IMG/VR virus record: IMGVR_UViG_3300032087_002691 | Location: 1 to 58,510 of that record | Reading direction: 5' to 3' (one strand) | DNA from: a virus | Taxonomy: Duplodnaviria; Caudoviricetes | Length of the DNA stretch: 58,510 nt | Shown: positions 1 through 58,510 of the stretch, in pieces | Layout of the letters: each line of letters begins with the position of its first letter | Position numbering within the stretch: the first letter of the stretch is position 1 | The notes under the pieces: model-generated | Databases searched by the model: none | Told to the model about the DNA's origin: nothing | What the model saw: the letters and a program-made list of their open reading frames with translations, nothing else | Translations under genes and position numbers: made by a program

Positions 1-61
1 GCCTAGTGATGTGACGACAGTAGTTGCTCAGCAGCCTACACAGACGGTTACTGTTAGTGGG
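1..61. repeat. Left anchor, identical to 57212-57272 (circularity / tail-fibre allele junction)
   Basis: Bases 1-61 match 57212-57272 exactly. First mismatch at 62 (GTG vs TTG), near-identity continues to about 122. Confidence 0.97.
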
Positions 62-1924
62 GTGGTTGCTGGTGCCGCTGGTCCTGCGGGAGCTGATGGA
101 GCTGATGGAGCTGATGGTCAAGGTTTGATTGTAGGTGGCACTGAGAACGAGTTCCTTCAAAAGAATAGCGCAACCGACTACGATACAAAGTGGAGTGCTT
201 ATACTCTGCCTGGCGCAGATGGTGATGATGGTCAAGTCTTAACAACTGACGGTGCGGGTACGGTGTCATTTGCGTTTCCTAAGACCATTGCTGAGGATGT
301 AAAGAACGTGAGCGGAGGGACCCTTAGTAAGGGTACACCAGTACATGTCACTGGCTCTGTAGGTAATCTCGCTGAGGTTATTGCTGCTGACGCAGCCACA
401 AACTATCCAGCTCACTTTGTTCTTAATGAAGATATTGCTGATGATGGAGAGGGTCTGGGTATTGCTCTTGGGTTTATCAACAACGTAGATGTGCCCGATG
501 CCTCTATCTACACAGAGGGACAGACGGTATATCTAGGTGAGACGCCTGGAACATTCACAACAACAAAGCCAACAGGAACAAATGCCATCCAGAACCTTGG
601 GATTATCATCAAGGTGAATACGAGTGGTAATAAGATTTCTGGTATTATTATGGGTGCGGGTCGTTCTAACGACGTACCCAACATACCTAACGGTCAGACT
701 TGGATAGGTAACGCTTCGGGTGTTGCTACACCTACTACGCTGGCTACAGTCGCAACAACGGGGGCTTACTCTGATTTGAGTGGCACGCCAACCATTCCTT
801 CTGGTGACCTTGTGGATGACACAACCCCTCAACTAGGTGGTGACCTTGATGTCAACGGCAACAAGATTACGTCTGCATCTAATGGGGATATTACGATTGA
901 GCCTGACGGAGATGGTGCAATAATCTTCAAGTCTGATAACATTCAGTTTGATGGAGGCGGTACGTTCCAGGGAAAAATTAGACTATATGAGTCTGATGTG
1001 CTGGGTAGCAACTACATTGCACTGGCTGCCCCACTTGGAGTTACTAGTGATATAACATTTACATTCCCAGACGGGGTTGGGTCTAATGGACAGGTTCTTA
1101 GTTCAAATGGGGCTGGAGGGTTTGTTTGGATAACACCATTATCTGAAACAGACCCCGATTTTCAGGGCAACCTTGAAATAAGAAGGTATTCGACGATAGA
1201 AGCACAGCTGTCTCTGTTTGACTACGACAATGACAATTTTATTGGGCTGCGGGCGCCGACCGCATTGACTGCAGACACCGTTTTTATACTCCCTAGCTCT
1301 GACGGCAGTTCAGGTCAAGTTCTTAAAACCGACGGTAGTGGAAACTTGTCGTTCACCTCGGTTGGTACGGTAGGCACAACTGGTACGCCAATCGACAGTC
1401 AGGTTGCTGTATTTACTAATGCAAACACTATTGAGGGAGACGCTAATTTTGCGTGGAACGGTACTAAGCTTACGGTTGCGGGGGAGATGGTTGCTGATAA
1501 GGTTGCCATCAATCAGGTTGGACTAACCTCTGTTGGGGACTTTGGTTCTGGTTCTAGGGTTTTGAGTAGGGTAGGAACGGACACTACTGTTACGGTTGGG
1601 GACGTTTATTACTTAGGCAGTTCGGCATGGATTCAAGCCGACGCAGACGCTGTGTCTACAGCCTCTGGATTGATTGGAGTCGCCGTGGCCTCATCAACAA
1701 ATGATGGGGTTCTTGTTAGCGGAGCCGTTAAGGTTGCAGATAATACTGGGTTTAGTTCATCTGCCGTCGGAACTGTGTTGTATCTTGACACAACTGCGGG
1801 GCACGTAACGGCCACAGCACCGTCTGGAACTGGAGATGTTGTTCGAGTCGTTGGGTATGTTCTTAATGGTAGCAGCGGCATCATTTACTTCGACCCATCT
1901 AAGGATTGGATTGAGCTGTCATGA
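11..1924 (+). CDS. Tail fibre protein, allele A (5'-truncated; true start corresponds to ATG 57162)
   Basis: Collagen-like GADGADG, repeated GQVL(T/K)TDG.G..SF fibre motifs, ATVATTGAYSDL and DTTPQLGGDLDVNG motifs. The frame is open from base 2 and continues the ORF starting at 57162. Confidence 0.9.
   Translation: MTTVVAQQPTQTVTVSGVVAGAAGPAGADGADGADGQGLIVGGTENEFLQKNSATDYDTKWSAYTLPGADGDDGQVLTTDGAGTVSFAFPKTIAEDVKNVSGGTLSKGTPVHVTGSVGNLAEVIAADAATNYPAHFVLNEDIADDGEGLGIALGFINNVDVPDASIYTEGQTVYLGETPGTFTTTKPTGTNAIQNLGIIIKVNTSGNKISGIIMGAGRSNDVPNIPNGQTWIGNASGVATPTTLATVATTGAYSDLSGTPTIPSGDLVDDTTPQLGGDLDVNGNKITSASNGDITIEPDGDGAIIFKSDNIQFDGGGTFQGKIRLYESDVLGSNYIALAAPLGVTSDITFTFPDGVGSNGQVLSSNGAGGFVWITPLSETDPDFQGNLEIRRYSTIEAQLSLFDYDNDNFIGLRAPTALTADTVFILPSSDGSSGQVLKTDGSGNLSFTSVGTVGTTGTPIDSQVAVFTNANTIEGDANFAWNGTKLTVAGEMVADKVAINQVGLTSVGDFGSGSRVLSRVGTDTTVTVGDVYYLGSSAWIQADADAVSTASGLIGVAVASSTNDGVLVSGAVKVADNTGFSSSAVGTVLYLDTTAGHVTATAPSGTGDVVRVVGYVLNGSSGIIYFDPSKDWIELS
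1727..1752. repeat. Right anchor, identical to the last 26 nt of the window (58485-58510)
   Basis: gttaaggttgcagataatactgggtt occurs at both positions in the same frame (VKVADNTG). Confidence 0.95.
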
Positions 1925-2874
1925 GCATAAACAAACTCTCTGGGGTTACTTGGACTGGCATATCTAAGGTTGATGGAGTAGCGGCTTCAGGCATTAGCAA
2001 GGTTGCTGGTGTGGATGCCCCGTCAGTTAGTTATTTTCTTGATACATACCCTAACCCTGTTGCTGCTTACAGTCTACGTAAGCTTTCTTCTACGGCAACG
2101 ACTGCTATAACGGTTGAGAATTCTTCTGGCACAACAGCAGACATAGGTTTTGACTCTAACGGAGACTTAGATACAGCGGCCCTAGCATCTCACTGCGGTA
2201 GTAACTACGGCAGGGTGAGCAAGTGGTGGGACCAGTCTGGGAATGCAAACCACATGGAGCAGTCTACTGCTGCCTCAAGGCCATACATCGCAGACGCCTC
2301 TGGGCATGTAATTACAACAACAACAAATTCTATCCCAGCTCTTGACTTTTACTTTGGCTCAACTGCGAGATGGTTGGAAGATACGTTTGTCACAAACAAT
2401 GGTAGTCAGTTTCTTTTGACATGTTTACTGGAGCTAGGTACCGTGACTGCAACTCAAAACTTTTTCTCTCAATGGACAGCATCACAATCAACCCAGGTTA
2501 TGCAGCTTCAAGGATTGAACACTGCTAATTGGAGAATTATTGCTAGGTATGACAACGCCTCAGCAAACCTTGGTAGAGTTCAAACAAACGCTGCTTTATC
2601 TTTGGGCAATGAGTATATTATAAACAGCTACGTAAGCAACTACGCAGGAGACGTGGATGTAAATGGTGATACTGCAGACACAGACACTGGATTCCCAACG
2701 ACAGGGTCTATAAACAATAGCAGCCTTCTTACTGCTCTCGGAAGAAGGTCTGATAACGGAAACGGCCAGTACCAAGGATTAGCCTCTGAAGTTATTCTTT
2801 GGTCTGACACTACGCTTCCAGATAGAGATAATGTTATGGCTGATATAAACTCTTATTATTCTATATATGCCTAA
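1921..2874 (+). CDS. Tail-associated concanavalin-A/arabinofuranosidase-B-like lectin protein, putative receptor binder
   Basis: AAYSLRKL...DIGF..GDLD...VSKWWDQSGNANH motifs. Translationally coupled (ATGA) to the fibre gene. Confidence 0.75.
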   Translation: MSINKLSGVTWTGISKVDGVAASGISKVAGVDAPSVSYFLDTYPNPVAAYSLRKLSSTATTAITVENSSGTTADIGFDSNGDLDTAALASHCGSNYGRVSKWWDQSGNANHMEQSTAASRPYIADASGHVITTTTNSIPALDFYFGSTARWLEDTFVTNNGSQFLLTCLLELGTVTATQNFFSQWTASQSTQVMQLQGLNTANWRIIARYDNASANLGRVQTNAALSLGNEYIINSYVSNYAGDVDVNGDTADTDTGFPTTGSINNSSLLTALGRRSDNGNGQYQGLASEVILWSDTTLPDRDNVMADINSYYSIYA

Positions 2875-3092
2875 GACAGCAACAGACACGGGTAATAAAA
2901 TAACCTCTGGATACGCTTTGGTTATTGATAATATTGAAGAATACTTTGAGACTATTCAGGGTGCCGTGAACTGGGCTAAAGCGGGCAACATTAATGATGT
3001 TGTTTTTTTTTACGGACCCATCAATAACAGACCAAGAAAAGGCTGACGATTTACTCTACGGCGACGGTATGGCCTACTCTGACAGTCTTTAA
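2867..3092 (+). CDS. Small protein interrupted at a T9 tract (59 aa as read; about 74 aa if T8)
   Basis: ATG 2867 reads to TGA 3044-3046. Removing one T from 3003-3011 gives ...FFTDPSITDQEKADDLLYGDGMAYSDSL* ending at 3092. Confidence 0.55.
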
Positions 3093-3100
3093 TATATTTG
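3093..3100 (+). promoter_or_regulatory. Bacteroidota housekeeping-sigma -7 element TATATTTG, leaderless geometry
   Basis: TAnnTTTG followed by 4 nt and ATG 3105. Confidence 0.75.
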
Positions 3101-3104
3101 CATT

Positions 3105-3395
3105 ATGGCTGATGCATCTAAAGTAAAAAAGATGTTAAAGAGGTATGGACTCTCTGGGGTAAACAAACCCAAGAGAACTCCGTCACACCCTAAAAAATCT
3201 CACGTTGTTCTAGCTAAGGTTGGTGATAAGGTTAAGCTTATCCGCTTTGGCGAGCAGGGGGCAGATACAGTCACAGAGTCCAATCCTACGGGAGCACGTA
3301 AGAAGAAGCAGGACTCGTTCAAAGCTCGTCACGCAAAAAACATTGCTAAAGGAAAGATGAGCGCGGCCTACTGGGCTAACAAAGTAAAATGGTAA
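3105..3395 (+). CDS. Small basic conserved phage protein (DUF5754-like)
   Basis: Lys-rich, with IRFGEQG...SFKARH...SAAYWA motifs common in marine phage structural modules. Confidence 0.7.
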   Translation: MADASKVKKMLKRYGLSGVNKPKRTPSHPKKSHVVLAKVGDKVKLIRFGEQGADTVTESNPTGARKKKQDSFKARHAKNIAKGKMSAAYWANKVKW

Positions 3396-3408
3396 TTAAA
3401 TACAAATC

Positions 3409-4533
3409 ATGAAAGATTTAGAAACAGCGATGTCGGAAGCAGGCTTCACTATTAGTGATGACGCACCGACGCAAGAAACATCTCAGGAAAATGTACAAAA
3501 TCAAGAGCAAGCTCAACAAAGTACTGCTCCTGTTGAGGACGTCGCTCCTCAGCCTGAGAGACAACCTTCTCCTGAACCTGAGCTGGTGGCTCAACCGCCA
3601 GTCCAACAAACTCAGGACCCGTATTATACGCAGGCGCAGAAGGTAACACAACAAGAAAATTTCTCCGAGTCCGAACTCGAAAATGAAGTATTGAGGTATA
3701 TGAGCGAAAGGCTCGGCTCTCAGTACGACAGCTTCGACTCGTTCAAAGAGAGTTTAAATAAAGCTTCGCTTGAAATCGACGAGCGTGTAGCTGCAATCAA
3801 CAACTTTGTCCGTGAGACAGGACGGAGCCCAGAAGATTGGTATGCATATCAACGGCTTAATACATCCGAAATGGATGACCTTACCGCTGTGCGCAACCAG
3901 ATGAAGATGGAACATGCAAACCTCAGCAGTGAGGAAGTTGACATGCTCATCGGAAACAAGTACAAACTGGACCCCGACCTAAACACCGAGCAGGATGTTA
4001 AGATGGCGCAGCTTCAACTTAAGATGGATGCGGAGCAGGCACGTCGTTCCCTTGAGGATATTCGTAGTAAATACGAAGCCCCTGAAGTTCAGAGCAACGA
4101 GCCACAATCTTTTATAACTGATGAGTGGGTTTCCACGATGAGAAAAGAAGTCAATAGTCTTGACGGACTTGTGTTTGGCTTACCTAACGGTTCGCAGTTC
4201 ACCTACGGGTTGAACAACAAGTACAAGGATTCTCTCATTGAAAAGAACTCTCGTCTTGACTACTATTTCGACGACTACATCAACAGCTCAGGGGACTGGA
4301 ACTTTGATAAGCTCAGTTCTCACAGAGCGCTCATTGACAACATCGACGAAATTGTTTCTTCTGTATACAGGCAGGGGGTTAGCGACGGACAACGAAAGGT
4401 TGTTCAAACCGCTGGCAATGTATCTACGGATACTAGACCTCAGCAGAGCATTCAGCAGAACACATCTAGTAGACTTGAGGAACAGCTCAGGGAGGCATTC
4501 GGAGGTAATAATGGATTGACTTTCAAATTCTAA
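3409..4533 (+). CDS. Putative capsid scaffolding protein
   Basis: Acidic, disordered N-terminus, coiled-coil body, directly upstream of the major capsid gene. Confidence 0.65.
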   Translation: MKDLETAMSEAGFTISDDAPTQETSQENVQNQEQAQQSTAPVEDVAPQPERQPSPEPELVAQPPVQQTQDPYYTQAQKVTQQENFSESELENEVLRYMSERLGSQYDSFDSFKESLNKASLEIDERVAAINNFVRETGRSPEDWYAYQRLNTSEMDDLTAVRNQMKMEHANLSSEEVDMLIGNKYKLDPDLNTEQDVKMAQLQLKMDAEQARRSLEDIRSKYEAPEVQSNEPQSFITDEWVSTMRKEVNSLDGLVFGLPNGSQFTYGLNNKYKDSLIEKNSRLDYYFDDYINSSGDWNFDKLSSHRALIDNIDEIVSSVYRQGVSDGQRKVVQTAGNVSTDTRPQQSIQQNTSSRLEEQLREAFGGNNGLTFKF

Positions 4534-4552
4534 CGCCTAAAAAAAAGAAATC

Positions 4553-6001
4553 ATGGCTATTACGGTTACAAACAACGGAGGTAACCCAGGTCCTAAAGGG
4601 ATTAACAACTCCGTATTTAACAGACTAGACCCAACGAAGTACACTTCGTTGCACGACTTTATCGACGAGGTAAACGCTCCAGACATCAGAGCCAACCTCA
4701 TCAAAACTTTCGGTGACCAGGGTATCACTGGCTTTCTGAAGCTCACAGGTGCTGTCAACAGCGCAGGTACTGCAGACGAAGTCACGTACTGGGAAGAAGC
4801 TAGACTCCACCAGTTGCAATCTTGTGACGCTGACGGTGGCGGTTCTGCTATTGCCGCTGGAACGACTGAAGTCACTATTGATGGCATGCATGCTCAAGGG
4901 GGTTCTGGATATGATTCAGATGCTGAGGATGCTACTGTAAAGGCTCTCGTAGTTCGTAAGGGTGATATCGTTTTGCTCAATGGCGCTGACCGCTTCATTG
5001 TTTCAACGGTAACTATTAACTCTACTACAGGTGTTGCTTCTGCAGAACTTCACTCATTGGTTTCTGGAGGTACTTCCGCAGAGATTGCTGACAATGCCGC
5101 TCTTTCATTGCCAATCGTTGGTAATATGTTTGAGCAGGGCACTGACCAGCCAGACCGCTACTTGGAGTCTAACGTTGTTAAGAGAACCAACCCATACGCT
5201 ATCGTTAAGGAGGTGTACAAGGTTACTGGTTCACAGGCAACGAACATCGGCTACGTTGACCTCGGAGGAGGTGACTACAGATGGTACTTGAAGGGTGAGG
5301 GTGATACTCGTCAGCGCTTTATGGATAAGCGTGAGATGACTCTCTTGCTTGGACAGAAAGTCACCAACACTACTGATACTGAGGTTGCATCTATCGACGG
5401 TACTGAAGGTTACTTCGCCGCCTTGGAGGACAGAGGTATGGTTACTTCTGACTTGATTGGCGCCACTACCACCGACTTCGGTGATATTGATGCGCTCATC
5501 ACGCAGATGGATAAGCAGGGATGTCCAGCTGAATACGCTATCTACGCTAACACTGCTCAGATGTTGGCCTTGGATAACATGTTGGCTAACGGTGGTACAG
5601 CAGCCTCAACATCAGGTTTGGCAGCTAACTACGGTGCATTCAACAACGATAAGGACATGGCGTTGAACTTGGGATTCCAGTCATTTGCTAGAGGTGGATA
5701 CACCTTCCACAAGCACAGCTGGAAGCTCTTGAACGACCCAACCTTGTTGGCTGGTTCAGACTACAAAGGTGTTTGCATTCCTTTGGCTAACGTAACTGAC
5801 GCTAGAACTGGTACGAAGGCTCCAGCATTGGAGATGAACTACAAGGCTGCGGGAGGTTACAGCAGAGAAATGGAGCACTGGGTAACTGGTGGTGGAGTTC
5901 TCGGATTCAACAACAACGGTAAGGACGTTGCTGAGTTCAACTACCGCTCAGAGTGCAACTTGATTACTCGCGCTGCAAACCAGCACGTATTGATTAAGTA
6001 A
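4553..6001 (+). CDS. Major capsid protein
   Basis: 482 aa, strongly biased codons, crAss-like MCP features (W.EEARLH, LNLGF.SF.RGGYTFHK..WK.LND, YRSECNL). Followed by a hairpin. Confidence 0.88.
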   Translation: MAITVTNNGGNPGPKGINNSVFNRLDPTKYTSLHDFIDEVNAPDIRANLIKTFGDQGITGFLKLTGAVNSAGTADEVTYWEEARLHQLQSCDADGGGSAIAAGTTEVTIDGMHAQGGSGYDSDAEDATVKALVVRKGDIVLLNGADRFIVSTVTINSTTGVASAELHSLVSGGTSAEIADNAALSLPIVGNMFEQGTDQPDRYLESNVVKRTNPYAIVKEVYKVTGSQATNIGYVDLGGGDYRWYLKGEGDTRQRFMDKREMTLLLGQKVTNTTDTEVASIDGTEGYFAALEDRGMVTSDLIGATTTDFGDIDALITQMDKQGCPAEYAIYANTAQMLALDNMLANGGTAASTSGLAANYGAFNNDKDMALNLGFQSFARGGYTFHKHSWKLLNDPTLLAGSDYKGVCIPLANVTDARTGTKAPALEMNYKAAGGYSREMEHWVTGGGVLGFNNNGKDVAEFNYRSECNLITRAANQHVLIK

Positions 6002-6015
6002 TCTGATTTGTAATT

Positions 6016-6046
6016 GGGAGGGGAGAAAGGCTCTCCTCCCTCTTAC
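6016..6046 (+). terminator. Hairpin after the capsid gene (terminator or RNA stabiliser)
   Basis: gggaggggag-aaagg-ctctcctccc 10-bp stem with a pyrimidine tail. Confidence 0.7.
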
Positions 6047-6069
6047 TTCTGACAATAAAATTTATTATC

Positions 6070-6906
6070 ATGGAAAATCAAACTGTTAAGAGAGGGCGTC
6101 CAGCTAAGTCTGCGCCTAAGGTGGCTGTTGAGACGGCTGCTCCGAAGGCATCGAAGCCTTCAATCAAAAGAAGTATTCCTAATGAGGAAAATCGCCCGTC
6201 AGCGTTTGTCACTGTTAACGGCGCAGGCGGTATCGTACTTAAACTCAGAAACTCAGGGCTGTCGTACTACGACCCCGAAACGAAGCAGGTTAGACAGATT
6301 AGATATGCTCCACTAGAGCCATCTGTTTTTGTTGATGAGCAATCAGCCTCTCCCGTTATTGAGCAAGTCTTTATGTATGACAAGATGCTCGTCGTGCCTC
6401 TTGAGAAGCCAAACTTGAAAAGATTCTTGGAGCTTCACCCAGACAACCAGGCTAATGGCGGCACAGTATTTAAAGCTCTTGACAACAAGAAGCCAAAGGT
6501 TGATGAGGTCAACAACGAGTTCTTGATTCACGATGCCGTTAGCATTGTTAAGAGCAAGAGCGTGTCTGACTTGTTGCCACTGGCTATGGCTTTGAAGATT
6601 AACATCGACCAAGACGACCTGTCTGTTAAGCGCGACATGGTGCGTTACGCTCGAAGGAATCCACAGAAGTTTCTCGACATGACAACCAACCCATTGGTTG
6701 AGGTAAGAAGCTCTACGTCCCAAGCATTTGACTTCAATATCGTTAGATACAACGGAGGTGCTATTGTTTGGTACGACACGAACAAGGTTATTGTCACAGT
6801 ACCTACGGGGCAAGATGCTTCAGAAACTCTTGCTAGATACTGCATGACAGACCAGGGAAGTTCTGTACTTTCCGAAATAGATAGGCAGCTTGCAGAGATT
6901 GCCTGA
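6070..6906 (+). CDS. Conserved structural/assembly protein downstream of MCP
   Basis: IRY...SVFVDEQ and FLELHP.N motifs. Position is typical of this phage group. Confidence 0.65.
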   Translation: MENQTVKRGRPAKSAPKVAVETAAPKASKPSIKRSIPNEENRPSAFVTVNGAGGIVLKLRNSGLSYYDPETKQVRQIRYAPLEPSVFVDEQSASPVIEQVFMYDKMLVVPLEKPNLKRFLELHPDNQANGGTVFKALDNKKPKVDEVNNEFLIHDAVSIVKSKSVSDLLPLAMALKINIDQDDLSVKRDMVRYARRNPQKFLDMTTNPLVEVRSSTSQAFDFNIVRYNGGAIVWYDTNKVIVTVPTGQDASETLARYCMTDQGSSVLSEIDRQLAEIA

Positions 6907-6924
6907 CATCGCGTGTGAGGCAGT

Positions 6925-6960
6925 AAGGGGGAGTGGCCGAAAGGCCCTCCCCTTTTTCTT
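6925..6960 (+). terminator. Rho-independent terminator
   Basis: aaggggga-g-t-ggcc-GAAA-ggcc-ctcccctttttctt: GNRA-loop stem plus U tract. Confidence 0.88.
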
Positions 6961-6968
6961 TATATTTG
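6961..6968 (+). promoter_or_regulatory. TATATTTG -7 element for the tail operon
   Basis: Immediately after the terminator, 20 nt before ATG 6989. Confidence 0.7.
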
Positions 6969-6988
6969 CTTAGCCCAAAACAATCGAA

Positions 6989-7708
6989 ATGATAAGCGTT
7001 AAGAGAATATATGAAGTGTTGAAAGACCTCGCCAATAAAGAGCAGCGGGGCTTTGTTAGCCCGTCAGAGTTCAACACGATGGCTCCTATCGCTCAGACCG
7101 CAGTGTACAATGCTATGTGGGCAGAAGCCGTAGGGGTTCAACAGCTGGTTTCTACAGGGAGGGACGGTCAGAGGGCGATGTCTAAGGAGAGAGATGTTAA
7201 GGAGGATTTGGCTGCATACCTCAGGTCGGAGACACTGGACAGACAGAGTGACTTTAAGTTTCTTTTCCCAGACGACTACTACAAGATTGCATCTGCAAAA
7301 ACGTATGGGGATGTGCTTATGAATACTGTGACATCAATTCCTATTGAGTTGGTATACGATGTACATAAGCTTGACTACATGTTGCAGAGCCCGCTATCCG
7401 CGCCCACTGCGACCAAGCCAGTAGCCTTCGTTGCAGATAAGATTGAACTCTATCCTAAGTCTATCAGAAAGATTGACTTGAGATACTATAAGATACCTGA
7501 GGGCGTTACTACAGCGGGTGTATCGTCTACGTCACAGCCTCAGTACAACTTTAATACTATCGGAGGTGATGAAGTCTTTGATGCATCTACTAGCATCAAC
7601 TTTGAGTTGCCAGAAGACAGGGAGGATATGCTCGTCGTTGAGCTTGCTGGCATGATTGGCACAGCGCTAAGGGATGCAGCACTCGTTAACTATGGAAGAC
7701 AAAAGTAA
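6989..7708 (+). CDS. Tail ring/adaptor (tubular protein A-like)
   Basis: LANKEQRGF.SP.EFN N-terminus and Y...P...FELP C-terminus resemble crAss-like ring proteins. Synteny agrees. Confidence 0.7.
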   Translation: MISVKRIYEVLKDLANKEQRGFVSPSEFNTMAPIAQTAVYNAMWAEAVGVQQLVSTGRDGQRAMSKERDVKEDLAAYLRSETLDRQSDFKFLFPDDYYKIASAKTYGDVLMNTVTSIPIELVYDVHKLDYMLQSPLSAPTATKPVAFVADKIELYPKSIRKIDLRYYKIPEGVTTAGVSSTSQPQYNFNTIGGDEVFDASTSINFELPEDREDMLVVELAGMIGTALRDAALVNYGRQK

Positions 7709-8511
7709 TGGCACGTAATCTAGTAACAGTATCAGAAGTTGTAAGTGACTTCATCATGTCTCTAGAGGGTGATGATTTCGCAAAAAACATATCAGATACT
7801 CTGGTTCACAACTACGCTCTTCGCGGCATTCGCGAGATGGGCTTTGACGTATTGCAGAGGGTACAGTCTATCAAGCTGACAAAGAACAGCAACGACACTG
7901 TAGACCTGCCAGATGATTTTGTATCTCTTGTTAAGGTTGGGGTTATCGGTTCCGATGGTCTGCTTTACGTGCTCGGTGAGAACAAGAACATCAACATGTC
8001 TCGCAAGTACAAGACGACTGCGGGAGGCACTTTGATTGACAGCGACGGAGATGGTGTTTATGACAGGGAGGACGCTAAGGGTTCTCCTAGCAGCGCAAGA
8101 GACCTTGACGACCATGTAGTCTTCAACAACTACATCTATCAAAACAATGTAGGGCAGCTGTACGGCTTCGGCGGTGGTAAGTATAGAGGGGAGTACAGAA
8201 TGAACTACGAGCAGAACAGAATCGAGCTTGCTCTTGACAGCGGATACAGCGAGATTGTTATTGAATACATCGCTGATGAGGCACGTAGCGAGAACCCAAC
8301 AGTTCATGTCATGGCTGAGGAGGCTCTCAGAGCATATATCTATTACAAGATTATAGAGCGAAAGAGCAGCGTTCCAGGCAACGAAAAGGCTAGAGCTAGG
8401 GCTGAGTACTTTAACGAGCTTAGAAGGGCTAATTCGCGCTTAAAATCATTCAGTAAGGAGGATGCTCTGCAGGTTATTCGTAAGAACTTCAAACAAGCTC
8501 CTAAGTACTGA
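7708..8511 (+). CDS. Second tail ring/tubular protein
   Basis: LPDDFV..VKVG and EYIAD...P.VH..AEEAL..YI motifs. Coupled to neighbours. Confidence 0.7.
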   Translation: MARNLVTVSEVVSDFIMSLEGDDFAKNISDTLVHNYALRGIREMGFDVLQRVQSIKLTKNSNDTVDLPDDFVSLVKVGVIGSDGLLYVLGENKNINMSRKYKTTAGGTLIDSDGDGVYDREDAKGSPSSARDLDDHVVFNNYIYQNNVGQLYGFGGGKYRGEYRMNYEQNRIELALDSGYSEIVIEYIADEARSENPTVHVMAEEALRAYIYYKIIERKSSVPGNEKARARAEYFNELRRANSRLKSFSKEDALQVIRKNFKQAPKY

Positions 8512-11500
8512 TGGCTATTGATAAGCTTATTCCGCAATATCTCAACACCGATGATGACGAAAGAATCCTCAAGGTATATGAGATGGTTGATGCACTCAAC
8601 ATCAGAGTCTCTCACGAGGATGATGGAGACGCTGGTGTAGTCAAGAACGTAGAGGGGAATACGTCTATATCTCCAAAGAATGCATCCGACGCTATTCCTG
8701 CGTCAGGGATAAACAAGGTTATCGGCGCTGTGGGCTCAGAAGCGTACAAGTGCATATACTTCTTTTTATATAACGGGAACGATGGCCACGGCATATACAA
8801 GTACACAGCGCAGGCAGACGCTGATTCAAACGACACCTATCAAAAGGTTTACGAATCGCGTAGTCTCAACTTCAATATGCAGAGCTATGTCTCTGCTGAC
8901 CTCATTGTAAACCAGCAGGGCGAACATTTGCTGTACTTCACTGATGACAGGAATGAGCCTAGAAAGATAAACGCCACTAAGGCGCTATCTGGCTCATATC
9001 CATCAGAGTTCACTGGCGGTTCAGATGATGAAAAGGAGTTGTTCCTGACGGTGTGCAAGCAACCACCATTAGAGCCACCCACCTTTGTCTTCAACAGCAA
9101 CGCCTCGATAAAGAGGAACCAGCTACACAATAAGCTGTTTCAATTTGCTTATCAGTATGTGTATGATGACGGTGAGGTTAGCGCACTATCCCCATACTCT
9201 AAGATTGCCGTAAGCCCTAACCACTTGGCTTTCAACTCGTCTCAAAGAAACCTTTATGAGACGAACAATAACGAGATTAACATTTACGTTGACTGCAACA
9301 AGGGTCCAGTAGATAAGATTCGCCTCTTCGCTAGGGAGGGTCAGAACGGATACTTTGTAAGGATTGACGAGATTCCAAACAATCGCGAGGTAGACCAAGA
9401 GATTGTTACGTTTAGAAACGACGGTATCTATAACCAGCTTGACGAGAATAGTGCGAACAAGCTCTTTGACGCTGTCCCTAGGCAGGCAGCTGCCCAGACG
9501 TTCTCAAACAACAGATTGTTTTACGGGAACTACCTGGAGGGTTTTGACAACGTAGACACAGAGTCGATTCAATACCCAGTATATAAGAATATTTTCCTGC
9601 AGCCTGAGGTAAGGTCAAACATAGGTGGTACTTACAACACAGGTTTTTTCTATGATGTCGCCGCACTCCAGTTAACTGATTTTTATACCAGGACAGCAAG
9701 CGGTATTGGTAGTTCTTTTGAAGACTTAAGGTATCTAGAGCTAGGAGAAACAATAGAACCTCTTACCTCTAAATATATCCCTACTGGAGACTTCACAAAT
9801 GTTCAGCAGACATTCTCGTCTAATGCGCCTATTGGCTTTCAAATTGACACGAGCCAGATTCCTGAGAATGGATTTGAGGTTGCTTCAACAATCCTGCTGT
9901 CATACTCGATGGATGGGGACAGTATAGGGTTTTCGAATAATACGCTTCATTCGGTTGACGCGGACACCCATGATTATGAACTAACATCTTTTGATGTAGA
10001 TATAACCCTAAGGGAGGGAGACACAGTTGTCAGCGGTAACGGTATGCCCGCTCAGATTTCAGTTCTTAATCCAGCTAAGTTTGCTAGGAAAAACAACCTG
10101 GGCAACTATAAGGCGATACATAATTTTGACAGACAAGGGTGCTTAAACAACCTTAAGATTACTGGGGGAATGGATATAAGTGCCGAGGTGGAAGTCCCTG
10201 CTGGCACAAACAAACAGGGTATTGTTGACTTAATTGTACAGGCGATTAATCTTCACGCACCCCTTTCTGTTGGGGTGCACTCTGGCGTCAAGAGTGGGGA
10301 TGATATCGCAAATGACCTTTTGAGTTATAGCGCTGGTGATTTAAGCAATCATCTCTTAGCCTTCAAAGCAGATGATAGTGCGTTGAAATCCGCTGATATC
10401 TCATCGAATTATTTCTTGGGGGTAGGTGAAGATACTGACCGACCAGACATTCTGTTTGTCGAGTGGGATGGTGTGTTTACAATGACACCATCTGCAAACT
10501 ACGTTGCAAATCAAGACCACGTATTCGTTAGTCTCAAAACATCAAGCGTAGACCTGGCTGCGGTAGGTGCCGCAACATTTGCCGTCAATCAAAATATTTT
10601 AAATATCATTACGCCAACCACGAGCAAGTTTGCACCAACGTCACATCATACCGACGGTATCGTGACTGGATATGTGTTTAGCGCTAGTGAGATTGACTGT
10701 GAGATTCACACAGCGGATTTAACCAGCAATGGTGACGGCCTCCCATTTAAAGATATCGTTGGAAGTGACGCAACATTCCTTACAACAATTAGAAACGTTA
10801 ATGTTTCTGGTAACGGAGCCATCGTATTCAACGACAGCTCAGTAAGTGCAAACAAATCGTTTAAGTCTGGTGCTACTCACGAGTTCGGCATCGTTTACTT
10901 CGACAATAGAAACAGAAACGGAGGGGTTCAAAAACTAGGTTCTGTAGAGGTCGCACCGCTTGGCAGCAGCAAGAGGAACGGTAGGAACGGTACGTGCGAG
11001 ATTGATATCCGTCTGTTGCACGAGCCCCCAGAGTGGGCTGAAAGATGGGCGCCTGTATACTCTACAAACACGACGTATGACACGTTCCTTCAGTTTACTG
11101 TAGCTGAAGCGCTGTTACCTAACCTCACACTGTTTAGAGACATTTTGTCACCAGTAGATACGGACGACGAAAACGATTCTTTGCGTAATAGCAGACTTAT
11201 AAACTCATCTATTGGTGGGGATATTCGTTCAGCCATCTTCTTGTCTATGCGGACTCTTGAGGGTAAGAACAATTCCTACAAGGAGTTTAAGGGTGGAGAG
11301 ATTGATTATCAGTATCAAGAGGGTGACATCTTGAGAATCGTTTCATATGTGAACCCTCAGGGAGAAACAATTTACCCAGACGGAAAAGAGTTTAAAATTA
11401 CAGGGTATAACTACTTCATAGACAATGACGAGAACCCTCTTCAGGTATCTACTACATCTGTAGCCACTGTTGGTGACGATGAGGGTCAGGAGAAAGATGA

Positions 11501-14000
11501 TGTATACAGGAGGACTGGTTGGTTCTTAAGTATTAAGGATAACAACACTACCAACTTTAATAGAAGCAGCGTAGAGAACGCAACAGACTTTTTCAGTCAG
11601 AAGTGTGTCATTGAGATAATGAGGCCAAAGAAAAAGATTGAAAACCCTGTATTTTATGAGATGGGGCTGTCGTATCCTATCGTGGAGGTTAGCTCAAGAA
11701 GAACTCACGGAGGAGACAGGTCCAATAGCACTATCACGGGGCTGGAGTGTAAGGTTCTAAACGCCAACTACTTTGAGTCTGATACAAGATTCTACGTTGG
11801 AGATAAGGTCGTATTTGACCACTCTGTTGCTCAAGCAGATATCAACCAGAACAATTTTGTTTTCGTTGCTGGGGTCGCGCCGACAGGAACATCATACAGA
11901 TATTTCGTCGATTCAAGTAATCCGTTCGCGCCTGCGTCATTTAACCTCACGTATGATAGCTGCTACATTACATCTAGCTATTTGACGGCAAACGGAACAT
12001 TCCCTGGTGTTGTCACAATCAACGAGGGCGATGTATACATGAGGCAGAGGGAGATGCTTGTAAATGCGAAAACTCCATTTGCTCCAATAGCTGCAGGTAT
12101 AAACGACAGGGTGTATAGCCCAGACCAGCCGAGGAAGCAAGACTACACTACGTTTATTGTCGAGGATGACAGGGCTAGTGACTTCTTTGAAAGTGATGCT
12201 AAGTCCTTTGGTCGCGCTCATATTGAGACGCCAGACCAAGAGCGTATAAAGAGAATATCCTCCATTACGTACAGCGACCCATTTGCGTTTGATTCATCGC
12301 AACTAAACCTGTCGTCATTTAATCCGAATCTGTTCCCGTACTACGACATGCCATCGAAGCACGGTGAGGTTACGTCGCTGATTGACGGTAACGAGTCAAT
12401 CACGGTTCTTCAGGAGAGCAAGGTGTCTATCCTGCCTATCGGAAGGAACGTCGTCGAGATGAATGGCGAGAGCAACATGGTTGCGTCTACAAACGTGATA
12501 GGCACCCCAACATTTATGGCGGGGTCTTATGGGCCAGGTAACTCCCCAGAGGGTGTTGTTGAGCGGTTTGGGCAGGTGTACTTCTCTGACGTCAGAAGTG
12601 GTGTTGTGTGTAGGATTGACGGCAAGGGTATCACGCCTATCAGCTCAGAAAAGATGGAGTCATACTTCGAAGGCTTGTTTGGTGATGTCAACAATGCTGT
12701 CGCCAGACCTCGCGTCCCAAGTGGCTTTGACCCAGAGAACGGAGAGTACGTTGTCACAACAGAGGCAATAAGTCTGAACAAGATTGTTATTGATGGCGAT
12801 ACCATAGGGTATGGTCACTCGCCTATTGCGGGCACAGTCAACCCAGACCTTCAGGTATCCCCTAAGTTTGAGGACAGCTTGATTCTAACTTGGGGTACAG
12901 ACCCGTTGGATTGGGACGAGAGCGCTTGGGAGTCGGACGCCTGTACACCAGAGTGGGATGATTTGCATTCAGGCACCATCTATCTTGATAGACTTACAGA
13001 GACCAATGGGGTGTATGTAGACCCTTTGTATATAGGTGAAACACAGAATCTAAGAGTGGACACTATTGTTGAGGGTCAGCTGTACCGTGGTAGTGCATTG
13101 CTTTCACTCAAGGACTACACCGTTGATTTCTGTACAACGCTCATGGATATCGTTAACGGCGGTACCGATACATTGACGATAACTAGCATTACCGACCCAG
13201 AGCAGGCTACCGTGGCTTGGGGACCAAGCGTACAGAAGTGGCTTACGTTCTACTCATTCTATCCAGAGATGTACGCCAACGTTCAGAACAGATTCTTCTC
13301 GTTCAAGAACGGTCAAATGTATTATCACAACAAGAATGCTACACGCAACAACTTCTATGGTACTCAGTACACATCTAAGATAGACCTCATCTCTAAGGCA
13401 AACCCAAGTAGCATTAAGCTCTACAAGGCAATGAGTCTAGAGGGTAACGCTAACTGGGAGACGACGTTATCTAACGAGACACAACAAACTGCTGTTATAC
13501 AAAAGACTCACTGGAATGAAAAGGAAGGTTTGCGTTACGCAAACATACCTAGGGTTATTGATGAAGACCCAGGCGCGTCTACCGTTATATCATCTTCGGC
13601 TTACTCCGTAGTGGGTGAAGTTGCTTCTGTTGATTCTGGCTCTATAACATTTGTTAATGATATTAATAAGTCGCCTGTTATGACGGGTCCTTCATCTCTT
13701 ATGTATGTGTGCCGAGATGGAGAGTCCGTTTGGACGGTTATAGCGGCCCTAAAACTCACGGGCGTGTCATCAAAAAATAAAGCTATAACGAACATTGACC
13801 CTAGTACACTAAGTATTGGGGCTGGTGACATCTTGGCAAATGCTTGTATAACAGGTGTTAGTGGAGACACTCTTAGAGGCTACTACACGAAGCTCTCTAT
13901 GGAAAACGACGACACTACTGCGAAGGAATTGTTTGCTGTTAATGTAGTGTACGAACCATCACTCCTCCACAACGACGGAGGCCAACCTAATAATCAGTAA
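8511..14000 (+). CDS. Tail nozzle/stabilisation protein (P22 gp10-like)
   Basis: 1829 aa with LN.DDDER, LYFTD.RNEPRKIN, NRLFYGNYLEGFD, W.TFYSF.PE and LRG.Y motifs. Confidence 0.8.
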   Translation: MAIDKLIPQYLNTDDDERILKVYEMVDALNIRVSHEDDGDAGVVKNVEGNTSISPKNASDAIPASGINKVIGAVGSEAYKCIYFFLYNGNDGHGIYKYTAQADADSNDTYQKVYESRSLNFNMQSYVSADLIVNQQGEHLLYFTDDRNEPRKINATKALSGSYPSEFTGGSDDEKELFLTVCKQPPLEPPTFVFNSNASIKRNQLHNKLFQFAYQYVYDDGEVSALSPYSKIAVSPNHLAFNSSQRNLYETNNNEINIYVDCNKGPVDKIRLFAREGQNGYFVRIDEIPNNREVDQEIVTFRNDGIYNQLDENSANKLFDAVPRQAAAQTFSNNRLFYGNYLEGFDNVDTESIQYPVYKNIFLQPEVRSNIGGTYNTGFFYDVAALQLTDFYTRTASGIGSSFEDLRYLELGETIEPLTSKYIPTGDFTNVQQTFSSNAPIGFQIDTSQIPENGFEVASTILLSYSMDGDSIGFSNNTLHSVDADTHDYELTSFDVDITLREGDTVVSGNGMPAQISVLNPAKFARKNNLGNYKAIHNFDRQGCLNNLKITGGMDISAEVEVPAGTNKQGIVDLIVQAINLHAPLSVGVHSGVKSGDDIANDLLSYSAGDLSNHLLAFKADDSALKSADISSNYFLGVGEDTDRPDILFVEWDGVFTMTPSANYVANQDHVFVSLKTSSVDLAAVGAATFAVNQNILNIITPTTSKFAPTSHHTDGIVTGYVFSASEIDCEIHTADLTSNGDGLPFKDIVGSDATFLTTIRNVNVSGNGAIVFNDSSVSANKSFKSGATHEFGIVYFDNRNRNGGVQKLGSVEVAPLGSSKRNGRNGTCEIDIRLLHEPPEWAERWAPVYSTNTTYDTFLQFTVAEALLPNLTLFRDILSPVDTDDENDSLRNSRLINSSIGGDIRSAIFLSMRTLEGKNNSYKEFKGGEIDYQYQEGDILRIVSYVNPQGETIYPDGKEFKITGYNYFIDNDENPLQVSTTSVATVGDDEGQEKDDVYRRTGWFLSIKDNNTTNFNRSSVENATDFFSQKCVIEIMRPKKKIENPVFYEMGLSYPIVEVSSRRTHGGDRSNSTITGLECKVLNANYFESDTRFYVGDKVVFDHSVAQADINQNNFVFVAGVAPTGTSYRYFVDSSNPFAPASFNLTYDSCYITSSYLTANGTFPGVVTINEGDVYMRQREMLVNAKTPFAPIAAGINDRVYSPDQPRKQDYTTFIVEDDRASDFFESDAKSFGRAHIETPDQERIKRISSITYSDPFAFDSSQLNLSSFNPNLFPYYDMPSKHGEVTSLIDGNESITVLQESKVSILPIGRNVVEMNGESNMVASTNVIGTPTFMAGSYGPGNSPEGVVERFGQVYFSDVRSGVVCRIDGKGITPISSEKMESYFEGLFGDVNNAVARPRVPSGFDPENGEYVVTTEAISLNKIVIDGDTIGYGHSPIAGTVNPDLQVSPKFEDSLILTWGTDPLDWDESAWESDACTPEWDDLHSGTIYLDRLTETNGVYVDPLYIGETQNLRVDTIVEGQLYRGSALLSLKDYTVDFCTTLMDIVNGGTDTLTITSITDPEQATVAWGPSVQKWLTFYSFYPEMYANVQNRFFSFKNGQMYYHNKNATRNNFYGTQYTSKIDLISKANPSSIKLYKAMSLEGNANWETTLSNETQQTAVIQKTHWNEKEGLRYANIPRVIDEDPGASTVISSSAYSVVGEVASVDSGSITFVNDINKSPVMTGPSSLMYVCRDGESVWTVIAALKLTGVSSKNKAITNIDPSTLSIGAGDILANACITGVSGDTLRGYYTKLSMENDDTTAKELFAVNVVYEPSLLHNDGGQPNNQ

Positions 14001-14009
14001 ATTAGCAGC

Positions 14010-15191
14010 ATGTTTGACGAATACGGCAATCCAATATATCAACCAGGGATTGAATACAAGACAGAATTACCACCAGAACTTGGTAATTTTACGCTGGGTG
14101 CAATACCTTCTCCACAGCCCTTGCCCCCGCAGCTGGCCTTTCATCCAGGGGGTCGAGTTGCAGATGAGGTTGCTAATCCTGCTATGGATAAAGCTTTTTT
14201 CAATAGAGGATTGATGGGCGGTATTCAGGAAGTCTTTCAAACTTCCCCAGCAATGGCGCCTGAAGACATGGCGTCTATGCAGGTCACGAACCAATACCTA
14301 AGACCAGACCCATTTATTGACCAAGGCGGGGGTATGAAGCTACAGGGCGCTGGCATGATGACTAGTGGTGCTCTCGGTGTAGCGGGAGGTATAACGGATA
14401 TCATCCAAGGGACTAGGAACTTGCGTGATGCCAGAGCAGACCAAGCTTCCTCGCAAGCAGAGATTGATAAGCTTAAGGCGTCCCAGCCGTCGCTGTCTAC
14501 TCCAGCTGAATATTATGAGGCTGTAAAGAACGCATACGACTCCAGACTCATGCAGATGAGAACGGAGGACATCAACAGAAACCTGGCTAACACCACAGCC
14601 GCAGCGGCGTCGTTCGGCTCTAGAGGTCTAGGTGCTTTGGCTGGCGCTACACAGGCGGCAAATAGAGCTCAAAGACAAGAGGTGCTGACACAGCAACAGT
14701 TGCAGACTCAGAACCTGCAGCAGCTCGCTCAGGCACAGCAGAACACTATCGACAGAAAAGAAGCTCGTAACGTAAGAGAGACACAATATGCTCAGTCACA
14801 GCTGGAGGCTGCAAAGCAAGCGGCCATGATGGCTCAACAGCAGCGTATGTCTGGTATCGCAAGCACGGTGGGCGGAGTAGCACAAGCAGGTATGGGCTTC
14901 GGCGCACTGCGCACAGGAAATCAGCTGCTTGATATGGGGGCCAACATCGCTGGCCAATCGTTTAAAAAAGGTGGTAAGGTTCAGAAGACGCCAGGTAAGT
15001 TCTCTCATAAGGAGAACGAGATGGCTGTTGTAACCGAGGACGGAGAAGATACTGGCATCAGAGTTACTGGTGGTGAGTACGTGCTTAACCCAAAACAAGC
15101 AAGGGCTATTAAGATGTTGGTTGAGTCAGGAGACGCGAAAGCGCTTATGAAGTATATGGATAACCTTCTTGACGAACCTCAATTCGCATAA
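14010..15191 (+). CDS. Putative ejection (DNA-transfer) protein
   Basis: Gly/Ala-rich helices, Gln-rich coiled coil, C-terminal GG...SH..N...TGGEYVLNP motif. Follows the nozzle gene. Confidence 0.65.
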   Translation: MFDEYGNPIYQPGIEYKTELPPELGNFTLGAIPSPQPLPPQLAFHPGGRVADEVANPAMDKAFFNRGLMGGIQEVFQTSPAMAPEDMASMQVTNQYLRPDPFIDQGGGMKLQGAGMMTSGALGVAGGITDIIQGTRNLRDARADQASSQAEIDKLKASQPSLSTPAEYYEAVKNAYDSRLMQMRTEDINRNLANTTAAAASFGSRGLGALAGATQAANRAQRQEVLTQQQLQTQNLQQLAQAQQNTIDRKEARNVRETQYAQSQLEAAKQAAMMAQQQRMSGIASTVGGVAQAGMGFGALRTGNQLLDMGANIAGQSFKKGGKVQKTPGKFSHKENEMAVVTEDGEDTGIRVTGGEYVLNPKQARAIKMLVESGDAKALMKYMDNLLDEPQFA

Positions 15192-15193
15192 CC

Positions 15194-16945
15194 ATGGAAT
15201 ACAAGTTTGCATCTGACTACGCTAGAGAGGTCAGCGAAAAAATTCAAGGCGATATCGACAGAATCCTAGCCCAGAGAAGGGAGGCTTCTAATGCAGCCAA
15301 AGAGGAGGCTAGATATCAGGAGCAGAGAGAAAAGATGGACGACCAGCTTTACGGGTACACTAAGACATCTATGGAGGTGGCTCCGTCTGGTCTTGAGGGT
15401 CATTACGTCGATGGCGTTCAATACGCTCTTGATGAGGTGCAGAAAGCTTCAACTCAGCACAAGCTTAACCCAACTGAGGCTAATCGCTTAAAGATGAATC
15501 AGGCTAGGCAGCAGTACGAGAATATCAAGAATGTTGCCACAGCTAAGGGGGCTCAGAACTACCAGACAATGGTTTCTATTCGTAACGGCTCGATTAAGAA
15601 CCTAGCTAGTCGTGACGGTATGTCTGGTAAAGACTACGCAGAAAAACAGTATAGCGAGTACACCCAAGCTCCTTCATGGCAACTCTCAGAGGACGGTAAG
15701 CTTATGATTATGCAAGAGGATGGTGGTCTAGTAGACTGGAATACAACTAGATACGCTGACTTAAACGATGTTTTCGTGCCTCAGATAAAGGCGGAGGAGA
15801 GTGAGTTTATGTCTGACAAGATGGCTGAAGCGCTGTTTAAGAATAGGTATCAACCGAAAGAGAGTGATTATACCCTTAAGGATTCTGCCACTCAACTTCC
15901 AATAGGTATTCTCGACAAGGACAAACTATACGCCGACCTTACTGTCGCCATCAAAAGAGAAGGTATTTCGAATCCGCAGATGTGGACTGCGGCCTCCCTA
16001 GAACAGAGTAAAAGAGAAAATCCTGGTAGGGGTGATATGACCCCTAAAGACCAAACCGACGCCCTGGTCGCGTTCAATACTGATTTTCAGCAAGATTATT
16101 TCAGGCTAGAAGACGACAGTTTTGTTGGGATTACGGAAGGCGCGTTCAACTCCGAAGGTGAGTGGGTGTTTGAGGTAAATGATGATTTTGTCAAGCAATC
16201 AAATAAACCTGAAAAGGAGGGTATCATGGCGTGGAGGACAGCGTATAAAAATTACGTTGAGGACATTGCGCAAGGCGTGGAGGACCGCATAACTCCTACG
16301 AACCAGCTGTCAACAATTATGCAAATACAAGAACGGGAGGAACGCAACGCAACGGCTGCTGCTATAAAGAATCAGCAAGCTCAACTTAAGGCTCAAGAGG
16401 ATACACAAGCACTGCTAGATGAAACCTATGGCGTTCGAAAGTTTGACGACAATGGCACAGATATGTATTCTGTAGATATGCCAGTAGGCGCGTTGAGCAT
16501 AACCGTCCCTCAGACCGACGCTGATGATAACGCATACTCTTATAGAGATACTAACATCGTGTCCGACAATATTGCTGGTTTGAGTAATGTTGCTGTTCAA
16601 AACATTATTTATGGTGACTATAACGGAATGCCATACCCGCTCGCCATTGTGCTTAATTCACAGAAGGGGGTTAGCGGCAGTAAATACAACCAAACCAAAT
16701 CATCTACTAAAGAGTATACTATTGAAAGCACTGATGATGCGTTTGCAGGTATATGGCAATCTATAAAGAACAAGCAGAACGTGTATAAACATTTGGACGC
16801 TGTACCTGTAAAAATTTATGCGTTAGAAAAAGGCATCATAGATGAAAATGAGTTTGGTTCTGGTGGATTTGATTATGACAAAGCCGTAGAGGCATCTAGA
16901 CAGATGAATGCGTATGGAGCACTGCCCCCGTACCTGAGACAATAA
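15194..16945 (+). CDS. Putative internal virion/ejection protein
   Basis: 583 aa, helical, located between the ejection protein and the giant protein. Confidence 0.6.
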   Translation: MEYKFASDYAREVSEKIQGDIDRILAQRREASNAAKEEARYQEQREKMDDQLYGYTKTSMEVAPSGLEGHYVDGVQYALDEVQKASTQHKLNPTEANRLKMNQARQQYENIKNVATAKGAQNYQTMVSIRNGSIKNLASRDGMSGKDYAEKQYSEYTQAPSWQLSEDGKLMIMQEDGGLVDWNTTRYADLNDVFVPQIKAEESEFMSDKMAEALFKNRYQPKESDYTLKDSATQLPIGILDKDKLYADLTVAIKREGISNPQMWTAASLEQSKRENPGRGDMTPKDQTDALVAFNTDFQQDYFRLEDDSFVGITEGAFNSEGEWVFEVNDDFVKQSNKPEKEGIMAWRTAYKNYVEDIAQGVEDRITPTNQLSTIMQIQEREERNATAAAIKNQQAQLKAQEDTQALLDETYGVRKFDDNGTDMYSVDMPVGALSITVPQTDADDNAYSYRDTNIVSDNIAGLSNVAVQNIIYGDYNGMPYPLAIVLNSQKGVSGSKYNQTKSSTKEYTIESTDDAFAGIWQSIKNKQNVYKHLDAVPVKIYALEKGIIDENEFGSGGFDYDKAVEASRQMNAYGALPPYLRQ

Positions 16946-16977
16946 ATCGTTGAGTAGCTATTCATATCTTTGTTTCT

Positions 16978-19900
16978 ATGGAAACAAAAGAGCAGTTCCT
17001 TGAACGCTACAATGCAGCTGTCGCGGCTGGCGCCACACAAGCTGAGCTTCAAGCAATGATTGATGAGTTTGAAGCCTCAGAAGCGGGGCAGAAAGCTAGG
17101 GAAGAATACGAATACCTCAACCCTCCTAAGGAGAAAGTCGATGAGTATTTAGAATTTTTAAATTCTGACCTTCAAGACGAGGAGTATGTGAATAATTATC
17201 TTACTCCCAGTGTCCCTATTCACAGGGGCTGGATGGACATGCAGACTGGGGATTTGAAACAGGACCGTGATTTAGATATGAGCCCTGCGTTTGTTGCATT
17301 ACAGGCATATAACTATACATCTAAAGAAGCAGATGTATGGCATACTAGTGGGGGTAACATAGCGGACAAAGAATTTGGCTCTGAGATGGAAGATTGGTAC
17401 GGTAAGCAGTTTGTTGAGCAAAACCGTACATACAACAAAGGAGCCTTAGACTATAAGTACGACAATAACCTTTCGGCCTCAGAAAATAAATACTTAGAGG
17501 AAAGGCATTATCAGAAGCTGCGTTATACCGCTGCTATGTCTCCATTAGGTTGGGCTGACGTGGCCAAGGATTTAACCGATGATAAGAAAGAGGAGTTGAC
17601 GTCGCAAATTGTTACAAATCTTATAGAAATTGACAAGGCTTACAATGAGCGGCTAAAAAATCCAGATGAGTATGATGACTACATGCTCACTCCAGAGGAA
17701 CGTTCAGAATTCTTAGACAAGCAATTAGATTATTTTTCGATGCTTGGAGTTACTCTTAATGATGAGGCTTATGATGATTTTCAAAAGGAGTATAAGAGAC
17801 TTAACGATTATCGTAAAAAAGAACTGCTGGATAAATTCTCACTCAGCGAGCTATCAAACAAGATTGAAGAGAGGCACCTAGCTAAAAAAAGAGTTAATAT
17901 TGACAGCTGGGATTCTGAGTATGTAGAGCTCTATGGGCTTCAAAAATATAAGTTGAGCAACATGGTGCCTGAGGCCGTGCCCAGCACTACACTACCCTTT
18001 TTATTTTCTCCTTCCAAAAAATCATCCGTTCCGACTCAGGAAAATAGAATTGTATTTAGCCCAAATAAAGAGTATGATTTTGGTGATAAGACGATTAGCG
18101 GGGAAGAGGCTATGCTTCTTCAAGAAGTAGGAATAGCTCAACAAGAGGGGCTGGAAAGATTTGTACGCGCTCATTTCAGCCAAACGTACTACTACAAAGC
18201 ACTGCATCTTATTGGCGGGTTGCCATCACAGGGAAACAACGACCCTGCATCTTGGTTTAAACCCGACTCCAAGTTGGACGCTAATAGGCAGGATTTAATT
18301 GACGTAATAACAGAAAAGATTAATTCTGATTCCCCTTCGGAACAGCATGAGGGTTGGTTTATGCTTTTTTTAGGGAGCGGCGGTGAGCATAAAAACCCTG
18401 AGTTTACGGGCTTCTCTGCTGAAACAGATGAAGAAAGAATTATTCATTTGCTTAACGCATTTAGCAACTCCAACGACACACAATTATTCAAAGCCTTTCG
18501 TAATGGGTTTGACGGAGGTGAGGGTTTTACCTATGAGCCAGAAGGAATAATGGCGATAGACAGGGGGGTTTCAGTGCCTGAAGCTATGGCGCAGTCGCTA
18601 TTTCCTGACGAAATGTTTCACTTTGGATTTGAGGCATACGTCGGCGGCGTGGGTTCATTGTTTTCTGGTAAAGATTTGCATGATAAAGCAGGGCAGCTAA
18701 CAGTCTTTGCAAACCAATTAGAAAATGTATATCCAGACATCCGAGAAAAAGGCATATCGGCTATACCCGACTGGAGCTATAAAATTACGAAATCTGGAAG
18801 GACTGATAGGGAGCATTTTCAAGAAACTATGACTAGGATAAGGTGGGAGGGTATAAGCGGTTTGGAGGATATGGCTGTGGAGAATATAAAGACTAGAGCA
18901 TATGCGTATGCGTCTGAATACATGGGGCCTAAACTTAGGCGTACACTGGGCAAAGATTACAGTCAATCCAAGCTTAGGGAATTTGAACAAAAACTATATC
19001 GAGAATATGATACCCCAGCAGACTTGACTGGAGATGGGTATTATAATGAAAACAAAGAGGGTTGGGATGGATTTACAGAAGCTTTTGGCGGGGAGTTTGG
19101 GCGAGCATGGCGACAGTCATGGGACGGTATGGCAACACTGACTGAAAATACTCTTGTCCTAGCGGATATTATGCCAGAATACAGGGCAAAGTCAAATCAA
19201 AGGGCACGGCAAAGAGGCATAGACGCCATAACAAAAGAGCTTCGTGTATCTACTAGGTCGCTTAGCGATAAGTTTAACTCTGGCGACTTTACTGGATGGA
19301 TTACAGATGTAGGCACACAAACGGGTGGGTCGATTCCAATGATGGGTGCGGCGCTGGTTACTGGGTTTGTAACAAGAGGGAACTCAAAAGCCGTTGCTGT
19401 AGTCACTTCCGCCATGGGTGCCGCTAGTGTTTATTCTCAAAACAAAGACACTGAATGGTTTAAAAACTTATCTGGCGCAGAGGCAACGGGATTTGTACTT
19501 AGTAGTGGTATAGCAGAAGGTTTGCCAGCGTTGGTGGGAGCAAAGATTTTTTCTGGCCAGGGCTTTCTTGCAAAAAGGCTTGCCAGTACGCCGATGGGAA
19601 AGGCGGTTATGTCGGGTAGCGGGAAACAGGGTTTCTTGGGCTGGACCAGGGGCCTGATTATTGGAGCTGGGCTAGGCGCTACTGAAGAGGCTTTGACAGA
19701 GGGCGTTACCGCTGGGTGGCAGTACACGGCAGAAAGATGGGCGAAAAATCAAGCAGGGGAATACGCTACTTGGAACTATGATGACTGGTGGGCAGCCGTT
19801 AAAGAAGGAGCTCTTGCTGGTCTTGGCATGGGTGGTGTTTTTTCTGGAACTGGTACTCTTGTTCGAACTGTTTCAACTAAAAGTCTTGGTTCATTAAGAA

Positions 19901-22900
19901 CAATAGCACAAATAAAAGAGCTGCAAAATCAGTACAGCCAGGCGGAATCAAGGACAGAAAGAGCGGCTATAGGTAGAAAAATTGTTGACGCTGTAGCGGC
20001 TCACACAAAGAATACAGAAAGACGCCAGGCTCTTATGGAATATCTGGCTGAGACTGATGACGCTAAATTCAACGAACTCGTTAATATTCATAATGAGGTT
20101 GAGGTTTTAGCGGAAGAATACTCTAGGTCTGATACCAAGAGAAGGAGGGAAATAAATAAAGAATTAAAATCTCTGCTGAATCGAAGGGCAGACATCGAAG
20201 GAGAATTAGACTCAGCCCTACAGACGGACGCAGCTTTAGAGGCTAGGGTACTAGGCAGGGAGGCCAAGAAAGCAGGTGAGAGGAGAAGAGATTACGGGGG
20301 GTTGTTTGAAAAGGGAACGGGAAAAATTACAGTAGATAAAAGCAACCTTGGTGCAGTAGCTAAAATCATTGAGAAGCTCACAAAACTTGATGTAAGCCCA
20401 TATAGCATTATGACTGAGGATGGCCGTGCTGTCGCGGCTACAACAGGAGAAAGGATTGTTAAGGGTATGCAAAACGCCTTAAACGTGGTCAGGGCACTGT
20501 CATCGCTTGGGGATTTTGCTATAGAGATGTATCGTGATTACGACACCTACATCAATGACCTTATGGAGGAAGGTAGTGTTGTCGACGAGGCTACGGGTGA
20601 GACTCGTAAGATGACGAGAGAAGAGGCTCAAAATGCTGCTGGTAGAGGAATGTGGACTGGCTCTGGAAAGATTAAGCTGTTCTTGCCAGCGATGCTTGAG
20701 AACACCGCTTATCACGAAGGGTATCACGACTTTGTTCTTCAGACGGTTGGAGAAAAGGCGGCAATAGGATTAGCTAAAAAACTATTTCAAGCCCTCCCTA
20801 AAAACCTAGTACAGAAGTACGGTAGCTTCTTAAGCTCCTATGGCTCTGGGATGGGCAATCTTGTTAAGATACTTGAAAACAAGAATGTTAGCGACGCCGA
20901 CAAGCGTCAAGCTGCAGATGAATTCCTTATGGAATTTTTGTCTGACCTGTCTGCTGGAAACGTTTCTATTGAAGTCCAGAAGGGGATTATTCGACAGTTT
21001 ATGGACTTCTTGGCTCCACACCTTGGTCGGATTGGAATTAAGGGTATACCAGACGCTAAGATTTCCGACGTAGTGAAAGCCATCAATCAGCTAACATCTG
21101 AAGTAGCTGAAGGTAAAAGGCTTGAAGGCCAAAAGGCTTTGTCTACTGCCGTAGCTAGAGCTGGATACGCAACGATGACAGCAAAGATGGGTATCAGCGT
21201 CGATGATGAAATTGAAGAAGGCTACGACCAGGCAAAGGCGCAAGCCATGACGTCTAAAGATTCCGACGAGAGCGGTAAAAAGATTGACGCCACCCTTATG
21301 TTCCTAGTCGGCAAGTCAAGAGTAAGCGGTAGATATCCTATTAGAAAGAGCTTCAACAGCAACCAGCACATAGAGAACTTCATTAACTATATGGAGGAGA
21401 GGAAAGGCTGGGTGTTTGATGAGATGTTCATCAATAAAGGTGAGTACGAGGGTAGGGAGTTCTCAACAGACGAACCCGCTGTGCAGCCACCAAAACCAAA
21501 GGCTACTCTAGTGCCTACGGATTCTGATATATACAGTGTTCAAGCATACGACTTTGAGGGCTTTGTGGAGATTATGGATAAGGCTCTTGAGAAGAGAAAG
21601 GAGCTTAGCATGAACCTCGGAATTCAAGTAGACCCGTTGACCGTAGAGGATATAAAACAAATCAAAGAGGAGGGCGGTGTTTTGTATATGACCATAGACA
21701 ATAAGGCTGGCGCCTATATCAAGCGCGATGGTTATATGGGCGGCTTGTTTAAGGACCCTGACTCAAGCTACCGCTCTGTAGCTAAGGCTATGCAAGACAA
21801 GCGCAACGGCCTCGCTAAGAATTCTTGGGGCATGAAGTCTGCGTTCATGAGCTCGTATGCTACAGACCTTGAGAGGCAGTATGTTGAGAATGGATGGAAG
21901 CCTGTAGCTAGGGTAGAGTTTAATCCAGATTATGCACCAGAGGGGTGGGATGCAGAAAACTCGCCGTTGATTAATAAGCCAGACATCGTATTCTACGTCG
22001 AGGGCAAAGGAGAAGTGGGCGGAGGTAAGATGATGGATAGCTATGACGAAGCTTATTCAGCAGCAAGAGACCTTGCTCAAAAGGACAGCCCAGCATCTAA
22101 GGCTCAAGCTATGCCAGACGCCTCGCTGCAAGAGGATGCTACCGTCTCTTTTGAGGATGCTTCAGGCATCACTCCTGCTATGCTGTCCAGTAGAGCGGGC
22201 GAGCTTAAGCTACCTGAATCTCAAAGACAAAAAAGAAATAAGGTTGTTACAGGTGTTCTCAACAAGTATGAGCTTGGCGAGATTAATCAAGAGCAATATA
22301 TCGCTGCTGTTCGAGAGAACATGCCAATCAAGGCTTTCGACGAGGTTCCAGAGATTCCTAGTCTATTAGACGTTGCCGCATCCCTTAAAACAAATCAAGT
22401 TAATAAGGGTATTATTGGCTCAAATAAGCAGGTGGAAGACGGTTATTACGTCGGTCTTAGGCTTGATGTTCCAGCATATAACGAGTATGACACATGGGTG
22501 GTGTCTGTACACCAGGGCAAAAAAGCAGAAGCTAGGACTCCCTACCTAGGAGGTAAGACTATCGGATATGGTCAGACAGGGGTCATCACAAATGTCACCT
22601 TTGATTCAACACCTGTAGCGGCACTTAATATCGCAAGAAGCAAGGGTAAAACGACTATTGCCCGCATGTTTGGAGACTGGAGAAATGAAGACCCTAAGTC
22701 TGTGCGTGAACGTGCGATGGCAATCATGGAGGGACCAGAATACAATTCTGACTACAAGGAAATTGGTAAGATGGACGGATGGATTCAGGTTGGTATGAAT
22801 CCGTTCAGGCACAGCTGGTTCTACGACAAGCGAGATGGCCGTCCGATTGCAGAGGCGTCTGAAGTTATTCAAATTGGGGCTCTTGTACTTGCCAAGGATG

Positions 22901-25900
22901 CGGTTAAGATTTCTGAATCTGATGAAAGGTTTAACGCTAAGAGCGCTGTCAGCGGCAAGACTATTAAGTTTCAACGTCCAGGCTCTATTGTCGACGATGT
23001 TAACAGTCTAGCTAAGACTGATAAGGTTGGCATCTTTGACTTCGAGTACTCTGCCAACACCTCTCAAATGGATGAGTGGATAAAGTCTGGGGTGGTAAGG
23101 CAGGAGGAGATGTCGTTTATCGAGGGTATGGATGTCTTGGCGCACTCACCAGACAACATGATGGTTGGTAGCGTGTCTGTTGGCGATAGAGTTATTGCAG
23201 AAAACGGAGGAGGCTTGTTCTATTCTGCTAGAACTGGCGACGTGTGGGCTGTAGCTGGTGAGAGTACTGGTAGAAACATGGCTAAGGAGCTCAATGAACT
23301 TCGCTCAAAATCTGAAAATGGTAAGGCATACATAGTTCTTATTAGTGGCAGCAGGGTGAAGCACGTAAGCTCTACTGGCGGTGTTATGTCATTTGCCGCT
23401 ATTGGATTTGAGATGGTTGAACAAGGCATCATCACTAAGTCTGAACTAAAGGAGGTGCTTAGGCAAACCATTAAGGAAACAGAAGTAATATCTGAAAAGG
23501 CTCAGATAAGTGCTAATGAGGCAAGGGTTAAAGATGGTAAAAAGCCCAAGCCAATAAGGAAGGGTGTTAGAACGCTAAGCGACCTCACGGGTACAATGCA
23601 AGCATTGTTTGACCGTTTCTATGTTGAGTTTGCTTCCCCATATCAATCTACTTTTGAGCAGAGGAAAGCCTTTGTAGATAGATTTGCCACCAATCTAGGC
23701 GCCTTGGTTAAAAGAAAGGCCGACATGGGCGATGCTGAGTCAACGGGCCTAAAGGAAGCCTACAAAAAAATGTTTGGTATTTCAAACATGAATACGAACC
23801 AATTTGGCAGCACCATTAAGAACTTCTTCTTCGACAACTTCCAAGAAAAAATCTTGCAGGGTGGCCAGAAGGGTGAAATATATGCAGCTATTGAGGTATC
23901 ATCTGACGTAGAGCTTGTAACGGACCCAGACCCAACAGCGTCTTACCCACTTAAACTCGTCAACACGGACCCCGATGCTCCAGCTCCAAAGACAATAGTC
24001 TTTAAAACAATGCGCCGAGTTGACGGCTCTATGATTTCTCGTAGCTCAAGAGCTATGGGTAAGCAGGTGGGTGATACATACATAAACAGCAAGGGTAAGA
24101 AGGCAACTATAACAACCACTGTCTTTGAGGCTATGAGTGGGCAGGGCGTCACCTCGTGGGGGCGCATGACTATGAAGGCTCCAGTACCAGTAGACGCTAT
24201 CGCTAGAGAGGTGGTGAGCATGACTGAGACCCGCACCATTGGTGTTCGCGCCAAGGCCCAGGGTAATATCATGAAGATGCTTGCTGATGCGATTGATTCA
24301 ACAATGCCTACTCCAACCATAGAGGTTAGACGTGGTAAGCTTATCATAAACTCTTCTAGGGCAGAGCTTTGGAATAGGAGCAGAGATGAGATTGTTGACA
24401 TGCTTGTGGCTAGTGGTATGAGCAAGGAGAATGCCGTGGCACTGTATAAACAAGCTAAAGCCTACAAGCAAGGCAGGTTGGCGGGTAAAAACGCCGCCGA
24501 CAAGAATGCCCGCAACACCTTAGGTAAAAGAAACAGGGAGCTTAGCTCTGAAGCTAAATCTTTAAAGAAAGAACTTCGTGAGCTTACTCAAAAGTCAGAA
24601 ACTGTTGATGAGTTCTTGACGTTCGCCATCGCCCTCATTGATGAGCGCATGAAGGATAGGGGTAAGCAGCCGTTCTCAAAGAGAGAAATACAGCGGTTCT
24701 TTAAAATTGTTCGTCAGGCACATAGGTCGTCTTCAAAACGTATAGCTAAGGATGGAGGGGCTGAAGTGATGGACTCGTTTGTCGAAAAGATTATTGACAT
24801 CTTTGATAAGCAGGATGCGCAACAGGCCATGAGGGATTACATGGCTTCAATTAGCGCAGCAAGAAAGCTTCAAGACAGAATTGCTAAGCTGACTAAGAGA
24901 CGTAAAAGAAACGAGTCTCTTAAGTCTATAGGTTCATACGTAGAGGTCTTGAGAAGGCTTGCTGATATCAATCCAGCGATGTTGTCTCCAACAGACGTTA
25001 TGGATTTTATTAAGACTTTGAACGCTGCTGTAACTTCCGTATCAAAAGTTAAGACTGAGTTTGACGCTGAGGAAGAGAGAGTTGTTGGGGTGGCTCCAAA
25101 TCGCACCTCGGTAGCAGCATTAACGGCCATGGCCAATGACTTCAGGGCTCTCGAAGAGATTGGACGTAATGCCAGAATGGTGGCTAAAGCCGAGGCGGCT
25201 GCACAGAAAAACGGAACCGAGTTTGAGGAGGAGTATTCAAAGCTTATCAAGGCAGAGAGGCTTAAGCAGGTTAGCTCAACCAGAAAAGCTGTTCTTAAAT
25301 ACATCGAGGACAACCCTCGTGAAAACCTAGACGCATCCAATCCAGCCGACCTGGAGTATATCCTAGAACAGCTGGCTGAAAATAAAGCCCTACTTGAGGA
25401 GCAGTCAAAAGAAGCTATTATCAATGATGTGCTTCTCCCCATGATTGCTTTCAACCTTGATAGGCTGCTTGCCGATGAGCATATAGCAGAAATACTGGGT
25501 GTATACTGGGCATTTGATTATGACGTCAACGCTCTTTCTCGGCGACTTTCAAAGCTTGACAAGGTGACACTCGCCAGTATTGAGTTTAAGCTTGACGACT
25601 ACCTGATGAACGACTCTACGATGGGTCTAGGTACTGTAGCTGCTAGGGTCAAGGGTAAGATAGATTATGCCGACGGCATTAAATCAAACTTGCTAGATAA
25701 GGGCATTGTTGCAACAGGCAAGCCACTTCTTGCTGCTCTTGACACCGTAGACTCTCTTATTAGATTCATGTTCAAAACAGACTCTAAGACCATAGCTAAG
25801 ATTAGAGTTCTTATTGGTTTTGCCGCTATTGAGAGGTCGTTTGCTAAGGCTGATATGATTCATGCCATGACAGCGGACGCCATCTCCGATAAGATGAATG

Positions 25901-28620
25901 AGATTGAGGGTAAGAGATATTGGAAGCGCAAGAAGGGTAGTGTAAGCACTGTGTACGACAATGCTATCATGCAGATATTCTCTATGGCTAGGCAGATGCC
26001 AGTCCTTGAGGAGGGTGTCGAAGGTCAGAACGCTGCTGATTGGTTCTTAGCCCTTAGAGATGTTATGCTCAGAACGATTGAGCACAACGAGCAGCAGAAG
26101 GACGTATACTCTAAAAAAGATATAGCTGAGATGCGTCGGGCATATGAATTTCTGTTTGAAAATTTCGATGAAGATTTGCCAGCTAGTCTTGACAACCTCA
26201 TGGGTAGAGTCGGTGTCTTTAGACCTGACCTTGTTGAGATGGTTGACTTTATGGTTGACATCCACTCCACTATGGAGGATATCTTCGCTAACTACGTAGA
26301 GAGGTATCTCGGTAAGACGTTGGTTAGAGAATCTCAATACACACCGTTCAGCGTCATGTCTAAGATGGAGCAATCCGCTGTTGATGATGCAGCGCAGCTT
26401 AGACAAGCGATGATGGAGGGGATGAGAACAGCAGCCCTGTCTAATGTAAAAAAGACAGCGGGCTCGTCATACGAAAGAAACCCAAAGAGTATATCTAGTA
26501 AGTCTAACATCATTGGTCTAAACTTCCTTAGTATCAATGAAAGAACGCTGAGAGAGAATACAATATTGTCTTACACTATCGGGGATGTAATGGCTTTGCA
26601 GTCAGCATTCTCTAGTGAAGAGATGACACAGCTCATCCCAGACAACGGAAGAAGAAATAGACTGCATCAAAAACTAATGCAGTATATATCTCAAGATATT
26701 GGGTCGGCACCATCGGTGTTTAAATCTAGATTTATTGTCAATGAAAGGGTTCCGTTCCTCGGCGGCAGGAGATTTAGAAACCCACTGCAAACGATAAGGA
26801 TTGCCACTATAGTAAGAGCATTTGGTGGGGTGTTTGTACAGACGCTCAAGCAGAGTACTGTTCTTGTTAGTGTCATTGGAAACATGAAAAACCCAATGCA
26901 GTCCATTCCGTATTTGCTTCAAACGTGGGCTGAGATTTGGGCATACGCGGCCAGAACTGGCGGGTTTAAGGATTCTAAACTAACCCTTGAGGCTAATGGT
27001 AGATATCGACTATTGCAAAACTCTCCTGTCTTTTCGAGAGACTATGAGGCTGGTAACATCGACCCCTACACAGGCTCTATCGAAACCGAAACAAGTTGGT
27101 TTGTAAGAACGAGAGATAAGCTCGCTTCTTTGGCTCTTAAGAACTTGAAGTCAACGGATAAGGCTGCAGCTATTGCATCATGGTTCGCATACTATGCTGA
27201 CTTCATGGTCTCAGAGAGTCTCGCCGAAAGCGTATGGGATATTGACTGGGAAGCTGAGGCGAACAATCCAAACGCAGAGGCGTTGAGCTATGCTGACACT
27301 ATGGTTTCAAAAGACCAAGCAGCATCTACTGCTAGACAGGCAGCCGATGTGTACAAAGATGGTCGTGGATTTGCTGGTGCGGTGACTGCATTTGCTAGAA
27401 ACATTATTCTTCCATTTGCCAGACACACCATTAATAAAAAACGAGCTATAGGTTCTGACGCAAGTAAGCTTCTATTTGGAAGAGACAAGAAAGCTAGGAG
27501 AGAGGGAGGTAAGAACATGGTGTTCCACATCGCGGAGCTAACAGCTTTCCAAGCTATAGGATATATTCTTCTACCAGCCTTAACTCAGTATGTAATGGGC
27601 CTCTTGGGTTATGACGACGAGGAAAAAGAGTCTGAATACAAAGACAACCCGTGGATGCGCGTGGGTGGCGGCGTGGTAAAGGACTTAGTGCCGCTTCCTC
27701 CTATGGGATACACTGACGACTTGATAACCGAAAACATAAACAGGTACTTCCTGTTCCCTATAGATTCTGGCATGGGGTGGACAGATGATGGCTATGATGA
27801 TGGCTACGAGGCATGGAAGAACACATCTCCAAACGCCTTGCCTACATACCAAAGAAAATCAGACCTCTCCGCCAAGGGTGCTTTAAACCTTATGCTTGGA
27901 CCGTATGGCCAGTTTGTAACTGACGCATACTACACGTATCAAAACCTTAACAACCCAGATAACAAGGTTATTTCTAAGTCAGGTAGAGAATACTACGTAA
28001 GGCCAGAAGATAAGGAGCAGATGGACACTCACTTTGCTTTAAGCTTCGTGTTGTTCATGACTCAAACGGCAGGGTTCTCATCAAAAGAACTTGACATGAT
28101 TGTCCGCAAGATGGATGACCTGCCTCGTGAAAGAGCCTTCTCGTCAGAGGAAGAACTCATGGGCTATGAGTATCAGATGGAGTGGCTGTTGGAGAACAGC
28201 GATGAGAACAAGCAGTTCTTGAAGTTCTTTGAGGGTGGAGAAGGTTCGGAAGATGTGGACGCTAGAATTGAACAATACCTCAATAGTATAGCCGATGACC
28301 CTGACTCATCTCCTCAAGAAGTCAAAAAGGCTTTGACCAAAATAAAAAAGGGAGCTAAGACTGCAGATGTGGAGTTCTATATGAAGCCTATGGAGGGTTA
28401 TTCAGAACACATCAGAGATATCAGGGGCATATACAGAAGCACATCCAACGCCAAGGAGTACGCTTCCGCTATCAACATCCGCAAGGAGATGATGAGCCCA
28501 GAAGAATTTGCTAACTTTAAGGCTCTATCCGATGTGTACATGTCCGCCATGAGTCCAGGTAGACTTGCTGAAAGCGAATACTATACTGCACACGGGTTGT
28601 CAGAAGACTTATCTAACTAA
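16978..28620 (+). CDS. Giant polyvalent virion protein (zincin MPTase, GNAT-like and unknown modules)
   Basis: 3880 aa. TAYHEGYH (HExxH) at 20713-20727 with a downstream DEFL. GNAT-like Y...GWKPVARVEFNPDYAPEGWD...PDIVF. Hydrophobic Gly/Ala segments near aa 780-960. Confidence 0.8.
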   Translation: METKEQFLERYNAAVAAGATQAELQAMIDEFEASEAGQKAREEYEYLNPPKEKVDEYLEFLNSDLQDEEYVNNYLTPSVPIHRGWMDMQTGDLKQDRDLDMSPAFVALQAYNYTSKEADVWHTSGGNIADKEFGSEMEDWYGKQFVEQNRTYNKGALDYKYDNNLSASENKYLEERHYQKLRYTAAMSPLGWADVAKDLTDDKKEELTSQIVTNLIEIDKAYNERLKNPDEYDDYMLTPEERSEFLDKQLDYFSMLGVTLNDEAYDDFQKEYKRLNDYRKKELLDKFSLSELSNKIEERHLAKKRVNIDSWDSEYVELYGLQKYKLSNMVPEAVPSTTLPFLFSPSKKSSVPTQENRIVFSPNKEYDFGDKTISGEEAMLLQEVGIAQQEGLERFVRAHFSQTYYYKALHLIGGLPSQGNNDPASWFKPDSKLDANRQDLIDVITEKINSDSPSEQHEGWFMLFLGSGGEHKNPEFTGFSAETDEERIIHLLNAFSNSNDTQLFKAFRNGFDGGEGFTYEPEGIMAIDRGVSVPEAMAQSLFPDEMFHFGFEAYVGGVGSLFSGKDLHDKAGQLTVFANQLENVYPDIREKGISAIPDWSYKITKSGRTDREHFQETMTRIRWEGISGLEDMAVENIKTRAYAYASEYMGPKLRRTLGKDYSQSKLREFEQKLYREYDTPADLTGDGYYNENKEGWDGFTEAFGGEFGRAWRQSWDGMATLTENTLVLADIMPEYRAKSNQRARQRGIDAITKELRVSTRSLSDKFNSGDFTGWITDVGTQTGGSIPMMGAALVTGFVTRGNSKAVAVVTSAMGAASVYSQNKDTEWFKNLSGAEATGFVLSSGIAEGLPALVGAKIFSGQGFLAKRLASTPMGKAVMSGSGKQGFLGWTRGLIIGAGLGATEEALTEGVTAGWQYTAERWAKNQAGEYATWNYDDWWAAVKEGALAGLGMGGVFSGTGTLVRTVSTKSLGSLRTIAQIKELQNQYSQAESRTERAAIGRKIVDAVAAHTKNTERRQALMEYLAETDDAKFNELVNIHNEVEVLAEEYSRSDTKRRREINKELKSLLNRRADIEGELDSALQTDAALEARVLGREAKKAGERRRDYGGLFEKGTGKITVDKSNLGAVAKIIEKLTKLDVSPYSIMTEDGRAVAATTGERIVKGMQNALNVVRALSSLGDFAIEMYRDYDTYINDLMEEGSVVDEATGETRKMTREEAQNAAGRGMWTGSGKIKLFLPAMLENTAYHEGYHDFVLQTVGEKAAIGLAKKLFQALPKNLVQKYGSFLSSYGSGMGNLVKILENKNVSDADKRQAADEFLMEFLSDLSAGNVSIEVQKGIIRQFMDFLAPHLGRIGIKGIPDAKISDVVKAINQLTSEVAEGKRLEGQKALSTAVARAGYATMTAKMGISVDDEIEEGYDQAKAQAMTSKDSDESGKKIDATLMFLVGKSRVSGRYPIRKSFNSNQHIENFINYMEERKGWVFDEMFINKGEYEGREFSTDEPAVQPPKPKATLVPTDSDIYSVQAYDFEGFVEIMDKALEKRKELSMNLGIQVDPLTVEDIKQIKEEGGVLYMTIDNKAGAYIKRDGYMGGLFKDPDSSYRSVAKAMQDKRNGLAKNSWGMKSAFMSSYATDLERQYVENGWKPVARVEFNPDYAPEGWDAENSPLINKPDIVFYVEGKGEVGGGKMMDSYDEAYSAARDLAQKDSPASKAQAMPDASLQEDATVSFEDASGITPAMLSSRAGELKLPESQRQKRNKVVTGVLNKYELGEINQEQYIAAVRENMPIKAFDEVPEIPSLLDVAASLKTNQVNKGIIGSNKQVEDGYYVGLRLDVPAYNEYDTWVVSVHQGKKAEARTPYLGGKTIGYGQTGVITNVTFDSTPVAALNIARSKGKTTIARMFGDWRNEDPKSVRERAMAIMEGPEYNSDYKEIGKMDGWIQVGMNPFRHSWFYDKRDGRPIAEASEVIQIGALVLAKDAVKISESDERFNAKSAVSGKTIKFQRPGSIVDDVNSLAKTDKVGIFDFEYSANTSQMDEWIKSGVVRQEEMSFIEGMDVLAHSPDNMMVGSVSVGDRVIAENGGGLFYSARTGDVWAVAGESTGRNMAKELNELRSKSENGKAYIVLISGSRVKHVSSTGGVMSFAAIGFEMVEQGIITKSELKEVLRQTIKETEVISEKAQISANEARVKDGKKPKPIRKGVRTLSDLTGTMQALFDRFYVEFASPYQSTFEQRKAFVDRFATNLGALVKRKADMGDAESTGLKEAYKKMFGISNMNTNQFGSTIKNFFFDNFQEKILQGGQKGEIYAAIEVSSDVELVTDPDPTASYPLKLVNTDPDAPAPKTIVFKTMRRVDGSMISRSSRAMGKQVGDTYINSKGKKATITTTVFEAMSGQGVTSWGRMTMKAPVPVDAIAREVVSMTETRTIGVRAKAQGNIMKMLADAIDSTMPTPTIEVRRGKLIINSSRAELWNRSRDEIVDMLVASGMSKENAVALYKQAKAYKQGRLAGKNAADKNARNTLGKRNRELSSEAKSLKKELRELTQKSETVDEFLTFAIALIDERMKDRGKQPFSKREIQRFFKIVRQAHRSSSKRIAKDGGAEVMDSFVEKIIDIFDKQDAQQAMRDYMASISAARKLQDRIAKLTKRRKRNESLKSIGSYVEVLRRLADINPAMLSPTDVMDFIKTLNAAVTSVSKVKTEFDAEEERVVGVAPNRTSVAALTAMANDFRALEEIGRNARMVAKAEAAAQKNGTEFEEEYSKLIKAERLKQVSSTRKAVLKYIEDNPRENLDASNPADLEYILEQLAENKALLEEQSKEAIINDVLLPMIAFNLDRLLADEHIAEILGVYWAFDYDVNALSRRLSKLDKVTLASIEFKLDDYLMNDSTMGLGTVAARVKGKIDYADGIKSNLLDKGIVATGKPLLAALDTVDSLIRFMFKTDSKTIAKIRVLIGFAAIERSFAKADMIHAMTADAISDKMNEIEGKRYWKRKKGSVSTVYDNAIMQIFSMARQMPVLEEGVEGQNAADWFLALRDVMLRTIEHNEQQKDVYSKKDIAEMRRAYEFLFENFDEDLPASLDNLMGRVGVFRPDLVEMVDFMVDIHSTMEDIFANYVERYLGKTLVRESQYTPFSVMSKMEQSAVDDAAQLRQAMMEGMRTAALSNVKKTAGSSYERNPKSISSKSNIIGLNFLSINERTLRENTILSYTIGDVMALQSAFSSEEMTQLIPDNGRRNRLHQKLMQYISQDIGSAPSVFKSRFIVNERVPFLGGRRFRNPLQTIRIATIVRAFGGVFVQTLKQSTVLVSVIGNMKNPMQSIPYLLQTWAEIWAYAARTGGFKDSKLTLEANGRYRLLQNSPVFSRDYEAGNIDPYTGSIETETSWFVRTRDKLASLALKNLKSTDKAAAIASWFAYYADFMVSESLAESVWDIDWEAEANNPNAEALSYADTMVSKDQAASTARQAADVYKDGRGFAGAVTAFARNIILPFARHTINKKRAIGSDASKLLFGRDKKARREGGKNMVFHIAELTAFQAIGYILLPALTQYVMGLLGYDDEEKESEYKDNPWMRVGGGVVKDLVPLPPMGYTDDLITENINRYFLFPIDSGMGWTDDGYDDGYEAWKNTSPNALPTYQRKSDLSAKGALNLMLGPYGQFVTDAYYTYQNLNNPDNKVISKSGREYYVRPEDKEQMDTHFALSFVLFMTQTAGFSSKELDMIVRKMDDLPRERAFSSEEELMGYEYQMEWLLENSDENKQFLKFFEGGEGSEDVDARIEQYLNSIADDPDSSPQEVKKALTKIKKGAKTADVEFYMKPMEGYSEHIRDIRGIYRSTSNAKEYASAINIRKEMMSPEEFANFKALSDVYMSAMSPGRLAESEYYTAHGLSEDLSN

Positions 28621-28627
28621 GATTTAA

Positions 28628-29104
28628 ATGAAACTAGAAGTATTAAGATTTAGTAGCCAGAAAGACTCAACATCTGGCGCATTGTTTGACATTACTAACG
28701 GCAGGAAATTCCTGTGCTACACACTTGAAGATGAGAAAAGAGATGAAAAAGTTATGGGGGAGACTCGTATCCCCAGCGGAACGTATAGAGTTACGTTACG
28801 AACAGTGGGGGGCCACCACAGCAAGTATTCCCACCGCTTTAAGGATATTCATAAAGGCATGCTCTGGGTTCGTGACGTTCCTAATTTTGAGTATATACTT
28901 ATTCATTGTGGGAACACTGATGAGCACACTGCTGGTTGCCTTCTGGTTGGAGAAACACAGTCGTCCAATATTAAAGAACCTAACGGCTTTATTGGAAGGT
29001 CCACGCAAGCGTATTTCGACGTTTATCCAAGGATTGCGGACGCGCTTGAAGCTGGGGAAGAAGTAACCATCACTTACATAGACTACGATGGAGAAGAAGA
29101 TTAA
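28628..29104 (+). CDS. DUF5675-type putative endolysin (L,D-transpeptidase-like)
   Basis: CYTLED...IP.GTY...ILIH.GN...HTAGCLLVG motif, next to the holin. Confidence 0.8.
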   Translation: MKLEVLRFSSQKDSTSGALFDITNGRKFLCYTLEDEKRDEKVMGETRIPSGTYRVTLRTVGGHHSKYSHRFKDIHKGMLWVRDVPNFEYILIHCGNTDEHTAGCLLVGETQSSNIKEPNGFIGRSTQAYFDVYPRIADALEAGEEVTITYIDYDGEED

Positions 29105-29522
29105 GGATACTGGCTTAGGTAAGTGGCTCAAAGACAAGGCGCCAACGATACTTGATACGGTAGGCGAGCTGTTGCCTGATAAGGGCGGACTTGGTGTTGT
29201 AAAGAACCTGCTGGACAAGGACCCCAACATCAATCAAGACGAAGCTAAAGCCAGGATAGATGCTGAGATAGCATTTCAAGACAACGTAACGGAAAGATGG
29301 AAGGCTGATATGGGTAGCGATATCAAGCTCGCTAAGTACATCAGACCAGTTACACTCATCGCTCTTATGGCCATGTTCGTGCTCACGATGATAGCGGATT
29401 CCCTTGATAACTGGCCCTTTAACGTCAAGGACAGTTATGTATCTTTGTTAGAGATACTAATGCTAACATCATTCGGTGCATACTTCGCTGGAAGAACCAT
29501 CGAAAAAGCTAGGACTAAATGA
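29088..29522 (+). CDS. Holin (3TM/GTA-holin-like)
   Basis: RW.ADM.SD..LAK.IRP, hydrophobic helices, GAYF.GRT.EK. Confidence 0.8.
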   Translation: MEKKIKDTGLGKWLKDKAPTILDTVGELLPDKGGLGVVKNLLDKDPNINQDEAKARIDAEIAFQDNVTERWKADMGSDIKLAKYIRPVTLIALMAMFVLTMIADSLDNWPFNVKDSYVSLLEILMLTSFGAYFAGRTIEKARTK

Positions 29523-29653
29523 GACACGAAGAAGATTTTGACGTAAGCTTTCTTGACCAAGATAAACTCAAAGAGCAAGAGAAAAAGATTGAGTCAGGAG
29601 AGATTATCTGCAGCATTAAAAACCCTGAGGATTGTGAATCATGCAGCGGCTAA
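29519..29653 (+). CDS. 44-aa acidic peptide ending CSIKNPEDCESCSG
   Basis: Read manually. ATGA-coupled to the holin stop; not in the ORF track. Confidence 0.75.
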   Translation: MRHEEDFDVSFLDQDKLKEQEKKIESGEIICSIKNPEDCESCSG

Positions 29654-29715
29654 GGCTTACGTGGAAAAAGTTTATATGGGCACTCATACAGTTTAGCAAA
29701 CACAACTAGAAAGAC

Positions 29716-30003
29716 ATGGAGCTAGGAGAAAACACAAGAGTCACGCTTGATATAAAGACTATAGTTATCATCATTAGCTTTATTGTCACCTCTGTCGGGA
29801 TGTGGTATGCTATGAAGAGCGAGATTGAGCTCGCTAAAAAACTACCAGAACCAGAGATTGAGCGCACTGAATACGACCTCAAAGACCAACTCATAAGGGA
29901 AACTATTTTAAACACGCAGGAGCAAGTAGAAGCTAATGGCAAGAAACTAGACTTGATAGAGGGGCGGCTGTACGAACTCAGCACGGAAGCCAAAAGGAAA
30001 TGA
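29716..30003 (+). CDS. Single-TM coiled-coil membrane protein (lysis/spanin-like)
   Basis: TM segment IVIIISFIVTSVGMWY followed by a coiled coil, inside the lysis module. Confidence 0.6.
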   Translation: MELGENTRVTLDIKTIVIIISFIVTSVGMWYAMKSEIELAKKLPEPEIERTEYDLKDQLIRETILNTQEQVEANGKKLDLIEGRLYELSTEAKRK

Positions 30004-30386
30004 ACAAGACTATTGCAATAATCGCAATCGGGGCAAGCCTGGCGGGCGCTGGAGCCGTATCCAAGGTCAGCAACAAACCAACATCTGAACCTATAGAGAC
30101 TTCGGTTGAAGAAAACGTTGAATCAGACATCGTTGTTATCCAGATAAACGCGGACTGGAATAGGAGTAATACTAGGAGTGATTTGAGAGCACTTAGAGGC
30201 TGCGACTACAGATTTGCTTGGCTTGAGGACCAGCCATACGAGCTTAGAAAAACCATAACTTCCGTTCCTGTTGTCGTCATTTACGCTGATGACAGACCAG
30301 CGTATCAATATGCTGCTGGTATTAGCCTATCGCTTGACACTCCGTTTGAGGAGATACAGAATAAGGTTTACGAATTATCTGAGTAA
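30000..30386 (+). CDS. Exported thioredoxin-fold protein lacking CxxC
   Basis: Signal/anchor sequence. VIQINADWN at the WCxxC position and ITSVPVVVIY cis-Pro motif. Confidence 0.6.
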   Translation: MNKTIAIIAIGASLAGAGAVSKVSNKPTSEPIETSVEENVESDIVVIQINADWNRSNTRSDLRALRGCDYRFAWLEDQPYELRKTITSVPVVVIYADDRPAYQYAAGISLSLDTPFEEIQNKVYELSE

Positions 30387-31046
30387 CAGCACACTTCCTG
30401 AGGATACTATATTCTCTTCTGACTCCCCGTGTAATGTCCACACGTAGACACCCTGAGAGGCCCCGACTCCGTTCCAGCATACAGACCTGAGTAGGTCTCC
30501 GATAAAGACTAGGTTGCCCCACCTGTCATATATCCTATACTCTAGCTTATCCCAGCAGTAGCTATCTGCTATTGGACAAAAGAGGTCATTAACACCATCA
30601 TCGTTAGGTGTGAAATAGCTAGGCATATACACGTTGTAATCGCATCCCTCACAAGACATTCCAGTCACGCAATCAACAGTTGATATTGACAGCACGGTAT
30701 CTGGAGACAGCTGGATATATTCAAATACCTCAACCGTGTCTGCAGGCAACTGCACATACACCGTATCACATGATGCTATCGGCGGCTCAAGAACACCGCA
30801 TTTCCACGCCACCCACGCGGCCCATATACCATCTACTCCATGGTAGTAGTCGCAAAGCAGTTCCCCAACTTCGTATGGCGTCGTGCAATCAAGACAAGAC
30901 CCGTCGTCAACCGTAGCCTCGTCGTTGTAGTTGCAAGAGTTAGGCCACATGCACCCATATATAACGGGTACTTCAACATAAACTGTATCTGCCTGAGCAA
31001 CAGCTATAAGTGGCATCATAAATAGCGCTATCAAAGTCTTTCTCAT
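30375..31046 (-). CDS. Cys-rich secreted protein with a T9SS type-B (gliding-motility/CHU_C) C-terminal domain
   Basis: Signal peptide ending AVA-Q, GCM...CNYN.EATVDDGSC repeat unit, C-terminal MPSYFTPNDDGVNDLF...IYDRWG.LVF...WNG...GVYVW...G.V.LLR. Confidence 0.88.
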   Translation of the reverse strand: MRKTLIALFMMPLIAVAQADTVYVEVPVIYGCMWPNSCNYNDEATVDDGSCLDCTTPYEVGELLCDYYHGVDGIWAAWVAWKCGVLEPPIASCDTVYVQLPADTVEVFEYIQLSPDTVLSISTVDCVTGMSCEGCDYNVYMPSYFTPNDDGVNDLFCPIADSYCWDKLEYRIYDRWGNLVFIGDLLRSVCWNGVGASQGVYVWTLHGESEENIVSSGSVLLLR

Positions 31047-31050
31047 AGCG

Positions 31051-31058
31051 CAAAGATA
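31051..31058 (-). promoter_or_regulatory. TATCTTTG -7 element, leaderless geometry, for the T9SS-cargo gene
   Basis: Minus strand reads TATCTTTG-CGCT-ATG(31046). Confidence 0.75.
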
Positions 31059-31064
31059 CCCTTA

Positions 31065-31271
31065 TTAGTCGTTCTGTTTTTTTATGTGCTCGTAGAACTC
31101 TGAGTCAATCTGCTTGATGGGGTGGATGAACTCCCTGTTGCAGTGCCTATTTATTTCCTTGTGCCTAGCCTTGCTATTCGTGATGCAGTTGTTGGCTGCC
31201 TGATAGGATGCGTTGGCCTTGAGAAGCGCGTCTATCTGCTTTCTCTTTTCTGGGTCTGTATAGTATGTCAT
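31065..31271 (-). CDS. Hypothetical protein
   Basis: Likely start MTYYTDP, coupled to the upstream stop. Confidence 0.6.
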   Translation of the reverse strand: MTYYTDPEKRKQIDALLKANASYQAANNCITNSKARHKEINRHCNREFIHPIKQIDSEFYEHIKKQND

Positions 31272-31771
31272 GATTCGTAATCTTTGAGGTAAGCCCAAAC
31301 CCTGTACGAGCTTATTGACCTGAGGTCTTTTAGGGTTATTCTTGTTACAACATCCGCCCTACCCTTTCTAGAATATCTCTTCCGATAGGCTTGACTCTTC
31401 TCGTCTACAGCGGTGTCGTCTATGTTTTTTTCACACCATTTAACAAGCTCGTCTCTGTTTACCACAGAGAAACCACCCTCTTCGGGCATGTCAAATGCGA
31501 TGATACTTGCCATCCCATACATCCATCCTCTCTCTCCTTTAACGTTCTTGAACTCGCACCATATCTCGTCGGGCAGGTTGTTACCCTTGACGTCTACTGA
31601 ATACTTCTTGCCGCTGTGGTGTAGCCAGAAGTCAATGTGGTGATGAATATCTTCTTTACTTCTGGACTTGTCGACCCTGAAGCCAAGGCTTTCTGCTGCT
31701 CTTTTAAATCTCACCTCAGCAACACGGCCTGTTGAGTTAGAATATTCTCGACGCTTGTTGCTTATAGTCAT
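31268..31771 (-). CDS. PD-(D/E)xK family nuclease
   Basis: G..AE..F...HIDF...VDVKG catalytic pattern. Confidence 0.7.
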   Translation of the reverse strand: MTISNKRREYSNSTGRVAEVRFKRAAESLGFRVDKSRSKEDIHHHIDFWLHHSGKKYSVDVKGNNLPDEIWCEFKNVKGERGWMYGMASIIAFDMPEEGGFSVVNRDELVKWCEKNIDDTAVDEKSQAYRKRYSRKGRADVVTRITLKDLRSISSYRVWAYLKDYES

Positions 31772-32298
31772 GACCTTAGTTCAATCTTACTAATGTATCC
31801 GTTGTGAATTTTATTGTCCTCCACAACGTTTTCTGGTGCCAACCACCCCTCTGCGTTATCGTCCCCGCTCGTGCTGCAAGGGACCTTTCTAAAGGACTTG
31901 TCTTCACACCAAGAGATAAGGGGCTCAAGATAAAACACATGAGCGTAATCGCCTAGATGCCTGCCGTCTATGTCGGTATGCTTCATGATATACACAAAGA
32001 CATCGGCCTGACCGAGGCTTGAGTACAGACCACACCTCTCGTTCCTAGTCGTGCTCCAGCATTCAAGAAAGAGGTTGGGTGATTGCTGCCACGCTCTGTT
32101 GTGGCAATACATCCACGCCTTCTGGTCGTACTTGACTTCGAAGCGCATGCCGTTCTCTATCTCAAGGTCCCAGTACATGAGGTCGTCACCACGAATGGCG
32201 TCAGACCTAACTACAGTATGGTCCCTGCCTACGAGGTAGTCCTCCCACATCCTCTCCCCCTCCTTGCCATGAGCTAATGAACCTTTAAACTTGCTCAT
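31768..32298 (-). CDS. PD-(D/E)xK family nuclease
   Basis: GKEGE...WDL...FEVKYD...NLFLE pattern. Confidence 0.7.
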   Translation of the reverse strand: MSKFKGSLAHGKEGERMWEDYLVGRDHTVVRSDAIRGDDLMYWDLEIENGMRFEVKYDQKAWMYCHNRAWQQSPNLFLECWSTTRNERCGLYSSLGQADVFVYIMKHTDIDGRHLGDYAHVFYLEPLISWCEDKSFRKVPCSTSGDDNAEGWLAPENVVEDNKIHNGYISKIELRS

Positions 32299-32500
32299 TA
32301 TGCTCTTCGCATGCCGTCGTCACGGTATCTAGCTCGACGTTTATCTTGTTCTTAAACGACCTTACGAGGTCTAGGATTTCAATCCAGTTGGTTTTGGGCT
32401 CCCCGCTATGCGTATGCAATGCTTCGTACAGCTCAGTAGCCTCGCGCTGGATGTTGCTTGTGGATGAGAAGTAAATCTCACTTAGAATTTTTGAGTTCAC
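32285..32500 (-). CDS. Hypothetical protein
   Basis: 71-aa ORF packed between neighbours in the operon. Confidence 0.6.
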   Translation of the reverse strand: MNSKILSEIYFSSTSNIQREATELYEALHTHSGEPKTNWIEILDLVRSFKNKINVELDTVTTACEEHNEQV

Positions 32501-32957
32501 GACAGATTGTTTGGATGGTTTCGTCTACTTGTTTCTTGTTCTTAGGTATGAAAAGCATGTAGTCCTCCATACCATTGTCAACCAGATACTTAAGGAACAT
32601 CTTCCAGCGCAGTGGGAAGGTGTGCTGCGATGGCACGTAGCCCTTTGTCTCTATGATGAACTTATTCTTGTGCGACACAAAGTCTGGGGTGTATTTCACC
32701 TGCAGAACTGCGTTGCCTGTGGCGTTCATCAAATAGTCTTTCGACTTGGTTGACTTATAGTAGACGCCTGGATACCTGAATCCGTCCTGTATAACGAATG
32801 TCTCCCCCTCGTATACGAAATCGATATCGAACTCTTTGAGTTGGTCGTAGCAGTATGTCTCAAGGTTAGACTTCAACTGCTTACCATCCCTCCTGAGATT
32901 CCTGGTCTTGGCGGTCTTTTTTCTTGGGCGCGTGAGGTTTTTTCTAGCCTTCCTCAT
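32478..32957 (-). CDS. T7 endonuclease I-like Holliday junction resolvase
   Basis: KS.LE...YE...YTPDF...IIETKG. Start placed at MRKARK. Confidence 0.85.
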   Translation of the reverse strand: MRKARKNLTRPRKKTAKTRNLRRDGKQLKSNLETYCYDQLKEFDIDFVYEGETFVIQDGFRYPGVYYKSTKSKDYLMNATGNAVLQVKYTPDFVSHKNKFIIETKGYVPSQHTFPLRWKMFLKYLVDNGMEDYMLFIPKNKKQVDETIQTICRELKNSK

Positions 32958-32970
32958 GATGCCCAAAAGT

Positions 32971-34776
32971 TTACAAAATATCCTGATGCATTGCAACCTG
33001 TTTACCAACAAGTTGTTCACCCAGTGGGTTAAAAAAGTCTTGGACAGGACCCTCTAAGTAGAACGCGCTGTGCGTCTGGTTGAACCTGAAGTATAGCGGC
33101 TCAGCAAATGGCGTAGGCTGCCCGCCTGTATCTGTCTCCCTGACCTTTCGTATATGCATCTCTGTCGTGAAACGTATGTTGGGGTCAATGTGCTGGACCT
33201 TTCTGTGCAGGGTGATGAAGCAGTCAGCCCTGTTCACCCACTTGCCACCACCCTCTGTGTCTTCAGCGTATGGCGCCCTAGGGTATCCGTCTTGGTCCTT
33301 CTGTCTCTGAGACTCAGTGACGCTATGAGCGTTCACCCATACAGCCACACCTAGCCTGTTGCTGAACGTCAGGAAGTCTGATGCCGCCTCGTAGTGGTAC
33401 TCGTGTGAGTTGAGGTGCTTGCCCTTCATGCCGTCGATACGAAGGCTGTTGTAGGGGTCGATGAACAGCCCGTCAATAGGTCTATTCCTATGAATCTTCT
33501 CCGCATATAGGAGCACGTCGGTATAGCTAAGCACCTCGTCGTTTTTGATGACAACAAAGTGGTCCTTCACCCACTGGTATGCTCTCTTCTGCTCCTGAAA
33601 GTTCATGCTCTGTATGTGCTTGTTCAAGCAGAACTGCATGAGCTTCATCTTGATAGCCGCTGTAGTGTTCTCCGCGCTGTATATAACCCATCGCCAATCG
33701 TGGTTCATGCTTGCGCTGACCATCAGGAATAGGGTGAACGTAGTCTTACCTATGTTGCTGTGTCCGTTTATCATGACGAACTCCTTCTTAAATCTGAAGT
33801 TGTCATCAACTCTGGTGTTGCCTGTAGACAGACCGACCTCGATGTTGCCCTCTCTGTATCTGTCAATCCAGTTAAAGTCAGCGTCGTCTGAGGAGACGAA
33901 AGACATGTCGCCATCCTGCAGTAGAATCTCTCTGTTAATCTTCTCCTCGTCCTCAATAATCTCCTTGATGGGCATGGTCTTGCCATGAGCAATGCCGTCT
34001 TTGATGGTACGCTTTGCCAGCTCAAGGTCATCTACGTCGTGCTTCTCTATCTCACGATTTAAAACGTACAGAGCTACCTCCTCCTCAATCCTACCCGCCG
34101 CAACGTAACCACCTATGAGGTGAGCCGCTCGGATAAGAACGCTATGCTTCTCCCCATCGCTGGCCCTGTTAATCATACGTGCAGCTATGTTGAGCTTCTC
34201 GTAGTCCGTCTTGGACTGGATGTCGAGGACGTAGTTGTCGTTACGATTCTCCCCAATCATACCAGTAAATACATCTGCGCTCTCTCGCACCACGATGTCT
34301 GGGTCACATGACTCAAAGCATGCGCGTGATTCATTGATGCCAGTAGAGTCTACCTCCAATCCATACTGGCTGTCAAAGTACTTCTGCAGGCTACGGAAGT
34401 GGTCTCGGTGGCGCGATGGTTCAGACACCTCAACCAAAGCCTTGATGCCGTTACCACTGGGGCTAACCCAACAGCTGCGAACATACTTATCTGAACCTAT
34501 GACAGACTTAGCTCTGTCTACATCAACGTGGTCAAAGTCTAATACGATTAACCCGCTGTGTCTCTTTAACTCGTCATCCTTCCTGCCACTAAACTCGCCA
34601 GAGAAAAGAACGATAGGAAGCTTGGTCTTCTCTGACTTGTCACCCCCTCGAATCTTATCAATCCTCGTTGTGTGTTTCCCCTCCCTTATACGTTGAAGTG
34701 CAGTTTCCAAGCGGATATAGGTCGGCTCCTGTACTTGATGTATGGAAGGGAATATGGTTACTACGGGGTTGCTCAT
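32971..34776 (-). CDS. Primase-helicase (BT4734/VirE-N-like primase domain plus DnaB/RecA-like helicase)
   Basis: K..LP...FSG.F, SG.I.LDFDH, SPSG.G.K. Walker A GHSNIGKT, Walker B FIDPYN. Confidence 0.88.
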   Translation of the reverse strand: MSNPVVTIFPSIHQVQEPTYIRLETALQRIREGKHTTRIDKIRGGDKSEKTKLPIVLFSGEFSGRKDDELKRHSGLIVLDFDHVDVDRAKSVIGSDKYVRSCWVSPSGNGIKALVEVSEPSRHRDHFRSLQKYFDSQYGLEVDSTGINESRACFESCDPDIVVRESADVFTGMIGENRNDNYVLDIQSKTDYEKLNIAARMINRASDGEKHSVLIRAAHLIGGYVAAGRIEEEVALYVLNREIEKHDVDDLELAKRTIKDGIAHGKTMPIKEIIEDEEKINREILLQDGDMSFVSSDDADFNWIDRYREGNIEVGLSTGNTRVDDNFRFKKEFVMINGHSNIGKTTFTLFLMVSASMNHDWRWVIYSAENTTAAIKMKLMQFCLNKHIQSMNFQEQKRAYQWVKDHFVVIKNDEVLSYTDVLLYAEKIHRNRPIDGLFIDPYNSLRIDGMKGKHLNSHEYHYEAASDFLTFSNRLGVAVWVNAHSVTESQRQKDQDGYPRAPYAEDTEGGGKWVNRADCFITLHRKVQHIDPNIRFTTEMHIRKVRETDTGGQPTPFAEPLYFRFNQTHSAFYLEGPVQDFFNPLGEQLVGKQVAMHQDIL

Positions 34777-35032
34777 CGAGTTTGATTTCTAGAAGTATTA
34801 AATATCCAATTAGGTCTCTGATAACGTCTTCATCCTCAACGCTATCGTTAAAATTCAACAGGCGGTTAAGCTTGTCATCGATTCGAACCTTCAGTTGCTC
34901 GATGGTATCAGCCTTACTAAAGATTCTTATGGGGCTCAACGCAGAGCTGCCATACTTATTGTTCTTCTCTATCAAGAATTTTGCGATAGCCTCGCACTGC
35001 GTTTTGATTTTTGTCGATGCGTCGTCTGACAT
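34658..35032 (-). CDS. DUF1599/nucleotide-modification-associated domain 1-like protein
   Basis: KN.KYG.S...IF...RIDDKL.R...DL.GYLIL motif. The 3' end overlaps the primase start. Confidence 0.75.
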   Translation of the reverse strand: MSDDASTKIKTQCEAIAKFLIEKNNKYGSSALSPIRIFSKADTIEQLKVRIDDKLNRLLNFNDSVEDEDVIRDLIGYLILLEIKLDEQPRSNHIPFHTSSTGADLYPLGNCTSTYKGGETHNED

Positions 35033-35456
35033 TATGAAGGGTGTTTTGAATGTTGTCGATAGTTCTCTGAAGGGTCTCAAGCTCTGACCTACTTGTTACG
35101 TAGTGCCTGTACTGCCCGATGGGATACACCTCCATCTCCTTAGATACCTCGGCTACAATACGTGTTGCCATCTCATAGCACGAACCATAGTGTGCGCTGT
35201 ATGCCAAGTACATCTCGTGGTTTTTTATGGCGTGGAGAACCGTCGCATGGTCTTTGTTAAATAGTGCGCCTGACTGGACGCGACCACAGAAAGGGGCGAT
35301 GGCGTTAAACAGGGCGTTGCGAGCCTCGACAGCAGGGCGAGACCTGTTGGCCATCCAACGTCTCTTAGTGCTTCTGCTCTTCTCTCCTAGACCTAGCTCG
35401 TCTAAGTACAGGTCACGCACCCGAATGATGAATGGGTTGGTAGTTATCTTCTTCAT
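34956..35456 (-). CDS. DnaA C-terminal (domain IV)-like HTH protein
   Basis: VEAR...FNKDHATVLHAIK signature. Confidence 0.75.
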   Translation of the reverse strand: MKKITTNPFIIRVRDLYLDELGLGEKSRSTKRRWMANRSRPAVEARNALFNAIAPFCGRVQSGALFNKDHATVLHAIKNHEMYLAYSAHYGSCYEMATRIVAEVSKEMEVYPIGQYRHYVTSRSELETLQRTIDNIQNTLHNVRRRIDKNQNAVRGYRKILDREEQ

Positions 35457-35472
35457 GATTTAATTTAAATGT

Positions 35473-35535
35473 TGAGGGCGGAGGGGAATCGAACACCACA
35501 CATACACCTGTTCATGTATGTCACCATGCGCCCTT
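35473..35535 (-). ncRNA. D-armless tRNA-like RNA / pseudo-tRNA
   Basis: AGGGCG/CGCCCT acceptor-like stem, ACATACA/TGTATGT hairpin, TTCGATT T-loop in an imperfect stem. Confidence 0.5.
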
Positions 35536-35540
35536 ATTCG

Positions 35541-35617
35541 TTCGGAAGGGGGGACTTGAACCCCCATGTGACCAGTTACTCTTTCTACAAGGTATAAGCT
35601 TGAGGAGATACTTCCGA
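35541..35617 (-). tRNA. Non-canonical tRNA-like RNA with a UAU (Ile) anticodon loop
   Basis: Perfect 7-bp acceptor TCGGAAG/CTTCCGA, perfect T arm GGGGG-TTCAAGT-CCCCC, CAAG-CTTATAC-CTTG arm, rearranged core. Confidence 0.7.
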
Positions 35618-35635
35618 TAGTTTACTTGCTGTTTG

Positions 35636-35709
35636 TACCCCCGACAGGATTCGAACCTGTGACCGTTTGCTTAGAAGGCAAATGCTCTATCCAGCTGAGC
35701 TACGAGGGC
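35636..35709 (-). tRNA. tRNA-Arg(UCU)
   Basis: GCCCTCG-TA-GCTCAGCTGGATAGAGC-A-TTTGC-CTTCTAA-GCAAA-CGGTC-ACAGG-TTCGAAT-CCTGT-CGGGGGT-A canonical cloverleaf. No encoded CCA. Confidence 0.97.
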
Positions 35710-35715
35710 AGAGGT

Positions 35716-35788
35716 GGGTGGCTTTGTTTCCTAGAGGTGCTATGACTATACCTCGTTGTAGGCTCTCCCTACACACCATACGCCACCC
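35716..35788 (-). ncRNA. tRNA-sized multi-stem structured RNA
   Basis: 7-bp closing stem GGGTGGC/GCCACCC enclosing TGTAGG/CCTACA and GAGGT/ACCTC hairpins. Confidence 0.55.
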
Positions 35789-35793
35789 TAGAA

Positions 35794-36042
35794 TCAGAAC
35801 GGCATCCCGTCCGCTGACGTTTCAGCTGGCTTGCTCCAGGACGCTGGGTCTTCGATGACGGCCCAAGCGTTGCCTTTGTTGTTCTGCTCCTTGTTCTTGG
35901 TGATGTTCACCTTGATGTAAACGTTGCCCTTCTCTGTGGCAAACTGCTTCATCTGCTCCAACTCAGACAAGCTGAACTTGACCTTCATGGAGACGTGTGG
36001 TTCTACGTAACCTACGTAGTTGTTGTTGTTGTCCTTTGACAT
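35794..36042 (-). CDS. Putative single-stranded DNA-binding protein
   Basis: Small beta-rich protein with an SSB-type acidic C-terminal tail (ADGMPF), near the recombination genes. Confidence 0.65.
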   Translation of the reverse strand: MSKDNNNNYVGYVEPHVSMKVKFSLSELEQMKQFATEKGNVYIKVNITKNKEQNNKGNAWAVIEDPASWSKPAETSADGMPF

Positions 36043-36053
36043 GGTAAAAAAAA

Positions 36054-36326
36054 TTAATGGTTTAATGTATTAACGAAGTCGTTGTATGTATTTCTAAACG
36101 CAGGAATCATCATCTTATTGTCTCCGTGTACGCGAAGTAGCCAGAGCTCGTTGCTAGTACACTTGAGGGGCTCGCGTAGTTCTGAATACGTAAGCTTCTT
36201 GTCGACGATGAGGTATCTAACTAAGCTGCACTTAGCGTTCCATAAAGGGGCCTTGTACTTTGTAGCTTGAGTGACGTCAGTGCCGAAGTACTCGCTTGCT
36301 TTATTGATGATTTCTTCTGTGTTCAT
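36054..36326 (-). CDS. Hypothetical helical protein (possible degenerate DnaA-C HTH)
   Basis: EEII...SEYFG...LTYSEL pattern. Confidence 0.55.
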   Translation of the reverse strand: MNTEEIINKASEYFGTDVTQATKYKAPLWNAKCSLVRYLIVDKKLTYSELREPLKCTSNELWLLRVHGDNKMMIPAFRNTYNDFVNTLNH

Positions 36327-37108
36327 ATCTCTTGATAGTTGTAGTATGCGTCTGAGATGATTGACCCATCTAGGTATTGCTTAATCTTCTCAACCGATGT
36401 ATTAAACTTCTTTTCTCCTGATTCTATTGTTTGGGGAGTCGCTTTATATACTCCGACAGCGTAGGGGAATGTCTTTTCTTGGACCACCCAGTAGTAATCC
36501 TCTACGCCGAACACCTTGCAGTAGATGTATGCTTGGATGTCGTACCCAAACTTGAATACATCGTATCTGAATCCGCTCATGCGCTGAGTCGTCTTGCTGT
36601 CAGAGATGTAACCATCCCCCTTGCAGTCTAGGAATCCTCTGACGGGGATATCATCCCCTTGGACACCATCTATGAAGCTGTTGAACTCTACTTGGTATTC
36701 TCCGTTGAGGAACTCGTCGCGAACTGGTGTCTTGTCGAGTCGTTCAATCATCTCCATTGCTTGCCTGTAGTCGTTGTTGTTGACAACAGACTTACCATCG
36801 GTGGTTGCTTTCATCGTGTGCTCCTTCAACCACTCCTTGTACTTCTTGGTAGAGCGGGGAGCTCGTCCACCTATCTCTGCCGTTATCTTGTCGTCGTTAA
36901 ATACAACGAACTCTTTATCAAATAGTTGTGGCTCGAACAGAAGCTTGTCGTATATGGAGCCGAACCGAAGAGCGTCGCTGTCCTTACGGATTCGCCCCTG
37001 CATATACATCTCCCAAAGCTTGATGTCTTTGAGGGCTTCCTTGCAGGAGGAATAGGAAAGGTAACCTTTGCCTACTCGCTCCGCAAGTTTGTTCGCAAAC
37101 TCCATCAT
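36323..37108 (-). CDS. RecE/exonuclease VIII-like PD-(D/E)xK exonuclease
   Basis: LSYS, FGS, RGFLD...DSKTT, YDIQAYIY, VQEK..PY motifs. Confidence 0.85.
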   Translation of the reverse strand: MMEFANKLAERVGKGYLSYSSCKEALKDIKLWEMYMQGRIRKDSDALRFGSIYDKLLFEPQLFDKEFVVFNDDKITAEIGGRAPRSTKKYKEWLKEHTMKATTDGKSVVNNNDYRQAMEMIERLDKTPVRDEFLNGEYQVEFNSFIDGVQGDDIPVRGFLDCKGDGYISDSKTTQRMSGFRYDVFKFGYDIQAYIYCKVFGVEDYYWVVQEKTFPYAVGVYKATPQTIESGEKKFNTSVEKIKQYLDGSIISDAYYNYQEI

Positions 37109-37716
37109 CCGCACACAGACTTCAGGTAGTCGTTCTGCTCTGTTGTCATGCGGCTGCCGTGCTTCTCATCAACAGCTTGGAATGCTGCCAGTGAATTTTT
37201 GCTGTTGCGAATGTAGCTCTCTAGCTGTTCAAGCTCTTGTTCGCTAAGCCCTTTGGACTTAGATGGGGCGGCACTTCTTGGCGCAGGTTTGGATGCGGTA
37301 CGTCCGTGGTCGTTGGTTGCGTCGCTGTCCTTGGTGTCGTCGATGCAGAACAATCCATTCAGAGCATACTTACGTGCGTAGCTTGATGCTGAACCTGTAA
37401 TCTGGGAGGTATCCATACCCTTCTTGTTCTCCTCCTCACGAGCAAAGCCAGATGTCTGTACAGCTTGACCTTCCTTGTTGTGTACGACAGCGGTAGCTTT
37501 CACGTACACCCTACCACCAACATCTACAATCTCATCTGTGATAGTTAAGATAAGTCCGTGACTGCTGAGGTGTGGCTTGACAGCTTCGAGGATGTCCTCA
37601 CACGAGCGGTATTTGTATCCTCCAAACTTATTTGTCTGTCCCTTTGGGGCCTTGAGGGAGGATTGAATTGATGCCATTGATTCTACGATGGCGCTGTAGT
37701 TGTTGTCTTTTGACAT
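37105..37716 (-). CDS. erf: ERF-family single-strand annealing recombinase
   Basis: LKAPK.Q.NKFG.YKYRSCEDILEAVKP...Q.TGSASSYARKYALNGLF.IDD..D.D. Confidence 0.92.
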   Translation of the reverse strand: MSKDNNYSAIVESMASIQSSLKAPKGQTNKFGGYKYRSCEDILEAVKPHLSSHGLILTITDEIVDVGGRVYVKATAVVHNKEGQAVQTSGFAREEENKKGMDTSQITGSASSYARKYALNGLFCIDDTKDSDATNDHGRTASKPAPRSAAPSKSKGLSEQELEQLESYIRNSKNSLAAFQAVDEKHGSRMTTEQNDYLKSVCG

Positions 37717-37750
37717 GGTTCTATGAATTTAATTTTAATCTAGAGGGAGC

Positions 37751-38014
37751 TCAATCTTGCAGTCCAATACCTTCTCGCTGGCTTGGCTTGCTACCTTTAG
37801 GCTGTTTACAAACAGCTTTCTCATTACATACAGAGGTAGCCATAAGATTAGTGTTGTCAGTAGTGCTGTTATCATCACTACCCAGTGCAGTACTTTCATT
37901 TAATTTCTTTTTTAGAGCGGCAATCAACAGCTTCTCCTGCTTCTTTATGGAGCGAAGCAGTATCGCTTGGTTGATTTGTTTTACAAAGTTCGTAAACAAA
38001 ATTGTTAGTTTCAA
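37751..38014 (-). CDS. Hypothetical protein (start uncertain)
   Basis: Only co-oriented ORF filling the gap; non-ATG start. Confidence 0.35.
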   Translation of the reverse strand: MKLTILFTNFVKQINQAILLRSIKKQEKLLIAALKKKLNESTALGSDDNSTTDNTNLMATSVCNEKAVCKQPKGSKPSQREGIGLQD

Positions 38015-38051
38015 GGGTTGGGTTGTTAATTTTATTTAACAGCGTGGTTGA

Positions 38052-38267
38052 TTAGCTGTTAACTGGTTGAGTCTCAATAAATCCGAACTGCTCTGCGTCG
38101 CTCATAATTTTATTAACCTCGACGGTAAACAGGTTGACTGCGCCAGCGGCTTGGGTGTGTGGTTGCGCCATCACAATGCGCTTGTTGTTGTACGCTCTAG
38201 CTAGTCGGTCAAACAGCTTGGCCTTGTCTTGCAACTCAGTCAGGATTTCATCAGGTAGTTTGTTCAT
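38052..38267 (-). CDS. Hypothetical protein
   Basis: ATG ORF in the early operon. Confidence 0.65.
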   Translation of the reverse strand: MNKLPDEILTELQDKAKLFDRLARAYNNKRIVMAQPHTQAAGAVNLFTVEVNKIMSDAEQFGFIETQPVNS

Positions 38268-38272
38268 AACGA

Positions 38273-39295
38273 TTATTTTTTAGGGGTTAGGTATTTTGCT
38301 ACTTGTTCTCTAACGCTAGTCGGTAGATTGTTATTGTCGATGAGACTAATAATTTTTTCTTGAACGATGCCCTTCTTTTCTTGCGTCTCGGCAAGGTGGT
38401 CTTTATGCTTTTGAACTAATTTCTCAGCGTCAGAGATGCGTGAAGGGATGTCCTCTTCGAGGAATTCGAGACGCTTCACCTCCTGAAGATTGCTTGCCAT
38501 TGCCTTTGCTACATCGAAGCTCAACCCATCGGCAACCACATCGTAAATCCACTTGTCAACAACCTCCTCTGAGTCTTCTCTTACACTGAAGCTTATGTAC
38601 CCAGATTCGCCAAGCTTAAGGACAGAGAATGTCTTCTCCTTGACGTTCTTCATGACATCACGAACGATAGCTACGAAGTCGTCCATAGAGATGAACCATC
38701 TGTTTGTGACTACAAGGTCACCCTTACGTATCTTGCCTCGTTCAACGTCCTCAGTGATGGCACGTTCACAAATCTCAAGTTGTCGAGCGTGTTCGTAGTC
38801 CATAGAGAAGTACAGCTCCTTGAGACTATCGTAGTACCCTAGCTGCGTGAAGTCTTGAATCTTTGTTGGGTGAATCTCGTCGGTCAAGCACAGGGTGTAG
38901 TACCCATCAAACTTTACTGCGTATGTGTTTGGTACGGGGGAGCCAGACACTCGACGTGCGTTGACCGCGCCATCGATTTCAAAGGACTTGTCGAAGCATT
39001 GAGACAGCCTGTAGTTAGAAAGCTCAACGTCTATCGCCTTGACCACATCGTCGATAACGATGCCGAGGAAGTTCACGTAGTCGTCGTGCAGCTTTCTGTC
39101 GAATTGAGAATCGCAAATAGCCATCTCTTCGTTAGACATGATTCGCTCCGCGTCCATGAACTTCTTGACCTCCATCCGAACAAACCAATGGCTTGCATCC
39201 TCTCTCTTGGAGCGAGCGTATTTGAACGCATTGGACGCGAGGAACGATTTGGTGACGACGCTTGCGTCAGGTAGTTTTACTGCTGTCTTGCTCAT
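38273..39295 (-). CDS. Hypothetical protein with a C-terminal coiled coil
   Basis: 340-aa ORF in the operon; no motif recognised. Confidence 0.75.
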   Translation of the reverse strand: MSKTAVKLPDASVVTKSFLASNAFKYARSKREDASHWFVRMEVKKFMDAERIMSNEEMAICDSQFDRKLHDDYVNFLGIVIDDVVKAIDVELSNYRLSQCFDKSFEIDGAVNARRVSGSPVPNTYAVKFDGYYTLCLTDEIHPTKIQDFTQLGYYDSLKELYFSMDYEHARQLEICERAITEDVERGKIRKGDLVVTNRWFISMDDFVAIVRDVMKNVKEKTFSVLKLGESGYISFSVREDSEEVVDKWIYDVVADGLSFDVAKAMASNLQEVKRLEFLEEDIPSRISDAEKLVQKHKDHLAETQEKKGIVQEKIISLIDNNNLPTSVREQVAKYLTPKK

Positions 39296-39300
39296 TAGAT

Positions 39301-39702
39301 TTATTTTTTGATGTACAGGTTTGAAACAACCTCATTAAACTCTGATGTAGTAATCTCTTTGTTTCGGACAAGTTGAGATAGCATAACGATTGTACTGCCA
39401 GTGCGTTGTTCTTTTTGCCGAGGGATTTGTATTTCTGTATCATCTTCTTTAAGTACAGAAAGAGTTCCTCGTCTAATTTTTTTATTGATTGCTGTTTGTA
39501 ACGTCAGGAAGTTGCTGTTCCACATCAACCCGCAAAAGTCATTTAGAGTTTGTTTTTCTCTCATGTTTAAACCATTGCCAGACACATAGGTAATCCCTTC
39601 GTGAGGCCCAGACTTATACACTCGAAGCATTCTTTTGTTGAAGTTCTTATCAAAGAACTCGTTCAGCTTGTTGAGGCATTCTTGGTTGTATTTGCTCATC
39701 AT
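39301..39702 (-). CDS. Hypothetical basic protein
   Basis: Start moved to MMSKYNQ because the longer start overlaps the ORF at 39710-39886. Confidence 0.65.
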   Translation of the reverse strand: MMSKYNQECLNKLNEFFDKNFNKRMLRVYKSGPHEGITYVSGNGLNMREKQTLNDFCGLMWNSNFLTLQTAINKKIRRGTLSVLKEDDTEIQIPRQKEQRTGSTIVMLSQLVRNKEITTSEFNEVVSNLYIKK

Positions 39703-39709
39703 ATTGTAT

Positions 39710-39886
39710 TTATAGGTTGATTTCGAAAATTCCTCTCCACTCCTCTCCTTCATTGAAGTCCTCCATGGATTTGTAGTTTGTCTGCATCATGTCGTTCCAC
39801 TCTTGCAGGTACTCATCCATGTCTTCGATGATTACTCCTTCGTGGTACTCGTCGTACTCGACTTGGATGTATATTGACTTACTCAT
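39710..39886 (-). CDS. 58-aa highly acidic early protein
   Basis: MSKSIYIQVEYDEYHEGVIIEDMDEYLQEWNDMMQTNYKSMEDFNEGEEWRGIFEINL, first gene after the promoter at 39919-39944. Confidence 0.7.
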   Translation of the reverse strand: MSKSIYIQVEYDEYHEGVIIEDMDEYLQEWNDMMQTNYKSMEDFNEGEEWRGIFEINL

Positions 39887-39918
39887 AGCTTATTGTATTT
39901 AGGGGTTTCTAGTTTTAG

Positions 39919-39944
39919 AACGCGAGCGCTCTTGGTTTATTGTG
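39919..39944 (-). promoter_or_regulatory. Early-type promoter motif CACAATA-N15-CGTT
   Basis: One of eight copies, each just upstream of a minus-strand ATG. Confidence 0.75.
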
Positions 39945-40196
39945 TTAACGGATGGGAATTCTCTTATCCTCTACATATATGTGCTCAGCCATCATGAATT
40001 CCCTCCAATTCCATCCCTTCTGTGGCCTGCGATTGTCGTCGTGATGGACAGCGTTCTTCCACACGTACACACTCATATATTCAGTGCCTTCATCTAGAAG
40101 TTGATTGATTCTTTTGACGGCTCCGTAGTAGTCCTTCTCGTAGTAGTAGTAAGACTTGCCGCATGGTTGCACTCTGAAAACATTGTTGTATGCCAT
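39945..40196 (-). CDS. Hypothetical early protein
   Basis: 83-aa ATG ORF. Confidence 0.65.
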   Translation of the reverse strand: MAYNNVFRVQPCGKSYYYYEKDYYGAVKRINQLLDEGTEYMSVYVWKNAVHHDDNRRPQKGWNWREFMMAEHIYVEDKRIPIR

Positions 40197-40198
40197 GA

Positions 40199-40306
40199 TT
40201 AATCTTCTTTTTCTTGTTCGTTATCGGCAGATGTAGTTTCGTTGTCATCGGATGTGTCTGCAAACATCTCGAATATCTTAAGCACTTCTTTGGTTGGGTC
40301 AATCAT
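40199..40306 (-). CDS. 35-aa acidic peptide
   Basis: MIDPTKEVLKIFEMFADTSDDNETTSADNEQEKED, directly behind the promoter at 40330-40355. Confidence 0.55.
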   Translation of the reverse strand: MIDPTKEVLKIFEMFADTSDDNETTSADNEQEKED

Positions 40307-40329
40307 TTGTATTGTGTTTCTAGTGTTAG

Positions 40330-40378
40330 AACGTCAGTGTTCTCGGCTTATTGCGTGTCACTTGTTAACGGATGTTAA
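40330..40378 (-). promoter_or_regulatory. Early promoter CGCAATA-N15-CGTT plus upstream TTAACA-N4-TTAACA box
   Basis: Motif at 40330-40355; tandem box at 40363-40378. Confidence 0.75.
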
Positions 40379-40561
40379 ATCTGTAAACTTCCATTCGATG
40401 CAGTCAAGGACAACATTCGTTCGTTGGGGAGAGATGGAGAGGTCAGTAGAAAATTGCTCAAACCATTCTCCATCCATCGTCCTGATATGCTCAAGCATCA
40501 TCACATGGTCAGGTCTCCCAAACAAATACTTCTTTTCAATCTCGTAAACCAAGTTCCTCAT
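40358..40561 (-). CDS. Hypothetical early protein
   Basis: ATG ORF overlapping its neighbours. Confidence 0.55.
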   Translation of the reverse strand: MRNLVYEIEKKYLFGRPDHVMMLEHIRTMDGEWFEQFSTDLSISPQRTNVVLDCIEWKFTDLTSVNK

Positions 40562-40748
40562 ACATCTCAGGTATATCGATGAAGTCAGAGAAGATTGATG
40601 CTATGCCGCGAGCAACGAACTGACTATAGTCGTCGGGGAGCGATGCATACAAGGCATATGACCTGATGACGTCCTCTTTCGGTAGCACATTGCATATCTC
40701 AATAGCTAACTGACGCGCTCGTATTACTTCTTGAATGGATAAGCTCAT
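40536..40748 (-). CDS. Hypothetical early protein
   Basis: ATGA-coupled ORF. Confidence 0.6.
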   Translation of the reverse strand: MSLSIQEVIRARQLAIEICNVLPKEDVIRSYALYASLPDDYSQFVARGIASIFSDFIDIPEMYEELGLRD

Positions 40749-40975
40749 AGGGATTCAAGATTACAGGTGATGTCACCTCGGTTATTCAAGTATCCTTGTA
40801 GGATAAGATTACGTGCGCCACGTCCGTAGCTGCCTTGCAGGTGATTCACCATTCCCGTCTTGATTAGGTTTGAAAATAACACGATGGTGTCTGCGTTATT
40901 CAGCTCTCCAGACTCGAAGGCAATAATGGTGGTGACAAGGTCAACTTTTTTTTGCTTTCTCTTATACATAGTCAT
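40745..40975 (-). CDS. Conserved small phage early protein
   Basis: I.AFESGEL...LF..LIKTG....LQGSYGR.A..LI..G pattern that recurs in phage early regions. Confidence 0.7.
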   Translation of the reverse strand: MTMYKRKQKKVDLVTTIIAFESGELNNADTIVLFSNLIKTGMVNHLQGSYGRGARNLILQGYLNNRGDITCNLESL

Positions 40976-41223
40976 TGAGTTTTAGTTTGGTTTTCTTCGA
41001 TGATGCGGAGAATGTCTCCAAGGTTGTGGAACTTGACGCTGTCTCCGATAACATCCGTCACCCTGCCTTTGTCTAGCTTAACCAAGGCCATCTCTTGTGT
41101 CCCGTCTCCCATCTCCACGAGGGAGATTGACATAGTGTCCGACAGACGGAGTCTTACTTGGGCTCGTTGTGTTCCGACCACATGGGTCATAACTACATCG
41201 ATGTTGTGTGGGTCAAAGGTCAT
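40972..41223 (-). CDS. Hypothetical early protein
   Basis: ATG ORF. Its initiation region is duplicated at 41416-41434. Confidence 0.65.
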   Translation of the reverse strand: MTFDPHNIDVVMTHVVGTQRAQVRLRLSDTMSISLVEMGDGTQEMALVKLDKGRVTDVIGDSVKFHNLGDILRIIEENQTKTQ

Positions 41224-41240
41224 TGTTCTTGGTTTTGTGT

Positions 41241-41423
41241 TTATAGTCCTGCAAGTTGTAGCACATCGGTTGCTTGGCAGTAGTCGTCATAGGTGCCGTA
41301 CAGGTAGATGATGTGGTTGTCGGTGTGCTCTGCGCATCCTACGCTGAACTTGTAACCGAAGGCAGAGAGGACTCCTGATTCCTGTTGGCTATCTGTCTTG
41401 CATAATTGAATTTCGAAGGTCAT
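41241..41423 (-). CDS. Hypothetical early protein (60 aa, MTFEIQLCK...)
   Basis: Start reassigned using the duplicated initiation region AACCAAGARCAATGACCTT. Confidence 0.6.
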   Translation of the reverse strand: MTFEIQLCKTDSQQESGVLSAFGYKFSVGCAEHTDNHIIYLYGTYDDYCQATDVLQLAGL

Positions 41424-41512
41424 TGCTCTTGGTTGTTTTTGATTTCTAGGTATCCGTGAATTGTGGCGCACACGATGGCTCCGATGATGCATATGTACAG
41501 GAGGACTTCCAT
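41420..41512 (-). CDS. 30-aa single-TM peptide
   Basis: MEVLLYICIIGAIVCATIHGYLEIKNNQEQ; stop coupled (ATGA) to the next gene. Confidence 0.55.
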   Translation of the reverse strand: MEVLLYICIIGAIVCATIHGYLEIKNNQEQ

Positions 41513-41528
41513 TTGTTTCTAGTTGAGA

Positions 41529-41621
41529 TTAAGACAAGGAGTAGCTGACGAGCATGTAGGTTCCGACTCCGAATACTGATGCCGCGAGGGACAGGTTGGT
41601 AACAAATAGGATGGCAATCAT
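41529..41621 (-). CDS. 30-aa hydrophobic peptide
   Basis: MIAILFVTNLSLAASVFGVGTYMLVSYSLS, directly behind the promoter at 41655-41680. Confidence 0.55.
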   Translation of the reverse strand: MIAILFVTNLSLAASVFGVGTYMLVSYSLS

Positions 41622-41630
41622 AGCTTTAAG

Positions 41631-41680
41631 TTTTTAGTAGGTTTCTAGTATTATAACGCCCGTGTTTTCTAGTTATTGTG
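41631..41680 (-). promoter_or_regulatory. Early promoter CACAATA-N15-CGTT with duplicated leader
   Basis: Motif at 41655-41680. 41631-41658 matches 41844-41871 at 27 of 28 positions. Confidence 0.78.
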
Positions 41681-41699
41681 TCTGAGTTGTAAAAAAGTG

Positions 41700-41834
41700 T
41701 TAACTATCTTTTTCTTCTGAATTGATGGTGCGCTCGGTCAACTTCTTTGCGAGAGATTTGTTGTGCTTAACTAGTTCTGATTCCTCCACCTTGGAGAGTT
41801 CGACGATAGTGTTGAAGATGTCTTTGACATTCAT
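41700..41834 (-). CDS. 44-aa early protein
   Basis: MNVKDIFNTIVELSKVEESELVKHNKSLAKKLTERTINSEEKDS, between two promoter copies. Confidence 0.6.
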   Translation of the reverse strand: MNVKDIFNTIVELSKVEESELVKHNKSLAKKLTERTINSEEKDS

Positions 41835-41843
41835 GGCATATAC

Positions 41844-41917
41844 TTTTTAGTAGGTTTCTAGTACTATAACGTGGTGGGGAGAACCATATTGTCCTCCCCT
41901 TTGTTAACGGATGTTAA
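41844..41917 (-). promoter_or_regulatory. Early promoter GACAATA-N15-CGTT plus TTAACA-N4-TTAACA box
   Basis: Motif at 41868-41893; box at 41902-41917. Confidence 0.78.
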
Positions 41918-42804
41918 TCTCCGAGGATGCAGTCTACTGCCTTCATCGCTTGGGTGCAGGCACTGACAAGGAACTTCTTGTCGTTGCCAATCTTGCTAAT
42001 CCACCCGTTGATGTATGCCTGCGAGTTTGTGTGGTCAGACTTGGGGCTCAGCCCCACGATGCCTGTCAGGAATTCGGCACCAACTTCCGCCACCAATTCC
42101 TCCTTGCTATAGTTCTCGTCACCGAAGGAGTTCATGTCAACCAAAGTCTTGCGATTCAACAGACTCTCGTGGCCTGTGCTATGCGTCAGCTCGTGGAAGA
42201 GCACCTTGTAGTAGTCGTCAGCCGACACGAAGGTCTCCATCCTCGGCATCTGAACGTGGTGGGTCGCTGGCCTGTAGTATGCTCGGTCTCCTCCCTGCTC
42301 CAAGGTTGGTCGCCCCTTGAACTTCTCGTAGATGGCGTCAGCGCGCTCGATAGGCGTTGAATCATTGCCAGCTGACACGGGCTCGCGTCTCGGCTCGATG
42401 TCGTCGCATTGGGCAATGTTGAACACGTTGTAGGAGCGCAGGGAGAACAACTTCTCGTAGGCCATACCAACAGGGATGTCAGACTCTTTCTTGTAAATCT
42501 TCTTGTCCTCTCCCTTGAAGAAGATGTTCCAGAAGATGACCATCGTGGATGTCTCTCCCTTGCGGACCTGACCACCAAGCTGAGATGCCTGCTTGTACGT
42601 GAGCCATTCGTTGTGCTCATACTTCTTGTCATCCATCTCCGCGAAGAGGAAGAACACGTTCATCCCCTTGTACGGACGTCCTGTGGCTCGGTTGATTGGG
42701 GCCAGCCCACCTGAACCTTCCCATGGGCGGAACCATGCCATGCCTTTGTCCTTGAGTCCGTTGATGACGCGCTCGGTCACCTTGTCATAAATGTCTTGCT
42801 TCAT
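41914..42804 (-). CDS. ardC: ArdC-family protein (ssDNA-binding domain plus zincin-like domain)
   Basis: IY..VT.RVI..L..G...W.RPW, YKGMN, WLTYKQA..LGGQVRKGE, VFNIAQ, HELTHSTGH..LLNR, YSKEELVAE. Confidence 0.93.
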   Translation of the reverse strand: MKQDIYDKVTERVINGLKDKGMAWFRPWEGSGGLAPINRATGRPYKGMNVFFLFAEMDDKKYEHNEWLTYKQASQLGGQVRKGETSTMVIFWNIFFKGEDKKIYKKESDIPVGMAYEKLFSLRSYNVFNIAQCDDIEPRREPVSAGNDSTPIERADAIYEKFKGRPTLEQGGDRAYYRPATHHVQMPRMETFVSADDYYKVLFHELTHSTGHESLLNRKTLVDMNSFGDENYSKEELVAEVGAEFLTGIVGLSPKSDHTNSQAYINGWISKIGNDKKFLVSACTQAMKAVDCILGD

Positions 42805-42835
42805 AGCTTGTATTTTTAGTTCCCTCTGTTAGTCT

Positions 42836-42862
42836 AACGCTTATCGGTCTCGGATTATTGTG
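42836..42862 (-). promoter_or_regulatory. Early promoter CACAATA-N16-CGTT for ardC
   Basis: Motif copy about 30 nt upstream of ATG 42804. Confidence 0.75.
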
Positions 42863-43043
42863 TTTGAGACTCTTTGAACTCAATGGTGAGTTGCTCGATT
42901 GTCTTTCCGTCATTCAGAATGTCTGCACGAGTATTCAACCATGCCACCATATCTCGCAGGAACTCCGCTCCCGCGTCTACGTTTTCTTCGCCATTTGGTG
43001 CTTGGTATGGCGTATCCTTGAAGTTATAAATGTCTTGCTTCAT
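42855..43043 (-). CDS. Hypothetical early protein sharing its first 6 codons (MKQDIY) with ArdC
   Basis: 23-nt identity between 43026-43048 and 42787-42809. Confidence 0.65.
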   Translation of the reverse strand: MKQDIYNFKDTPYQAPNGEENVDAGAEFLRDMVAWLNTRADILNDGKTIEQLTIEFKESQTQ

Positions 43044-43053
43044 AGCTTTTTTA

Positions 43054-43149
43054 TTAGAGTTCGTTGTACGCTAGAGTGAACGCAATCGATACGATTGTTA
43101 TTGTGAAGACTATCAACATAACAGCGTTTGGGTCATTTAAGATGCTCAT
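43054..43149 (-). CDS. 31-aa single-TM peptide, first gene of the early arm
   Basis: MSILNDPNAVMLIVFTITIVSIAFTLAYNEL behind the promoter at 43193-43219. Confidence 0.5.
   Translation of the reverse strand: MSILNDPNAVMLIVFTITIVSIAFTLAYNEL
43079..43105 (-). promoter_or_regulatory. Early promoter CACAATA-N16-CGTT
   Basis: Motif copy upstream of ATG 43043. Confidence 0.7.
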
Positions 43150-43192
43150 AGCGTATAAAAATTAAAGGGTTGGGGTTGTGTGTTTCTTAGTT

Positions 43193-43241
43193 AACGATTT
43201 TCGCTTTCTGGATATTGTGCAGAAGTGTTAAGCGATGTTAA
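43193..43241 (-). promoter_or_regulatory. Early promoter CACAATA-N16-CGTT plus TTAACA-N4-TTAACA box
   Basis: Motif at 43193-43219; box at 43226-43241. Confidence 0.78.
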
Positions 43242-43613
43242 CGAGTTCCCATTGGTGGGGTTACCTTTCTGGCTGATGAATCGTGGGGGTTGATTGTCCC
43301 GCGTGTTTGGGTCTCGCGTTTCTGTGTCCAGTTCATCGGTCTCTTGGGGGAGAATAAAAATCTGAAATCATAATCTGAAACTTGGAATCGTAAAAGCGGA
43401 AAAGTCAGACCCCTAGGGTTCAGGATTCGGTTTCGGTTGGAGTACCACACGACGTGTACATGTACATAATCCCCTAGGTGTGTATATCTGACCCATTTTC
43501 ACATAACTTTGCATAAGAATTATATGCCACCATGTCTTGTATCCTACTCATTTCTGTCAGTTTCTTAGCCTTATTGTTGCACCACTTCTATCCCAACAAG
43601 AACTACTAGTCAT

Positions 43614-43661
43614 TTAACACTAGTTAACACTTGACTTTTAAAAAAATAAGTAGTACCTTTG
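43614..43661 (+). promoter_or_regulatory. Rightward Bacteroidota promoter TTG-N20-TACCTTTG preceded by TTAACA-N4-TTAACA
   Basis: Box at 43614-43629, TTG at 43631-43633, -7 element at 43654-43661. Confidence 0.75.
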
Positions 43662-43672
43662 CTATGCTCTTG

Positions 43673-43756
43673 AGCGGTTATGGTCTTAAGGGTTTGGACT
43701 TGGGGTCCCACCCTTAATCAGACCTTTTAATTCCTAAGGGAGTACAAAACACCGCT
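43673..43756 (+). ncRNA. Structured RNA or leader immediately downstream of the rightward promoter
   Basis: AGCGGT/ACCGCT closing stem enclosing a GGTC-TTAAGGGT-GGAC/GTCC-ACCCTTAA-GACC hairpin and a small TTCC/GGAG hairpin. Confidence 0.55.
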
Positions 43757-43787
43757 AAATAAATAAGTATCAAGGGCAAGCTGTGCC

Positions 43788-43955
43788 ATGGATATAAATG
43801 AATTTCAACTAGAGTTACTGAGGCAAGCTGTCTCAAACTCGCGAGGGCAGCATACTGCCAGGGGTAGACGTAGGGCTATGGCTAGAGCCTTAGATAAACT
43901 ATCCTCTAAACACAATAATGTAGGTGATGACTCGTTAGAGGGTCATGAAGAATAA
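43788..43955 (+). CDS. 55-aa hypothetical protein
   Basis: MDINEFQLELLRQAVSNSRGQHTARGRRRAMARALDKL...; read manually, overlaps the next start. Confidence 0.5.
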   Translation: MDINEFQLELLRQAVSNSRGQHTARGRRRAMARALDKLSSKHNNVGDDSLEGHEE

Positions 43956-44217
43956 AGAACCTATCTATATGTGTGACGTTGTCTTGTATGATGGCAAGGC
44001 AAAGAAGGAATACAAGCTGTTTGATTCAATCCTGGTTGGTAACGACAAGGGTTTGATATGGGGTAACCCCTATTTCAGGGGGAAGCTTATCAGGGATATC
44101 TTCAAGACGAAGGCCAGAATAGCCCGACAGCAAGACAACCTACACCTTATATGTAGGCACATTGAGTTCAAGAAGTTTATTAGTCACTCCAACGTAAATT
44201 GGGGTTGCACTAAATGA
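43945..44217 (+). CDS. Hypothetical protein
   Basis: 90-aa ATG ORF. Confidence 0.65.
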   Translation: MKNKEPIYMCDVVLYDGKAKKEYKLFDSILVGNDKGLIWGNPYFRGKLIRDIFKTKARIARQQDNLHLICRHIEFKKFISHSNVNWGCTK

Positions 44218-44230
44218 CTATATTTGCACC

Positions 44231-44617
44231 ATGAGAGTAAAGAAAAACACATACTATGGCCTCGGTGGCATGATGAAGACGTACCGCGAAGGCGGTATGA
44301 TGCCAGAAGAGGGTCAACCAATGGGTCAACAGGGCGGTATGGCACCTCGTGAGGGTGGCATGGCACCTGAACAAGGTCGCCCACCTATGGAGGGTCAGTC
44401 TGAACAACCTCAGTTCTCCGAGGAGGAGGTCATGGAGATTGTCAACGAGGTACGCCAGTACTTCTCTGAGGTCATGCCTGACACGCAGCTCCCACCAGAG
44501 TTTATTGCCAAGGTGGCTGAAGCATACGCTATGTCTGGCAGAAACCCTGCGGTTCTCGAAGAGGCTGTTAAATACGCACAGGGACAGGGCGGTGAAGACC
44601 AGCAAGCGGTCCGATAG
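44231..44617 (+). CDS. Met/Gly/Gln-rich protein with repeated xxGGM motifs
   Basis: YGLGGMM, YREGGMM, QQGGMAP, REGGMAP. Preceded by TATATTTG-CACC-ATG. Confidence 0.7.
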   Translation: MRVKKNTYYGLGGMMKTYREGGMMPEEGQPMGQQGGMAPREGGMAPEQGRPPMEGQSEQPQFSEEEVMEIVNEVRQYFSEVMPDTQLPPEFIAKVAEAYAMSGRNPAVLEEAVKYAQGQGGEDQQAVR

Positions 44618-44783
44618 AAAGAAACTAACCGTTTCCTCCAAAAAAATTTCCGTCCCGCCTCCAGCGGGATATCATTGGATGGAGGAAGGGGGCAGGTATT
44701 ACCTGATGAAGGGTGATTACCAGCCGCACCCTGGTGCCATGAAGGAAGCTGAGTTTAAACTAGCTACCCATGGGAAATCGTAA
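44592..44783 (+). CDS. Small basic conserved protein (PPPAGYHWM motif)
   Basis: GTG start at 44592, 3' part of the ORF-track entry 44349-44783. Confidence 0.55.
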   Translation: MKTSKRSDRKKLTVSSKKISVPPPAGYHWMEEGGRYYLMKGDYQPHPGAMKEAEFKLATHGKS

Positions 44784-45162
44784 ACAACCATATAAGATGG
44801 GGTGGCCTAAGAAATACTTCAAGGGCAAACCCAACAGTGGCTCCGACGCCAGCTGGAAAGAGAGTATGGATACGAGAAAGGAGGCTTATGAGGCTGGCGA
44901 GAAGATAGATTTCGATGATGTATTGGAGGATGGTGGTAAGATTAAAGCCAAGCCAATAAACGACACCGTAAAGAAGACACTTAAAAATAAATCCAAGGAA
45001 TCTGGTATATCATACGGAACACTAGCTAAGGTGTACCGACGTGGTCAGGGGGCTTGGATGTCTGGGGGCAGTAGGAAAGGGGTAGGCATGGCTGGCTGGG
45101 CCATGGGGAGAGTCAACAGCTTTATCAAGGGCTCTAAGAAGCACGACACAGACTTGAGATGA
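44770..45162 (+). CDS. Basic conserved phage protein (DUF5824-like)
   Basis: L..KSKESGISYG.L.KVYRRG.GAW...WAMGRVNSFI. Confidence 0.7.
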   Translation: MGNRKQPYKMGWPKKYFKGKPNSGSDASWKESMDTRKEAYEAGEKIDFDDVLEDGGKIKAKPINDTVKKTLKNKSKESGISYGTLAKVYRRGQGAWMSGGSRKGVGMAGWAMGRVNSFIKGSKKHDTDLR

Positions 45163-45287
45163 AGAAGCAGGTATCGACATACCTGTCAAAATCTGTGCGC
45201 AGAAAGGGCGTCCACGCAAAGACCAAGTCCTCTAAGAACAAGAGGAGCAGGCTATATAAGAAGAGAAATATAGGTCAGGGTCGATAG
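45159..45287 (+). CDS. 42-aa very basic peptide ending GQGR
   Basis: MKKQVSTYLSKSVRRKGVHAKTKSSKNKRSRLYKKRNIGQGR; ATGA-coupled. Confidence 0.7.
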   Translation: MKKQVSTYLSKSVRRKGVHAKTKSSKNKRSRLYKKRNIGQGR

Positions 45288-45302
45288 TATTATATTTGCC
45301 GT

Positions 45303-48113
45303 ATGGCAAACAAAAGACTATCACAACTCTTTATGGGGCTCGGTCAAGCACCTAGAAGAAAATATTTCTATGTAGGTGGGGAGATGGACCCTATGATGGA
45401 CCCCTCTATGGGCGACCCAACGGACCCCACAAAGCCGTCAACTAATGGTGACGGCGACCCTAAGAAACCAGCTAACGGCGAGACGGAACCGACGGATGGC
45501 GTGGTAACGGTTCAAAGACTACCAAGGTCAGAACAGAGACGTTTGACGTGGCCTATGACGCAGCCCGTAACATACGAGGGTACAAACATTGTTTCTGCTG
45601 AGGGGATGCAGCGACGCCCAGAGGAGTCGGACAGGGAGTATGAGCTCCGCATGCAAAACAGCAATATGCTTGGCGGTAAGAGTCTTCATTTGCCACGTGA
45701 GGGTGGTTATACCGAGGAGTCGGCACGAGTTCGTTACGAACCTAACGTAGGCATGATACAGGCCGAGACTGCTGGCAATATCGCTGCATACAATAAAGAC
45801 CACTCCCTCCTCTCCTCCGAATTGACAGAAGACGAGTTCAACAGAGTTGCTGCAAGTCCGTTTGCAAAAAACTATCTTCAAAAGGAGGGCGAGCCATTGA
45901 CGAGGGAAAATATTGCTGACAGATATCTTGAGTATACTTATCGTGTAAATGAGCTCTTTGATTTCAAAGACGACCCAGAAAAGAGGCAGAATCTTTTAAA
46001 TAAGATTGACTCCATGGCGGCGGATAACGCTAACTTCGCAACGAAGCTTGAGGGTCTTAGTGAGGATAGAAGGCTTGAGGTGACTAAGGATATGATGACC
46101 GATGGGAAGATTGGTGACTTCCATGGGGCTATACTAGACGATGAGGGTATATGGAGAGACACTCATTACTTTAAAGCCACGCCTTTTGACCCAAATTTCG
46201 TCGGTGACCAAAAAAAGTCTCCTTTTGTTGCGGATGCATGGATGCTATTTGGTGAGATTCCGCAGAGTGCAAACGTGATTTATGGTGTAGGGAACAGAGG
46301 GCTCCAGCCTAAAGACTTTGCTCAAGCATACAGCATGATGAAGGAGGAAGGTTTGGACCCAACAAATCCAGACCAGGAGGAAGAAGTGAAAGACTGGTAT
46401 GCGTCGAAATTCGATGAGGGGGTATTTAAGCCAATGAACATGAGGCTAGAGTACGGCCCAGGTGGCTCTAAGGGAGGAAACAGGATGGGTGGTGTAGCGA
46501 GTTTGGAACGAAGCCCATACAACGAGTTCCTGAATCAACTAGCATCGGAATACATAAGGAGCCCAGAAGCACGGGCCGCTGGTCAATATTACACGCCTGC
46601 AAAAGGTTTCGAAGGGAATCTTGATTACATGAGGGGTAATTTTCAGCTTGCAGGTAACCTTGATGATTCTCAAAGAGGTTTCGAAGGGATGCCGTCGCAA
46701 CAGAGCTTTGTTGTTTACAAAGACGACGGCGTACCAGACCGATTTGTTAATCAAGCAGAATATCTGTCTAAGAGATTATACGGGGAGATGGGTATTGAAT
46801 CCGACCCAGAAACCATTCAAAGAATGCTTGACAGTGAGGGGGGTATTGAGGAGCTTAGTAGGCAAACTGGCATTGAACTCCGTAACCTCAACTATATGTT
46901 GCAGGATGAATATGAAAAGGATAGACAAGAAGCTGGTAGAATTATACTTGATGATTTTATGGGGGCACGGTACGGTAGTCAAGCAAACGATATGTTTTTG
47001 ACTGCCGCTGGGGCTGAGAGAACATATTTTACAAGAAACCCCGATAAATCCAGCGCTAGATATCTTGTTCCAGGAGACTTTGATTTATCACCAGGAACGA
47101 AGGTTGCAATGGGCGGAGAGCAATTTCCTCTTCTCCGCACCGACGCGAGGACTGGAGACGACACGTTTTATAACACTGCGATGATAGTCAACAAGCAAAG
47201 CTTTCCTGGGGCTTTTACCTCACTAGCTGAAAGCCCGTGGTACTATATGCAGACTGAAGCTGGGCAAAAGCGTTTGACGAGAGCAATGAGTGAGAAAGAG
47301 CAAGAAGCAACCGAGGCCGAGGCTAGGCAAGCGTTCCTTGAGCAAGTTCCAGAAGAAGACAAGGCAGCTGCTGAAAAATTTGTCGACAGCGACCGCCCAT
47401 GGAAGCAACAGTTGAGGGTATCTGTTACGGGCGACGACGAGGAGAGTAGGTTTTATAACAACTGGCTTTCAGAGAAGGGTATCCAACCTTATAACTTGGA
47501 GAGAGAAGACTACGACCAGCTTAAGAAAGACTATGGTACTTACCTGGAGTCAGGTGTTGGTGCAGATGAGGACCAATCATCAAACATATCATATAAAGAG
47601 AAGCAAAATATTCTTGGAGAAGTCGCTGAGAAATTCGTTACTTATTCTGACTTAAGTAAAAGAAAGCAGGAAAAATCTACTAAGGCTCTTAGCGTTCCAG
47701 AGGTGCAGAAAAAACTTTCAAGCGGTGAGTGGACATTAGAGGATGTAAAGAAATACTTAAACGAGCCTGTCGAATATGATTATAAACCAACGAGGCTCGA
47801 TAAAGACTTTACTGAACCGACAAGAAAGTTTGCCAACCCGCCAGCACAGACGGGGTCGTCGACTTCCTCTTTCGCAGGAGGAGGAAAGGTCTATGCCTTC
47901 GGTGGTGTTATGGACAGTGTAGACGAATCAATGCCATCTACAGGCAGGGTTATAGATATGAGAGACATGTCTCCTAATGGAAAGTTGAAAAGACTGTTTG
48001 GAGCAATGAGAGCTGAGAGAGGGATGCGTATCCCTACCGAAGCAGGTGACCTCATGAACTTTATCGATAGCCTCAACAAAAGGTTTGTTAAGCCTAGAGG
48101 CGGGATGAGATAA
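45303..48113 (+). CDS. Large acidic putative virion cargo protein
   Basis: 936 aa flanked by (Y/F)xxGG motifs. Own TATATTTG-CCGT-ATG promoter; terminator after the stop. Confidence 0.7.
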   Translation: MANKRLSQLFMGLGQAPRRKYFYVGGEMDPMMDPSMGDPTDPTKPSTNGDGDPKKPANGETEPTDGVVTVQRLPRSEQRRLTWPMTQPVTYEGTNIVSAEGMQRRPEESDREYELRMQNSNMLGGKSLHLPREGGYTEESARVRYEPNVGMIQAETAGNIAAYNKDHSLLSSELTEDEFNRVAASPFAKNYLQKEGEPLTRENIADRYLEYTYRVNELFDFKDDPEKRQNLLNKIDSMAADNANFATKLEGLSEDRRLEVTKDMMTDGKIGDFHGAILDDEGIWRDTHYFKATPFDPNFVGDQKKSPFVADAWMLFGEIPQSANVIYGVGNRGLQPKDFAQAYSMMKEEGLDPTNPDQEEEVKDWYASKFDEGVFKPMNMRLEYGPGGSKGGNRMGGVASLERSPYNEFLNQLASEYIRSPEARAAGQYYTPAKGFEGNLDYMRGNFQLAGNLDDSQRGFEGMPSQQSFVVYKDDGVPDRFVNQAEYLSKRLYGEMGIESDPETIQRMLDSEGGIEELSRQTGIELRNLNYMLQDEYEKDRQEAGRIILDDFMGARYGSQANDMFLTAAGAERTYFTRNPDKSSARYLVPGDFDLSPGTKVAMGGEQFPLLRTDARTGDDTFYNTAMIVNKQSFPGAFTSLAESPWYYMQTEAGQKRLTRAMSEKEQEATEAEARQAFLEQVPEEDKAAAEKFVDSDRPWKQQLRVSVTGDDEESRFYNNWLSEKGIQPYNLEREDYDQLKKDYGTYLESGVGADEDQSSNISYKEKQNILGEVAEKFVTYSDLSKRKQEKSTKALSVPEVQKKLSSGEWTLEDVKKYLNEPVEYDYKPTRLDKDFTEPTRKFANPPAQTGSSTSSFAGGGKVYAFGGVMDSVDESMPSTGRVIDMRDMSPNGKLKRLFGAMRAERGMRIPTEAGDLMNFIDSLNKRFVKPRGGMR

Positions 48114-48133
48114 TCATCTAAACATAGTGTAAT

Positions 48134-48163
48134 AAAGAAAGCCCCTTTCGGGGCTTTTCTTTT
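48134..48163. terminator. Bidirectional rho-independent terminator
   Basis: aaagaaagcccc-tttc-ggggcttttcttt between convergent genes. Confidence 0.9.
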
Positions 48164-48668
48164 ACTTAACCCATCCTGCTGGCGGAGTTTCACATCCGTG
48201 ATTTACACAGAAGAAAACGGGGTCAGTGTCAGAAATCTCAACCCCAACTACTGGCGCACTATTGATAGGGTTGGGTAGTCTAAGACCACCACCATTGTGA
48301 AACGCTGCCCTTTCAATTTGAGCAACAGTGCTACCTATCAGCTCTCCCGTTTGAGCGTGAACCAGTCGTATGTGGTAGAACCCCCAGTTCTCATACCCCT
48401 CCTCAACCATAAACTCTAGCACCCATTCTCCGTCATACTGACTAGCCTGCGCGGAGTGCTTATCGATAGACGCCTGAATTTCTTCCTCCGTCATACGCTC
48501 GTGGTAGTCCTTATCCCACCAGTAAGGAGAGTACTTAACGTCCTTCCATACTTCCCACTTGACGGCTGCGAGACTATCAACCTTGACGCCTACACACGCC
48601 CTAATGAGAACCTGTGAGAATGATGTGGCTGCTACAAGCAGCAGGGGGATGACAATTAACTTCTTCAT
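48162..48668 (-). CDS. Secreted/periplasmic protein (moron-like)
   Basis: Signal peptide MKKLIVIPLLLVAATSFS-Q. Own early-type promoter and terminator. Confidence 0.75.
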   Translation of the reverse strand: MKKLIVIPLLLVAATSFSQVLIRACVGVKVDSLAAVKWEVWKDVKYSPYWWDKDYHERMTEEEIQASIDKHSAQASQYDGEWVLEFMVEEGYENWGFYHIRLVHAQTGELIGSTVAQIERAAFHNGGGLRLPNPINSAPVVGVEISDTDPVFFCVNHGCETPPAGWVK

Positions 48669-48713
48669 GGTGAATATGAATTTATTAGATTTGTGGTTTG
48701 TTTCTGTCTCTAT

Positions 48714-48739
48714 AACGACGGCAGATTTTGGATATTGTG
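48714..48739 (-). promoter_or_regulatory. Early-type promoter CACAATA-N15-CGTT outside the early arm
   Basis: GCACAATATCC...CGTTATA, matching the copy at 43193-43219. Confidence 0.75.
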
Positions 48740-48754
48740 CAAACTAGTGTTAAA

Positions 48755-49363
48755 ATGGAATTTAACAGACGCAGACCAAAGATGTACTACTCGTTCTCAG
48801 ATGGCGGTGTAGTTGATATGACTATAGGTGTCGCCTCACCAAACTATGAGGAAAGCGATGGTGGACCGATAGACTTGCAGGAGATGATTAGAAGACAGAT
48901 GGCTGCGGAGTCGTCACTTATCCCAGGACAGAAGTCTCACGCTGGCGCCGTAGGTCTAGCTCAGTTTACGCCCATAGCTCAGAAGGAGGTGGTGAGGCTA
49001 GGTATCATGGGCGAGGGCTGGAACCCTGAAGACCCTACTCAGGCGAGGGATGCTATGACTGGATACATGGAGTATCTGTACGACAGGCCGTGGGTCAACG
49101 CCGAGAACAGCGACCCTATGGTTGCGTGGGCCAAAGCGCTGTATGCTTATAACGCAGGAACTGGTACGGCGGTCAAAAGCCTCAACGAGCTAAAGGAAAA
49201 GGGATACGATATCTACAACAGTCTCGACTGGATTAATGAAATCAACGACGAGAGCCGTGGCTATATAGAGAAGGTCAACTTCATGGATACCGAGGCGGGC
49301 CGTCAGTTCCAAAGTGACTGGCCTACTTATGAGAAGCGCTGGACGCAGATTTACGGGGAGTAA
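48755..49363 (+). CDS. Lytic transglycosylase (SLT family)
   Basis: AAESS...SHAGAVGLAQF.P...AYNAG...ESRGYIEKV. Start (48755 or 48782) is uncertain. Confidence 0.9.
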   Translation: MEFNRRRPKMYYSFSDGGVVDMTIGVASPNYEESDGGPIDLQEMIRRQMAAESSLIPGQKSHAGAVGLAQFTPIAQKEVVRLGIMGEGWNPEDPTQARDAMTGYMEYLYDRPWVNAENSDPMVAWAKALYAYNAGTGTAVKSLNELKEKGYDIYNSLDWINEINDESRGYIEKVNFMDTEAGRQFQSDWPTYEKRWTQIYGE

Positions 49364-49796
49364 TCTTTATCACCTCCTCGCCCTGGAGCTTCCTGTAGAA
49401 CCGCTGCACTATAAGTCTAGCTTTCTGAGTCATTTGATATCTAGCCCTGTAGTTCTTCTTGCTGAAGTCCAGGAAGGCTAGTTGCTCCATAGTTATCTTA
49501 TCTAGGTCACTCTTATAGTATACCCTCTCCACCATGTCCTTCTTCATCAGCGGCATGATGACCCTCTCGTAAAACTTAAGGACGTTCTGGTGCAATGCCT
49601 CGGCTATATGTCTGCGTGTAAAGAACTCGTAGTCATACATAAACAGCATAGACTCTAGCTCGTTCTCTGTGATGCCGTGCCTGTCACACACATCGCGTTT
49701 AGCCAACTTGTAGTACTTAAGATAGTTGTTGTTGACGTACCTGTCGTTGAGCATCGAGAACTCTCGAAACTTCCTTCCTTTATGCGTTCTGCTCAT
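49323..49796 (-). CDS. Winged-helix (MarR-like) DNA-binding protein
   Basis: GITENELE.MLF.YD..FFTR...PL.KK...Y.MTQKAR..V. Start reassigned to MSRTHKG. Confidence 0.65.
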   Translation of the reverse strand: MSRTHKGRKFREFSMLNDRYVNNNYLKYYKLAKRDVCDRHGITENELESMLFMYDYEFFTRRHIAEALHQNVLKFYERVIMPLMKKDMVERVYYKSDLDKITMEQLAFLDFSKKNYRARYQMTQKARLIVQRFYRKLQGEEVIKITPRKSASSASHK

Positions 49797-49827
49797 TGAA
49801 GTATATTTGTGATGTAAAATTAAAGAC

Positions 49828-50760
49828 ATGGCATCTCTTAGTGCAACCAAGGTAAAGGACACATATGTAGGTCTTCTTAAGACCACTGATAATACGGGTA
49901 TAACCTCAACCCTCAAAAGAGTCACTGACGGAGCTGGCTCAGATACGGGGCTGTACCTTTCTGATGCCAAGGCCAAGGTTGATGCGTTGGAGATTGTGTC
50001 TGTATCACAAGACAACACTAGAACGAAGTTTTTAAACTGGGATGCGTCTGACGGTGTTGTAGGGTACTATGATTTTACAGCGTCTGACCCTGCGGTGTCC
50101 GCATCTGAATCTAGTGGTGATGTGACGATTACTACGGGGACAAATGCTGCAAATACGTTTACGCTCATTAGCGGGACAAACATTACCCTTTCACTCTCTG
50201 GCACGGATGTAACCATTGATGCGGCAACTGGTTTTGACGACTGGTTCTATACCTCGTACAACACTAGTTCATCATCTTCCAACACTCTGACGTCGGCTCA
50301 GTCTGGATTAACCATTGACCTTGCTTTCACAAGCAATGGAGATAGTGTAGTAACTCTACCCACGGCAGCGGCTGGACTTAGGTATACGTTTGTTGTTTCA
50401 GATGATACCGACGATAGGGGGAGCTTTAAGATTAAGTGTGGTGCTTCAGACGTCTTTGCTGGTGGCTTGGCATTCACGAATAATGGTGTGAGAGACAGCG
50501 TCACGGAAGCTAATAACAGAACACCGTACACCATGCATGAGTCACCAGCAAGTGCTGATAATCAAATACTTCTAGACCCAGACGCGGTGTCATCTGGTGG
50601 CAAGGCGGGTACTTGGATTACATGCGTTGCTATTAGTGATAGCACTTGGTTTGTTAATGGCCACGTATTCCAAGAGAAAACATACACCGAGTTTGTTGGT
50701 GGTAGCACCGACCAGCCTGGTATGCCAGACACCGTCTCAGACCTCTTCTCGGAAGTTTAA
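49828..50760 (+). CDS. Fibre/decoration-type structural protein
   Basis: L....VKDTY.GLLK N-terminal anchor, SGTNITLS, VTLPTAAAGLRYTF motifs. TATATTTG at 49802. Confidence 0.65.
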   Translation: MASLSATKVKDTYVGLLKTTDNTGITSTLKRVTDGAGSDTGLYLSDAKAKVDALEIVSVSQDNTRTKFLNWDASDGVVGYYDFTASDPAVSASESSGDVTITTGTNAANTFTLISGTNITLSLSGTDVTIDAATGFDDWFYTSYNTSSSSSNTLTSAQSGLTIDLAFTSNGDSVVTLPTAAAGLRYTFVVSDDTDDRGSFKIKCGASDVFAGGLAFTNNGVRDSVTEANNRTPYTMHESPASADNQILLDPDAVSSGGKAGTWITCVAISDSTWFVNGHVFQEKTYTEFVGGSTDQPGMPDTVSDLFSEV

Positions 50761-50779
50761 TAATGATTAAATTAGGGAC

Positions 50780-51058
50780 ATGGACGACATTCTTAAAAAA
50801 ACCATGTTCGAAGAGATTGACGCTGCCTTCGAGCAAATCGAAGAGATAGTGCAGAAGTACAACATGTCTAGCAACATCGTGTATATGGGTTGCGTAGGTG
50901 TGTGCGAAGAGATTGAGGAGGACACTCACGAGTGGCAGGTCAAGTATACCTGGAACGTAAAAGACACAAACGAGCTTGAGGAAGTCGTTCAACTTCAGGT
51001 AGAGGCTTATATGAAGACCCTCCCTGACGACCCCCTCGACTTCCTATATTTAAATTGA
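50780..51058 (+). CDS. Acidic hypothetical protein
   Basis: 92 aa; preceded by TAAATTAG-GGAC-ATG. Confidence 0.7.
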   Translation: MDDILKKTMFEEIDAAFEQIEEIVQKYNMSSNIVYMGCVGVCEEIEEDTHEWQVKYTWNVKDTNELEEVVQLQVEAYMKTLPDDPLDFLYLN

Positions 51059-51059
51059 T

Positions 51060-51296
51060 ATGAACCTTATTAGAAAGATTGTCGTTGGGCCAAACCCCAA
51101 GGACGCGATGGCCTATTACGTGGGCATGAGGGCGGGTAATGGAAAGGTGTCCGCCATAGTTGAAGACGAAAGAGCTCTATTTAAATACAGCGTTCGCAGA
51201 TACAACGTATTCATTGAAGACAAGGATTCTACCTATATTTGGAAAACGGTTGAGAACCAACCTGTCTTAGTTGAATACGATTGTAATTTTGAATGA
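51060..51296 (+). CDS. Conserved hypothetical protein upstream of the GroES-like gene
   Basis: IRKI.VG...KDAM.YYVG...WK......P..VEYD pattern. Confidence 0.7.
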   Translation: MNLIRKIVVGPNPKDAMAYYVGMRAGNGKVSAIVEDERALFKYSVRRYNVFIEDKDSTYIWKTVENQPVLVEYDCNFE

Positions 51297-51874
51297 AAGC
51301 TTTGAATCACTTCGTCGTGAAGGTGGACAAACCCTTCAACGACACTGTAGAGCTGGGCGATAAGTCCATCTACCTCGACTCCAAGTGGAACGAATTTGAG
51401 AACCGTATCTGCTACGGAGAGATAGAGTCGCCACCGAGCAGGCACAATACGGGAGCTAAGAAGGGTGACACCCTATTCTTCCACCATCACGTAACCACTA
51501 CGGATAACCTCAGAATCTACGACAACCTATATGTAGCCAGCTATGGAGGTTGGAAGCCTCACGCTATTGCCTACAGACGCAAGAGTGATGGCGAGATAGT
51601 TATGCTTGGCAACTGGATTTTTGTAGAGCCTTCAAAAGTTAAGAAGGAGGATAGTGTAACCGAATCAGGTATAGTTAAGCAGTTGGGCATCAACGTCAAG
51701 GACAGAGATGTGGCTAAGGTTATTGCACCAACAGAGTATATGATAGAGCAGGGCGTCAAGGCTGGCGACATCGTTGGCTTCACGAAAGATGCCGATTACA
51801 AGATGACTCTAGACGACGGCAGCGTCGTTTACAGGATGGCTGAAGACAACCTGTTGTATGTCGAGGAAGGTTAA
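51293..51874 (+). CDS. GroES-like co-chaperonin (two GroES-like units)
   Basis: LGNWIFVEP...TESGIV...GVKAGDIVGF, plus a degenerate N-terminal unit (K.GDTLFFHH). Confidence 0.7.
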   Translation: MKALNHFVVKVDKPFNDTVELGDKSIYLDSKWNEFENRICYGEIESPPSRHNTGAKKGDTLFFHHHVTTTDNLRIYDNLYVASYGGWKPHAIAYRRKSDGEIVMLGNWIFVEPSKVKKEDSVTESGIVKQLGINVKDRDVAKVIAPTEYMIEQGVKAGDIVGFTKDADYKMTLDDGSVVYRMAEDNLLYVEEG

Positions 51875-52151
51875 GTTCACGACGATTGAGGCTTCATCAC
51901 GCCTCATGGAGTCTATGGCTATCGCAATCAATAACATGATTGAGGAGATTAAAAAGCCTGTGGACCCTGAGGTGAATGGCAGCGCTCGTAAGGCAGAGCT
52001 CCAGTCTATCAAGCAGACAGCGGTAGACTGCAAGGAGCTTATTGTAGAACGTCAAAGGCTAGAGCAGATGGTTAAAGACCTAAAACAAAACGGAGAAATA
52101 GAATCCGATAAGGACTACTCTAGTGGCTTTGCAGAACGGTTCAGCAAATAA
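51858..52151 (+). CDS. Putative terminase small subunit
   Basis: Helical 97 aa ending GFAERFSK, coupled to TerL. Confidence 0.65.
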   Translation: MSRKVKFTTIEASSRLMESMAIAINNMIEEIKKPVDPEVNGSARKAELQSIKQTAVDCKELIVERQRLEQMVKDLKQNGEIESDKDYSSGFAERFSK

Positions 52152-54262
52152 TGTCTCTTGTATATAGAAAAGATGAGGAGGTTCTTATTTCAATTTGCCC
52201 CAACGGTACGAAAGGAGAAACTGTCGAACTTGCGGGGCTATTCATTCTTCTTCCCGCTCAGCCTCCCGAAGAGGAAATTATCGGATATGGCAAGCCAGAC
52301 GACATGCAGCTGTGGGAAAGGGCACCTGTGCCAGCAGAGATGTCTAGGATTAAGTCTATGGATGAGTGGGGAGAGATGCCAAGGGAGTTTAGAGAGAAGT
52401 TTCATCCATATATCGAAGAGGAGTTTCGCCGTAGGCGTGAGGGCCTTTGGTTTTTCAATAAAGGTATTCCTACATATATTACGGGCAGGCACTACATGAT
52501 GCTTCAGTGGACTAAGCTCGATGTCGGATACCCTGACTATCTAGCTTTCCAGAGAGACATCTTCTTACACATGGCGGCCTGCGAGGCCGACCCTCGTTGC
52601 ATGGGGCAACTGTACACAAAGTGTAGGCGTAGTGGCTACACAAATATCTGCTCTTCAGTGCTTCTCGACGAAGCAACGCAGATAAAAGACAAGCTCTTGG
52701 GTATCCAGTCTAAGACAGGTAAGGACGCCCAGGAAAATATATTCATGAAGAAGGTGGTTCAGATGTTTAGGCATTACCCCTTCTTCTTTAAACCCATTCA
52801 GGATGGTACCACTAACCCACGCATGGAGCTGGCTTTTCGCGAGCCGTCTAAGAGAATCACGAAGAACAATAAGACTGCGCAGAAGGGCGAGGCTCTCAAT
52901 ACGGTAATTAACTGGAAGAACACCACCAACAACGCATATGACGGTGAGAAGCTCCACATGCTTTACCTCGACGAGGCAGGCAAATGGGAGAAGCCGACAG
53001 ACATACGCGAAGCATGGCGCATCGAGAGGACGTGTCTTATTGTAGGTAGAAAGATTATCGGTAAGGCTCTGGTGGGCTCTACCGTAAACCCTATGGACAA
53101 GGGGGGCACCCAGTTCAAGCAGTTGTGGGATGACTCTGATGTATCCAAGCGCAACGCTAATGGGAGAACTGTGTCTGGTCTATATCGCATATTTATCCCA
53201 GCATATGATGCCCTAGAGGGATTCTTTGATAAGTACGGTAATCCTATCGTAGAAACTGATGAGCCAGTAGAGGCTATGGACGGGGAGTTTATGCAGTTCG
53301 GTGCTAAGAGGTTTCTTAAGAACGAGCGCGACGCATTGAAGCATGACGCCAGAGAGCTCAACGAATTCATACGTCAGTTCCCGTTTACTACCGATGAGGC
53401 GTTTAGAGATTCTGTAGAGGGCAGCCTCTTCAATATCGGTAAGATATACGAGCAGATAGAGCACAACGACAACATGTATCCAAGCCCTATTGTGAAAGGA
53501 AACTTCGTTTGGGCGGGCGGGGTGCAGGACAGTAAGGTCGTGTTTCAACCGAGCTCACAGGGTAGGTGGCATATTGCATGGATGCCCGACATAAACAACA
53601 GAAGCGTTATCGTAGAGGAGAGGGGTAAGAAGGTCCCGCCTAATGCCGACATGGGGTGCGGGGGTGTTGACTCCTACGACATTGACGCTACGGTAGATGT
53701 GTCGCGGGGCTCTAAGGGAGCCTGCCATATGTACAATAAATTCAACCTTAACGGTGCAGGCAATATGTTTGTTGCTGAGTATGCCAGCCGCCCACCCCTA
53801 GCTAAGATATTCTATGAGGATGTGCTTATGGCTGCCGTGTTCTATGGGTACCCTCTGCTTATAGAGAACAACAAGTACGGAATCGTAAGGTACTTTGAGT
53901 CAAGGGGTTACGACGGGTATGTGATGGATAGACCTGAGCATCTTAGGAATAATAGCTCATCGTCAAACGTCAAGACAAAAGGTATCCCATCTAACTCTCA
54001 AGACGTCATACACGCTCACGCTCAAGCCATTGAGGATTACATACACAACCACGTAGGGCTTGATGAGGACGGTAATATTGGGAGCATGTATTTCAACAGG
54101 ACGCTAGAGGACTGGGTCGGTTTTAAGATTGACAACAGAACCAAGTTTGACTTGACGATAAGTGCGGGCCTAGCCCTGCTTGCTGCTCAAAAGGTGAAGA
54201 AAAAGAAGAAGGTCTCGAACTTCGAAGACAAGGTCTTTTTTAGGCGATACTCTATGCGATAA
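52151..54262 (+). CDS. terL: Terminase large subunit
   Basis: YITG.HY..LQW, K.RRSGYT (Walker A variant), LYLDEAGKW (Walker B), GVDSYD nuclease motif, LIENNK. Confidence 0.93.
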   Translation: MSLVYRKDEEVLISICPNGTKGETVELAGLFILLPAQPPEEEIIGYGKPDDMQLWERAPVPAEMSRIKSMDEWGEMPREFREKFHPYIEEEFRRRREGLWFFNKGIPTYITGRHYMMLQWTKLDVGYPDYLAFQRDIFLHMAACEADPRCMGQLYTKCRRSGYTNICSSVLLDEATQIKDKLLGIQSKTGKDAQENIFMKKVVQMFRHYPFFFKPIQDGTTNPRMELAFREPSKRITKNNKTAQKGEALNTVINWKNTTNNAYDGEKLHMLYLDEAGKWEKPTDIREAWRIERTCLIVGRKIIGKALVGSTVNPMDKGGTQFKQLWDDSDVSKRNANGRTVSGLYRIFIPAYDALEGFFDKYGNPIVETDEPVEAMDGEFMQFGAKRFLKNERDALKHDARELNEFIRQFPFTTDEAFRDSVEGSLFNIGKIYEQIEHNDNMYPSPIVKGNFVWAGGVQDSKVVFQPSSQGRWHIAWMPDINNRSVIVEERGKKVPPNADMGCGGVDSYDIDATVDVSRGSKGACHMYNKFNLNGAGNMFVAEYASRPPLAKIFYEDVLMAAVFYGYPLLIENNKYGIVRYFESRGYDGYVMDRPEHLRNNSSSSNVKTKGIPSNSQDVIHAHAQAIEDYIHNHVGLDEDGNIGSMYFNRTLEDWVGFKIDNRTKFDLTISAGLALLAAQKVKKKKKVSNFEDKVFFRRYSMR

Positions 54263-54282
54263 ACGGTCATTCGTAGTATTGC

Positions 54283-54290
54283 TATATTTG
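54283..54290 (+). promoter_or_regulatory. TATATTTG -7 element for the portal gene
   Basis: In the TerL-portal intergenic gap, 21 nt before ATG 54312. Confidence 0.7.
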
Positions 54291-54311
54291 CGTGAGCCCA
54301 AATAGCAATCA

Positions 54312-56756
54312 ATGATTTCAGGCAAAAAAAATTACGGTAAGTTCCCAGAACCTTTTGCCTCCCCAGAAGAGAAGGCTTCTAAGGAGTACGGAACTAGATA
54401 CGCCAAGGCTATTGAGAGTCAGTGGGGTAGTATGGATGACGTTAGCTCCGTTGCTGGTGGGCGTCTGAGAGATTTCGAAAAGAACAGAGATTACGCTAAC
54501 GGAACTCAAGACACGGCAATATACAAGCAGATTCTCAACTCCCTTGACCCGAACAATGGTGATGGCACACTCCTCAATCTAGACTGGAGCCCAGTACCTA
54601 TTGTACCTAAGTTCGTTAAGGTCGTAGTAAACAAGGTTCTGTCGCGAAAGCCATATCCTTCTGTTGAGGCAACCGACCCTGTATCTAAGGGGGAGAAGGA
54701 TGAGAAGAAGGCTTTGATTGAGTCCTCTATCGAAAACAAGGAGTTGCTCACGGAGGCTAGGACGATGGGGCTTCAGACGGAGATTGACCCATCACAGCTA
54801 CCCGACTCTACCGAGGAGGCTGAAATCTTTATGGACCAGAACGTCAAGACCAATGCGGAGATAGCCGCTCAGATTGGTACTTCACTAACCCTGGACTGGA
54901 ACGACTTTGACGACTCTGTATACAGACGGTGTGTTGAGGACCTGGTGGTATGCGGTATGGGTGTGGCTAAAAGAACCAACGACCCCAATTACGGAATTAA
55001 GGTAGACTATGTAGACCCTGCTAAGTTTGTTCATAGCTACACGGAGGACCCGAATATGGGTGACCTCGTATATGCTGGTCACGTAAAGCACATCAGCATA
55101 GCTGAACTCAAGAGGGTTGCGGGCGATGAGTTCACAGAGAAGGAATACGAGGAGATTGCTGAGAAGGCTAAAGCAAAGTCATTTAACGACAACTCTAAGT
55201 TTACTTCTAAGAGCTTTGATAAGGTATCTGGTTCTCTTAGGTACGGATATGACGACTACCTCGTAGAGGTGTTGGACTTTGAGTTCGTCACAGTAGACTG
55301 CGTGTACTATGAGAGCAAGGAGTCTCGGTTCGGTAACGTTGGCTTTTACTACAAGGGTTCTAGCTATAAGCCAGCTGCGGAGTCGGTGTACGACAGGAAG
55401 CCTTACAAGATGGAGGTTGAGGTCATTTACGGTGGCAGCTACCTGCTCGGCGCAAATAAGCTGTTTAACTACGGGGTCAAGAAGAACGTACCAAAGAACG
55501 TTCACGACCTCACTAAAGCCCGCCTGTCTTACAGCGTAGCATGCACCAACATTAGACGCATGAGACCTAAGTCTATGGTAGGCTCTATCATCGGCTTTGC
55601 GGACCAGCTCCAGCTCACTCACCTTAAGATTCAGCAGGCTATCGCTAAGGCTAAGCCTGACGGTGTCATCGTAGACATCGAAGGGTTGGAGAACGTACAG
55701 CTCGGACGTGGTGGAGAGTTGCAGCCACTACAGATTCAAGACATCTACGAACAGACGGGTGTCTTCTACTACAGAAGTAGGAACCCAGATGGCGGTGGAC
55801 AGCAGCCACCAATCAGACCTATCGATAATACGATAAGAAACATCCAGCAGTATGTGATGCTTTACAATCACTACCTGACTATGATTCGTGACGCCAGCGG
55901 TGTCAACGAGGTTATGGATGCTACGACGCCTAAGGGCGACGCTCTTGTCGGCGTTAGAGAGCAGGCTATGGCTGCGGGTAACAACGCCCTATACGATATC
56001 ACGAATGCATCTATGATTATCTACAAGAAGGTATGTCAGGATGTGGTTAAGTGTCTTCAGATTATACCAACCGACTCGGTCTTGTACGCAGTGTACGAGA
56101 AGGCTATCGGTAAGTACAATATGAATACGCTCTCTTCGTTTGCCGAGCTGCCTATGTACAACTTTGGTGTGCGTGTTGTCAAGGAGATGAGCGAAGATGA
56201 TAGAATGTTCTTGGAGCAAAACATCCAGCAGTCGCTTGCTCAGAGAGAGATTGACCTGGAGGATGCTCTTGCTGTCCGTCAGATAAAGGATATCGACCAG
56301 GCTCAACGCCTCCTCGTCGTCCGACGCAAGCGCCGTATGGCTAAGATGCAAGAGATGCAGCAGCAAAACATGCAGATGCAGCAGCAGATGAATCAGCAGA
56401 ATCAGCAGCTGGCTATGCAGGCTCGCGCACAACAGCTTCAGATGGAGGGTCAGATTGAGGCGCAGAAGATTCAGCTCAAGGGTCAGACTGAGATACAGGT
56501 GGCTCAAGCGCTCCACTCACTTAGAAAAGAAATCGAGATGATTAGAGCCGAGGCTTCTCTAGGCTTTAAGTCTACCGAGCAGGAGTTCAGAGAGAAGATT
56601 GATGTCCTTAAGGAGGACAGAAAAGACGCCCGTGTAGAAAAGCAAGCTGTAGCTCAGTCTAAGCTTATTGCTCAAAGACAGGGTGAGCGCCCAGTCATGG
56701 ATGAAGCAACCGAATCAGTAGACGACATCGTCAATCAAATCTTAAACAATGCCTAA
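54312..56756 (+). CDS. Portal protein
   Basis: 814 aa after TerL, with LNLDW.PVPIVPKFV, YVDPA..V.SY and a Gln-rich C-terminal barrel coil. Confidence 0.9.
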   Translation: MISGKKNYGKFPEPFASPEEKASKEYGTRYAKAIESQWGSMDDVSSVAGGRLRDFEKNRDYANGTQDTAIYKQILNSLDPNNGDGTLLNLDWSPVPIVPKFVKVVVNKVLSRKPYPSVEATDPVSKGEKDEKKALIESSIENKELLTEARTMGLQTEIDPSQLPDSTEEAEIFMDQNVKTNAEIAAQIGTSLTLDWNDFDDSVYRRCVEDLVVCGMGVAKRTNDPNYGIKVDYVDPAKFVHSYTEDPNMGDLVYAGHVKHISIAELKRVAGDEFTEKEYEEIAEKAKAKSFNDNSKFTSKSFDKVSGSLRYGYDDYLVEVLDFEFVTVDCVYYESKESRFGNVGFYYKGSSYKPAAESVYDRKPYKMEVEVIYGGSYLLGANKLFNYGVKKNVPKNVHDLTKARLSYSVACTNIRRMRPKSMVGSIIGFADQLQLTHLKIQQAIAKAKPDGVIVDIEGLENVQLGRGGELQPLQIQDIYEQTGVFYYRSRNPDGGGQQPPIRPIDNTIRNIQQYVMLYNHYLTMIRDASGVNEVMDATTPKGDALVGVREQAMAAGNNALYDITNASMIIYKKVCQDVVKCLQIIPTDSVLYAVYEKAIGKYNMNTLSSFAELPMYNFGVRVVKEMSEDDRMFLEQNIQQSLAQREIDLEDALAVRQIKDIDQAQRLLVVRRKRRMAKMQEMQQQNMQMQQQMNQQNQQLAMQARAQQLQMEGQIEAQKIQLKGQTEIQVAQALHSLRKEIEMIRAEASLGFKSTEQEFREKIDVLKEDRKDARVEKQAVAQSKLIAQRQGERPVMDEATESVDDIVNQILNNA

Positions 56757-57165
56757 TTCGCTAAACCTAGACGTATCTAAAAGAGTAGATATCACCTGCA
56801 GAAGGGGGGACACTCTTACTATTGATTTGGATATTACTGACTCTAACGGCGACGCCATGAATCTTACAGGTTATACGTTCAAGATGGAGGTCAGAAAATC
56901 TGATACAGATGATGGCACCACTATCTCAGATGCTAGTATTATTCTGTCTACCGAAGACACAGGCAATAGCAATAATAAGCAGATTACAGTGTCTACACCA
57001 GACGCCAGTGGAAACTTGACGTTCTCATCAGTAGCCGCAAACATGAAAGCTGCAGCGGCTGGAATCTACGTTTATGATATAGAGTCCGACAACGGCAGTG
57101 ATACAGTTCAAACATGGCTTCACGGTCTGTTTACCATCAATGAAGATGTAACTGTTTACGCATGA
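56749..57165 (+). CDS. Fibre-attachment (BppU-N-like) structural protein
   Basis: DI..RRGDT...NLTGYTFKMEVR...G.YVYDIE...TWL.G.F.I. Confidence 0.7.
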   Translation: MPNSLNLDVSKRVDITCRRGDTLTIDLDITDSNGDAMNLTGYTFKMEVRKSDTDDGTTISDASIILSTEDTGNSNNKQITVSTPDASGNLTFSSVAANMKAAAAGIYVYDIESDNGSDTVQTWLHGLFTINEDVTVYA

Positions 57166-58510
57166 CCATTGAGTTTAACCTTGAGTCACCTAAAAGCATT
57201 TCTGTCCAAGCGCCTAGTGATGTGACGACAGTAGTTGCTCAGCAGCCTACACAGACGGTTACTGTTAGTGGGTTGGTTGCTGGTACCGCTGGTCCTGCGG
57301 GAGCTGATGGTGCTGACGGAGCTGATGGTCAGGGCGTACCAACAGGAGGCGTGGAGGGTCAAACTCTGTTTAAGTCGTCAGCTACAGATTACGACACGGC
57401 ATGGGATTACGTGGAGTCGACGTATCTTCAGGTAGAAAACGCAGAAACCACGGCTATCGCAGCAGGCACCGTTGTGTACGCCTTTGGTGTGAGTGGGGCT
57501 AATATCACGGTCAAAAAAGCTGACGCAAGCTCTTCAAGTACAATGCCTGCAATCGGAGTGGTCCTAGAGGAGATTGCCTCTGGGTCTAGCGGTGAGATTA
57601 TCACCAGCGGATTGTTCAATAAAACCATTAGTGGACTCTCAGGTATTAGCGTTGGGGACACGGTGTATGTGTCAGAAACGGCTGGTTCGGTGACAACAAC
57701 AAAGCCGACAGGCACAGCCCTCATTCAGAATATTGGTGTTGTACTTAAGACGAATGGCGACAACATCCAAAAGATGAAGGTGTCTGCGATTGACAGGGTG
57801 AATGACATCCCTAACATTCCAAACGGTCAAGCCTGGATAGGTAACGCTTCAGGCGTACCCACACCTACTACGTTGGCTACAGTCGCAACAACGGGGGCGT
57901 ATTCAGACATCTCTGGTACGCCATCACTAGCCACAGTGGCAACTACGGGAGCCTACTCTGATTTGAGCGGCACACCATCACTCGCTGATGTTGTTGTAGA
58001 CGGTGATTTCGCTTCTCAGGGTATTATGCTTAGAGGTGCGTCATCAGGAACTTACAGTATTCTTACAGACAACAGCACGAACTGGAATACAGCCCATAGC
58101 TGGGGAAATCACGCTTCTGCTGGGTATGTAGACACAACTGGAACTCCAGTAAATAATCAACTTGCTGTATTTACCGATGCAGACACCATCGAGGGAGATT
58201 CTAACCTTACGTGGACTGGCTCTGTTTTTGCAGTTGGCGGCTATTTGGCTGCAGATTCAATTTCCGTTGGTGGCGCTGACACAGCTTCTGCTGGAAATTA
58301 TGGTTATGGGTCTAAAATTTTAGATAGGATTGGTTCAAACACTACTGGTCTTACGGCTGGAGACGTTTATTATTTAGGCAGTTCTTCATGGTTGCCAGCC
58401 GATGCTGACTCAGTATCTACATCCTCTGGACTTCTCGCAGTCGCAGTCGGTACGACCAGCGCTTCTATGCTTTCTAGCGGGATTGTTAAGGTTGCAGATA
58501 ATACTGGGTT
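57162..58510 (+). CDS. Tail fibre protein, allele B (3'-truncated at the window end)
   Basis: ATG 57162 (ATGA-coupled), open to the window end: MTIEFNLESPKSISVQAPSDVTTVVAQQP...NWNTAHSWGNHASAGY...VKVADNTG. Missed by the ORF track because it has no stop. Confidence 0.92.
   Translation, partial: MTIEFNLESPKSISVQAPSDVTTVVAQQPTQTVTVSGLVAGTAGPAGADGADGADGQGVPTGGVEGQTLFKSSATDYDTAWDYVESTYLQVENAETTAIAAGTVVYAFGVSGANITVKKADASSSSTMPAIGVVLEEIASGSSGEIITSGLFNKTISGLSGISVGDTVYVSETAGSVTTTKPTGTALIQNIGVVLKTNGDNIQKMKVSAIDRVNDIPNIPNGQAWIGNASGVPTPTTLATVATTGAYSDISGTPSLATVATTGAYSDLSGTPSLADVVVDGDFASQGIMLRGASSGTYSILTDNSTNWNTAHSWGNHASAGYVDTTGTPVNNQLAVFTDADTIEGDSNLTWTGSVFAVGGYLAADSISVGGADTASAGNYGYGSKILDRIGSNTTGLTAGDVYYLGSSSWLPADADSVSTSSGLLAVAVGTTSASMLSSGIVKVADNTG
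57873..57980 (+). repeat. Tandem 54-nt coding repeat LATVATTGAYSD(I/L)SGTPS x2
   Basis: Two copies in allele B, one in allele A. Confidence 0.85.

Follow-up and report, generated by a model that had tools for sequence, protein, structure and literature searches.

The stretch of DNA that was analysed (hereafter the window) is an entire IMG/VR virus record of 58,510 bases, which is rated 98% complete. A single ORF on its minus strand, at 30375..31046, encodes a product of 223 amino acids that is built of four parts: a Sec signal peptide ending in AVA before a Gln, a Cys-rich unit with a two-helix extension, a set of DTVY spacers and a C-terminal CHU_C domain (Table 1). The original prediction had described this ORF as phage-encoded cargo for the host's type IX secretion system (T9SS), and every sequence element that it listed can be read in the translation, far beyond what would be expected by chance. 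The end coordinate given there, 31058, is explained by the inclusion of the TATCTTTG box that lies upstream of the ATG.

Table 1. Features at the cargo locus, with positions counted from the first base of the window.
Feature	Position	Strand	Residues	Remarks
TATCTTTG box of the TAnnTTTG type	31051..31058	(-)		Candidate own promoter; 4-nt gap to the ATG
Sec signal peptide	30993..31046	(-)	1-18	MRKTLIALFMMPLIAVAQ; read by eye from the translation
Cys-rich unit of ~25 aa	30885..30962	(-)	29-54	IYGCMWPNSCNYNDEATVDDGSCLDC; invariant in 8/8 aligned homologues
Two-helix, Trp-rich extension of the Cys unit	30768..30884	(-)	55-93	Starts TTPYEVGELLCDYYHGVDGIWAAWVAWKCG; nearly invariant in alignment A1
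DTVY/DTxY spacer (linker)	30636..30767	(-)	94-137	Length differs among homologues
Type-B T9SS C-terminal sorting domain (CHU_C)	30378..30635	(-)	138-223	PF13585, TIGR04131
Tail-to-tail overlap, 12 bp	30375..30386			Convergent with lysis-arm gene 30000..30386 (+)

The signal peptide reads MRKTLIALFMMPLIAVA and is followed by Q18, such that the predicted cleavage would leave Gln18 as the mature N-terminus. This Gln at position +1 is kept in all six of the homologues whose N-terminus is complete (alignment A1), as expected from the proposal of a Sec signal that ends before Gln. The mature protein would start with QAD, compared with QCD in the wider family described below. A first DTVYV motif stands at residues 20-24, ahead of the Cys-rich unit, whose core is YGCMWPNSCNYNDEATVDDGSC (residues 30-51), and of the Trp-rich stretch TTPYEVGELLCDYYHGVDGIWAAWVAWKCG (residues 55-84). 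The motif recurs at residues 94-98, and further DTV repeats (ADTVEV, PDTVLS) are found within the spacer, where P0005-P0008 carry inserted DTxY repeats that amount to about 50 residues at most (alignment A1).

The surrounding genome is arranged in two arms. By PHROGs and Pfam matches, the rightward arm encodes virion structural proteins, a DUF5675 protein and a holin, along with a protein of 1829 aa whose C-terminal domain is of the crAss-type muzzle kind and a 3880-aa ORF; the leftward arm encodes a primase/helicase, an exonuclease and an Erf-type annealing protein; and the terminase and portal genes lie at the right end of the window. These matches bear out the claim that the ORF is a phage gene. 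It stands last in the leftward (replication) arm and adjoins a lysis cassette at 28628..30386, which consists of the DUF5675 protein, the holin and two small membrane/signal proteins. Among the ORFs scanned, which left some small ORFs aside, there was no integrase. The cargo gene itself has no PHROGs family, and a blastn search of 28000..34000 against 50,697 phage records returned no match.

The portal protein matches 87 phage records, all at <= 31% identity, from phages of Flavobacterium (68), Cellulophaga (15), Tenacibaculum (2) and Maribacter (1) and from one unassigned member of the Caudoviricetes. Because 86 of these 87 cultured or deposited records thus come from phages of the Flavobacteriaceae, the host of the window phage is very probably a member of this family. 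Flavobacteriaceae have a T9SS and gliding motility. At least half of the sampled words of the stretch are present in each of 18 DNA runs from marine or seawater sources, and runs with any part of it come from nine studies.

The cargo gene was also predicted to have its own host-type promoter, and a TAnnTTTG box, which we take to be the -7 promoter element of Bacteroidota, does lie directly before its ATG. In the window as a whole this motif is no commoner than chance, with 36 occurrences compared with 35.1 in shuffled sequence. Nine of the 36 fall <= 32 nt upstream of one of 60 chosen gene starts, where a uniform density would place 0.46, and five of these nine, including that of the cargo gene, stand 4-5 nt from the ATG. 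The box is kept in the syntenic relative L002, in which a GC-rich hairpin and a T-run are followed by TATTTTTG-N4-ATG before the homologue. This arrangement speaks for a separate transcription unit under a Bacteroidota-type sigma factor, the mRNA of which would be leaderless or nearly so. An own promoter is not a rule in the wider family, since only six of 56 distinct upstream sequences contain the strict box, all six with a 4-nt gap. No intrinsic terminator was found at the 3' end of the cargo gene; a sigma-70 type scan made there is not relevant to Bacteroidota. One metatranscriptome run contains part of the stretch; it has no contig over the cargo gene and is uninformative on expression either way.

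The C-terminal domain contains the motifs FTPNDDGVND, IYDRWG, WNG and GVYVW, and it occupies the extreme C-terminus, ending at residue 219-223 of 223, behind the N-terminal Sec signal. Pfam CHU_C (PF13585) matched residues 141-219 over profile positions 3-84 of 86, with 41.8 bits against a gathering score of 27 (E = 1.2e-10), and a six-frame search of the whole record gave 43.8 bits. The NCBIfam type-B model TIGR04131 gave 33.2 bits (E = 4.3e-8), 1.8 bits below its curated cut-off of 35, over profile positions 3-54 of 85 only. The profile check proposed with the original prediction was therefore divided in outcome: CHU_C came out above its cut-off and TIGR04131 just under. Four of nine full-length family members pass the TIGR04131 cut-off (P0006, 41.0; P0007, 36.2; L003, 37.0; L004, 35.5 bits) and five fail it. 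On these scores the protein narrowly misses a stricter model, and the shortfall does not mark a different family. No type-A sorting domain (PF18962/TIGR04183) was matched at E <= 1 in Pfam or NCBIfam. The tail is thus supported as a type-B (CHU_C/TIGR04131-class) T9SS sorting domain by its CHU_C score and TIGR04131 E-value.

Structure prediction bears on this domain with less discrimination. The AlphaFold2 (AF2) model of the whole protein is poor over residues 1-133 (pLDDT < 50) and reaches pLDDT 62-90 over the C-terminal domain (CTD). Superposition of the CTD model on that of NucA, as solved in the translocon (8glk_D), gave Z 7.5 with an rmsd of 2.0 Å over 73 of 75 residues, and T9SS substrate CTDs in the translocon also gave Z 6.2 (8gl6_D) and Z 6.3 (8gl8_D). 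The value for the RemA CTD, as for that of RgpB, was Z 6.2, and unrelated, generic Ig-like sandwiches scored equally high (Z 6-7.7). A Foldseek search with the same model gave no match at E <= 1e-3.

The part of the protein ahead of the linker, here termed the stalk module or passenger, is far better conserved than the tag. A word-indexed search with the whole protein found 12 proteins, including six full-length relatives at 98-39% identity, all metagenomic. In alignment A1, residues 29-97 are almost invariant across eight homologues, while the sorting domain drifts. Codon by codon, the window gene and its L002 homologue differ in the passenger (residues 19-95) by a pN of 0.04 and a pS of 0.68, whereas pN rises to 0.21 in the linker, 0.28 in the sorting domain and 0.29 in the signal peptide, each with a pS of about 0.8. 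As synonymous sites are saturated in all regions of this comparison, the identity of the passengers reflects purifying selection and not recent exchange. No other part of the protein is as constrained as the stalk module, which is under strong purifying selection. Three DNA runs showed no insertions or deletions in the cargo gene, and of nine listed variants, beyond which further differences exist, seven are synonymous and two conservative.

A HMMER scan of residues 19-95 against 1.84 billion representatives matched, at E <= 1e-3, 3483 proteins, almost all of them large and made with repeats of the ~25-residue Cys unit; as many as 50 matched stretches were counted in a single protein. A Pfam scan of 12 of these proteins showed a type-A T9SS tail at the end of three, along with PKD or similar domains, and no Pfam model covers the repeat, either in these 12 or in the window protein. 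Modelled on its own (AF2, 29 aligned rows), the passenger reaches a mean pLDDT of 82.9 and consists of a short hairpin with two helices behind it, at passenger residues 40-51 and 56-64. When this model was compared with the PDB (VIA-align), none of 48,161 chains reached Z >= 2; in the ESM Atlas there was no usable match by features and all structural rows had TM < 0.4. A two-peptide-pattern scan of species-representative genomes gave 34 pattern matches and no confirmed relatives of the passenger, and there is a faint hint that the module is a phage-only form. Among phage records, tblastn with the window protein gave matches in no more than two phages, both huge and uncultured and both matched just over the tag, and tblastn with the L019 relative found three records, none cultured. 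A literature search on the literal motif 'DDGSC' gave nothing relevant.

The original prediction had also called for a survey of related phages. Scanning IMG/VR with the sorting-domain alignment yielded 218 viral loci, and the family counts given here are drawn from the best 80 of these. We define the family by a signal-Q(x)(C)D start, optional Cys units with a DTxY linker and a CHU_C end, in a genome that shares terminase, portal, holin or primase with the window; so defined, it includes the window protein. The CTD lies at the extreme C-terminus in 80 of the best 80 loci. Seventy-four of their ORFs are complete (median length 385 aa) and fall into 45 clusters at 90% identity, and in 61 of the 74 a Q(x)CD follows the hydrophobic stretch. 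All 12 family representatives pass the CHU_C cut-off, and in 11 the passenger is without any Pfam domain. Fifty-nine of the best 80 loci carry other genes in common with the window phage, with identities to the window of 70-77% for terminase, 57-63% for portal, 74-81% for holin and up to 89% for primase/helicase. Exactly one CHU_C gene is present in each of five complete relatives (5/5), as in the window. By these counts the cargo gene is a member of a large, lineage-wide family borne by phages.

The family gene occupies at least three genomic slots. Among the best 80 loci, it lies at the lysis/replication junction, as in the window, in 16, just upstream of the terminase in 20, and near an anti-restriction gene and a 936-aa ORF in seven; a further 21 have no shared neighbour in the fetched piece, and 16 have single or ambiguous neighbours.

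Most members of the family are larger than the window protein and differ from it at the N-terminus. Single linkage of the best-80 passengers placed 76 of 80 in one cluster with a head domain of ~180 aa; from the window protein's own family, the best 80 include only the L002 homologue (kept as L006), which lies outside the head cluster. The larger phage cargo proteins L003 (730 aa), L019 (333 aa) and L020 (400 aa) resemble the window protein in their signal-Q start, Cys units, DTxY linkers and CTD, but they carry an N-terminal 'QCD...QINxSQT' head of ~180 aa that the window protein lacks. L003 joins the two groups. The common head makes up its first ~195 residues, with 46% identity to L020, and over its last 263 residues (468-730) the window protein can be aligned from end to end, at 41% identity and with much greater conservation in the stalk module than elsewhere. 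In larger cargo proteins this module is kept at 68-78% identity. The window protein is therefore the family's stalk-linker-tag cassette, equipped with its own signal peptide and without a head. L019, together with L050 the closest relative by primase/helicase (87-89%), holds a headed allele in the same genomic slot as the window's cargo gene, as does L050, so heads are exchanged or lost between close relatives.

The original prediction had noted that no PorP/SprF-like partner was visible, and this was borne out: PorP_SprF (PF11751) had no match at E <= 1 in the whole 58.5-kb record and none at E <= 0.1 in the five complete relatives. Type-B substrates, according to one account, each have a dedicated carrier and stay bound to it at the cell surface (PMC12635249), and Porphyromonas gingivalis PG1035, a small type-B protein, is suggested in another to cap PorP (PMC9143113). 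Since the phage brings no carrier, we infer, purely by this reasoning, that the substrate would have to sit on a host carrier of the PorP/SprF type. Taking over such a carrier would be no trivial matter. Flavobacterial mutants in the T9SS or in gliding resist phages broadly, and SprB and RemA are regarded as probable phage receptors (PMC9804748).

Together we read these observations as follows. During infection the host RNA polymerase would transcribe the cargo gene, and the protein would cross the inner membrane through Sec and be cut before Gln18. SprA-type translocons would then carry it across the outer membrane, and it would end on a borrowed host carrier of the PorP/SprF type at the cell surface. 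Held there, it would show its conserved Cys/Trp module and take the carrier site of a host adhesin, from which either of two effects could follow: host adhesins might meet with competition, or a new module might be displayed at the surface. The likeliest pay-off would be a remodelled layer of T9SS-exported adhesins, which are thought to be the receptors of flavophages, and such a layer could exclude other phages or spare progeny from adsorbing to infected cells and debris. That the protein is exported as T9SS type-B cargo we consider likely from its sequence features. The fuller reading, a genuine phage-made type-B substrate that is held on a borrowed host carrier and remodels the adhesin layer, is the one we favour, with moderate confidence; that the pay-off is specifically exclusion seems doubtful. 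Phages of this group probably do plant a protein of their own on the surface of the infected cell.

More tentatively still, the findings on the family could be put in a broader form. Throughout a lineage of podophages of marine Flavobacteriia, the type-B branch of the T9SS may have been drawn into the infection programme, with each genome encoding one carrier-less cargo of swappable modules (head, Cys units, DTxY stalk and tag) that would load on host carriers of the SprF/PorP type, and possibly on the gliding track, and so rewrite the host surface. The headless form in the window would then be a naturally minimised one, in which the Cys/Trp module contacts the carrier or a partner at the surface. 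We offer this as a conjecture that may well prove too broad.

Other readings have to be weighed against the favoured one. In the original prediction the passenger was called tiny and the protein, for that reason, a possible decoy. In its pure form this would mean that the passenger is irrelevant and that the tag occupies PorP/SprF carriers or the SprA translocon and stops the export of host adhesins. Such a role would suit a protein that lacks the head found in most of its family and a phage group with no carrier encoded in the window or in the five complete relatives, and the capping suggested for the small PG1035 offers a parallel. A pure tag decoy should, however, be most conserved in its tag, and the reverse is seen: pN is 0.04 in the passenger and 0.28 in the tag, residues 29-97 are nearly invariant in eight homologues, and the same module is preserved as the stalk of larger cargo proteins. 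Because the passenger is both the most constrained part and this conserved stalk, function does not appear to reside in the tag alone; the module itself matters, the step from tiny passenger to decoy is not supported, and we consider a pure jammer improbable. The effects suggested along with it, namely superinfection exclusion, masking of a receptor or a change in gliding, are conjectural. The constraint on the module would equally suit a surface lectin or adhesin, whose Cys/Trp module binds a polysaccharide, a particle or a cell and alters aggregation or attachment rather than blocking receptors. The Cys unit is, after all, the repeat of thousands of large proteins, and three of the 12 that were scanned end in type-A T9SS tails, with PKD or similar domains. 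Against this, the passenger model has no PDB match at the threshold used, no Pfam family covers the module, and a single unit, compared with 6-50 in host proteins, suggests weak avidity, so that binding of this kind likewise seems improbable as the main role.

Position and fold suggest two further readings, both of lower probability. The cargo gene adjoins the lysis cassette, and its product could be an accessory to lysis, a protein of the periplasm or outer membrane that aids disruption of the outer membrane and whose CHU_C-like sandwich is merely structural. The gene lies, however, on the opposite strand in the replication arm, its other slots in the family are far from lysis genes (20 of the best 80 loci lie before the terminase and seven near the anti-restriction gene, against 16 at the junction), and the tail matches a sorting-domain family above the Pfam cut-off; we think a lysis role quite unlikely. 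Ig-like domains are common on phage particles, and the likeness of the CTD model to generic Ig sandwiches is as close as that to T9SS CTDs, which would be compatible with a virion or decoration protein with an Ig-like C-terminal domain. Yet the Sec signal, which is kept in the homologues with a complete N-terminus, would remove such a protein from the cytoplasm, where particles are assembled, no PHROG family is matched, and the gene is outside the structural module, which leaves a virion protein very improbable indeed.

The favoured reading, of a surface-held type-B substrate, has its nearest counterparts in bacteria. Like the type-B cargo of the SprB-SprF pair of Flavobacterium johnsoniae and the PG1035-PorP pair of P. 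gingivalis, the window protein combines a Sec signal with a CHU_C/TIGR04131-class domain at the C-terminus, and like PG1035 it is small and not a giant adhesin (PMC9143113). It differs from both pairs in being encoded by a phage, with no carrier gene adjoining it or elsewhere in the genome, in a TIGR04131 score slightly under the cut-off, and in a passenger that consists of a single Cys-rich unit and a helical extension.

Among phages, the T9SS tag and the idea of T9SS cargo are already known. In 'Cryophage' (Bellas et al., 2020; PMC7468147), type-A tags occur on variable enzyme genes, which that report calls a unique occurrence; the tagged genes differ between phage variants and are proposed there to hijack host secretion, possibly with effects on superinfection. 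ORFs with a T9SS sorting domain of unspecified type are mentioned for crAss-like cluster 2 in another study (de Jonge et al., 2019; PMC6949934). The window protein shares with both the origin of a T9SS sorting-domain product in a phage genome. However, the Cryophage tags are of type A, are carried by an endoglucanase, a GH39 protein and a PA14 protein and use the general carrier PorV, whereas the window protein is of type B and would need a dedicated carrier; it also has no enzyme domain and comes from a lineage-wide family with one member per genome. In the full-text literature that was searched, which covers few subscription journals, there was no published case of phage-encoded type-B cargo, only type-A or unspecified ones. 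A carrier-less type-B class, its one-per-genome spread through a phage lineage, its modular heads and a strongly selected headless form appear to be undescribed.

The Llp lipoprotein of phage T5 blocks the FhuA receptor after infection. The analogy with the proposed role of the window protein is functional only, in that a phage-made envelope protein inactivates the phage's own receptor; Llp is a lipoprotein and not a T9SS substrate. If the favoured reading is correct, a phage family that has the cargo and never the carrier would be a natural probe of carrier specificity and of the ways in which the display of adhesins is open to rewiring, and probably also an instance of surface remodelling by phages in the abundant marine Flavobacteriia. 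Adhesins exported as type-B cargo power gliding and are regarded as probable phage receptors. The cargo gene is short, modular and conserved, and the idea is therefore directly testable.

The module also has an interest of its own, as it demonstrates that a Cys-rich repeat of ~25 aa, unnamed and present in thousands of large proteins, exists in a stand-alone, strongly selected form. As a curiosity only, we note that a Foldseek search with the passenger gave just two weak rows, both perforin-2: with weak sequence support (E = 0.6, residues 331-363), the Cys unit superposes on 24 residues of perforin-2/MPEG-1 with an rmsd of 0.6 Å and 50% identity.

Most viral type-B cargo proteins, encoded at IMG/VR loci L007..L085, have in common a head domain of ~180 aa that starts with Q(x)CD directly after the signal peptide and contains the motifs HPGW and QINxSQT. 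This domain is unannotated and has no Pfam family. The Cys-rich unit (GC..., NYN..A..DDGSC) is widespread in bacteria, and its single look-alike lies in mammalian perforin-2/MPEG-1 (PDB 6u2k/6u23, residues 331-363 against residues 30-62 of P0001, the aligned window cargo protein), with 24 residues superposed at an rmsd of 0.6 A but with weak statistics (E 0.6 and 3.7).

Five window genes carry TAnnTTTG, a box presumably of the Bacteroidota -7 type, 4-5 nt ahead of the ATG, among them the cargo gene. This recurrent spacing hints that the phage regularly makes transcripts without a leader. The 3880-aa ORF, whose counterparts in the relatives L019 and L050 are ~60% identical, has TATCTTTG-N5 immediately ahead of its ATG.

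Features of the window and of its syntenic relative L002
Feature	Position	Strand	Remarks
1829-aa virion protein	8511..14000	+	PF25729 match
3880-aa ORF	16978..28620	+	no PHROG family match at E <= 1e-3
Putative lysis cassette	28628..30386	+
DUF5675 protein	within cassette	+	phrog_1501
Holin	within cassette	+	phrog_3427
44-aa ORF	within cassette	+
95-aa protein	within cassette	+	N-terminal membrane helix
128-aa protein	within cassette	+	N-terminal signal-like segment
Lysozyme-like protein	48728..49363		apart from cassette
TAnnTTTG + 4-5 nt spacer before ATG	3093..3104
TAnnTTTG + 4-5 nt spacer before ATG	16965..16977
TAnnTTTG + 4-5 nt spacer before ATG	31047..31058	-
TAnnTTTG + 4-5 nt spacer before ATG	44219..44230
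TAnnTTTG + 4-5 nt spacer before ATG	45291..45302
tRNA-Arg(TCT) gene	35635..35709	-	replication arm
B12-type ribonucleotide reductase, 630 aa	L002 7979..9871		directly upstream of L002 cargo gene

Residues 1611-1681 of the virion protein match PF25729, the C-terminal domain of the muzzle protein of crAss viruses, at 40.3 bits. The genome with this match is 58.5 kb long, and its portal is closest to those of podophages of the Cellulophaga phi38:1 type and the Flavobacterium 'elemo' group. Within the putative lysis cassette, the 95-aa and 128-aa proteins are both kept in relatives and may be stand-ins for spanins. L002 has its ribonucleotide reductase upstream of the cargo gene; the window has none at that place.

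Finally, short contigs from two marine DNA runs (X13, X18) heap to depths of hundreds at 29404..29511 and 31525..31625, with loose ends on both sides; these look like short conserved segments common to many other genomes in the samples.

Follow-up and report, generated by a model that had tools for sequence, protein, structure and literature searches.

The locus analyzed here raises the question of whether a 77-nt element that has the ends of a tRNA and a UAU anticodon loop, with a D-stem-like helix drawn around the anticodon arm and a D-loop-like segment placed before the T arm, is a working tRNA. The window (the whole stretch of DNA analyzed, 58,510 bases) is an IMG/VR virus record with an estimated completeness of 98%, and a CHU_C type IX secretion domain in the open reading frame (ORF) at 30375-31046 suggests a host within the Bacteroidota. 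The 58.5-kb genome carries two very long ORFs on the plus strand, 16978-28620 (3,880 codons) and 8511-14000 (1,829 codons). An ArdC-like anti-restriction protein with a zincin peptidase domain was recognized among the ORFs at 41914-42804 and 36323-37716 (both on the minus strand), and near the ArdC-like ORF lies a recombination pair formed by an Erf-type annealing protein and a PDDEXK exonuclease. A minus-strand intergenic stretch contains three elements in the order tRNA-Arg(UCU), 77-nt element and minimal tRNA-like element, with a conserved ORF and a primase/helicase gene on their 3' side. The 77 nt at 35617-35541 (minus strand) read exactly as in the original prediction, TCGGAAG-TA-TCTC-CT-CAAG[CTTATAC]CTTG-TAGAAA-GAG-TAACTGGTCA-CAT-GGGGG[TTCAAGT]CCCCC-CTTCCGA-A. 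The features are given below in 5' to 3' order; A1 is an alignment of 61 distinct sequences in which only columns 16-37 were fixed by the search, and A2 is one of 102 distinct sequences in which columns 15-36 were free.

35635..35709, minus strand: canonical tRNA-Arg(UCU), 17 nt upstream of the 77-nt element on the same strand, called by ARAGORN and scoring 70.6 bits with the Rfam tRNA model
35611..35617, minus strand: 5' strand of the acceptor stem, positions 1-7 (UCGGAAG), pairing with 35542-35548
35608..35610, minus strand: connector U8 A9 U10, invariant in 61 of 61 sequences of A1, in columns that the search pattern did not fix
35605..35607, minus strand: CUC (positions 11-13), 5' strand of the D-stem-like helix around the anticodon arm, supported by covariation
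35588..35604, minus strand: C14 U15 and the anticodon hairpin, with a 4-bp stem (16-19/27-30) and the 7-nt loop CUUAUAC
35594-35596, minus strand: anticodon UAU
35582..35587, minus strand: 3' bulge UAGAAA, positions 31-36, proposed equivalent of positions 43-48 (variable loop)
35579..35581, minus strand: 3' strand (GAG, positions 37-39) of the enclosing helix, covarying with 11-13
35566..35578, minus strand: D-loop-like segment U40 A41 A42 C43 U44 G45 G46 U47 C48 A49, followed by C50 A51 U52
35549..35565, minus strand: T arm, with a 5-bp stem and the loop UUCAAGU
35541..35548, minus strand: 3' strand of the acceptor stem and discriminator A (35541)

The acceptor stem, T arm and discriminator A had been described as canonical, and they are indeed normal, both in the sequence and in A2; the identity of the neighboring tRNA-Arg(UCU) was likewise confirmed by ARAGORN and Rfam. 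What the 77-nt element lacks are a canonical D arm after position 9, ahead of the anticodon arm, and a variable loop before the T arm.

Two other elements of this region deserve a description of their own. The minimal tRNA-like element, at window positions 35474-35535 (minus strand) just 5' of the conserved ORF 35456-34956, combines an acceptor-like stem of 6 to 7 bp with a variable inner hairpin and a T arm of 6 bp whose loop reads TTCGAYT, and has neither anticodon nor D arm. Homologues were found in L003-L009 and at L029:2898-2981, with a compensatory change of the T stem in L008/L009, and the only Rfam hit was to tRNA-Sec at 14.1 bits, which is not significant. The second is a conserved element of ca. 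170 to 200 nt that in the window's relatives lies directly 3' of tRNA-Arg(UCU) (L004:2977-3177, with equivalents in L002-L036) and is missing from the window, where 35618-35634 is only a 17-nt spacer. Two strongly conserved blocks flank a variable middle, a terminal hairpin has a GAAAGA loop, and a long-range helix visibly covaries (for instance, GAUAUCC/GGAUAUC, GAUGUCC/GGGCAUC, GAUAACC/GGUUAUC and GGCAACC/GGUUGCC). It gave no match in Rfam at E values up to 10 and is a candidate for a new structured RNA. A group I intron splitting a tRNA was considered for it; this same Rfam result and the intactness of both neighboring tRNAs speak against such an intron.

Standard tRNA detection at default settings misses the 77-nt element. 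ARAGORN called only the tRNA-Arg(UCU) at 35635-35709 in the window, and Rfam, at the gathering threshold and with default filters, also found this gene alone. With lax filters, the Rfam tRNA model (RF00005) did align to 35541-35617, at 30.8 bits (the gathering score is 29), but only with the D arm deleted (4 nt in place of 15 model positions) and 18 nt inserted in the variable region; the relative in L004 reached 28.9 bits with the same model. A poor fit to the canonical cloverleaf had been anticipated, and an element that ARAGORN does not call and that Rfam accepts only by deleting the D arm agrees with that expectation. Among the matches listed, ARAGORN calls overlapped 4 of 171 Ile-type copies, all of them calls of 87 to 97 nt, and 0 of 103 Arg-type copies. 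The 95-nt "tRNA-Ile(tat)" that the program proposes in L002, together with three similar calls of 87 to 97 nt, was discarded as an artefact in which upstream sequence and an "intron" are borrowed. Folded as a single sequence, the 77-nt element is no better than its shuffles (z = -1.27), and therefore the case rests on comparative evidence. The missing ARAGORN call and this unremarkable fold are also what speaks for a decaying tRNA pseudogene or a chance tRNA-like fold, an explanation that has to be judged on the homologues.

With the primase gene as the query, 80 related viral loci were retrieved. Five of them (L002-L006) contain the element, and even in this small set the T stem and the 12:38 pair have changed in a compensatory manner. 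Among the loci of the phage group to which the window belongs, only these five were found to carry the gene, and the R1 model, run against 75 primase-related loci and the window, added no further member, only canonical tRNAs at 15 to 25 bits. An exact 24-mer from the window's T arm and acceptor strand had no match in IMG/VR; these parts vary too much, which is why the core was chosen as the search anchor. An exact 22-mer of the core was present in at least 118 IMG/VR contigs, with sizes from about 4 kb to more than 360 kb, and a second pattern that left positions 15-36 free matched at least 119 viral contigs. The two Ile-type scans combined gave at least 191 copies in at least 186 loci of uncultivated phages. 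All sets were gathered by sequence patterns that fix some columns, and the numbers of viral contigs are lower bounds, so that these counts are samples and not a census. When one genome per prokaryote species was searched, 25 matches came up; about 20 are proper members, all on contigs of metagenome-assembled genomes (MAGs) and many inside arrays of up to 21 tRNAs, and about 5 are due to chance, the match in the only isolate genome among them. None of 50,697 GenBank phage records contained the Ile type, indicating that no cultured system carries it. Some contigs have two rewired tRNA-Ile genes, UAU and GAU in L244 (9499-9575 and 10741-10817) and L202 (9881-9957 and 9971-10047), and CAU and GAU in L262 (2617-2693 and 3550-3626).

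The homologues support every helix of the proposed fold. In A2, 98.0% of the cells pair, versus 73.5% in shuffles and 38.6 to 48.3% when the partners are slid; double-sided changes occur in 16 of the 20 pairs, and the covariation score was reached by none of 500 shuffles, giving a positive answer to the check that had been suggested for the rearranged core. RNAalifold, unaided, predicted the same fold. In the same alignment, compensatory changes affect six of the seven pairs of the acceptor stem (96.6% of cells pairing), all four pairs of the anticodon stem (99.0%) and four of the five pairs of the T arm, where G57-C65, equivalent to G53-C61, is invariant. The equivalents of C32, U33, A35, U36 and A37 in the anticodon loop are invariant in 102 of 102 sequences (A2, columns unconstrained). 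The bulge is also well conserved, reading UAGAAA in 88, UUGAAA in 7, UCGAAA in 4 and otherwise in 3 of 102 distinct sequences (columns unconstrained), and we infer that it is the equivalent of variable-loop positions 43-48.

The critical part is the enclosing helix, which had been seen as a CTC/GAG pairing with the anticodon hairpin nested inside it. This helix covaries at each of its three pairs: 12:38 is UA in 52 sequences, CG in 48 and UG in 2, and is never unpaired (A2); 11:39 changes to A-U and U-A in L202:9881-9957 and L262:3550-3626; and 13:37 becomes G-C in 2 of the 20 rows of A3, the alignment of Arg relatives. In addition, when the neighboring tRNA-Arg is aligned with a family-derived model, its canonical D stem falls on the enclosing helix. 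With hundreds of copies and compensatory changes in every helix, selection rather than decay is supported, as had been argued from the intact stems, and a pseudogene or a chance fold is contradicted by the covariation counts to the point of being practically negligible. Two other structural ideas were dropped. A local hairpin in the 40-50 segment, suggested by L003, has no such pairs in a mutual-information scan, and a kink-turn in the UAGAAA bulge was rejected by eye since the opposite strand is devoid of the required G.A partners.

The segment between the enclosing helix and the T arm retains the bases of a D loop. A41, G45, G46 and U47 are invariant in A1, where they were unconstrained, with the spacing of A14, G18, G19 and position 20, and the equivalents of A14, R15, G18, G19 and A21 are all kept. 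Positions 42 and 52 form a covarying pair, AU in 54 and GC in 7 sequences of A1, and AU in 81, GC in 18, GU in 1 and other combinations in 2 sequences of A2. A purine covarying in this way with the pyrimidine next to the T stem is what characterizes the R15:Y48 Levitt pair. In a divergent Ile(GAU) subfamily with the helix ACC/GGU, the 42:52-type pair is kept as G..C, A..U and G..C. The retained D-loop bases and the covarying 42:52 pair thus bear out the D-loop-like AACTGGT that had been noticed in the place of the variable loop.

These findings can be accommodated by a block-permuted core. After U8-A9, the chain would run through one strand of the D stem, go around the anticodon arm and return by way of the GAAA-containing bulge; it would then form the other strand of the D stem, the true D loop (with the equivalents of A14, R15, G18, G19, N20 and A21) and the equivalent of Y48 before entering the T stem. 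The net effect would be an exchange of blocks 10-21 and 22-48 of a normal tRNA. The long arm would comprise about ten layers (U.U plus 3 bp, C.N, and U.U plus 4 bp), a number that would match the D stem, the 26.44 pair and the anticodon stem, and U8, the D loop and Y48 would be brought adjacent as in the canonical core. If the layers do correspond in this way, the same L-shape and the same elbow contacts can form, an equivalence of shape reached through a different connectivity that is suggested by layer counts and conserved bases. The predicted contacts are U8-A41, A42-U52 (trans) and pairing of G45/G46 with the T loop. Such an order might have originated by a partial tandem duplication followed by the loss of redundant copies. 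Some details argue against a canonical equivalent, namely, an anticodon stem of only four Watson-Crick pairs plus U.U, a C as the equivalent of position 26, and an 11:24 equivalent that is R:Y versus the usual bacterial Y:R.

The same secondary structure could belong to a working tRNA without any permuted core, in which the D arm is simply lacking, the anticodon arm is elongated and the variable loop is large, giving a looser shape like that of armless mitochondrial tRNAs. This is identical to the alignment produced by Rfam, with its deleted D arm and 18-nt variable insert, and secondary structure alone cannot separate it from the permuted core. However, the putative variable loop contains an invariant A, GG and A at D-loop spacing as well as an R:Y pair before the T stem, and its position-20 equivalent switches with the amino-acid class (see below). 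The full 77 nt are also retained, with no reduction in size, and the layers of the long arm equal those of D stem, 26.44 pair and anticodon stem. We therefore regard a merely D-arm-lacking tRNA as quite improbable and favor the permuted core.

The next question is which amino acid and codon such an RNA would serve. Among the matches listed, the 191 Ile-type copies have the anticodons UAU (175), GAU (14) and CAU (2); A35, U36 and A37 are invariant although unconstrained, so that variation is confined to the wobble base and never leaves the Ile box. All of the 119 distinct Ile-type sequences (119 of 119) have A as the discriminator. The base after GG, U47 in the window and equivalent to position 20, is U in 61 of 61 Ile-type sequences (A1) and A in 83 of 84 Arg(UCU) relatives, both unconstrained. 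According to the available part of PMC9976931, bacterial Ile identity includes A73, U20, A35, U36 and A37, and bacterial Arg identity consists of A20, C35, U/G36 and A/G73, with A20 as the main ArgRS determinant. The window element has A73, A35, U36 and A37, and it has U20 as well, provided that the D loop is taken to be the segment following the helix. The minor E. coli Ile determinants C4-G69, C29-G41 and A38 are not kept (4:69 is G-C and position 38 is C in the window), and 4:69 is CG in 58, GC in 37 and AU in 7 sequences of A2. Since the position-20 base tracks the amino-acid class, the relocated loop would be expected to sit where the D loop sits, and the RNAs would be expected to be charged. 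A switch between Ile and Arg identity would need changes only at positions 35, 20 and 73.

A descriptor scan of 396 sequences (3.45 Mb) detected 203 distinct rewired tRNAs (UAU, 101; UCU, 83; GAU, 17; CAU, 1; and CCU, 1) and no rewired tRNA for other amino acids. In the DNA examined, the class is limited to Ile (UAU, GAU and CAU) and Arg (UCU, rarely CCU/UCG), a restriction that is provisional because the scanned loci had been gathered with Ile and Arg anchors.

The Arg form is widespread and extends to cultured phages. The same architecture with a UCU loop was found in at least 120 further viral contigs. Of the 104 distinct sequences, 86 possess proper acceptor and T arms, and their subtypes range from 74 to 79 nt. 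The 77-nt subtype aligns without gaps to the window element (99.5% of cells pairing), while the 79-nt subtype is present in 246 GenBank phage records, mostly from Escherichia, Salmonella and Klebsiella phages; the BASEL phages Bas93 and Bas94 are among the matches. For the 25 of these 246 records that were listed, the annotation under the match was no feature in 16 and "tRNA-OTHER" in 4, the other 5 being records without annotation; in phage Antha, a 79-nt feature is labeled "tRNA-OTHER." In Escherichia phage phi92, the Arg-type gene is unannotated and, by eye, lies between tRNA-Leu and tRNA-Ser. A promoter-like TTGACA-17-TATAGT site (11 of 12 matches) ends 11 nt upstream of it, the CCA end is encoded, and the Rfam tRNA model gives 38.6 bits. 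None of 5,426 complete E. coli genomes contained the phi92-type sequence. Rewired tRNAs with a different Arg anticodon or layout were also observed as single cases (L265:2181-2254, L228:5487-5565 and L326, the latter a 76-nt CCU form); of these odd forms, a UCU tRNA has a 4-bp helix placed immediately against a 5-bp anticodon stem, and the other two carry the anticodons UCG and CCU.

The genomic context agrees with a role in decoding. Among the matches listed, a tRNA on the same strand is present in the locus for 152 of the 171 Ile-type copies, and 64 copies have one within 20 nt. Over the same matches, a canonical tRNA(UAU) was present in only 1 of the 24 Ile-type loci with at least 10 other tRNAs, and a canonical tRNA-Arg(UCU) accompanied the rewired one in 6 of 103 Arg-type loci and in 1 of 19 large arrays; in contrast, ARAGORN made 100 canonical tRNA-Arg(UCU) calls across 170 of the Ile-type loci listed. 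This rarity of co-occurrence indicates that the rewired gene stands in for the canonical one. ATA and AGA had been noted as visibly common codons, which agrees with the 32 long ORFs of the window, where 221 of 853 Ile codons are ATA and 301 of 784 Arg codons are AGA. In two large arrays, 76-nt tRNA-shaped sequences with good acceptor and T arms (L258:3984-4059 and L267:3781-3856) also received no ARAGORN call.

The position of the window element, between a tRNA and a minimal tRNA-like element and upstream of a conserved ORF, might be taken to mean that it is only a tRNA-shaped processing signal, where RNase P/RNase Z cuts would serve the maturation of the neighboring tRNA-Arg or of the mRNA downstream, with no function for the RNA itself. 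This seems very improbable to us, as an acceptor plus T minihelix would suffice for that purpose, leaving the fixed NAU anticodon, A37, the D-loop-like bases and the identity bases unexplained, and as the family occurs in many unrelated contexts within tRNA arrays.

A tRNA mimic acting outside translation is another explanation, in the form of a decoy or sponge for a host anticodon nuclease, for some other tRNA-targeting defense or for a tRNA-modifying enzyme; the rewired core would bar use by the ribosome while an authentic anticodon loop was presented. The anticodon loop and its surroundings are in fact unusually conserved, the class is confined to two anticodon families, and the odd core could plausibly impair ribosome use. 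Both a rewired AUA decoder and a decoy for anticodon nucleases had been put forward in the original prediction. However, a mimic would be expected beside the canonical phage tRNA, the arrangement that the counts above show to be rare, and the wobble base is not fixed (U, G or C, within the Ile box). The CCA end is encoded in phi92. A nuclease decoy would have no need of a discriminator and a position-20 equivalent that conform to IleRS/ArgRS identity, yet both conform to the rules as given in the accessible part of PMC9976931. Hence, of the two functions proposed, the Ile-box anticodons, the class-tracking identity bases and the filling of the canonical slot appear to favor the AUA decoder and to disfavor the decoy, and we hold a mimic to be unlikely.

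Judged from sequence comparison, the 77-nt element is probably a working, AUA-decoding phage tRNA-Ile (UAU) with a block-permuted core. The gene would be transcribed together with the neighboring tRNA-Arg(UCU); RNase P and 3' processing, including the addition of CCA, would mature the RNA, and the host IleRS would charge it, allowing AUA to be decoded without lysidine. One point against an AUA decoder is that an unmodified U34 would risk reading AUG. Metatranscriptome contigs X16-X18, from three runs, were considered as evidence of expression and set aside, as they cover only the conserved core (35556-35612), come from relatives and may reflect DNA carry-over. Tolerance of unusual cores has a precedent in an engineered D-arm-less tRNA that is accepted by E. 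coli HisRS, EF-Tu and the ribosome (as reported in the part of PMC11551756 available).

The original prediction was, in sum, right in what it observed and largely right in how it interpreted it. Most likely, the element belongs to a large class of unannotated phage tRNAs whose core is block-permuted and which would decode AUA, as here, and AGA. A bolder proposal, to which we give an even chance, is that phages, including phi92, routinely use a second, permuted-chain version of the L-shaped tRNA (blocks 10-21 and 22-48 exchanged) that would be charged by the host IleRS/ArgRS through the usual identity bases and would decode AUA/AGA in the place of the canonical gene, perhaps escaping host tRNA nucleases or quality control that recognize the normal connectivity.

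Should this bolder proposal hold, it would provide the first case of an internally permuted core in a natural tRNA. Provided that these RNAs are indeed charged and take part in translation, a bacterial-type translation system would not depend on cloverleaf connectivity, and D-loop synthetase identity elements would work from a different place in the chain. As the class is invisible to ARAGORN and is either unannotated or labeled "tRNA-OTHER," phage tRNA inventories, and the codon-usage arguments built on them, systematically miss AUA and AGA decoders. The presence of the Arg form in cultured E. coli phages makes it testable at the bench straight away, and a scaffold that looks naturally orthogonal may be of interest to genetic-code engineers. 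No description of such a fold was found in the main texts of the freely accessible literature, and the available parts of two works on noncanonical tRNAs, PMC5389517 and PMC7609411, do not mention it.

Compared with canonical tRNAs (RF00005), the rewired element shares the 7-bp acceptor stem, the discriminator, the 5-bp T stem with its UUCRANY loop, the 7-nt anticodon loop with U33 and A37, U8, the GG of the D loop, an R15:Y48-type pair and the location in tRNA arrays, but its D stem encloses the anticodon arm and its D loop comes just before the T stem. A nonstandard order of tRNA pieces is also known from the permuted tRNA genes of Cyanidioschyzon merolae, where processing then restores a normal tRNA. 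In the element described here, the ends are normal and the permutation is internal, so that the permutation must persist in the mature RNA. The C. merolae genes have the 3' half preceding the 5' half (PMC3728597, in the part available), whereas in the rewired element the acceptor strands occupy opposite ends of the gene and pair with each other directly.

D-arm-lacking mitochondrial tRNAs and the engineered "mini HisT" resemble the rewired element in having no conventional D arm after position 9, but in them the D arm is lost and the molecule is shorter (available parts of PMC11551756 and PMC7609411). The rewired element relocates the D stem and D loop; in place of the short replacement loop, lost contact bases and reduced size of the mitochondrial type, it keeps 77 nt, the GG and the equivalents of A14, R15 and A21. 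Allo-tRNAs and other 8/4 or 9/3 tRNAs are likewise noncanonical, come from metagenomes and phages and have UAU among their commonest anticodons; they differ in their altered acceptor/T split and long variable arms (PMC5389517, as far as available), while the rewired element has the standard 7/5 split and a changed core connectivity. It does not resemble class II tRNAs either, since positions 37-39 pair with 11-13 and not locally, and no D arm follows position 9. In function, the closest parallels would be the phages' habit of carrying AGA and AUA decoders, and the tRNA-Ile(UAU) of Mycoplasma mobile and the UAU suppressors of tilS-less Bacillus subtilis, in which UAU replaces the lysidine-modified CAU for the reading of AUA; these, in the available parts of PMC3575796 and PMC3919564, are ordinary cellular tRNAs, whereas the window element is phage borne and rewired.

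Follow-up and report, generated by a model that had tools for sequence, protein, structure and literature searches.

A repeated ECF-like promoter motif ahead of early-type genes in a marine Flavobacteria phage without a recognisable sigma factor or RNA polymerase

The window analysed in this study is the whole 58,510-nt stretch of a Caudoviricetes genome (IMG/VR record IMGVR_UViG_3300032087_002691). A giant gene lies behind a muzzle gene on the plus strand, and a long leftward gene block on the minus strand encodes an ArdC-like protein, Erf, an exonuclease, tRNA-Arg, a primase-helicase and PD-(D/E)xK-like nucleases, a gene content that suggests early expression (Table 1). The motif CACAATA-N15/16-CGTT has seven matches in the whole window against 0.04 expected (none of 100 shuffles reached seven), with exact copies on the minus strand at 39919, 41655, 42836, 43079, 43193 and 48714 and on the plus strand at 43911. 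Allowing at most one mismatch gave 15 matches in the window (nine with N15, six with N16) where about 1.6 were expected; the minus-strand interval from 34938 to 48739 contains 11 of these, including weaker sites at 38312, 36097 and 34938. The eight minus-strand sites reported by the first-pass annotation all exist, but only six have the exact pattern, those at 40330 and 41868 departing from it by one mismatch each.

Table 1. Putative promoter copies and associated genes in the window.
Feature	Position	Strand	Description
Muzzle gene	8511-14000	+	Pfam crAss_MUZ_C
Giant ORF	16978..28620	+	3880 aa, virion-type, behind muzzle gene
Leftward early-type gene block	31065..43450	-	Putatively expressed from the motif; numerous small ORFs
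Doubtful copy	34924..34963	-	AACAATA, N15, CGTTGAGCC; 161 nt upstream of primase-helicase gene 32971-34776
Weaker internal copy	36083..36122	-	GACAATA, N15, CGTTTAGAAATAC; upstream of ORF 35794-36042
Weaker internal copy	38298..38338	-	GACAATA, N16, CGTTAGAGAACAAG
Promoter copy	39905..39944	-	CACAATA, N15, CGTTCTAAAACTAGAAAC; upstream of ORF 39710-39886 (58 aa)
Variant copy	40316..40355	-	CGCAATA (40330-40355), N15, CGTTCTAACACTAGAAAC; upstream of 35-aa ORF (ATG 40306)
Promoter copy	41641..41680	-	CACAATA, N15, CGTTATAATACTAGAAAC; upstream of 30-aa ORF (ATG 41621)
Variant copy	41854..41893	-	GACAATA, N15, CGTTATAGTACTAGAAAC; upstream of 44-aa ORF (ATG 41834)
ArdC-like anti-restriction gene	41914-42804	-	Pfam ArdcN + MPTase-PolyVal; PHROG anti-restriction protein
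Promoter copy	42822..42862	-	CACAATA, N16, CGTTAGACTAACAGAGG; upstream of ArdC-like gene
ORF behind 43065..43105 copy	42855-43043	-	62 aa
Promoter copy	43065..43105	-	CACAATA, N16, CGTTCACTCTAGCG; third block poor, C at C+12
ORF behind 43179..43219 copy	ATG 43149	-	31 aa
Promoter copy	43179..43219	-	CACAATA, N16, CGTTAACTAAGAAAC; most upstream copy of leftward block
Exact copy	43911..43950	+	C+12 at ATG 43945 of 90-aa ORF
Gene behind 48700..48739 copy	48162-48668	-	Lone minus-strand gene, 168 aa, signal peptide
Promoter copy	48700..48739	-	CACAATA, N15, CGTTATAGAGACAGAAAC; predicted start A at 48705

The motif consists of three blocks: (C/G)ACAATA, CGTTA 15 or 16 nt further on, and finally A(G)AAAC, which begins 12 nt from the C of CGTT (C+12). 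Among 50 distinct sites in the window and relatives, 39 have an A at C+12, as do seven of the eight sites above. All eight lie on the coding strand, and the next ATG of an ORF of 25 aa or more follows the end of CGTT by 45, 43, 35, 31, 33, 33, 23 and 32 nt, a range of 23–45 nt (about 25–45 nt in the first-pass annotation); four are followed by CTAGAAAC (at 39905, 40316, 41641 and 41854), as had also been described. The copies are highly uniform, with conservation extending through +1, and the variation in gap length is the flexibility expected if the contacts of sigma-2 and sigma-4 are separate. There is no dyad symmetry in the motif and no hairpin shared by the eight sites, only that at 41854..41893 having one (-6.8 kcal/mol); its first block lies in the loop of a GGGGAG/CTCCCC hairpin 3' of the ArdC stop codon. 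The weaker copy at 38298..38338 is within the 3' end of ORF 38273-39295 and upstream of ORF 38052-38267, while that at 36083..36122 has the same sequence in relatives G001 and G002 though it lies inside coding sequence. The plus-strand copy may be a chance occurrence; G003 lacks a counterpart on the corresponding strand, and the only one in G001 is inside a structural gene. Its C+12 is the A of the ATG, so a transcript would be leaderless. A second repeat, TCCGTTAACA, is found directly upstream of three motif copies.

A different class of promoter appears to serve the rightward genes. The Bacteroidota sigma-A box TATATTTG occurs seven times, always on the plus strand (1.94 expected), and is 4–21 nt upstream of the ATGs at 3105, 6989, 44231, 45303, 49828 and 54312, mostly of structural and packaging genes. 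TATCTTTG precedes ATG 16978 and, on the minus strand, ATG 31046, and sigma-A-type boxes in the 43451-43787 gap point rightward. No TAnnTTTG was found at any of the eight motif sites, so the contrast drawn earlier between the two classes is borne out, and the structural, packaging and lysis genes of the plus strand would use the TAnnTTTG box. The motif itself could also be read as an E. coli-type sigma-A promoter, with TTAACA as -35, CACAAT as -10, and CGTT and AGAAAC as leader elements, since a sigma-70 scan gave TTAACA-N16-18-(C/G)ACAAT at 43241, 41917 and 41703. This is very improbable: the pattern is present at only three of the eight sites, the 45 nt upstream of ACAATA have no conserved -35 across 50 sites, and the sigma-A promoter of Bacteroidota, as given in the part of PMC9723704 used here, is TTG...TAnnTTTG, as on the other genes of the phage.

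The motif is conserved among uncultured relatives. On the early strand, ACAATA-N15-17-CGTT matched 9, 8, 11, 7 and 2 times in G001 to G005, respectively, and the reversed pattern, used as control, not once; motif discovery, one of the checks first suggested, recovered CAATA..CGTT as the top dyad of upstream regions in G000, G001 and G003. The 48.7-kb copy has near-identical counterparts in L002, L006, L007, L008 and L010, its blocks being invariant in these five and the spacer variable, and the ORF behind it has no homolog in G001. Across relatives the motif is kept although the spacers vary and even the genes behind it may differ. Such swapping of genes could indicate a boundary left by cassette shuffling, or the motif could serve as operator for a DNA-binding protein of the phage, candidates being a DnaA-domain-IV-like protein of 166 aa and a conserved 144/168-aa protein at 49323-49829; the TCCGTTAACA repeat adjoining three copies suggests that other proteins may bind there. 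Neither is at all probable given the strict orientation with genes, the fixed distance to the ATG, the lack of dyad symmetry, the agreement of two blocks and start region with a mapped promoter class (see below), and the presence of the candidate binders in motif-less relatives as well.

ECF promoters generally have the form AAC-N16/17-CGT, most having AAC in the -35. The phage motif is like them in its two short blocks, the CGT core of its -10 and its 16–17-bp spacer, and differs in having AAT in the -35 and no adjoining autoregulated sigma gene. It also tolerates little deviation, and in the part of bioRxiv 10.1101/2020.06.23.168245 drawn on here ECF promoters are scored with 16–18-bp spacers and need a near-consensus sequence. 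A specific counterpart is SM6, a sigma-ECF promoter class with start sites mapped in Flavobacterium psychrophilum (PMC9723704), a species that is not the host of the phage. In SM6, a 5-mer at -35 and CGT at -12 to -10 are separated by 16 nt and transcription begins at C+12, a geometry common to all ten rows of Table S2 that were compared. Among these, gldN (ACAATA-N15-CGTT) and Rfp11 (ACACAAT-N16-CGTTATAAT) share ACAAT-N16-CGTT(T/A)T with the phage copies, that at 41641..41680 being the closest match to Rfp11, while yceA has ACAAC..CGTTT and porU AAAAT..CGTTA. The class is a mixed one, with GTAAC, ATACT and ACAAT types among the ten rows and an AAT-type -35 in only three, and has no sigma factor(s) assigned in the part of that source used here; in the phage copies, by contrast, CACAATA is invariant and AGAAAC is conserved in the start region. 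The spacing, the CGT core, the A at C+12 and the conservation in relatives support the proposal of the first-pass annotation that the motif is an ECF-type promoter.

The most likely reading, although a tentative one, is that this early promoter is read by an ECF sigma encoded by the host. Bacterial core RNA polymerase with an ECF-family sigma (group 4), present in the cell at infection, would recognize (C/G)ACAAT as -35 and CGTTA(T) as -10 across a 16- or 17-bp spacer. Transcription would begin with the conserved A that opens AGAAAC, about 12 nt downstream of the C of CGTT. The sigma would most likely be that of the host, perhaps a stress-induced one as first suggested, of the class reading ACAAT...CGTT promoters (gldN and Rfp11, with porU and yceA in addition). 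The lone minus-strand gene and the leftward early genes (small ORFs, those for recombination, the ArdC-like anti-restriction protein and the primase-helicase) would then depend on eight strong copies and at most three weak ones. The host scan first envisaged gave no such indication: five Flavobacteriales MAGs had no excess of the motif over control, and in 401 Flavobacteriales genomes, where CACAATA-N15/16-CGTTA occurred in 114, no excess was clear, the reversed control looking similar on inspection. Recurrent host matches, translated by eye, look like coding sequence, and the gldN promoter was retained in only two of 30 gldN loci. ECF sigmas are usually sequestered by anti-sigmas, which leaves the availability of one at infection to be explained. 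The uniformity of the copies through +1, which resembles that of promoters for phage-specific polymerases, would also count against a host sigma, and homologs of the giant ORF track the motif-bearing relatives.

A specificity factor supplied by the phage for the same type of promoter, either sigma-like or sigma-adapting, is a possible but less likely alternative. It could enter with the DNA, for example as part of the 3880-aa polyvalent protein or of its 583-aa neighbour (15194-16945), or be made ahead of the leftward genes from rightward sigma-A-type promoters at 43504/43654. The one candidate for a factor brought in by the virion is the giant protein, which resembles injected proteins of the 'polyvalent' kind; it has an L5_gp82-like domain (about aa 1747-2005) and an HExxH at 1246-1250 that is invariant in four homologs. 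Full-length homologs occur in the motif-bearing G001, G002 and G003, whereas its first 3000 aa have no match in five motif-less relatives, which show comparable TerL identity and have an inverted-repeat element of another kind. The 583-aa protein likewise has full-length homologs in G001 and G003 and none in G006 and G007, a sister clade with different giants and another early element. The uniform copies and the rightward boxes would also fit a phage factor, as would the 90-aa ORF 43945-44217, found only in G001 and G003. On the other hand, G005 retains two clear promoter copies yet lacks the 583-aa and 90-aa proteins and shares only two domains of the giant, one common in unrelated phages (1346 matches) and the other found in elemo phages, which are without the motif. 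Apart from pieces of the giant ORF and two structural-part genes, no gene is common to the window, G001/G003 and G005 and absent from G006/G007. Sigma and RNA polymerase families were not matched by Pfam and NCBIfam in the window (35, 38 and 38 ORF scans) or in 65 of 81 mid-size ORFs scanned from G001, G003 and G005, so at this level, from which divergent phage sigmas can escape, the earlier statement that the phage has neither holds. Crude sigma-2 and sigma-4.2 patterns also had no matches in six frames of G000, G001, G003 and G005. An ECF-like repeated early promoter, with late genes on the ordinary promoter type of the host, would be found in a marine Flavobacteria phage with no recognisable sigma or polymerase of its own.

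In the crAss-like phage phi14:2, the injected gp66 transcribes the early genes, and the host sigma-A polymerase the middle and late ones, according to the part of bioRxiv 10.1101/2020.03.07.982082 used here. The early/late split is the same in the present phage, where early genes, too, would not be read from sigma-A-type promoters. The virion module is related, its giant gene following the tail/muzzle genes, which is the position of the virion polymerase in crAss-like phages. The giant protein could then be a virion RNA polymerase of a novel kind, comparable to those of N4 and crAss-like phages, with the motif as its promoter. The third block of G003, ACTATAGAA, resembles T7/SP6-type initiation regions. 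Nevertheless, this is improbable. The only DxDxD in the giant ORF is at aa 96 and none of six giants has a catalytic one, no T7-like motif B or C (crude patterns) is conserved across them, no sequence or profile match was found in the PDB, the recognisable parts are polyvalent-protein domains, and the last 981 aa have an all-alpha predicted fold of low confidence (pLDDT 58.5). The 1-nt variation in gap length is unlike promoters of single-subunit polymerases, and the eight sites share no hairpin. In phi14:2, by contrast, gp66 has a DFDID site and the early transcripts, in that part of the account, share no motif, where the present phage has a strong one. Promoter classes read via a sigma-family subunit on the host core are also known from phiEco32 and 7-11, but these encode their ECF-like sigma, as described in the part of PMC8948821 used here. 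A more distant likeness is to the podovirus N4 (see PMC13434306), which has few early promoters and injects a giant protein of about 3500 aa, although its virion RNA polymerase uses hairpin promoters. The element nearest to the N4 type is found in the sister clade G006/G007, where an inverted repeat with a 13-bp stem lies upstream of early ORFs.

The signal CACAATA-N15/16-CGTT occurs seven times in exact form in the window, where 0.04 copies are expected. Of the seven, six are minus-strand sites that the first-pass annotation reported between 39919 and 48739. All eight sites in that report exist, but the remaining two have an altered first block (CGCAATA at 40330 and GACAATA at 41868), and the count of exact copies there is reduced accordingly. 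With up to one mismatch, 15 matches are found against about 1.6 expected, 11 of them on the minus strand from 34.9 to 48.7 kb. The other particulars of the report were borne out: every one of the eight sites is followed by an ATG 23–45 nt downstream, CTAGAAAC comes after four of them, and the signal is distinct from the TAnnTTTG box of the structural genes, which is absent from the minus strand at 39.9–43.3 kb and at 48.7 kb. A Bacteroidota sigma-A promoter (TTG ... TAnnTTTG) was rejected on the same ground. It is the plus-strand genes that are preceded by a box of this kind, and TATATTTG is confined to the plus strand (seven copies, 1.94 expected), with six of its copies 4–21 nt before an ATG.

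The eight sites are rigid in their build. CGTT is present in all of them, separated from ACAAT by 16 nt (five sites) or 17 nt (three sites), the -35 block reads AAT and never AAC, and an A stands 12 nt past the C of CGTT (C+12) in seven. When 50 different sites, drawn from the window and from relatives, were aligned, the gap was 15 nt in 28 and 16 nt in 22; since the search for these sites specified CGTT, its invariance among them is not independent. Outside the searched blocks, a purine and a C precede ACAATA, an A/T-rich stretch lies downstream of CGTT, and a third block, A-G-A-A-A, spans positions +12 to +16 counted from the CGTT cytosine, the first of them being A in 39 of the 50 sites; no conservation was seen in the 45 nt upstream. 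A separate 10-mer, TCCGTTAACA, contained in CATCCGTTAACA, has exactly three copies, each 0–16 nt upstream of a promoter copy (eight matches against 2.8 expected when one mismatch is allowed).

Motif discovery in the window and in relatives, which the first-pass annotation had suggested, recovered the signal. Among 81 loci fetched around the terminase genes of relatives, 10 contained it, with 22 copies in all, each ahead of an ATG and on the strand that does not encode the terminase. Across the whole records of five uncultured relatives (G001 to G005), ACAATA-N15-17-CGTT was found on the early strand 9, 8, 11, 7 and 2 times, respectively, against none in the reversed control, and when dyads in upstream regions were counted blind, CAATA..CGTT ranked first in the window, G001 and G003. 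Five relatives share the blocks of the 48.7-kb copy unchanged but differ in its spacer, and the gene behind it has no homolog in G001; this retention of the blocks amid changing spacer and downstream gene argues that the motif is a functional signal rather than inherited flanking sequence. On the early strand of five other relatives of similar terminase identity (73–76%) the motif is absent, save for two isolated matches in one of them, G008, whose control also gave two. The motif is likewise absent from the deposited or cultured relatives MW202828, elemoA, phi38:1, phi13:2, Calle_1 and Gundel_1. In the motif-less sister clade (G006 and G007), early ORFs are preceded by a different element, an inverted repeat, TATATACTCTCTC...GAGAGAGTATATA, that has a 13-bp stem and a loop of 12 nt and is followed by CAAACTTCAA. 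The 127-bp 'direct terminal repeat' of G001 (loci L112 and L115) was rejected as a genome end, since it lies inside an ArdC-like gene (window 42566–42690) and so reflects an assembly overlap, not a physical end.

Strict orientation, a regular distance to the ATG, a gap varying by a single base and a start-like third block fit a promoter of the sigma-dependent kind, and we regard a non-promoter site as very improbable. An N4-type hairpin promoter was rejected, as a notable fold (-6.8 kcal/mol) was found at one of the eight sites and the other seven had z values of -1.34 to +0.87 against shuffles. Reading the sites as E. coli-like sigma-A promoters through TTAACA/CACAAT is scarcely credible, given that this pair occurs at only three of the eight. 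The proposal that CGTT and its spacing are ECF-like has fared well. According to the available part of one source, ECF promoters have a 16–18-bp spacer, into which the 16/17-nt spacer of the phage falls, and need near-consensus sequence, which fits the rigidity of the phage copies (bioRxiv 10.1101/2020.06.23.168245). The geometry also matches that of SM6, a start-mapped sigma-ECF promoter class of Flavobacterium psychrophilum for which, in the part of the paper available, a CGT box is described, together with induction at low nutrients and a location before type IX secretion genes, Band-7 proteins and one ECF sigma/anti-sigma pair (PMC9723704). The ten SM6 rows of its Table S2 that were compared all have a 5-mer, 16 nt, CGT and a mapped start at C+12; four read GTAAC..CGT(A/C)T, two ATACT..CGTTT and four ACAAT, ACAAC or AAAAT..CGTT, and their -35 contains AAT in three (gldN, Rfp11 and porU) and AAC in five (PMC9723704). 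The gldN promoter is ACAATA-N15-CGTTTT and that of the small RNA Rfp11 is ACACAAT-N16-CGTTATAAT (PMC9723704); the phage copy at 41641–41680 is CACAATA-N15-CGTTATAATACTA. The phage motif has the geometry common to these ten rows and nearly the sequence of the ACAAT..CGTT subclass among them, and the conserved A at C+12 falls on the position of the mapped SM6 start. Judged on spacing, CGT core and start-like base, the motif can be read as an ECF-type promoter. Most ECF promoters carry AAC in the -35, where the phage motif has AAT; spacing and CGT core it shares with them.

The window represents a complete 58,510-bp phage genome in a single contig. A tail-fibre-like ORF runs across its ends (57144–58510 joined to 1–1921, plus strand; stop-to-stop frame of about 1096 aa), which indicates that the contig is a circular assembly; its product, with duplicated halves and repeats of the collagen-like type GPAGADGADGADGQG, resembles a tail fibre. 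The terminase, the portal, several PHROGs matches to 'virion structural protein' and an 1829-aa protein with a crAss muzzle C-terminal domain mark the virus as a podovirus distantly related to the crAss-like phages. Relatives include Flavobacterium elemo phages and phages of Cellulophaga, Tenacibaculum and Maribacter (22–45% identity), and over 565 terminase relatives are present in IMG/VR. The hosts of these relatives, short matches to Flavobacteriales MAGs and the CHU_C type IX secretion signal of a 223-aa protein all point to a host within the Flavobacteriales. The CHU_C protein, of which residues 24–52 match Flavobacteriales MAG proteins, would be a candidate for a phage-borne product exported via the host type IX system. 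No DNA polymerase family was found in the whole window. Mid-size early proteins comprise PD-(D/E)xK nuclease-like proteins, one weakly DnaA-domain-IV-like protein and others without assignment; a 936-aa ORF of low complexity has only two homologs and no family, and searching viral contigs with a 340-aa ORF recovered no relative.

Features of the phage genome, and of two relatives where stated, with their coordinates
Feature	Position	Strand	Remark
Tail-fibre part	650–1924		in structural part
96-aa ORF	3105–3395		in structural part
223-aa protein with CHU_C signal	30375–31046	-	3' of sigma-A-type box TATCTTTG at 31058
Primase-helicase, BT4734-like/DnaB-like	32971–34776		
DnaA-C-like protein (DnaA-domain-IV-like)	34956–35456		weak match
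tRNA-Arg (TCT)	35635–35709	-	within leftward early block
DUF3799 exonuclease	36323–37114		
Erf	37105–37716		
10-mer TCCGTTAACA, copy 1	39943–39952	-	
10-mer TCCGTTAACA, copy 2	40363–40372	-	
10-mer TCCGTTAACA, copy 3	41902–41911	-	
Sigma-A-type box TAACTTTG, facing right	43504	+	in 43451–43787 gap
Sigma-A-type box TACCTTTG, facing right	43654	+	in 43451–43787 gap
144/168-aa protein	49323–49829	-	against the flow of plus-strand genes
Large terminase	52151–54262		Pfam/PHROGs
Portal	54312–56756		Pfam/PHROGs
Sister-clade inverted repeat, G006	61.7–65.1 kb		loci L124, L127, L128 (both genomes)
Sister-clade inverted repeat, G007	~60.1 kb		

The simplest reader of such promoters would be an ECF-type sigma of the host acting on the host core enzyme, and we favour it tentatively, with a little less than even confidence. 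Besides the AAT of the -35, several observations weigh against it. ECF sigmas are usually held sequestered, and a scan of host genomes, also suggested in the first-pass annotation, showed no visible excess of the motif. Five Flavobacteriales MAGs, found by way of the CHU_C protein, gave 2–7 matches to ACAATA-N15/16-CGTT against 0–14 in the control; upstream of gldN (30 loci from 61 Flavobacteriales genomes) a similar motif was present only in L158 and L159; and CACAATA-N15/16-CGTTA matched in 114 of 401 genomes, with no excess to be seen over control columns that were not summed. Fifteen recurrent host matches were fetched, among which an intergenic copy in seven related genomes stands 34–37 nt before a gene for a HExxH lipoprotein, the others looking coding or unclear. 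The motif was not recovered as a regulon in any of these Flavobacteriales scans. Neither do RNA data supply transcript ends in favour of a host sigma: metatranscriptome contigs over 30300–50000 are 151–265 nt long, of depth 2–3, and stored without ends or strand. Two marine metatranscriptome runs carry 6–7% of the words of 39800–43500, which is uninformative either way.

The statement that the phage has no sigma factor or RNA polymerase of its own agrees with the family searches, which found neither in 35 large window ORFs (Pfam, PHROGs), in 38 smaller ones (Pfam, E up to 1), or in 38 window ORFs compared with NCBIfam. The same was true of 65 of the 81 ORFs of 100–420 aa in G001, G003 and G005 (Pfam), the 16 omitted being mostly from structural parts, and crude sigma patterns gave no match. 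The one serious phage candidate for reading the motif is the giant ORF of 3880 aa (16978–28620, plus strand), which lies 3' of the muzzle gene. In crAss-like phages an injected polymerase is encoded behind the muzzle gene; the giant occupies the same place but lacks DFDxD/DxDxD and has no match to solved virion polymerases. Its sole D.D.D is at aa 96, and the six giants compared have no DxDxD at a conserved place. Against all PDB chains, neither phmmer nor a four-sequence profile returned anything better than E 0.1, and no polymerase. Since the defining crAss-like motif is missing, a new virion polymerase is improbable. A DYDND in the wrap-around ORF was rejected as a polymerase motif, as it sits within the tail-fibre-like repeat protein.

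A phage-supplied specificity factor of another kind is ranked second and is a doubtful prospect, though one to be taken seriously. In its favour, G001, G002 and G003, which bear the motif, have full-length homologs of the giant, and five motif-less relatives lack them. Against it, G005 keeps two clear promoter copies but has just two of the giant's domains in common with the window, one of them widespread in unrelated phages and the other present also in motif-less elemo phages. Moreover, the only non-giant genes common to G005 and G001/G003 and missing from G006/G007 are the tail-fibre part and the 96-aa ORF (G003 being 68% and G005 85% complete in this comparison). The giants are mosaic between relatives, that of the window being 55% identical to that of G001 over 3239 aa while sharing two domains only with that of G005. 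A 250-aa L5_gp82-like domain (aa ~1747–2005) had 1346 library matches, in proteins of 172–5358 aa, where its neighbours are ART-PolyVal, GNAT or helicase domains. Together with this mosaic structure, an invariant HExxH at aa 1246–1250 and an Atlas search that gave leads only, to LPD families, these enzymatic neighbours suggest a polyvalent protein of the injected type. The last 981 residues (aa 2900–3880) were modelled as all-alpha with a pLDDT of 58.5, too poor for a fold search. The giant proteins of the sister clade are unrelated in sequence to that of the window.

In lytic phages, early promoters are expected to serve the host primary sigma or an injected polymerase of the phage. The leftward genes of the present phage are considered early from gene content only (an ArdC-like anti-restriction protein, Erf, exonuclease, primase-helicase and many small ORFs). 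Phages phiEco32 and 7-11 have promoter families read by ECF-like sigmas which they encode themselves (PMC8948821, available part), whereas no sigma family was found in the window phage. Our literature search, which does not prove absence, found no paper on the motif or on early genes of a lytic phage expressed via a host ECF sigma, nor a case of a host-ECF early class with sigma-A reserved for late genes. The wider proposal, that a whole clade of uncultured marine flavobacterial podoviruses starts its early programme from promoters of the host ECF-sigma class behind type IX secretion and gliding genes in Flavobacterium (gldN, porU) and uses sigma-A only for virion genes, is in our view unlikely. 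If true, it would be an unusual wiring that makes infection dependent on host state: an alternative-sigma regulon, not the primary sigma, would govern whether it succeeds, and the early programme would be licensed by the state that also builds the surface machinery such phages likely use. It would also make transcription accessible to testing in the little-studied marine flavobacterial phages, relatives of the crAss group without its polymerase motif. With the 40-nt consensus of the motif as a probe, phage genomes from metagenomes could be sorted according to their type of early promoter, and the same consensus is a candidate for use as an orthogonal promoter in Bacteroidota genetics.

Between the divergent blocks lies a 340-bp gene-free gap (43451–43787), and the two sigma-A-type boxes facing rightward from it mean that a sigma-A-driven immediate-early step may exist. 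After the second box there is a stem-loop with a T-run (43681–43735); the 77-nt segment 43664–43740 folds at -26.3 kcal/mol (z -2.15) and could be a short RNA or an attenuator. All relatives compared, with or without the motif, have a conserved version of the 144/168-aa protein (41–77% identity), which may act as a controller of the sigma-A-type late genes. In MW202828 a 'repressor protein' is annotated on the opposite strand, upstream of the terminase gene, and may be a counterpart of the 144/168-aa protein.
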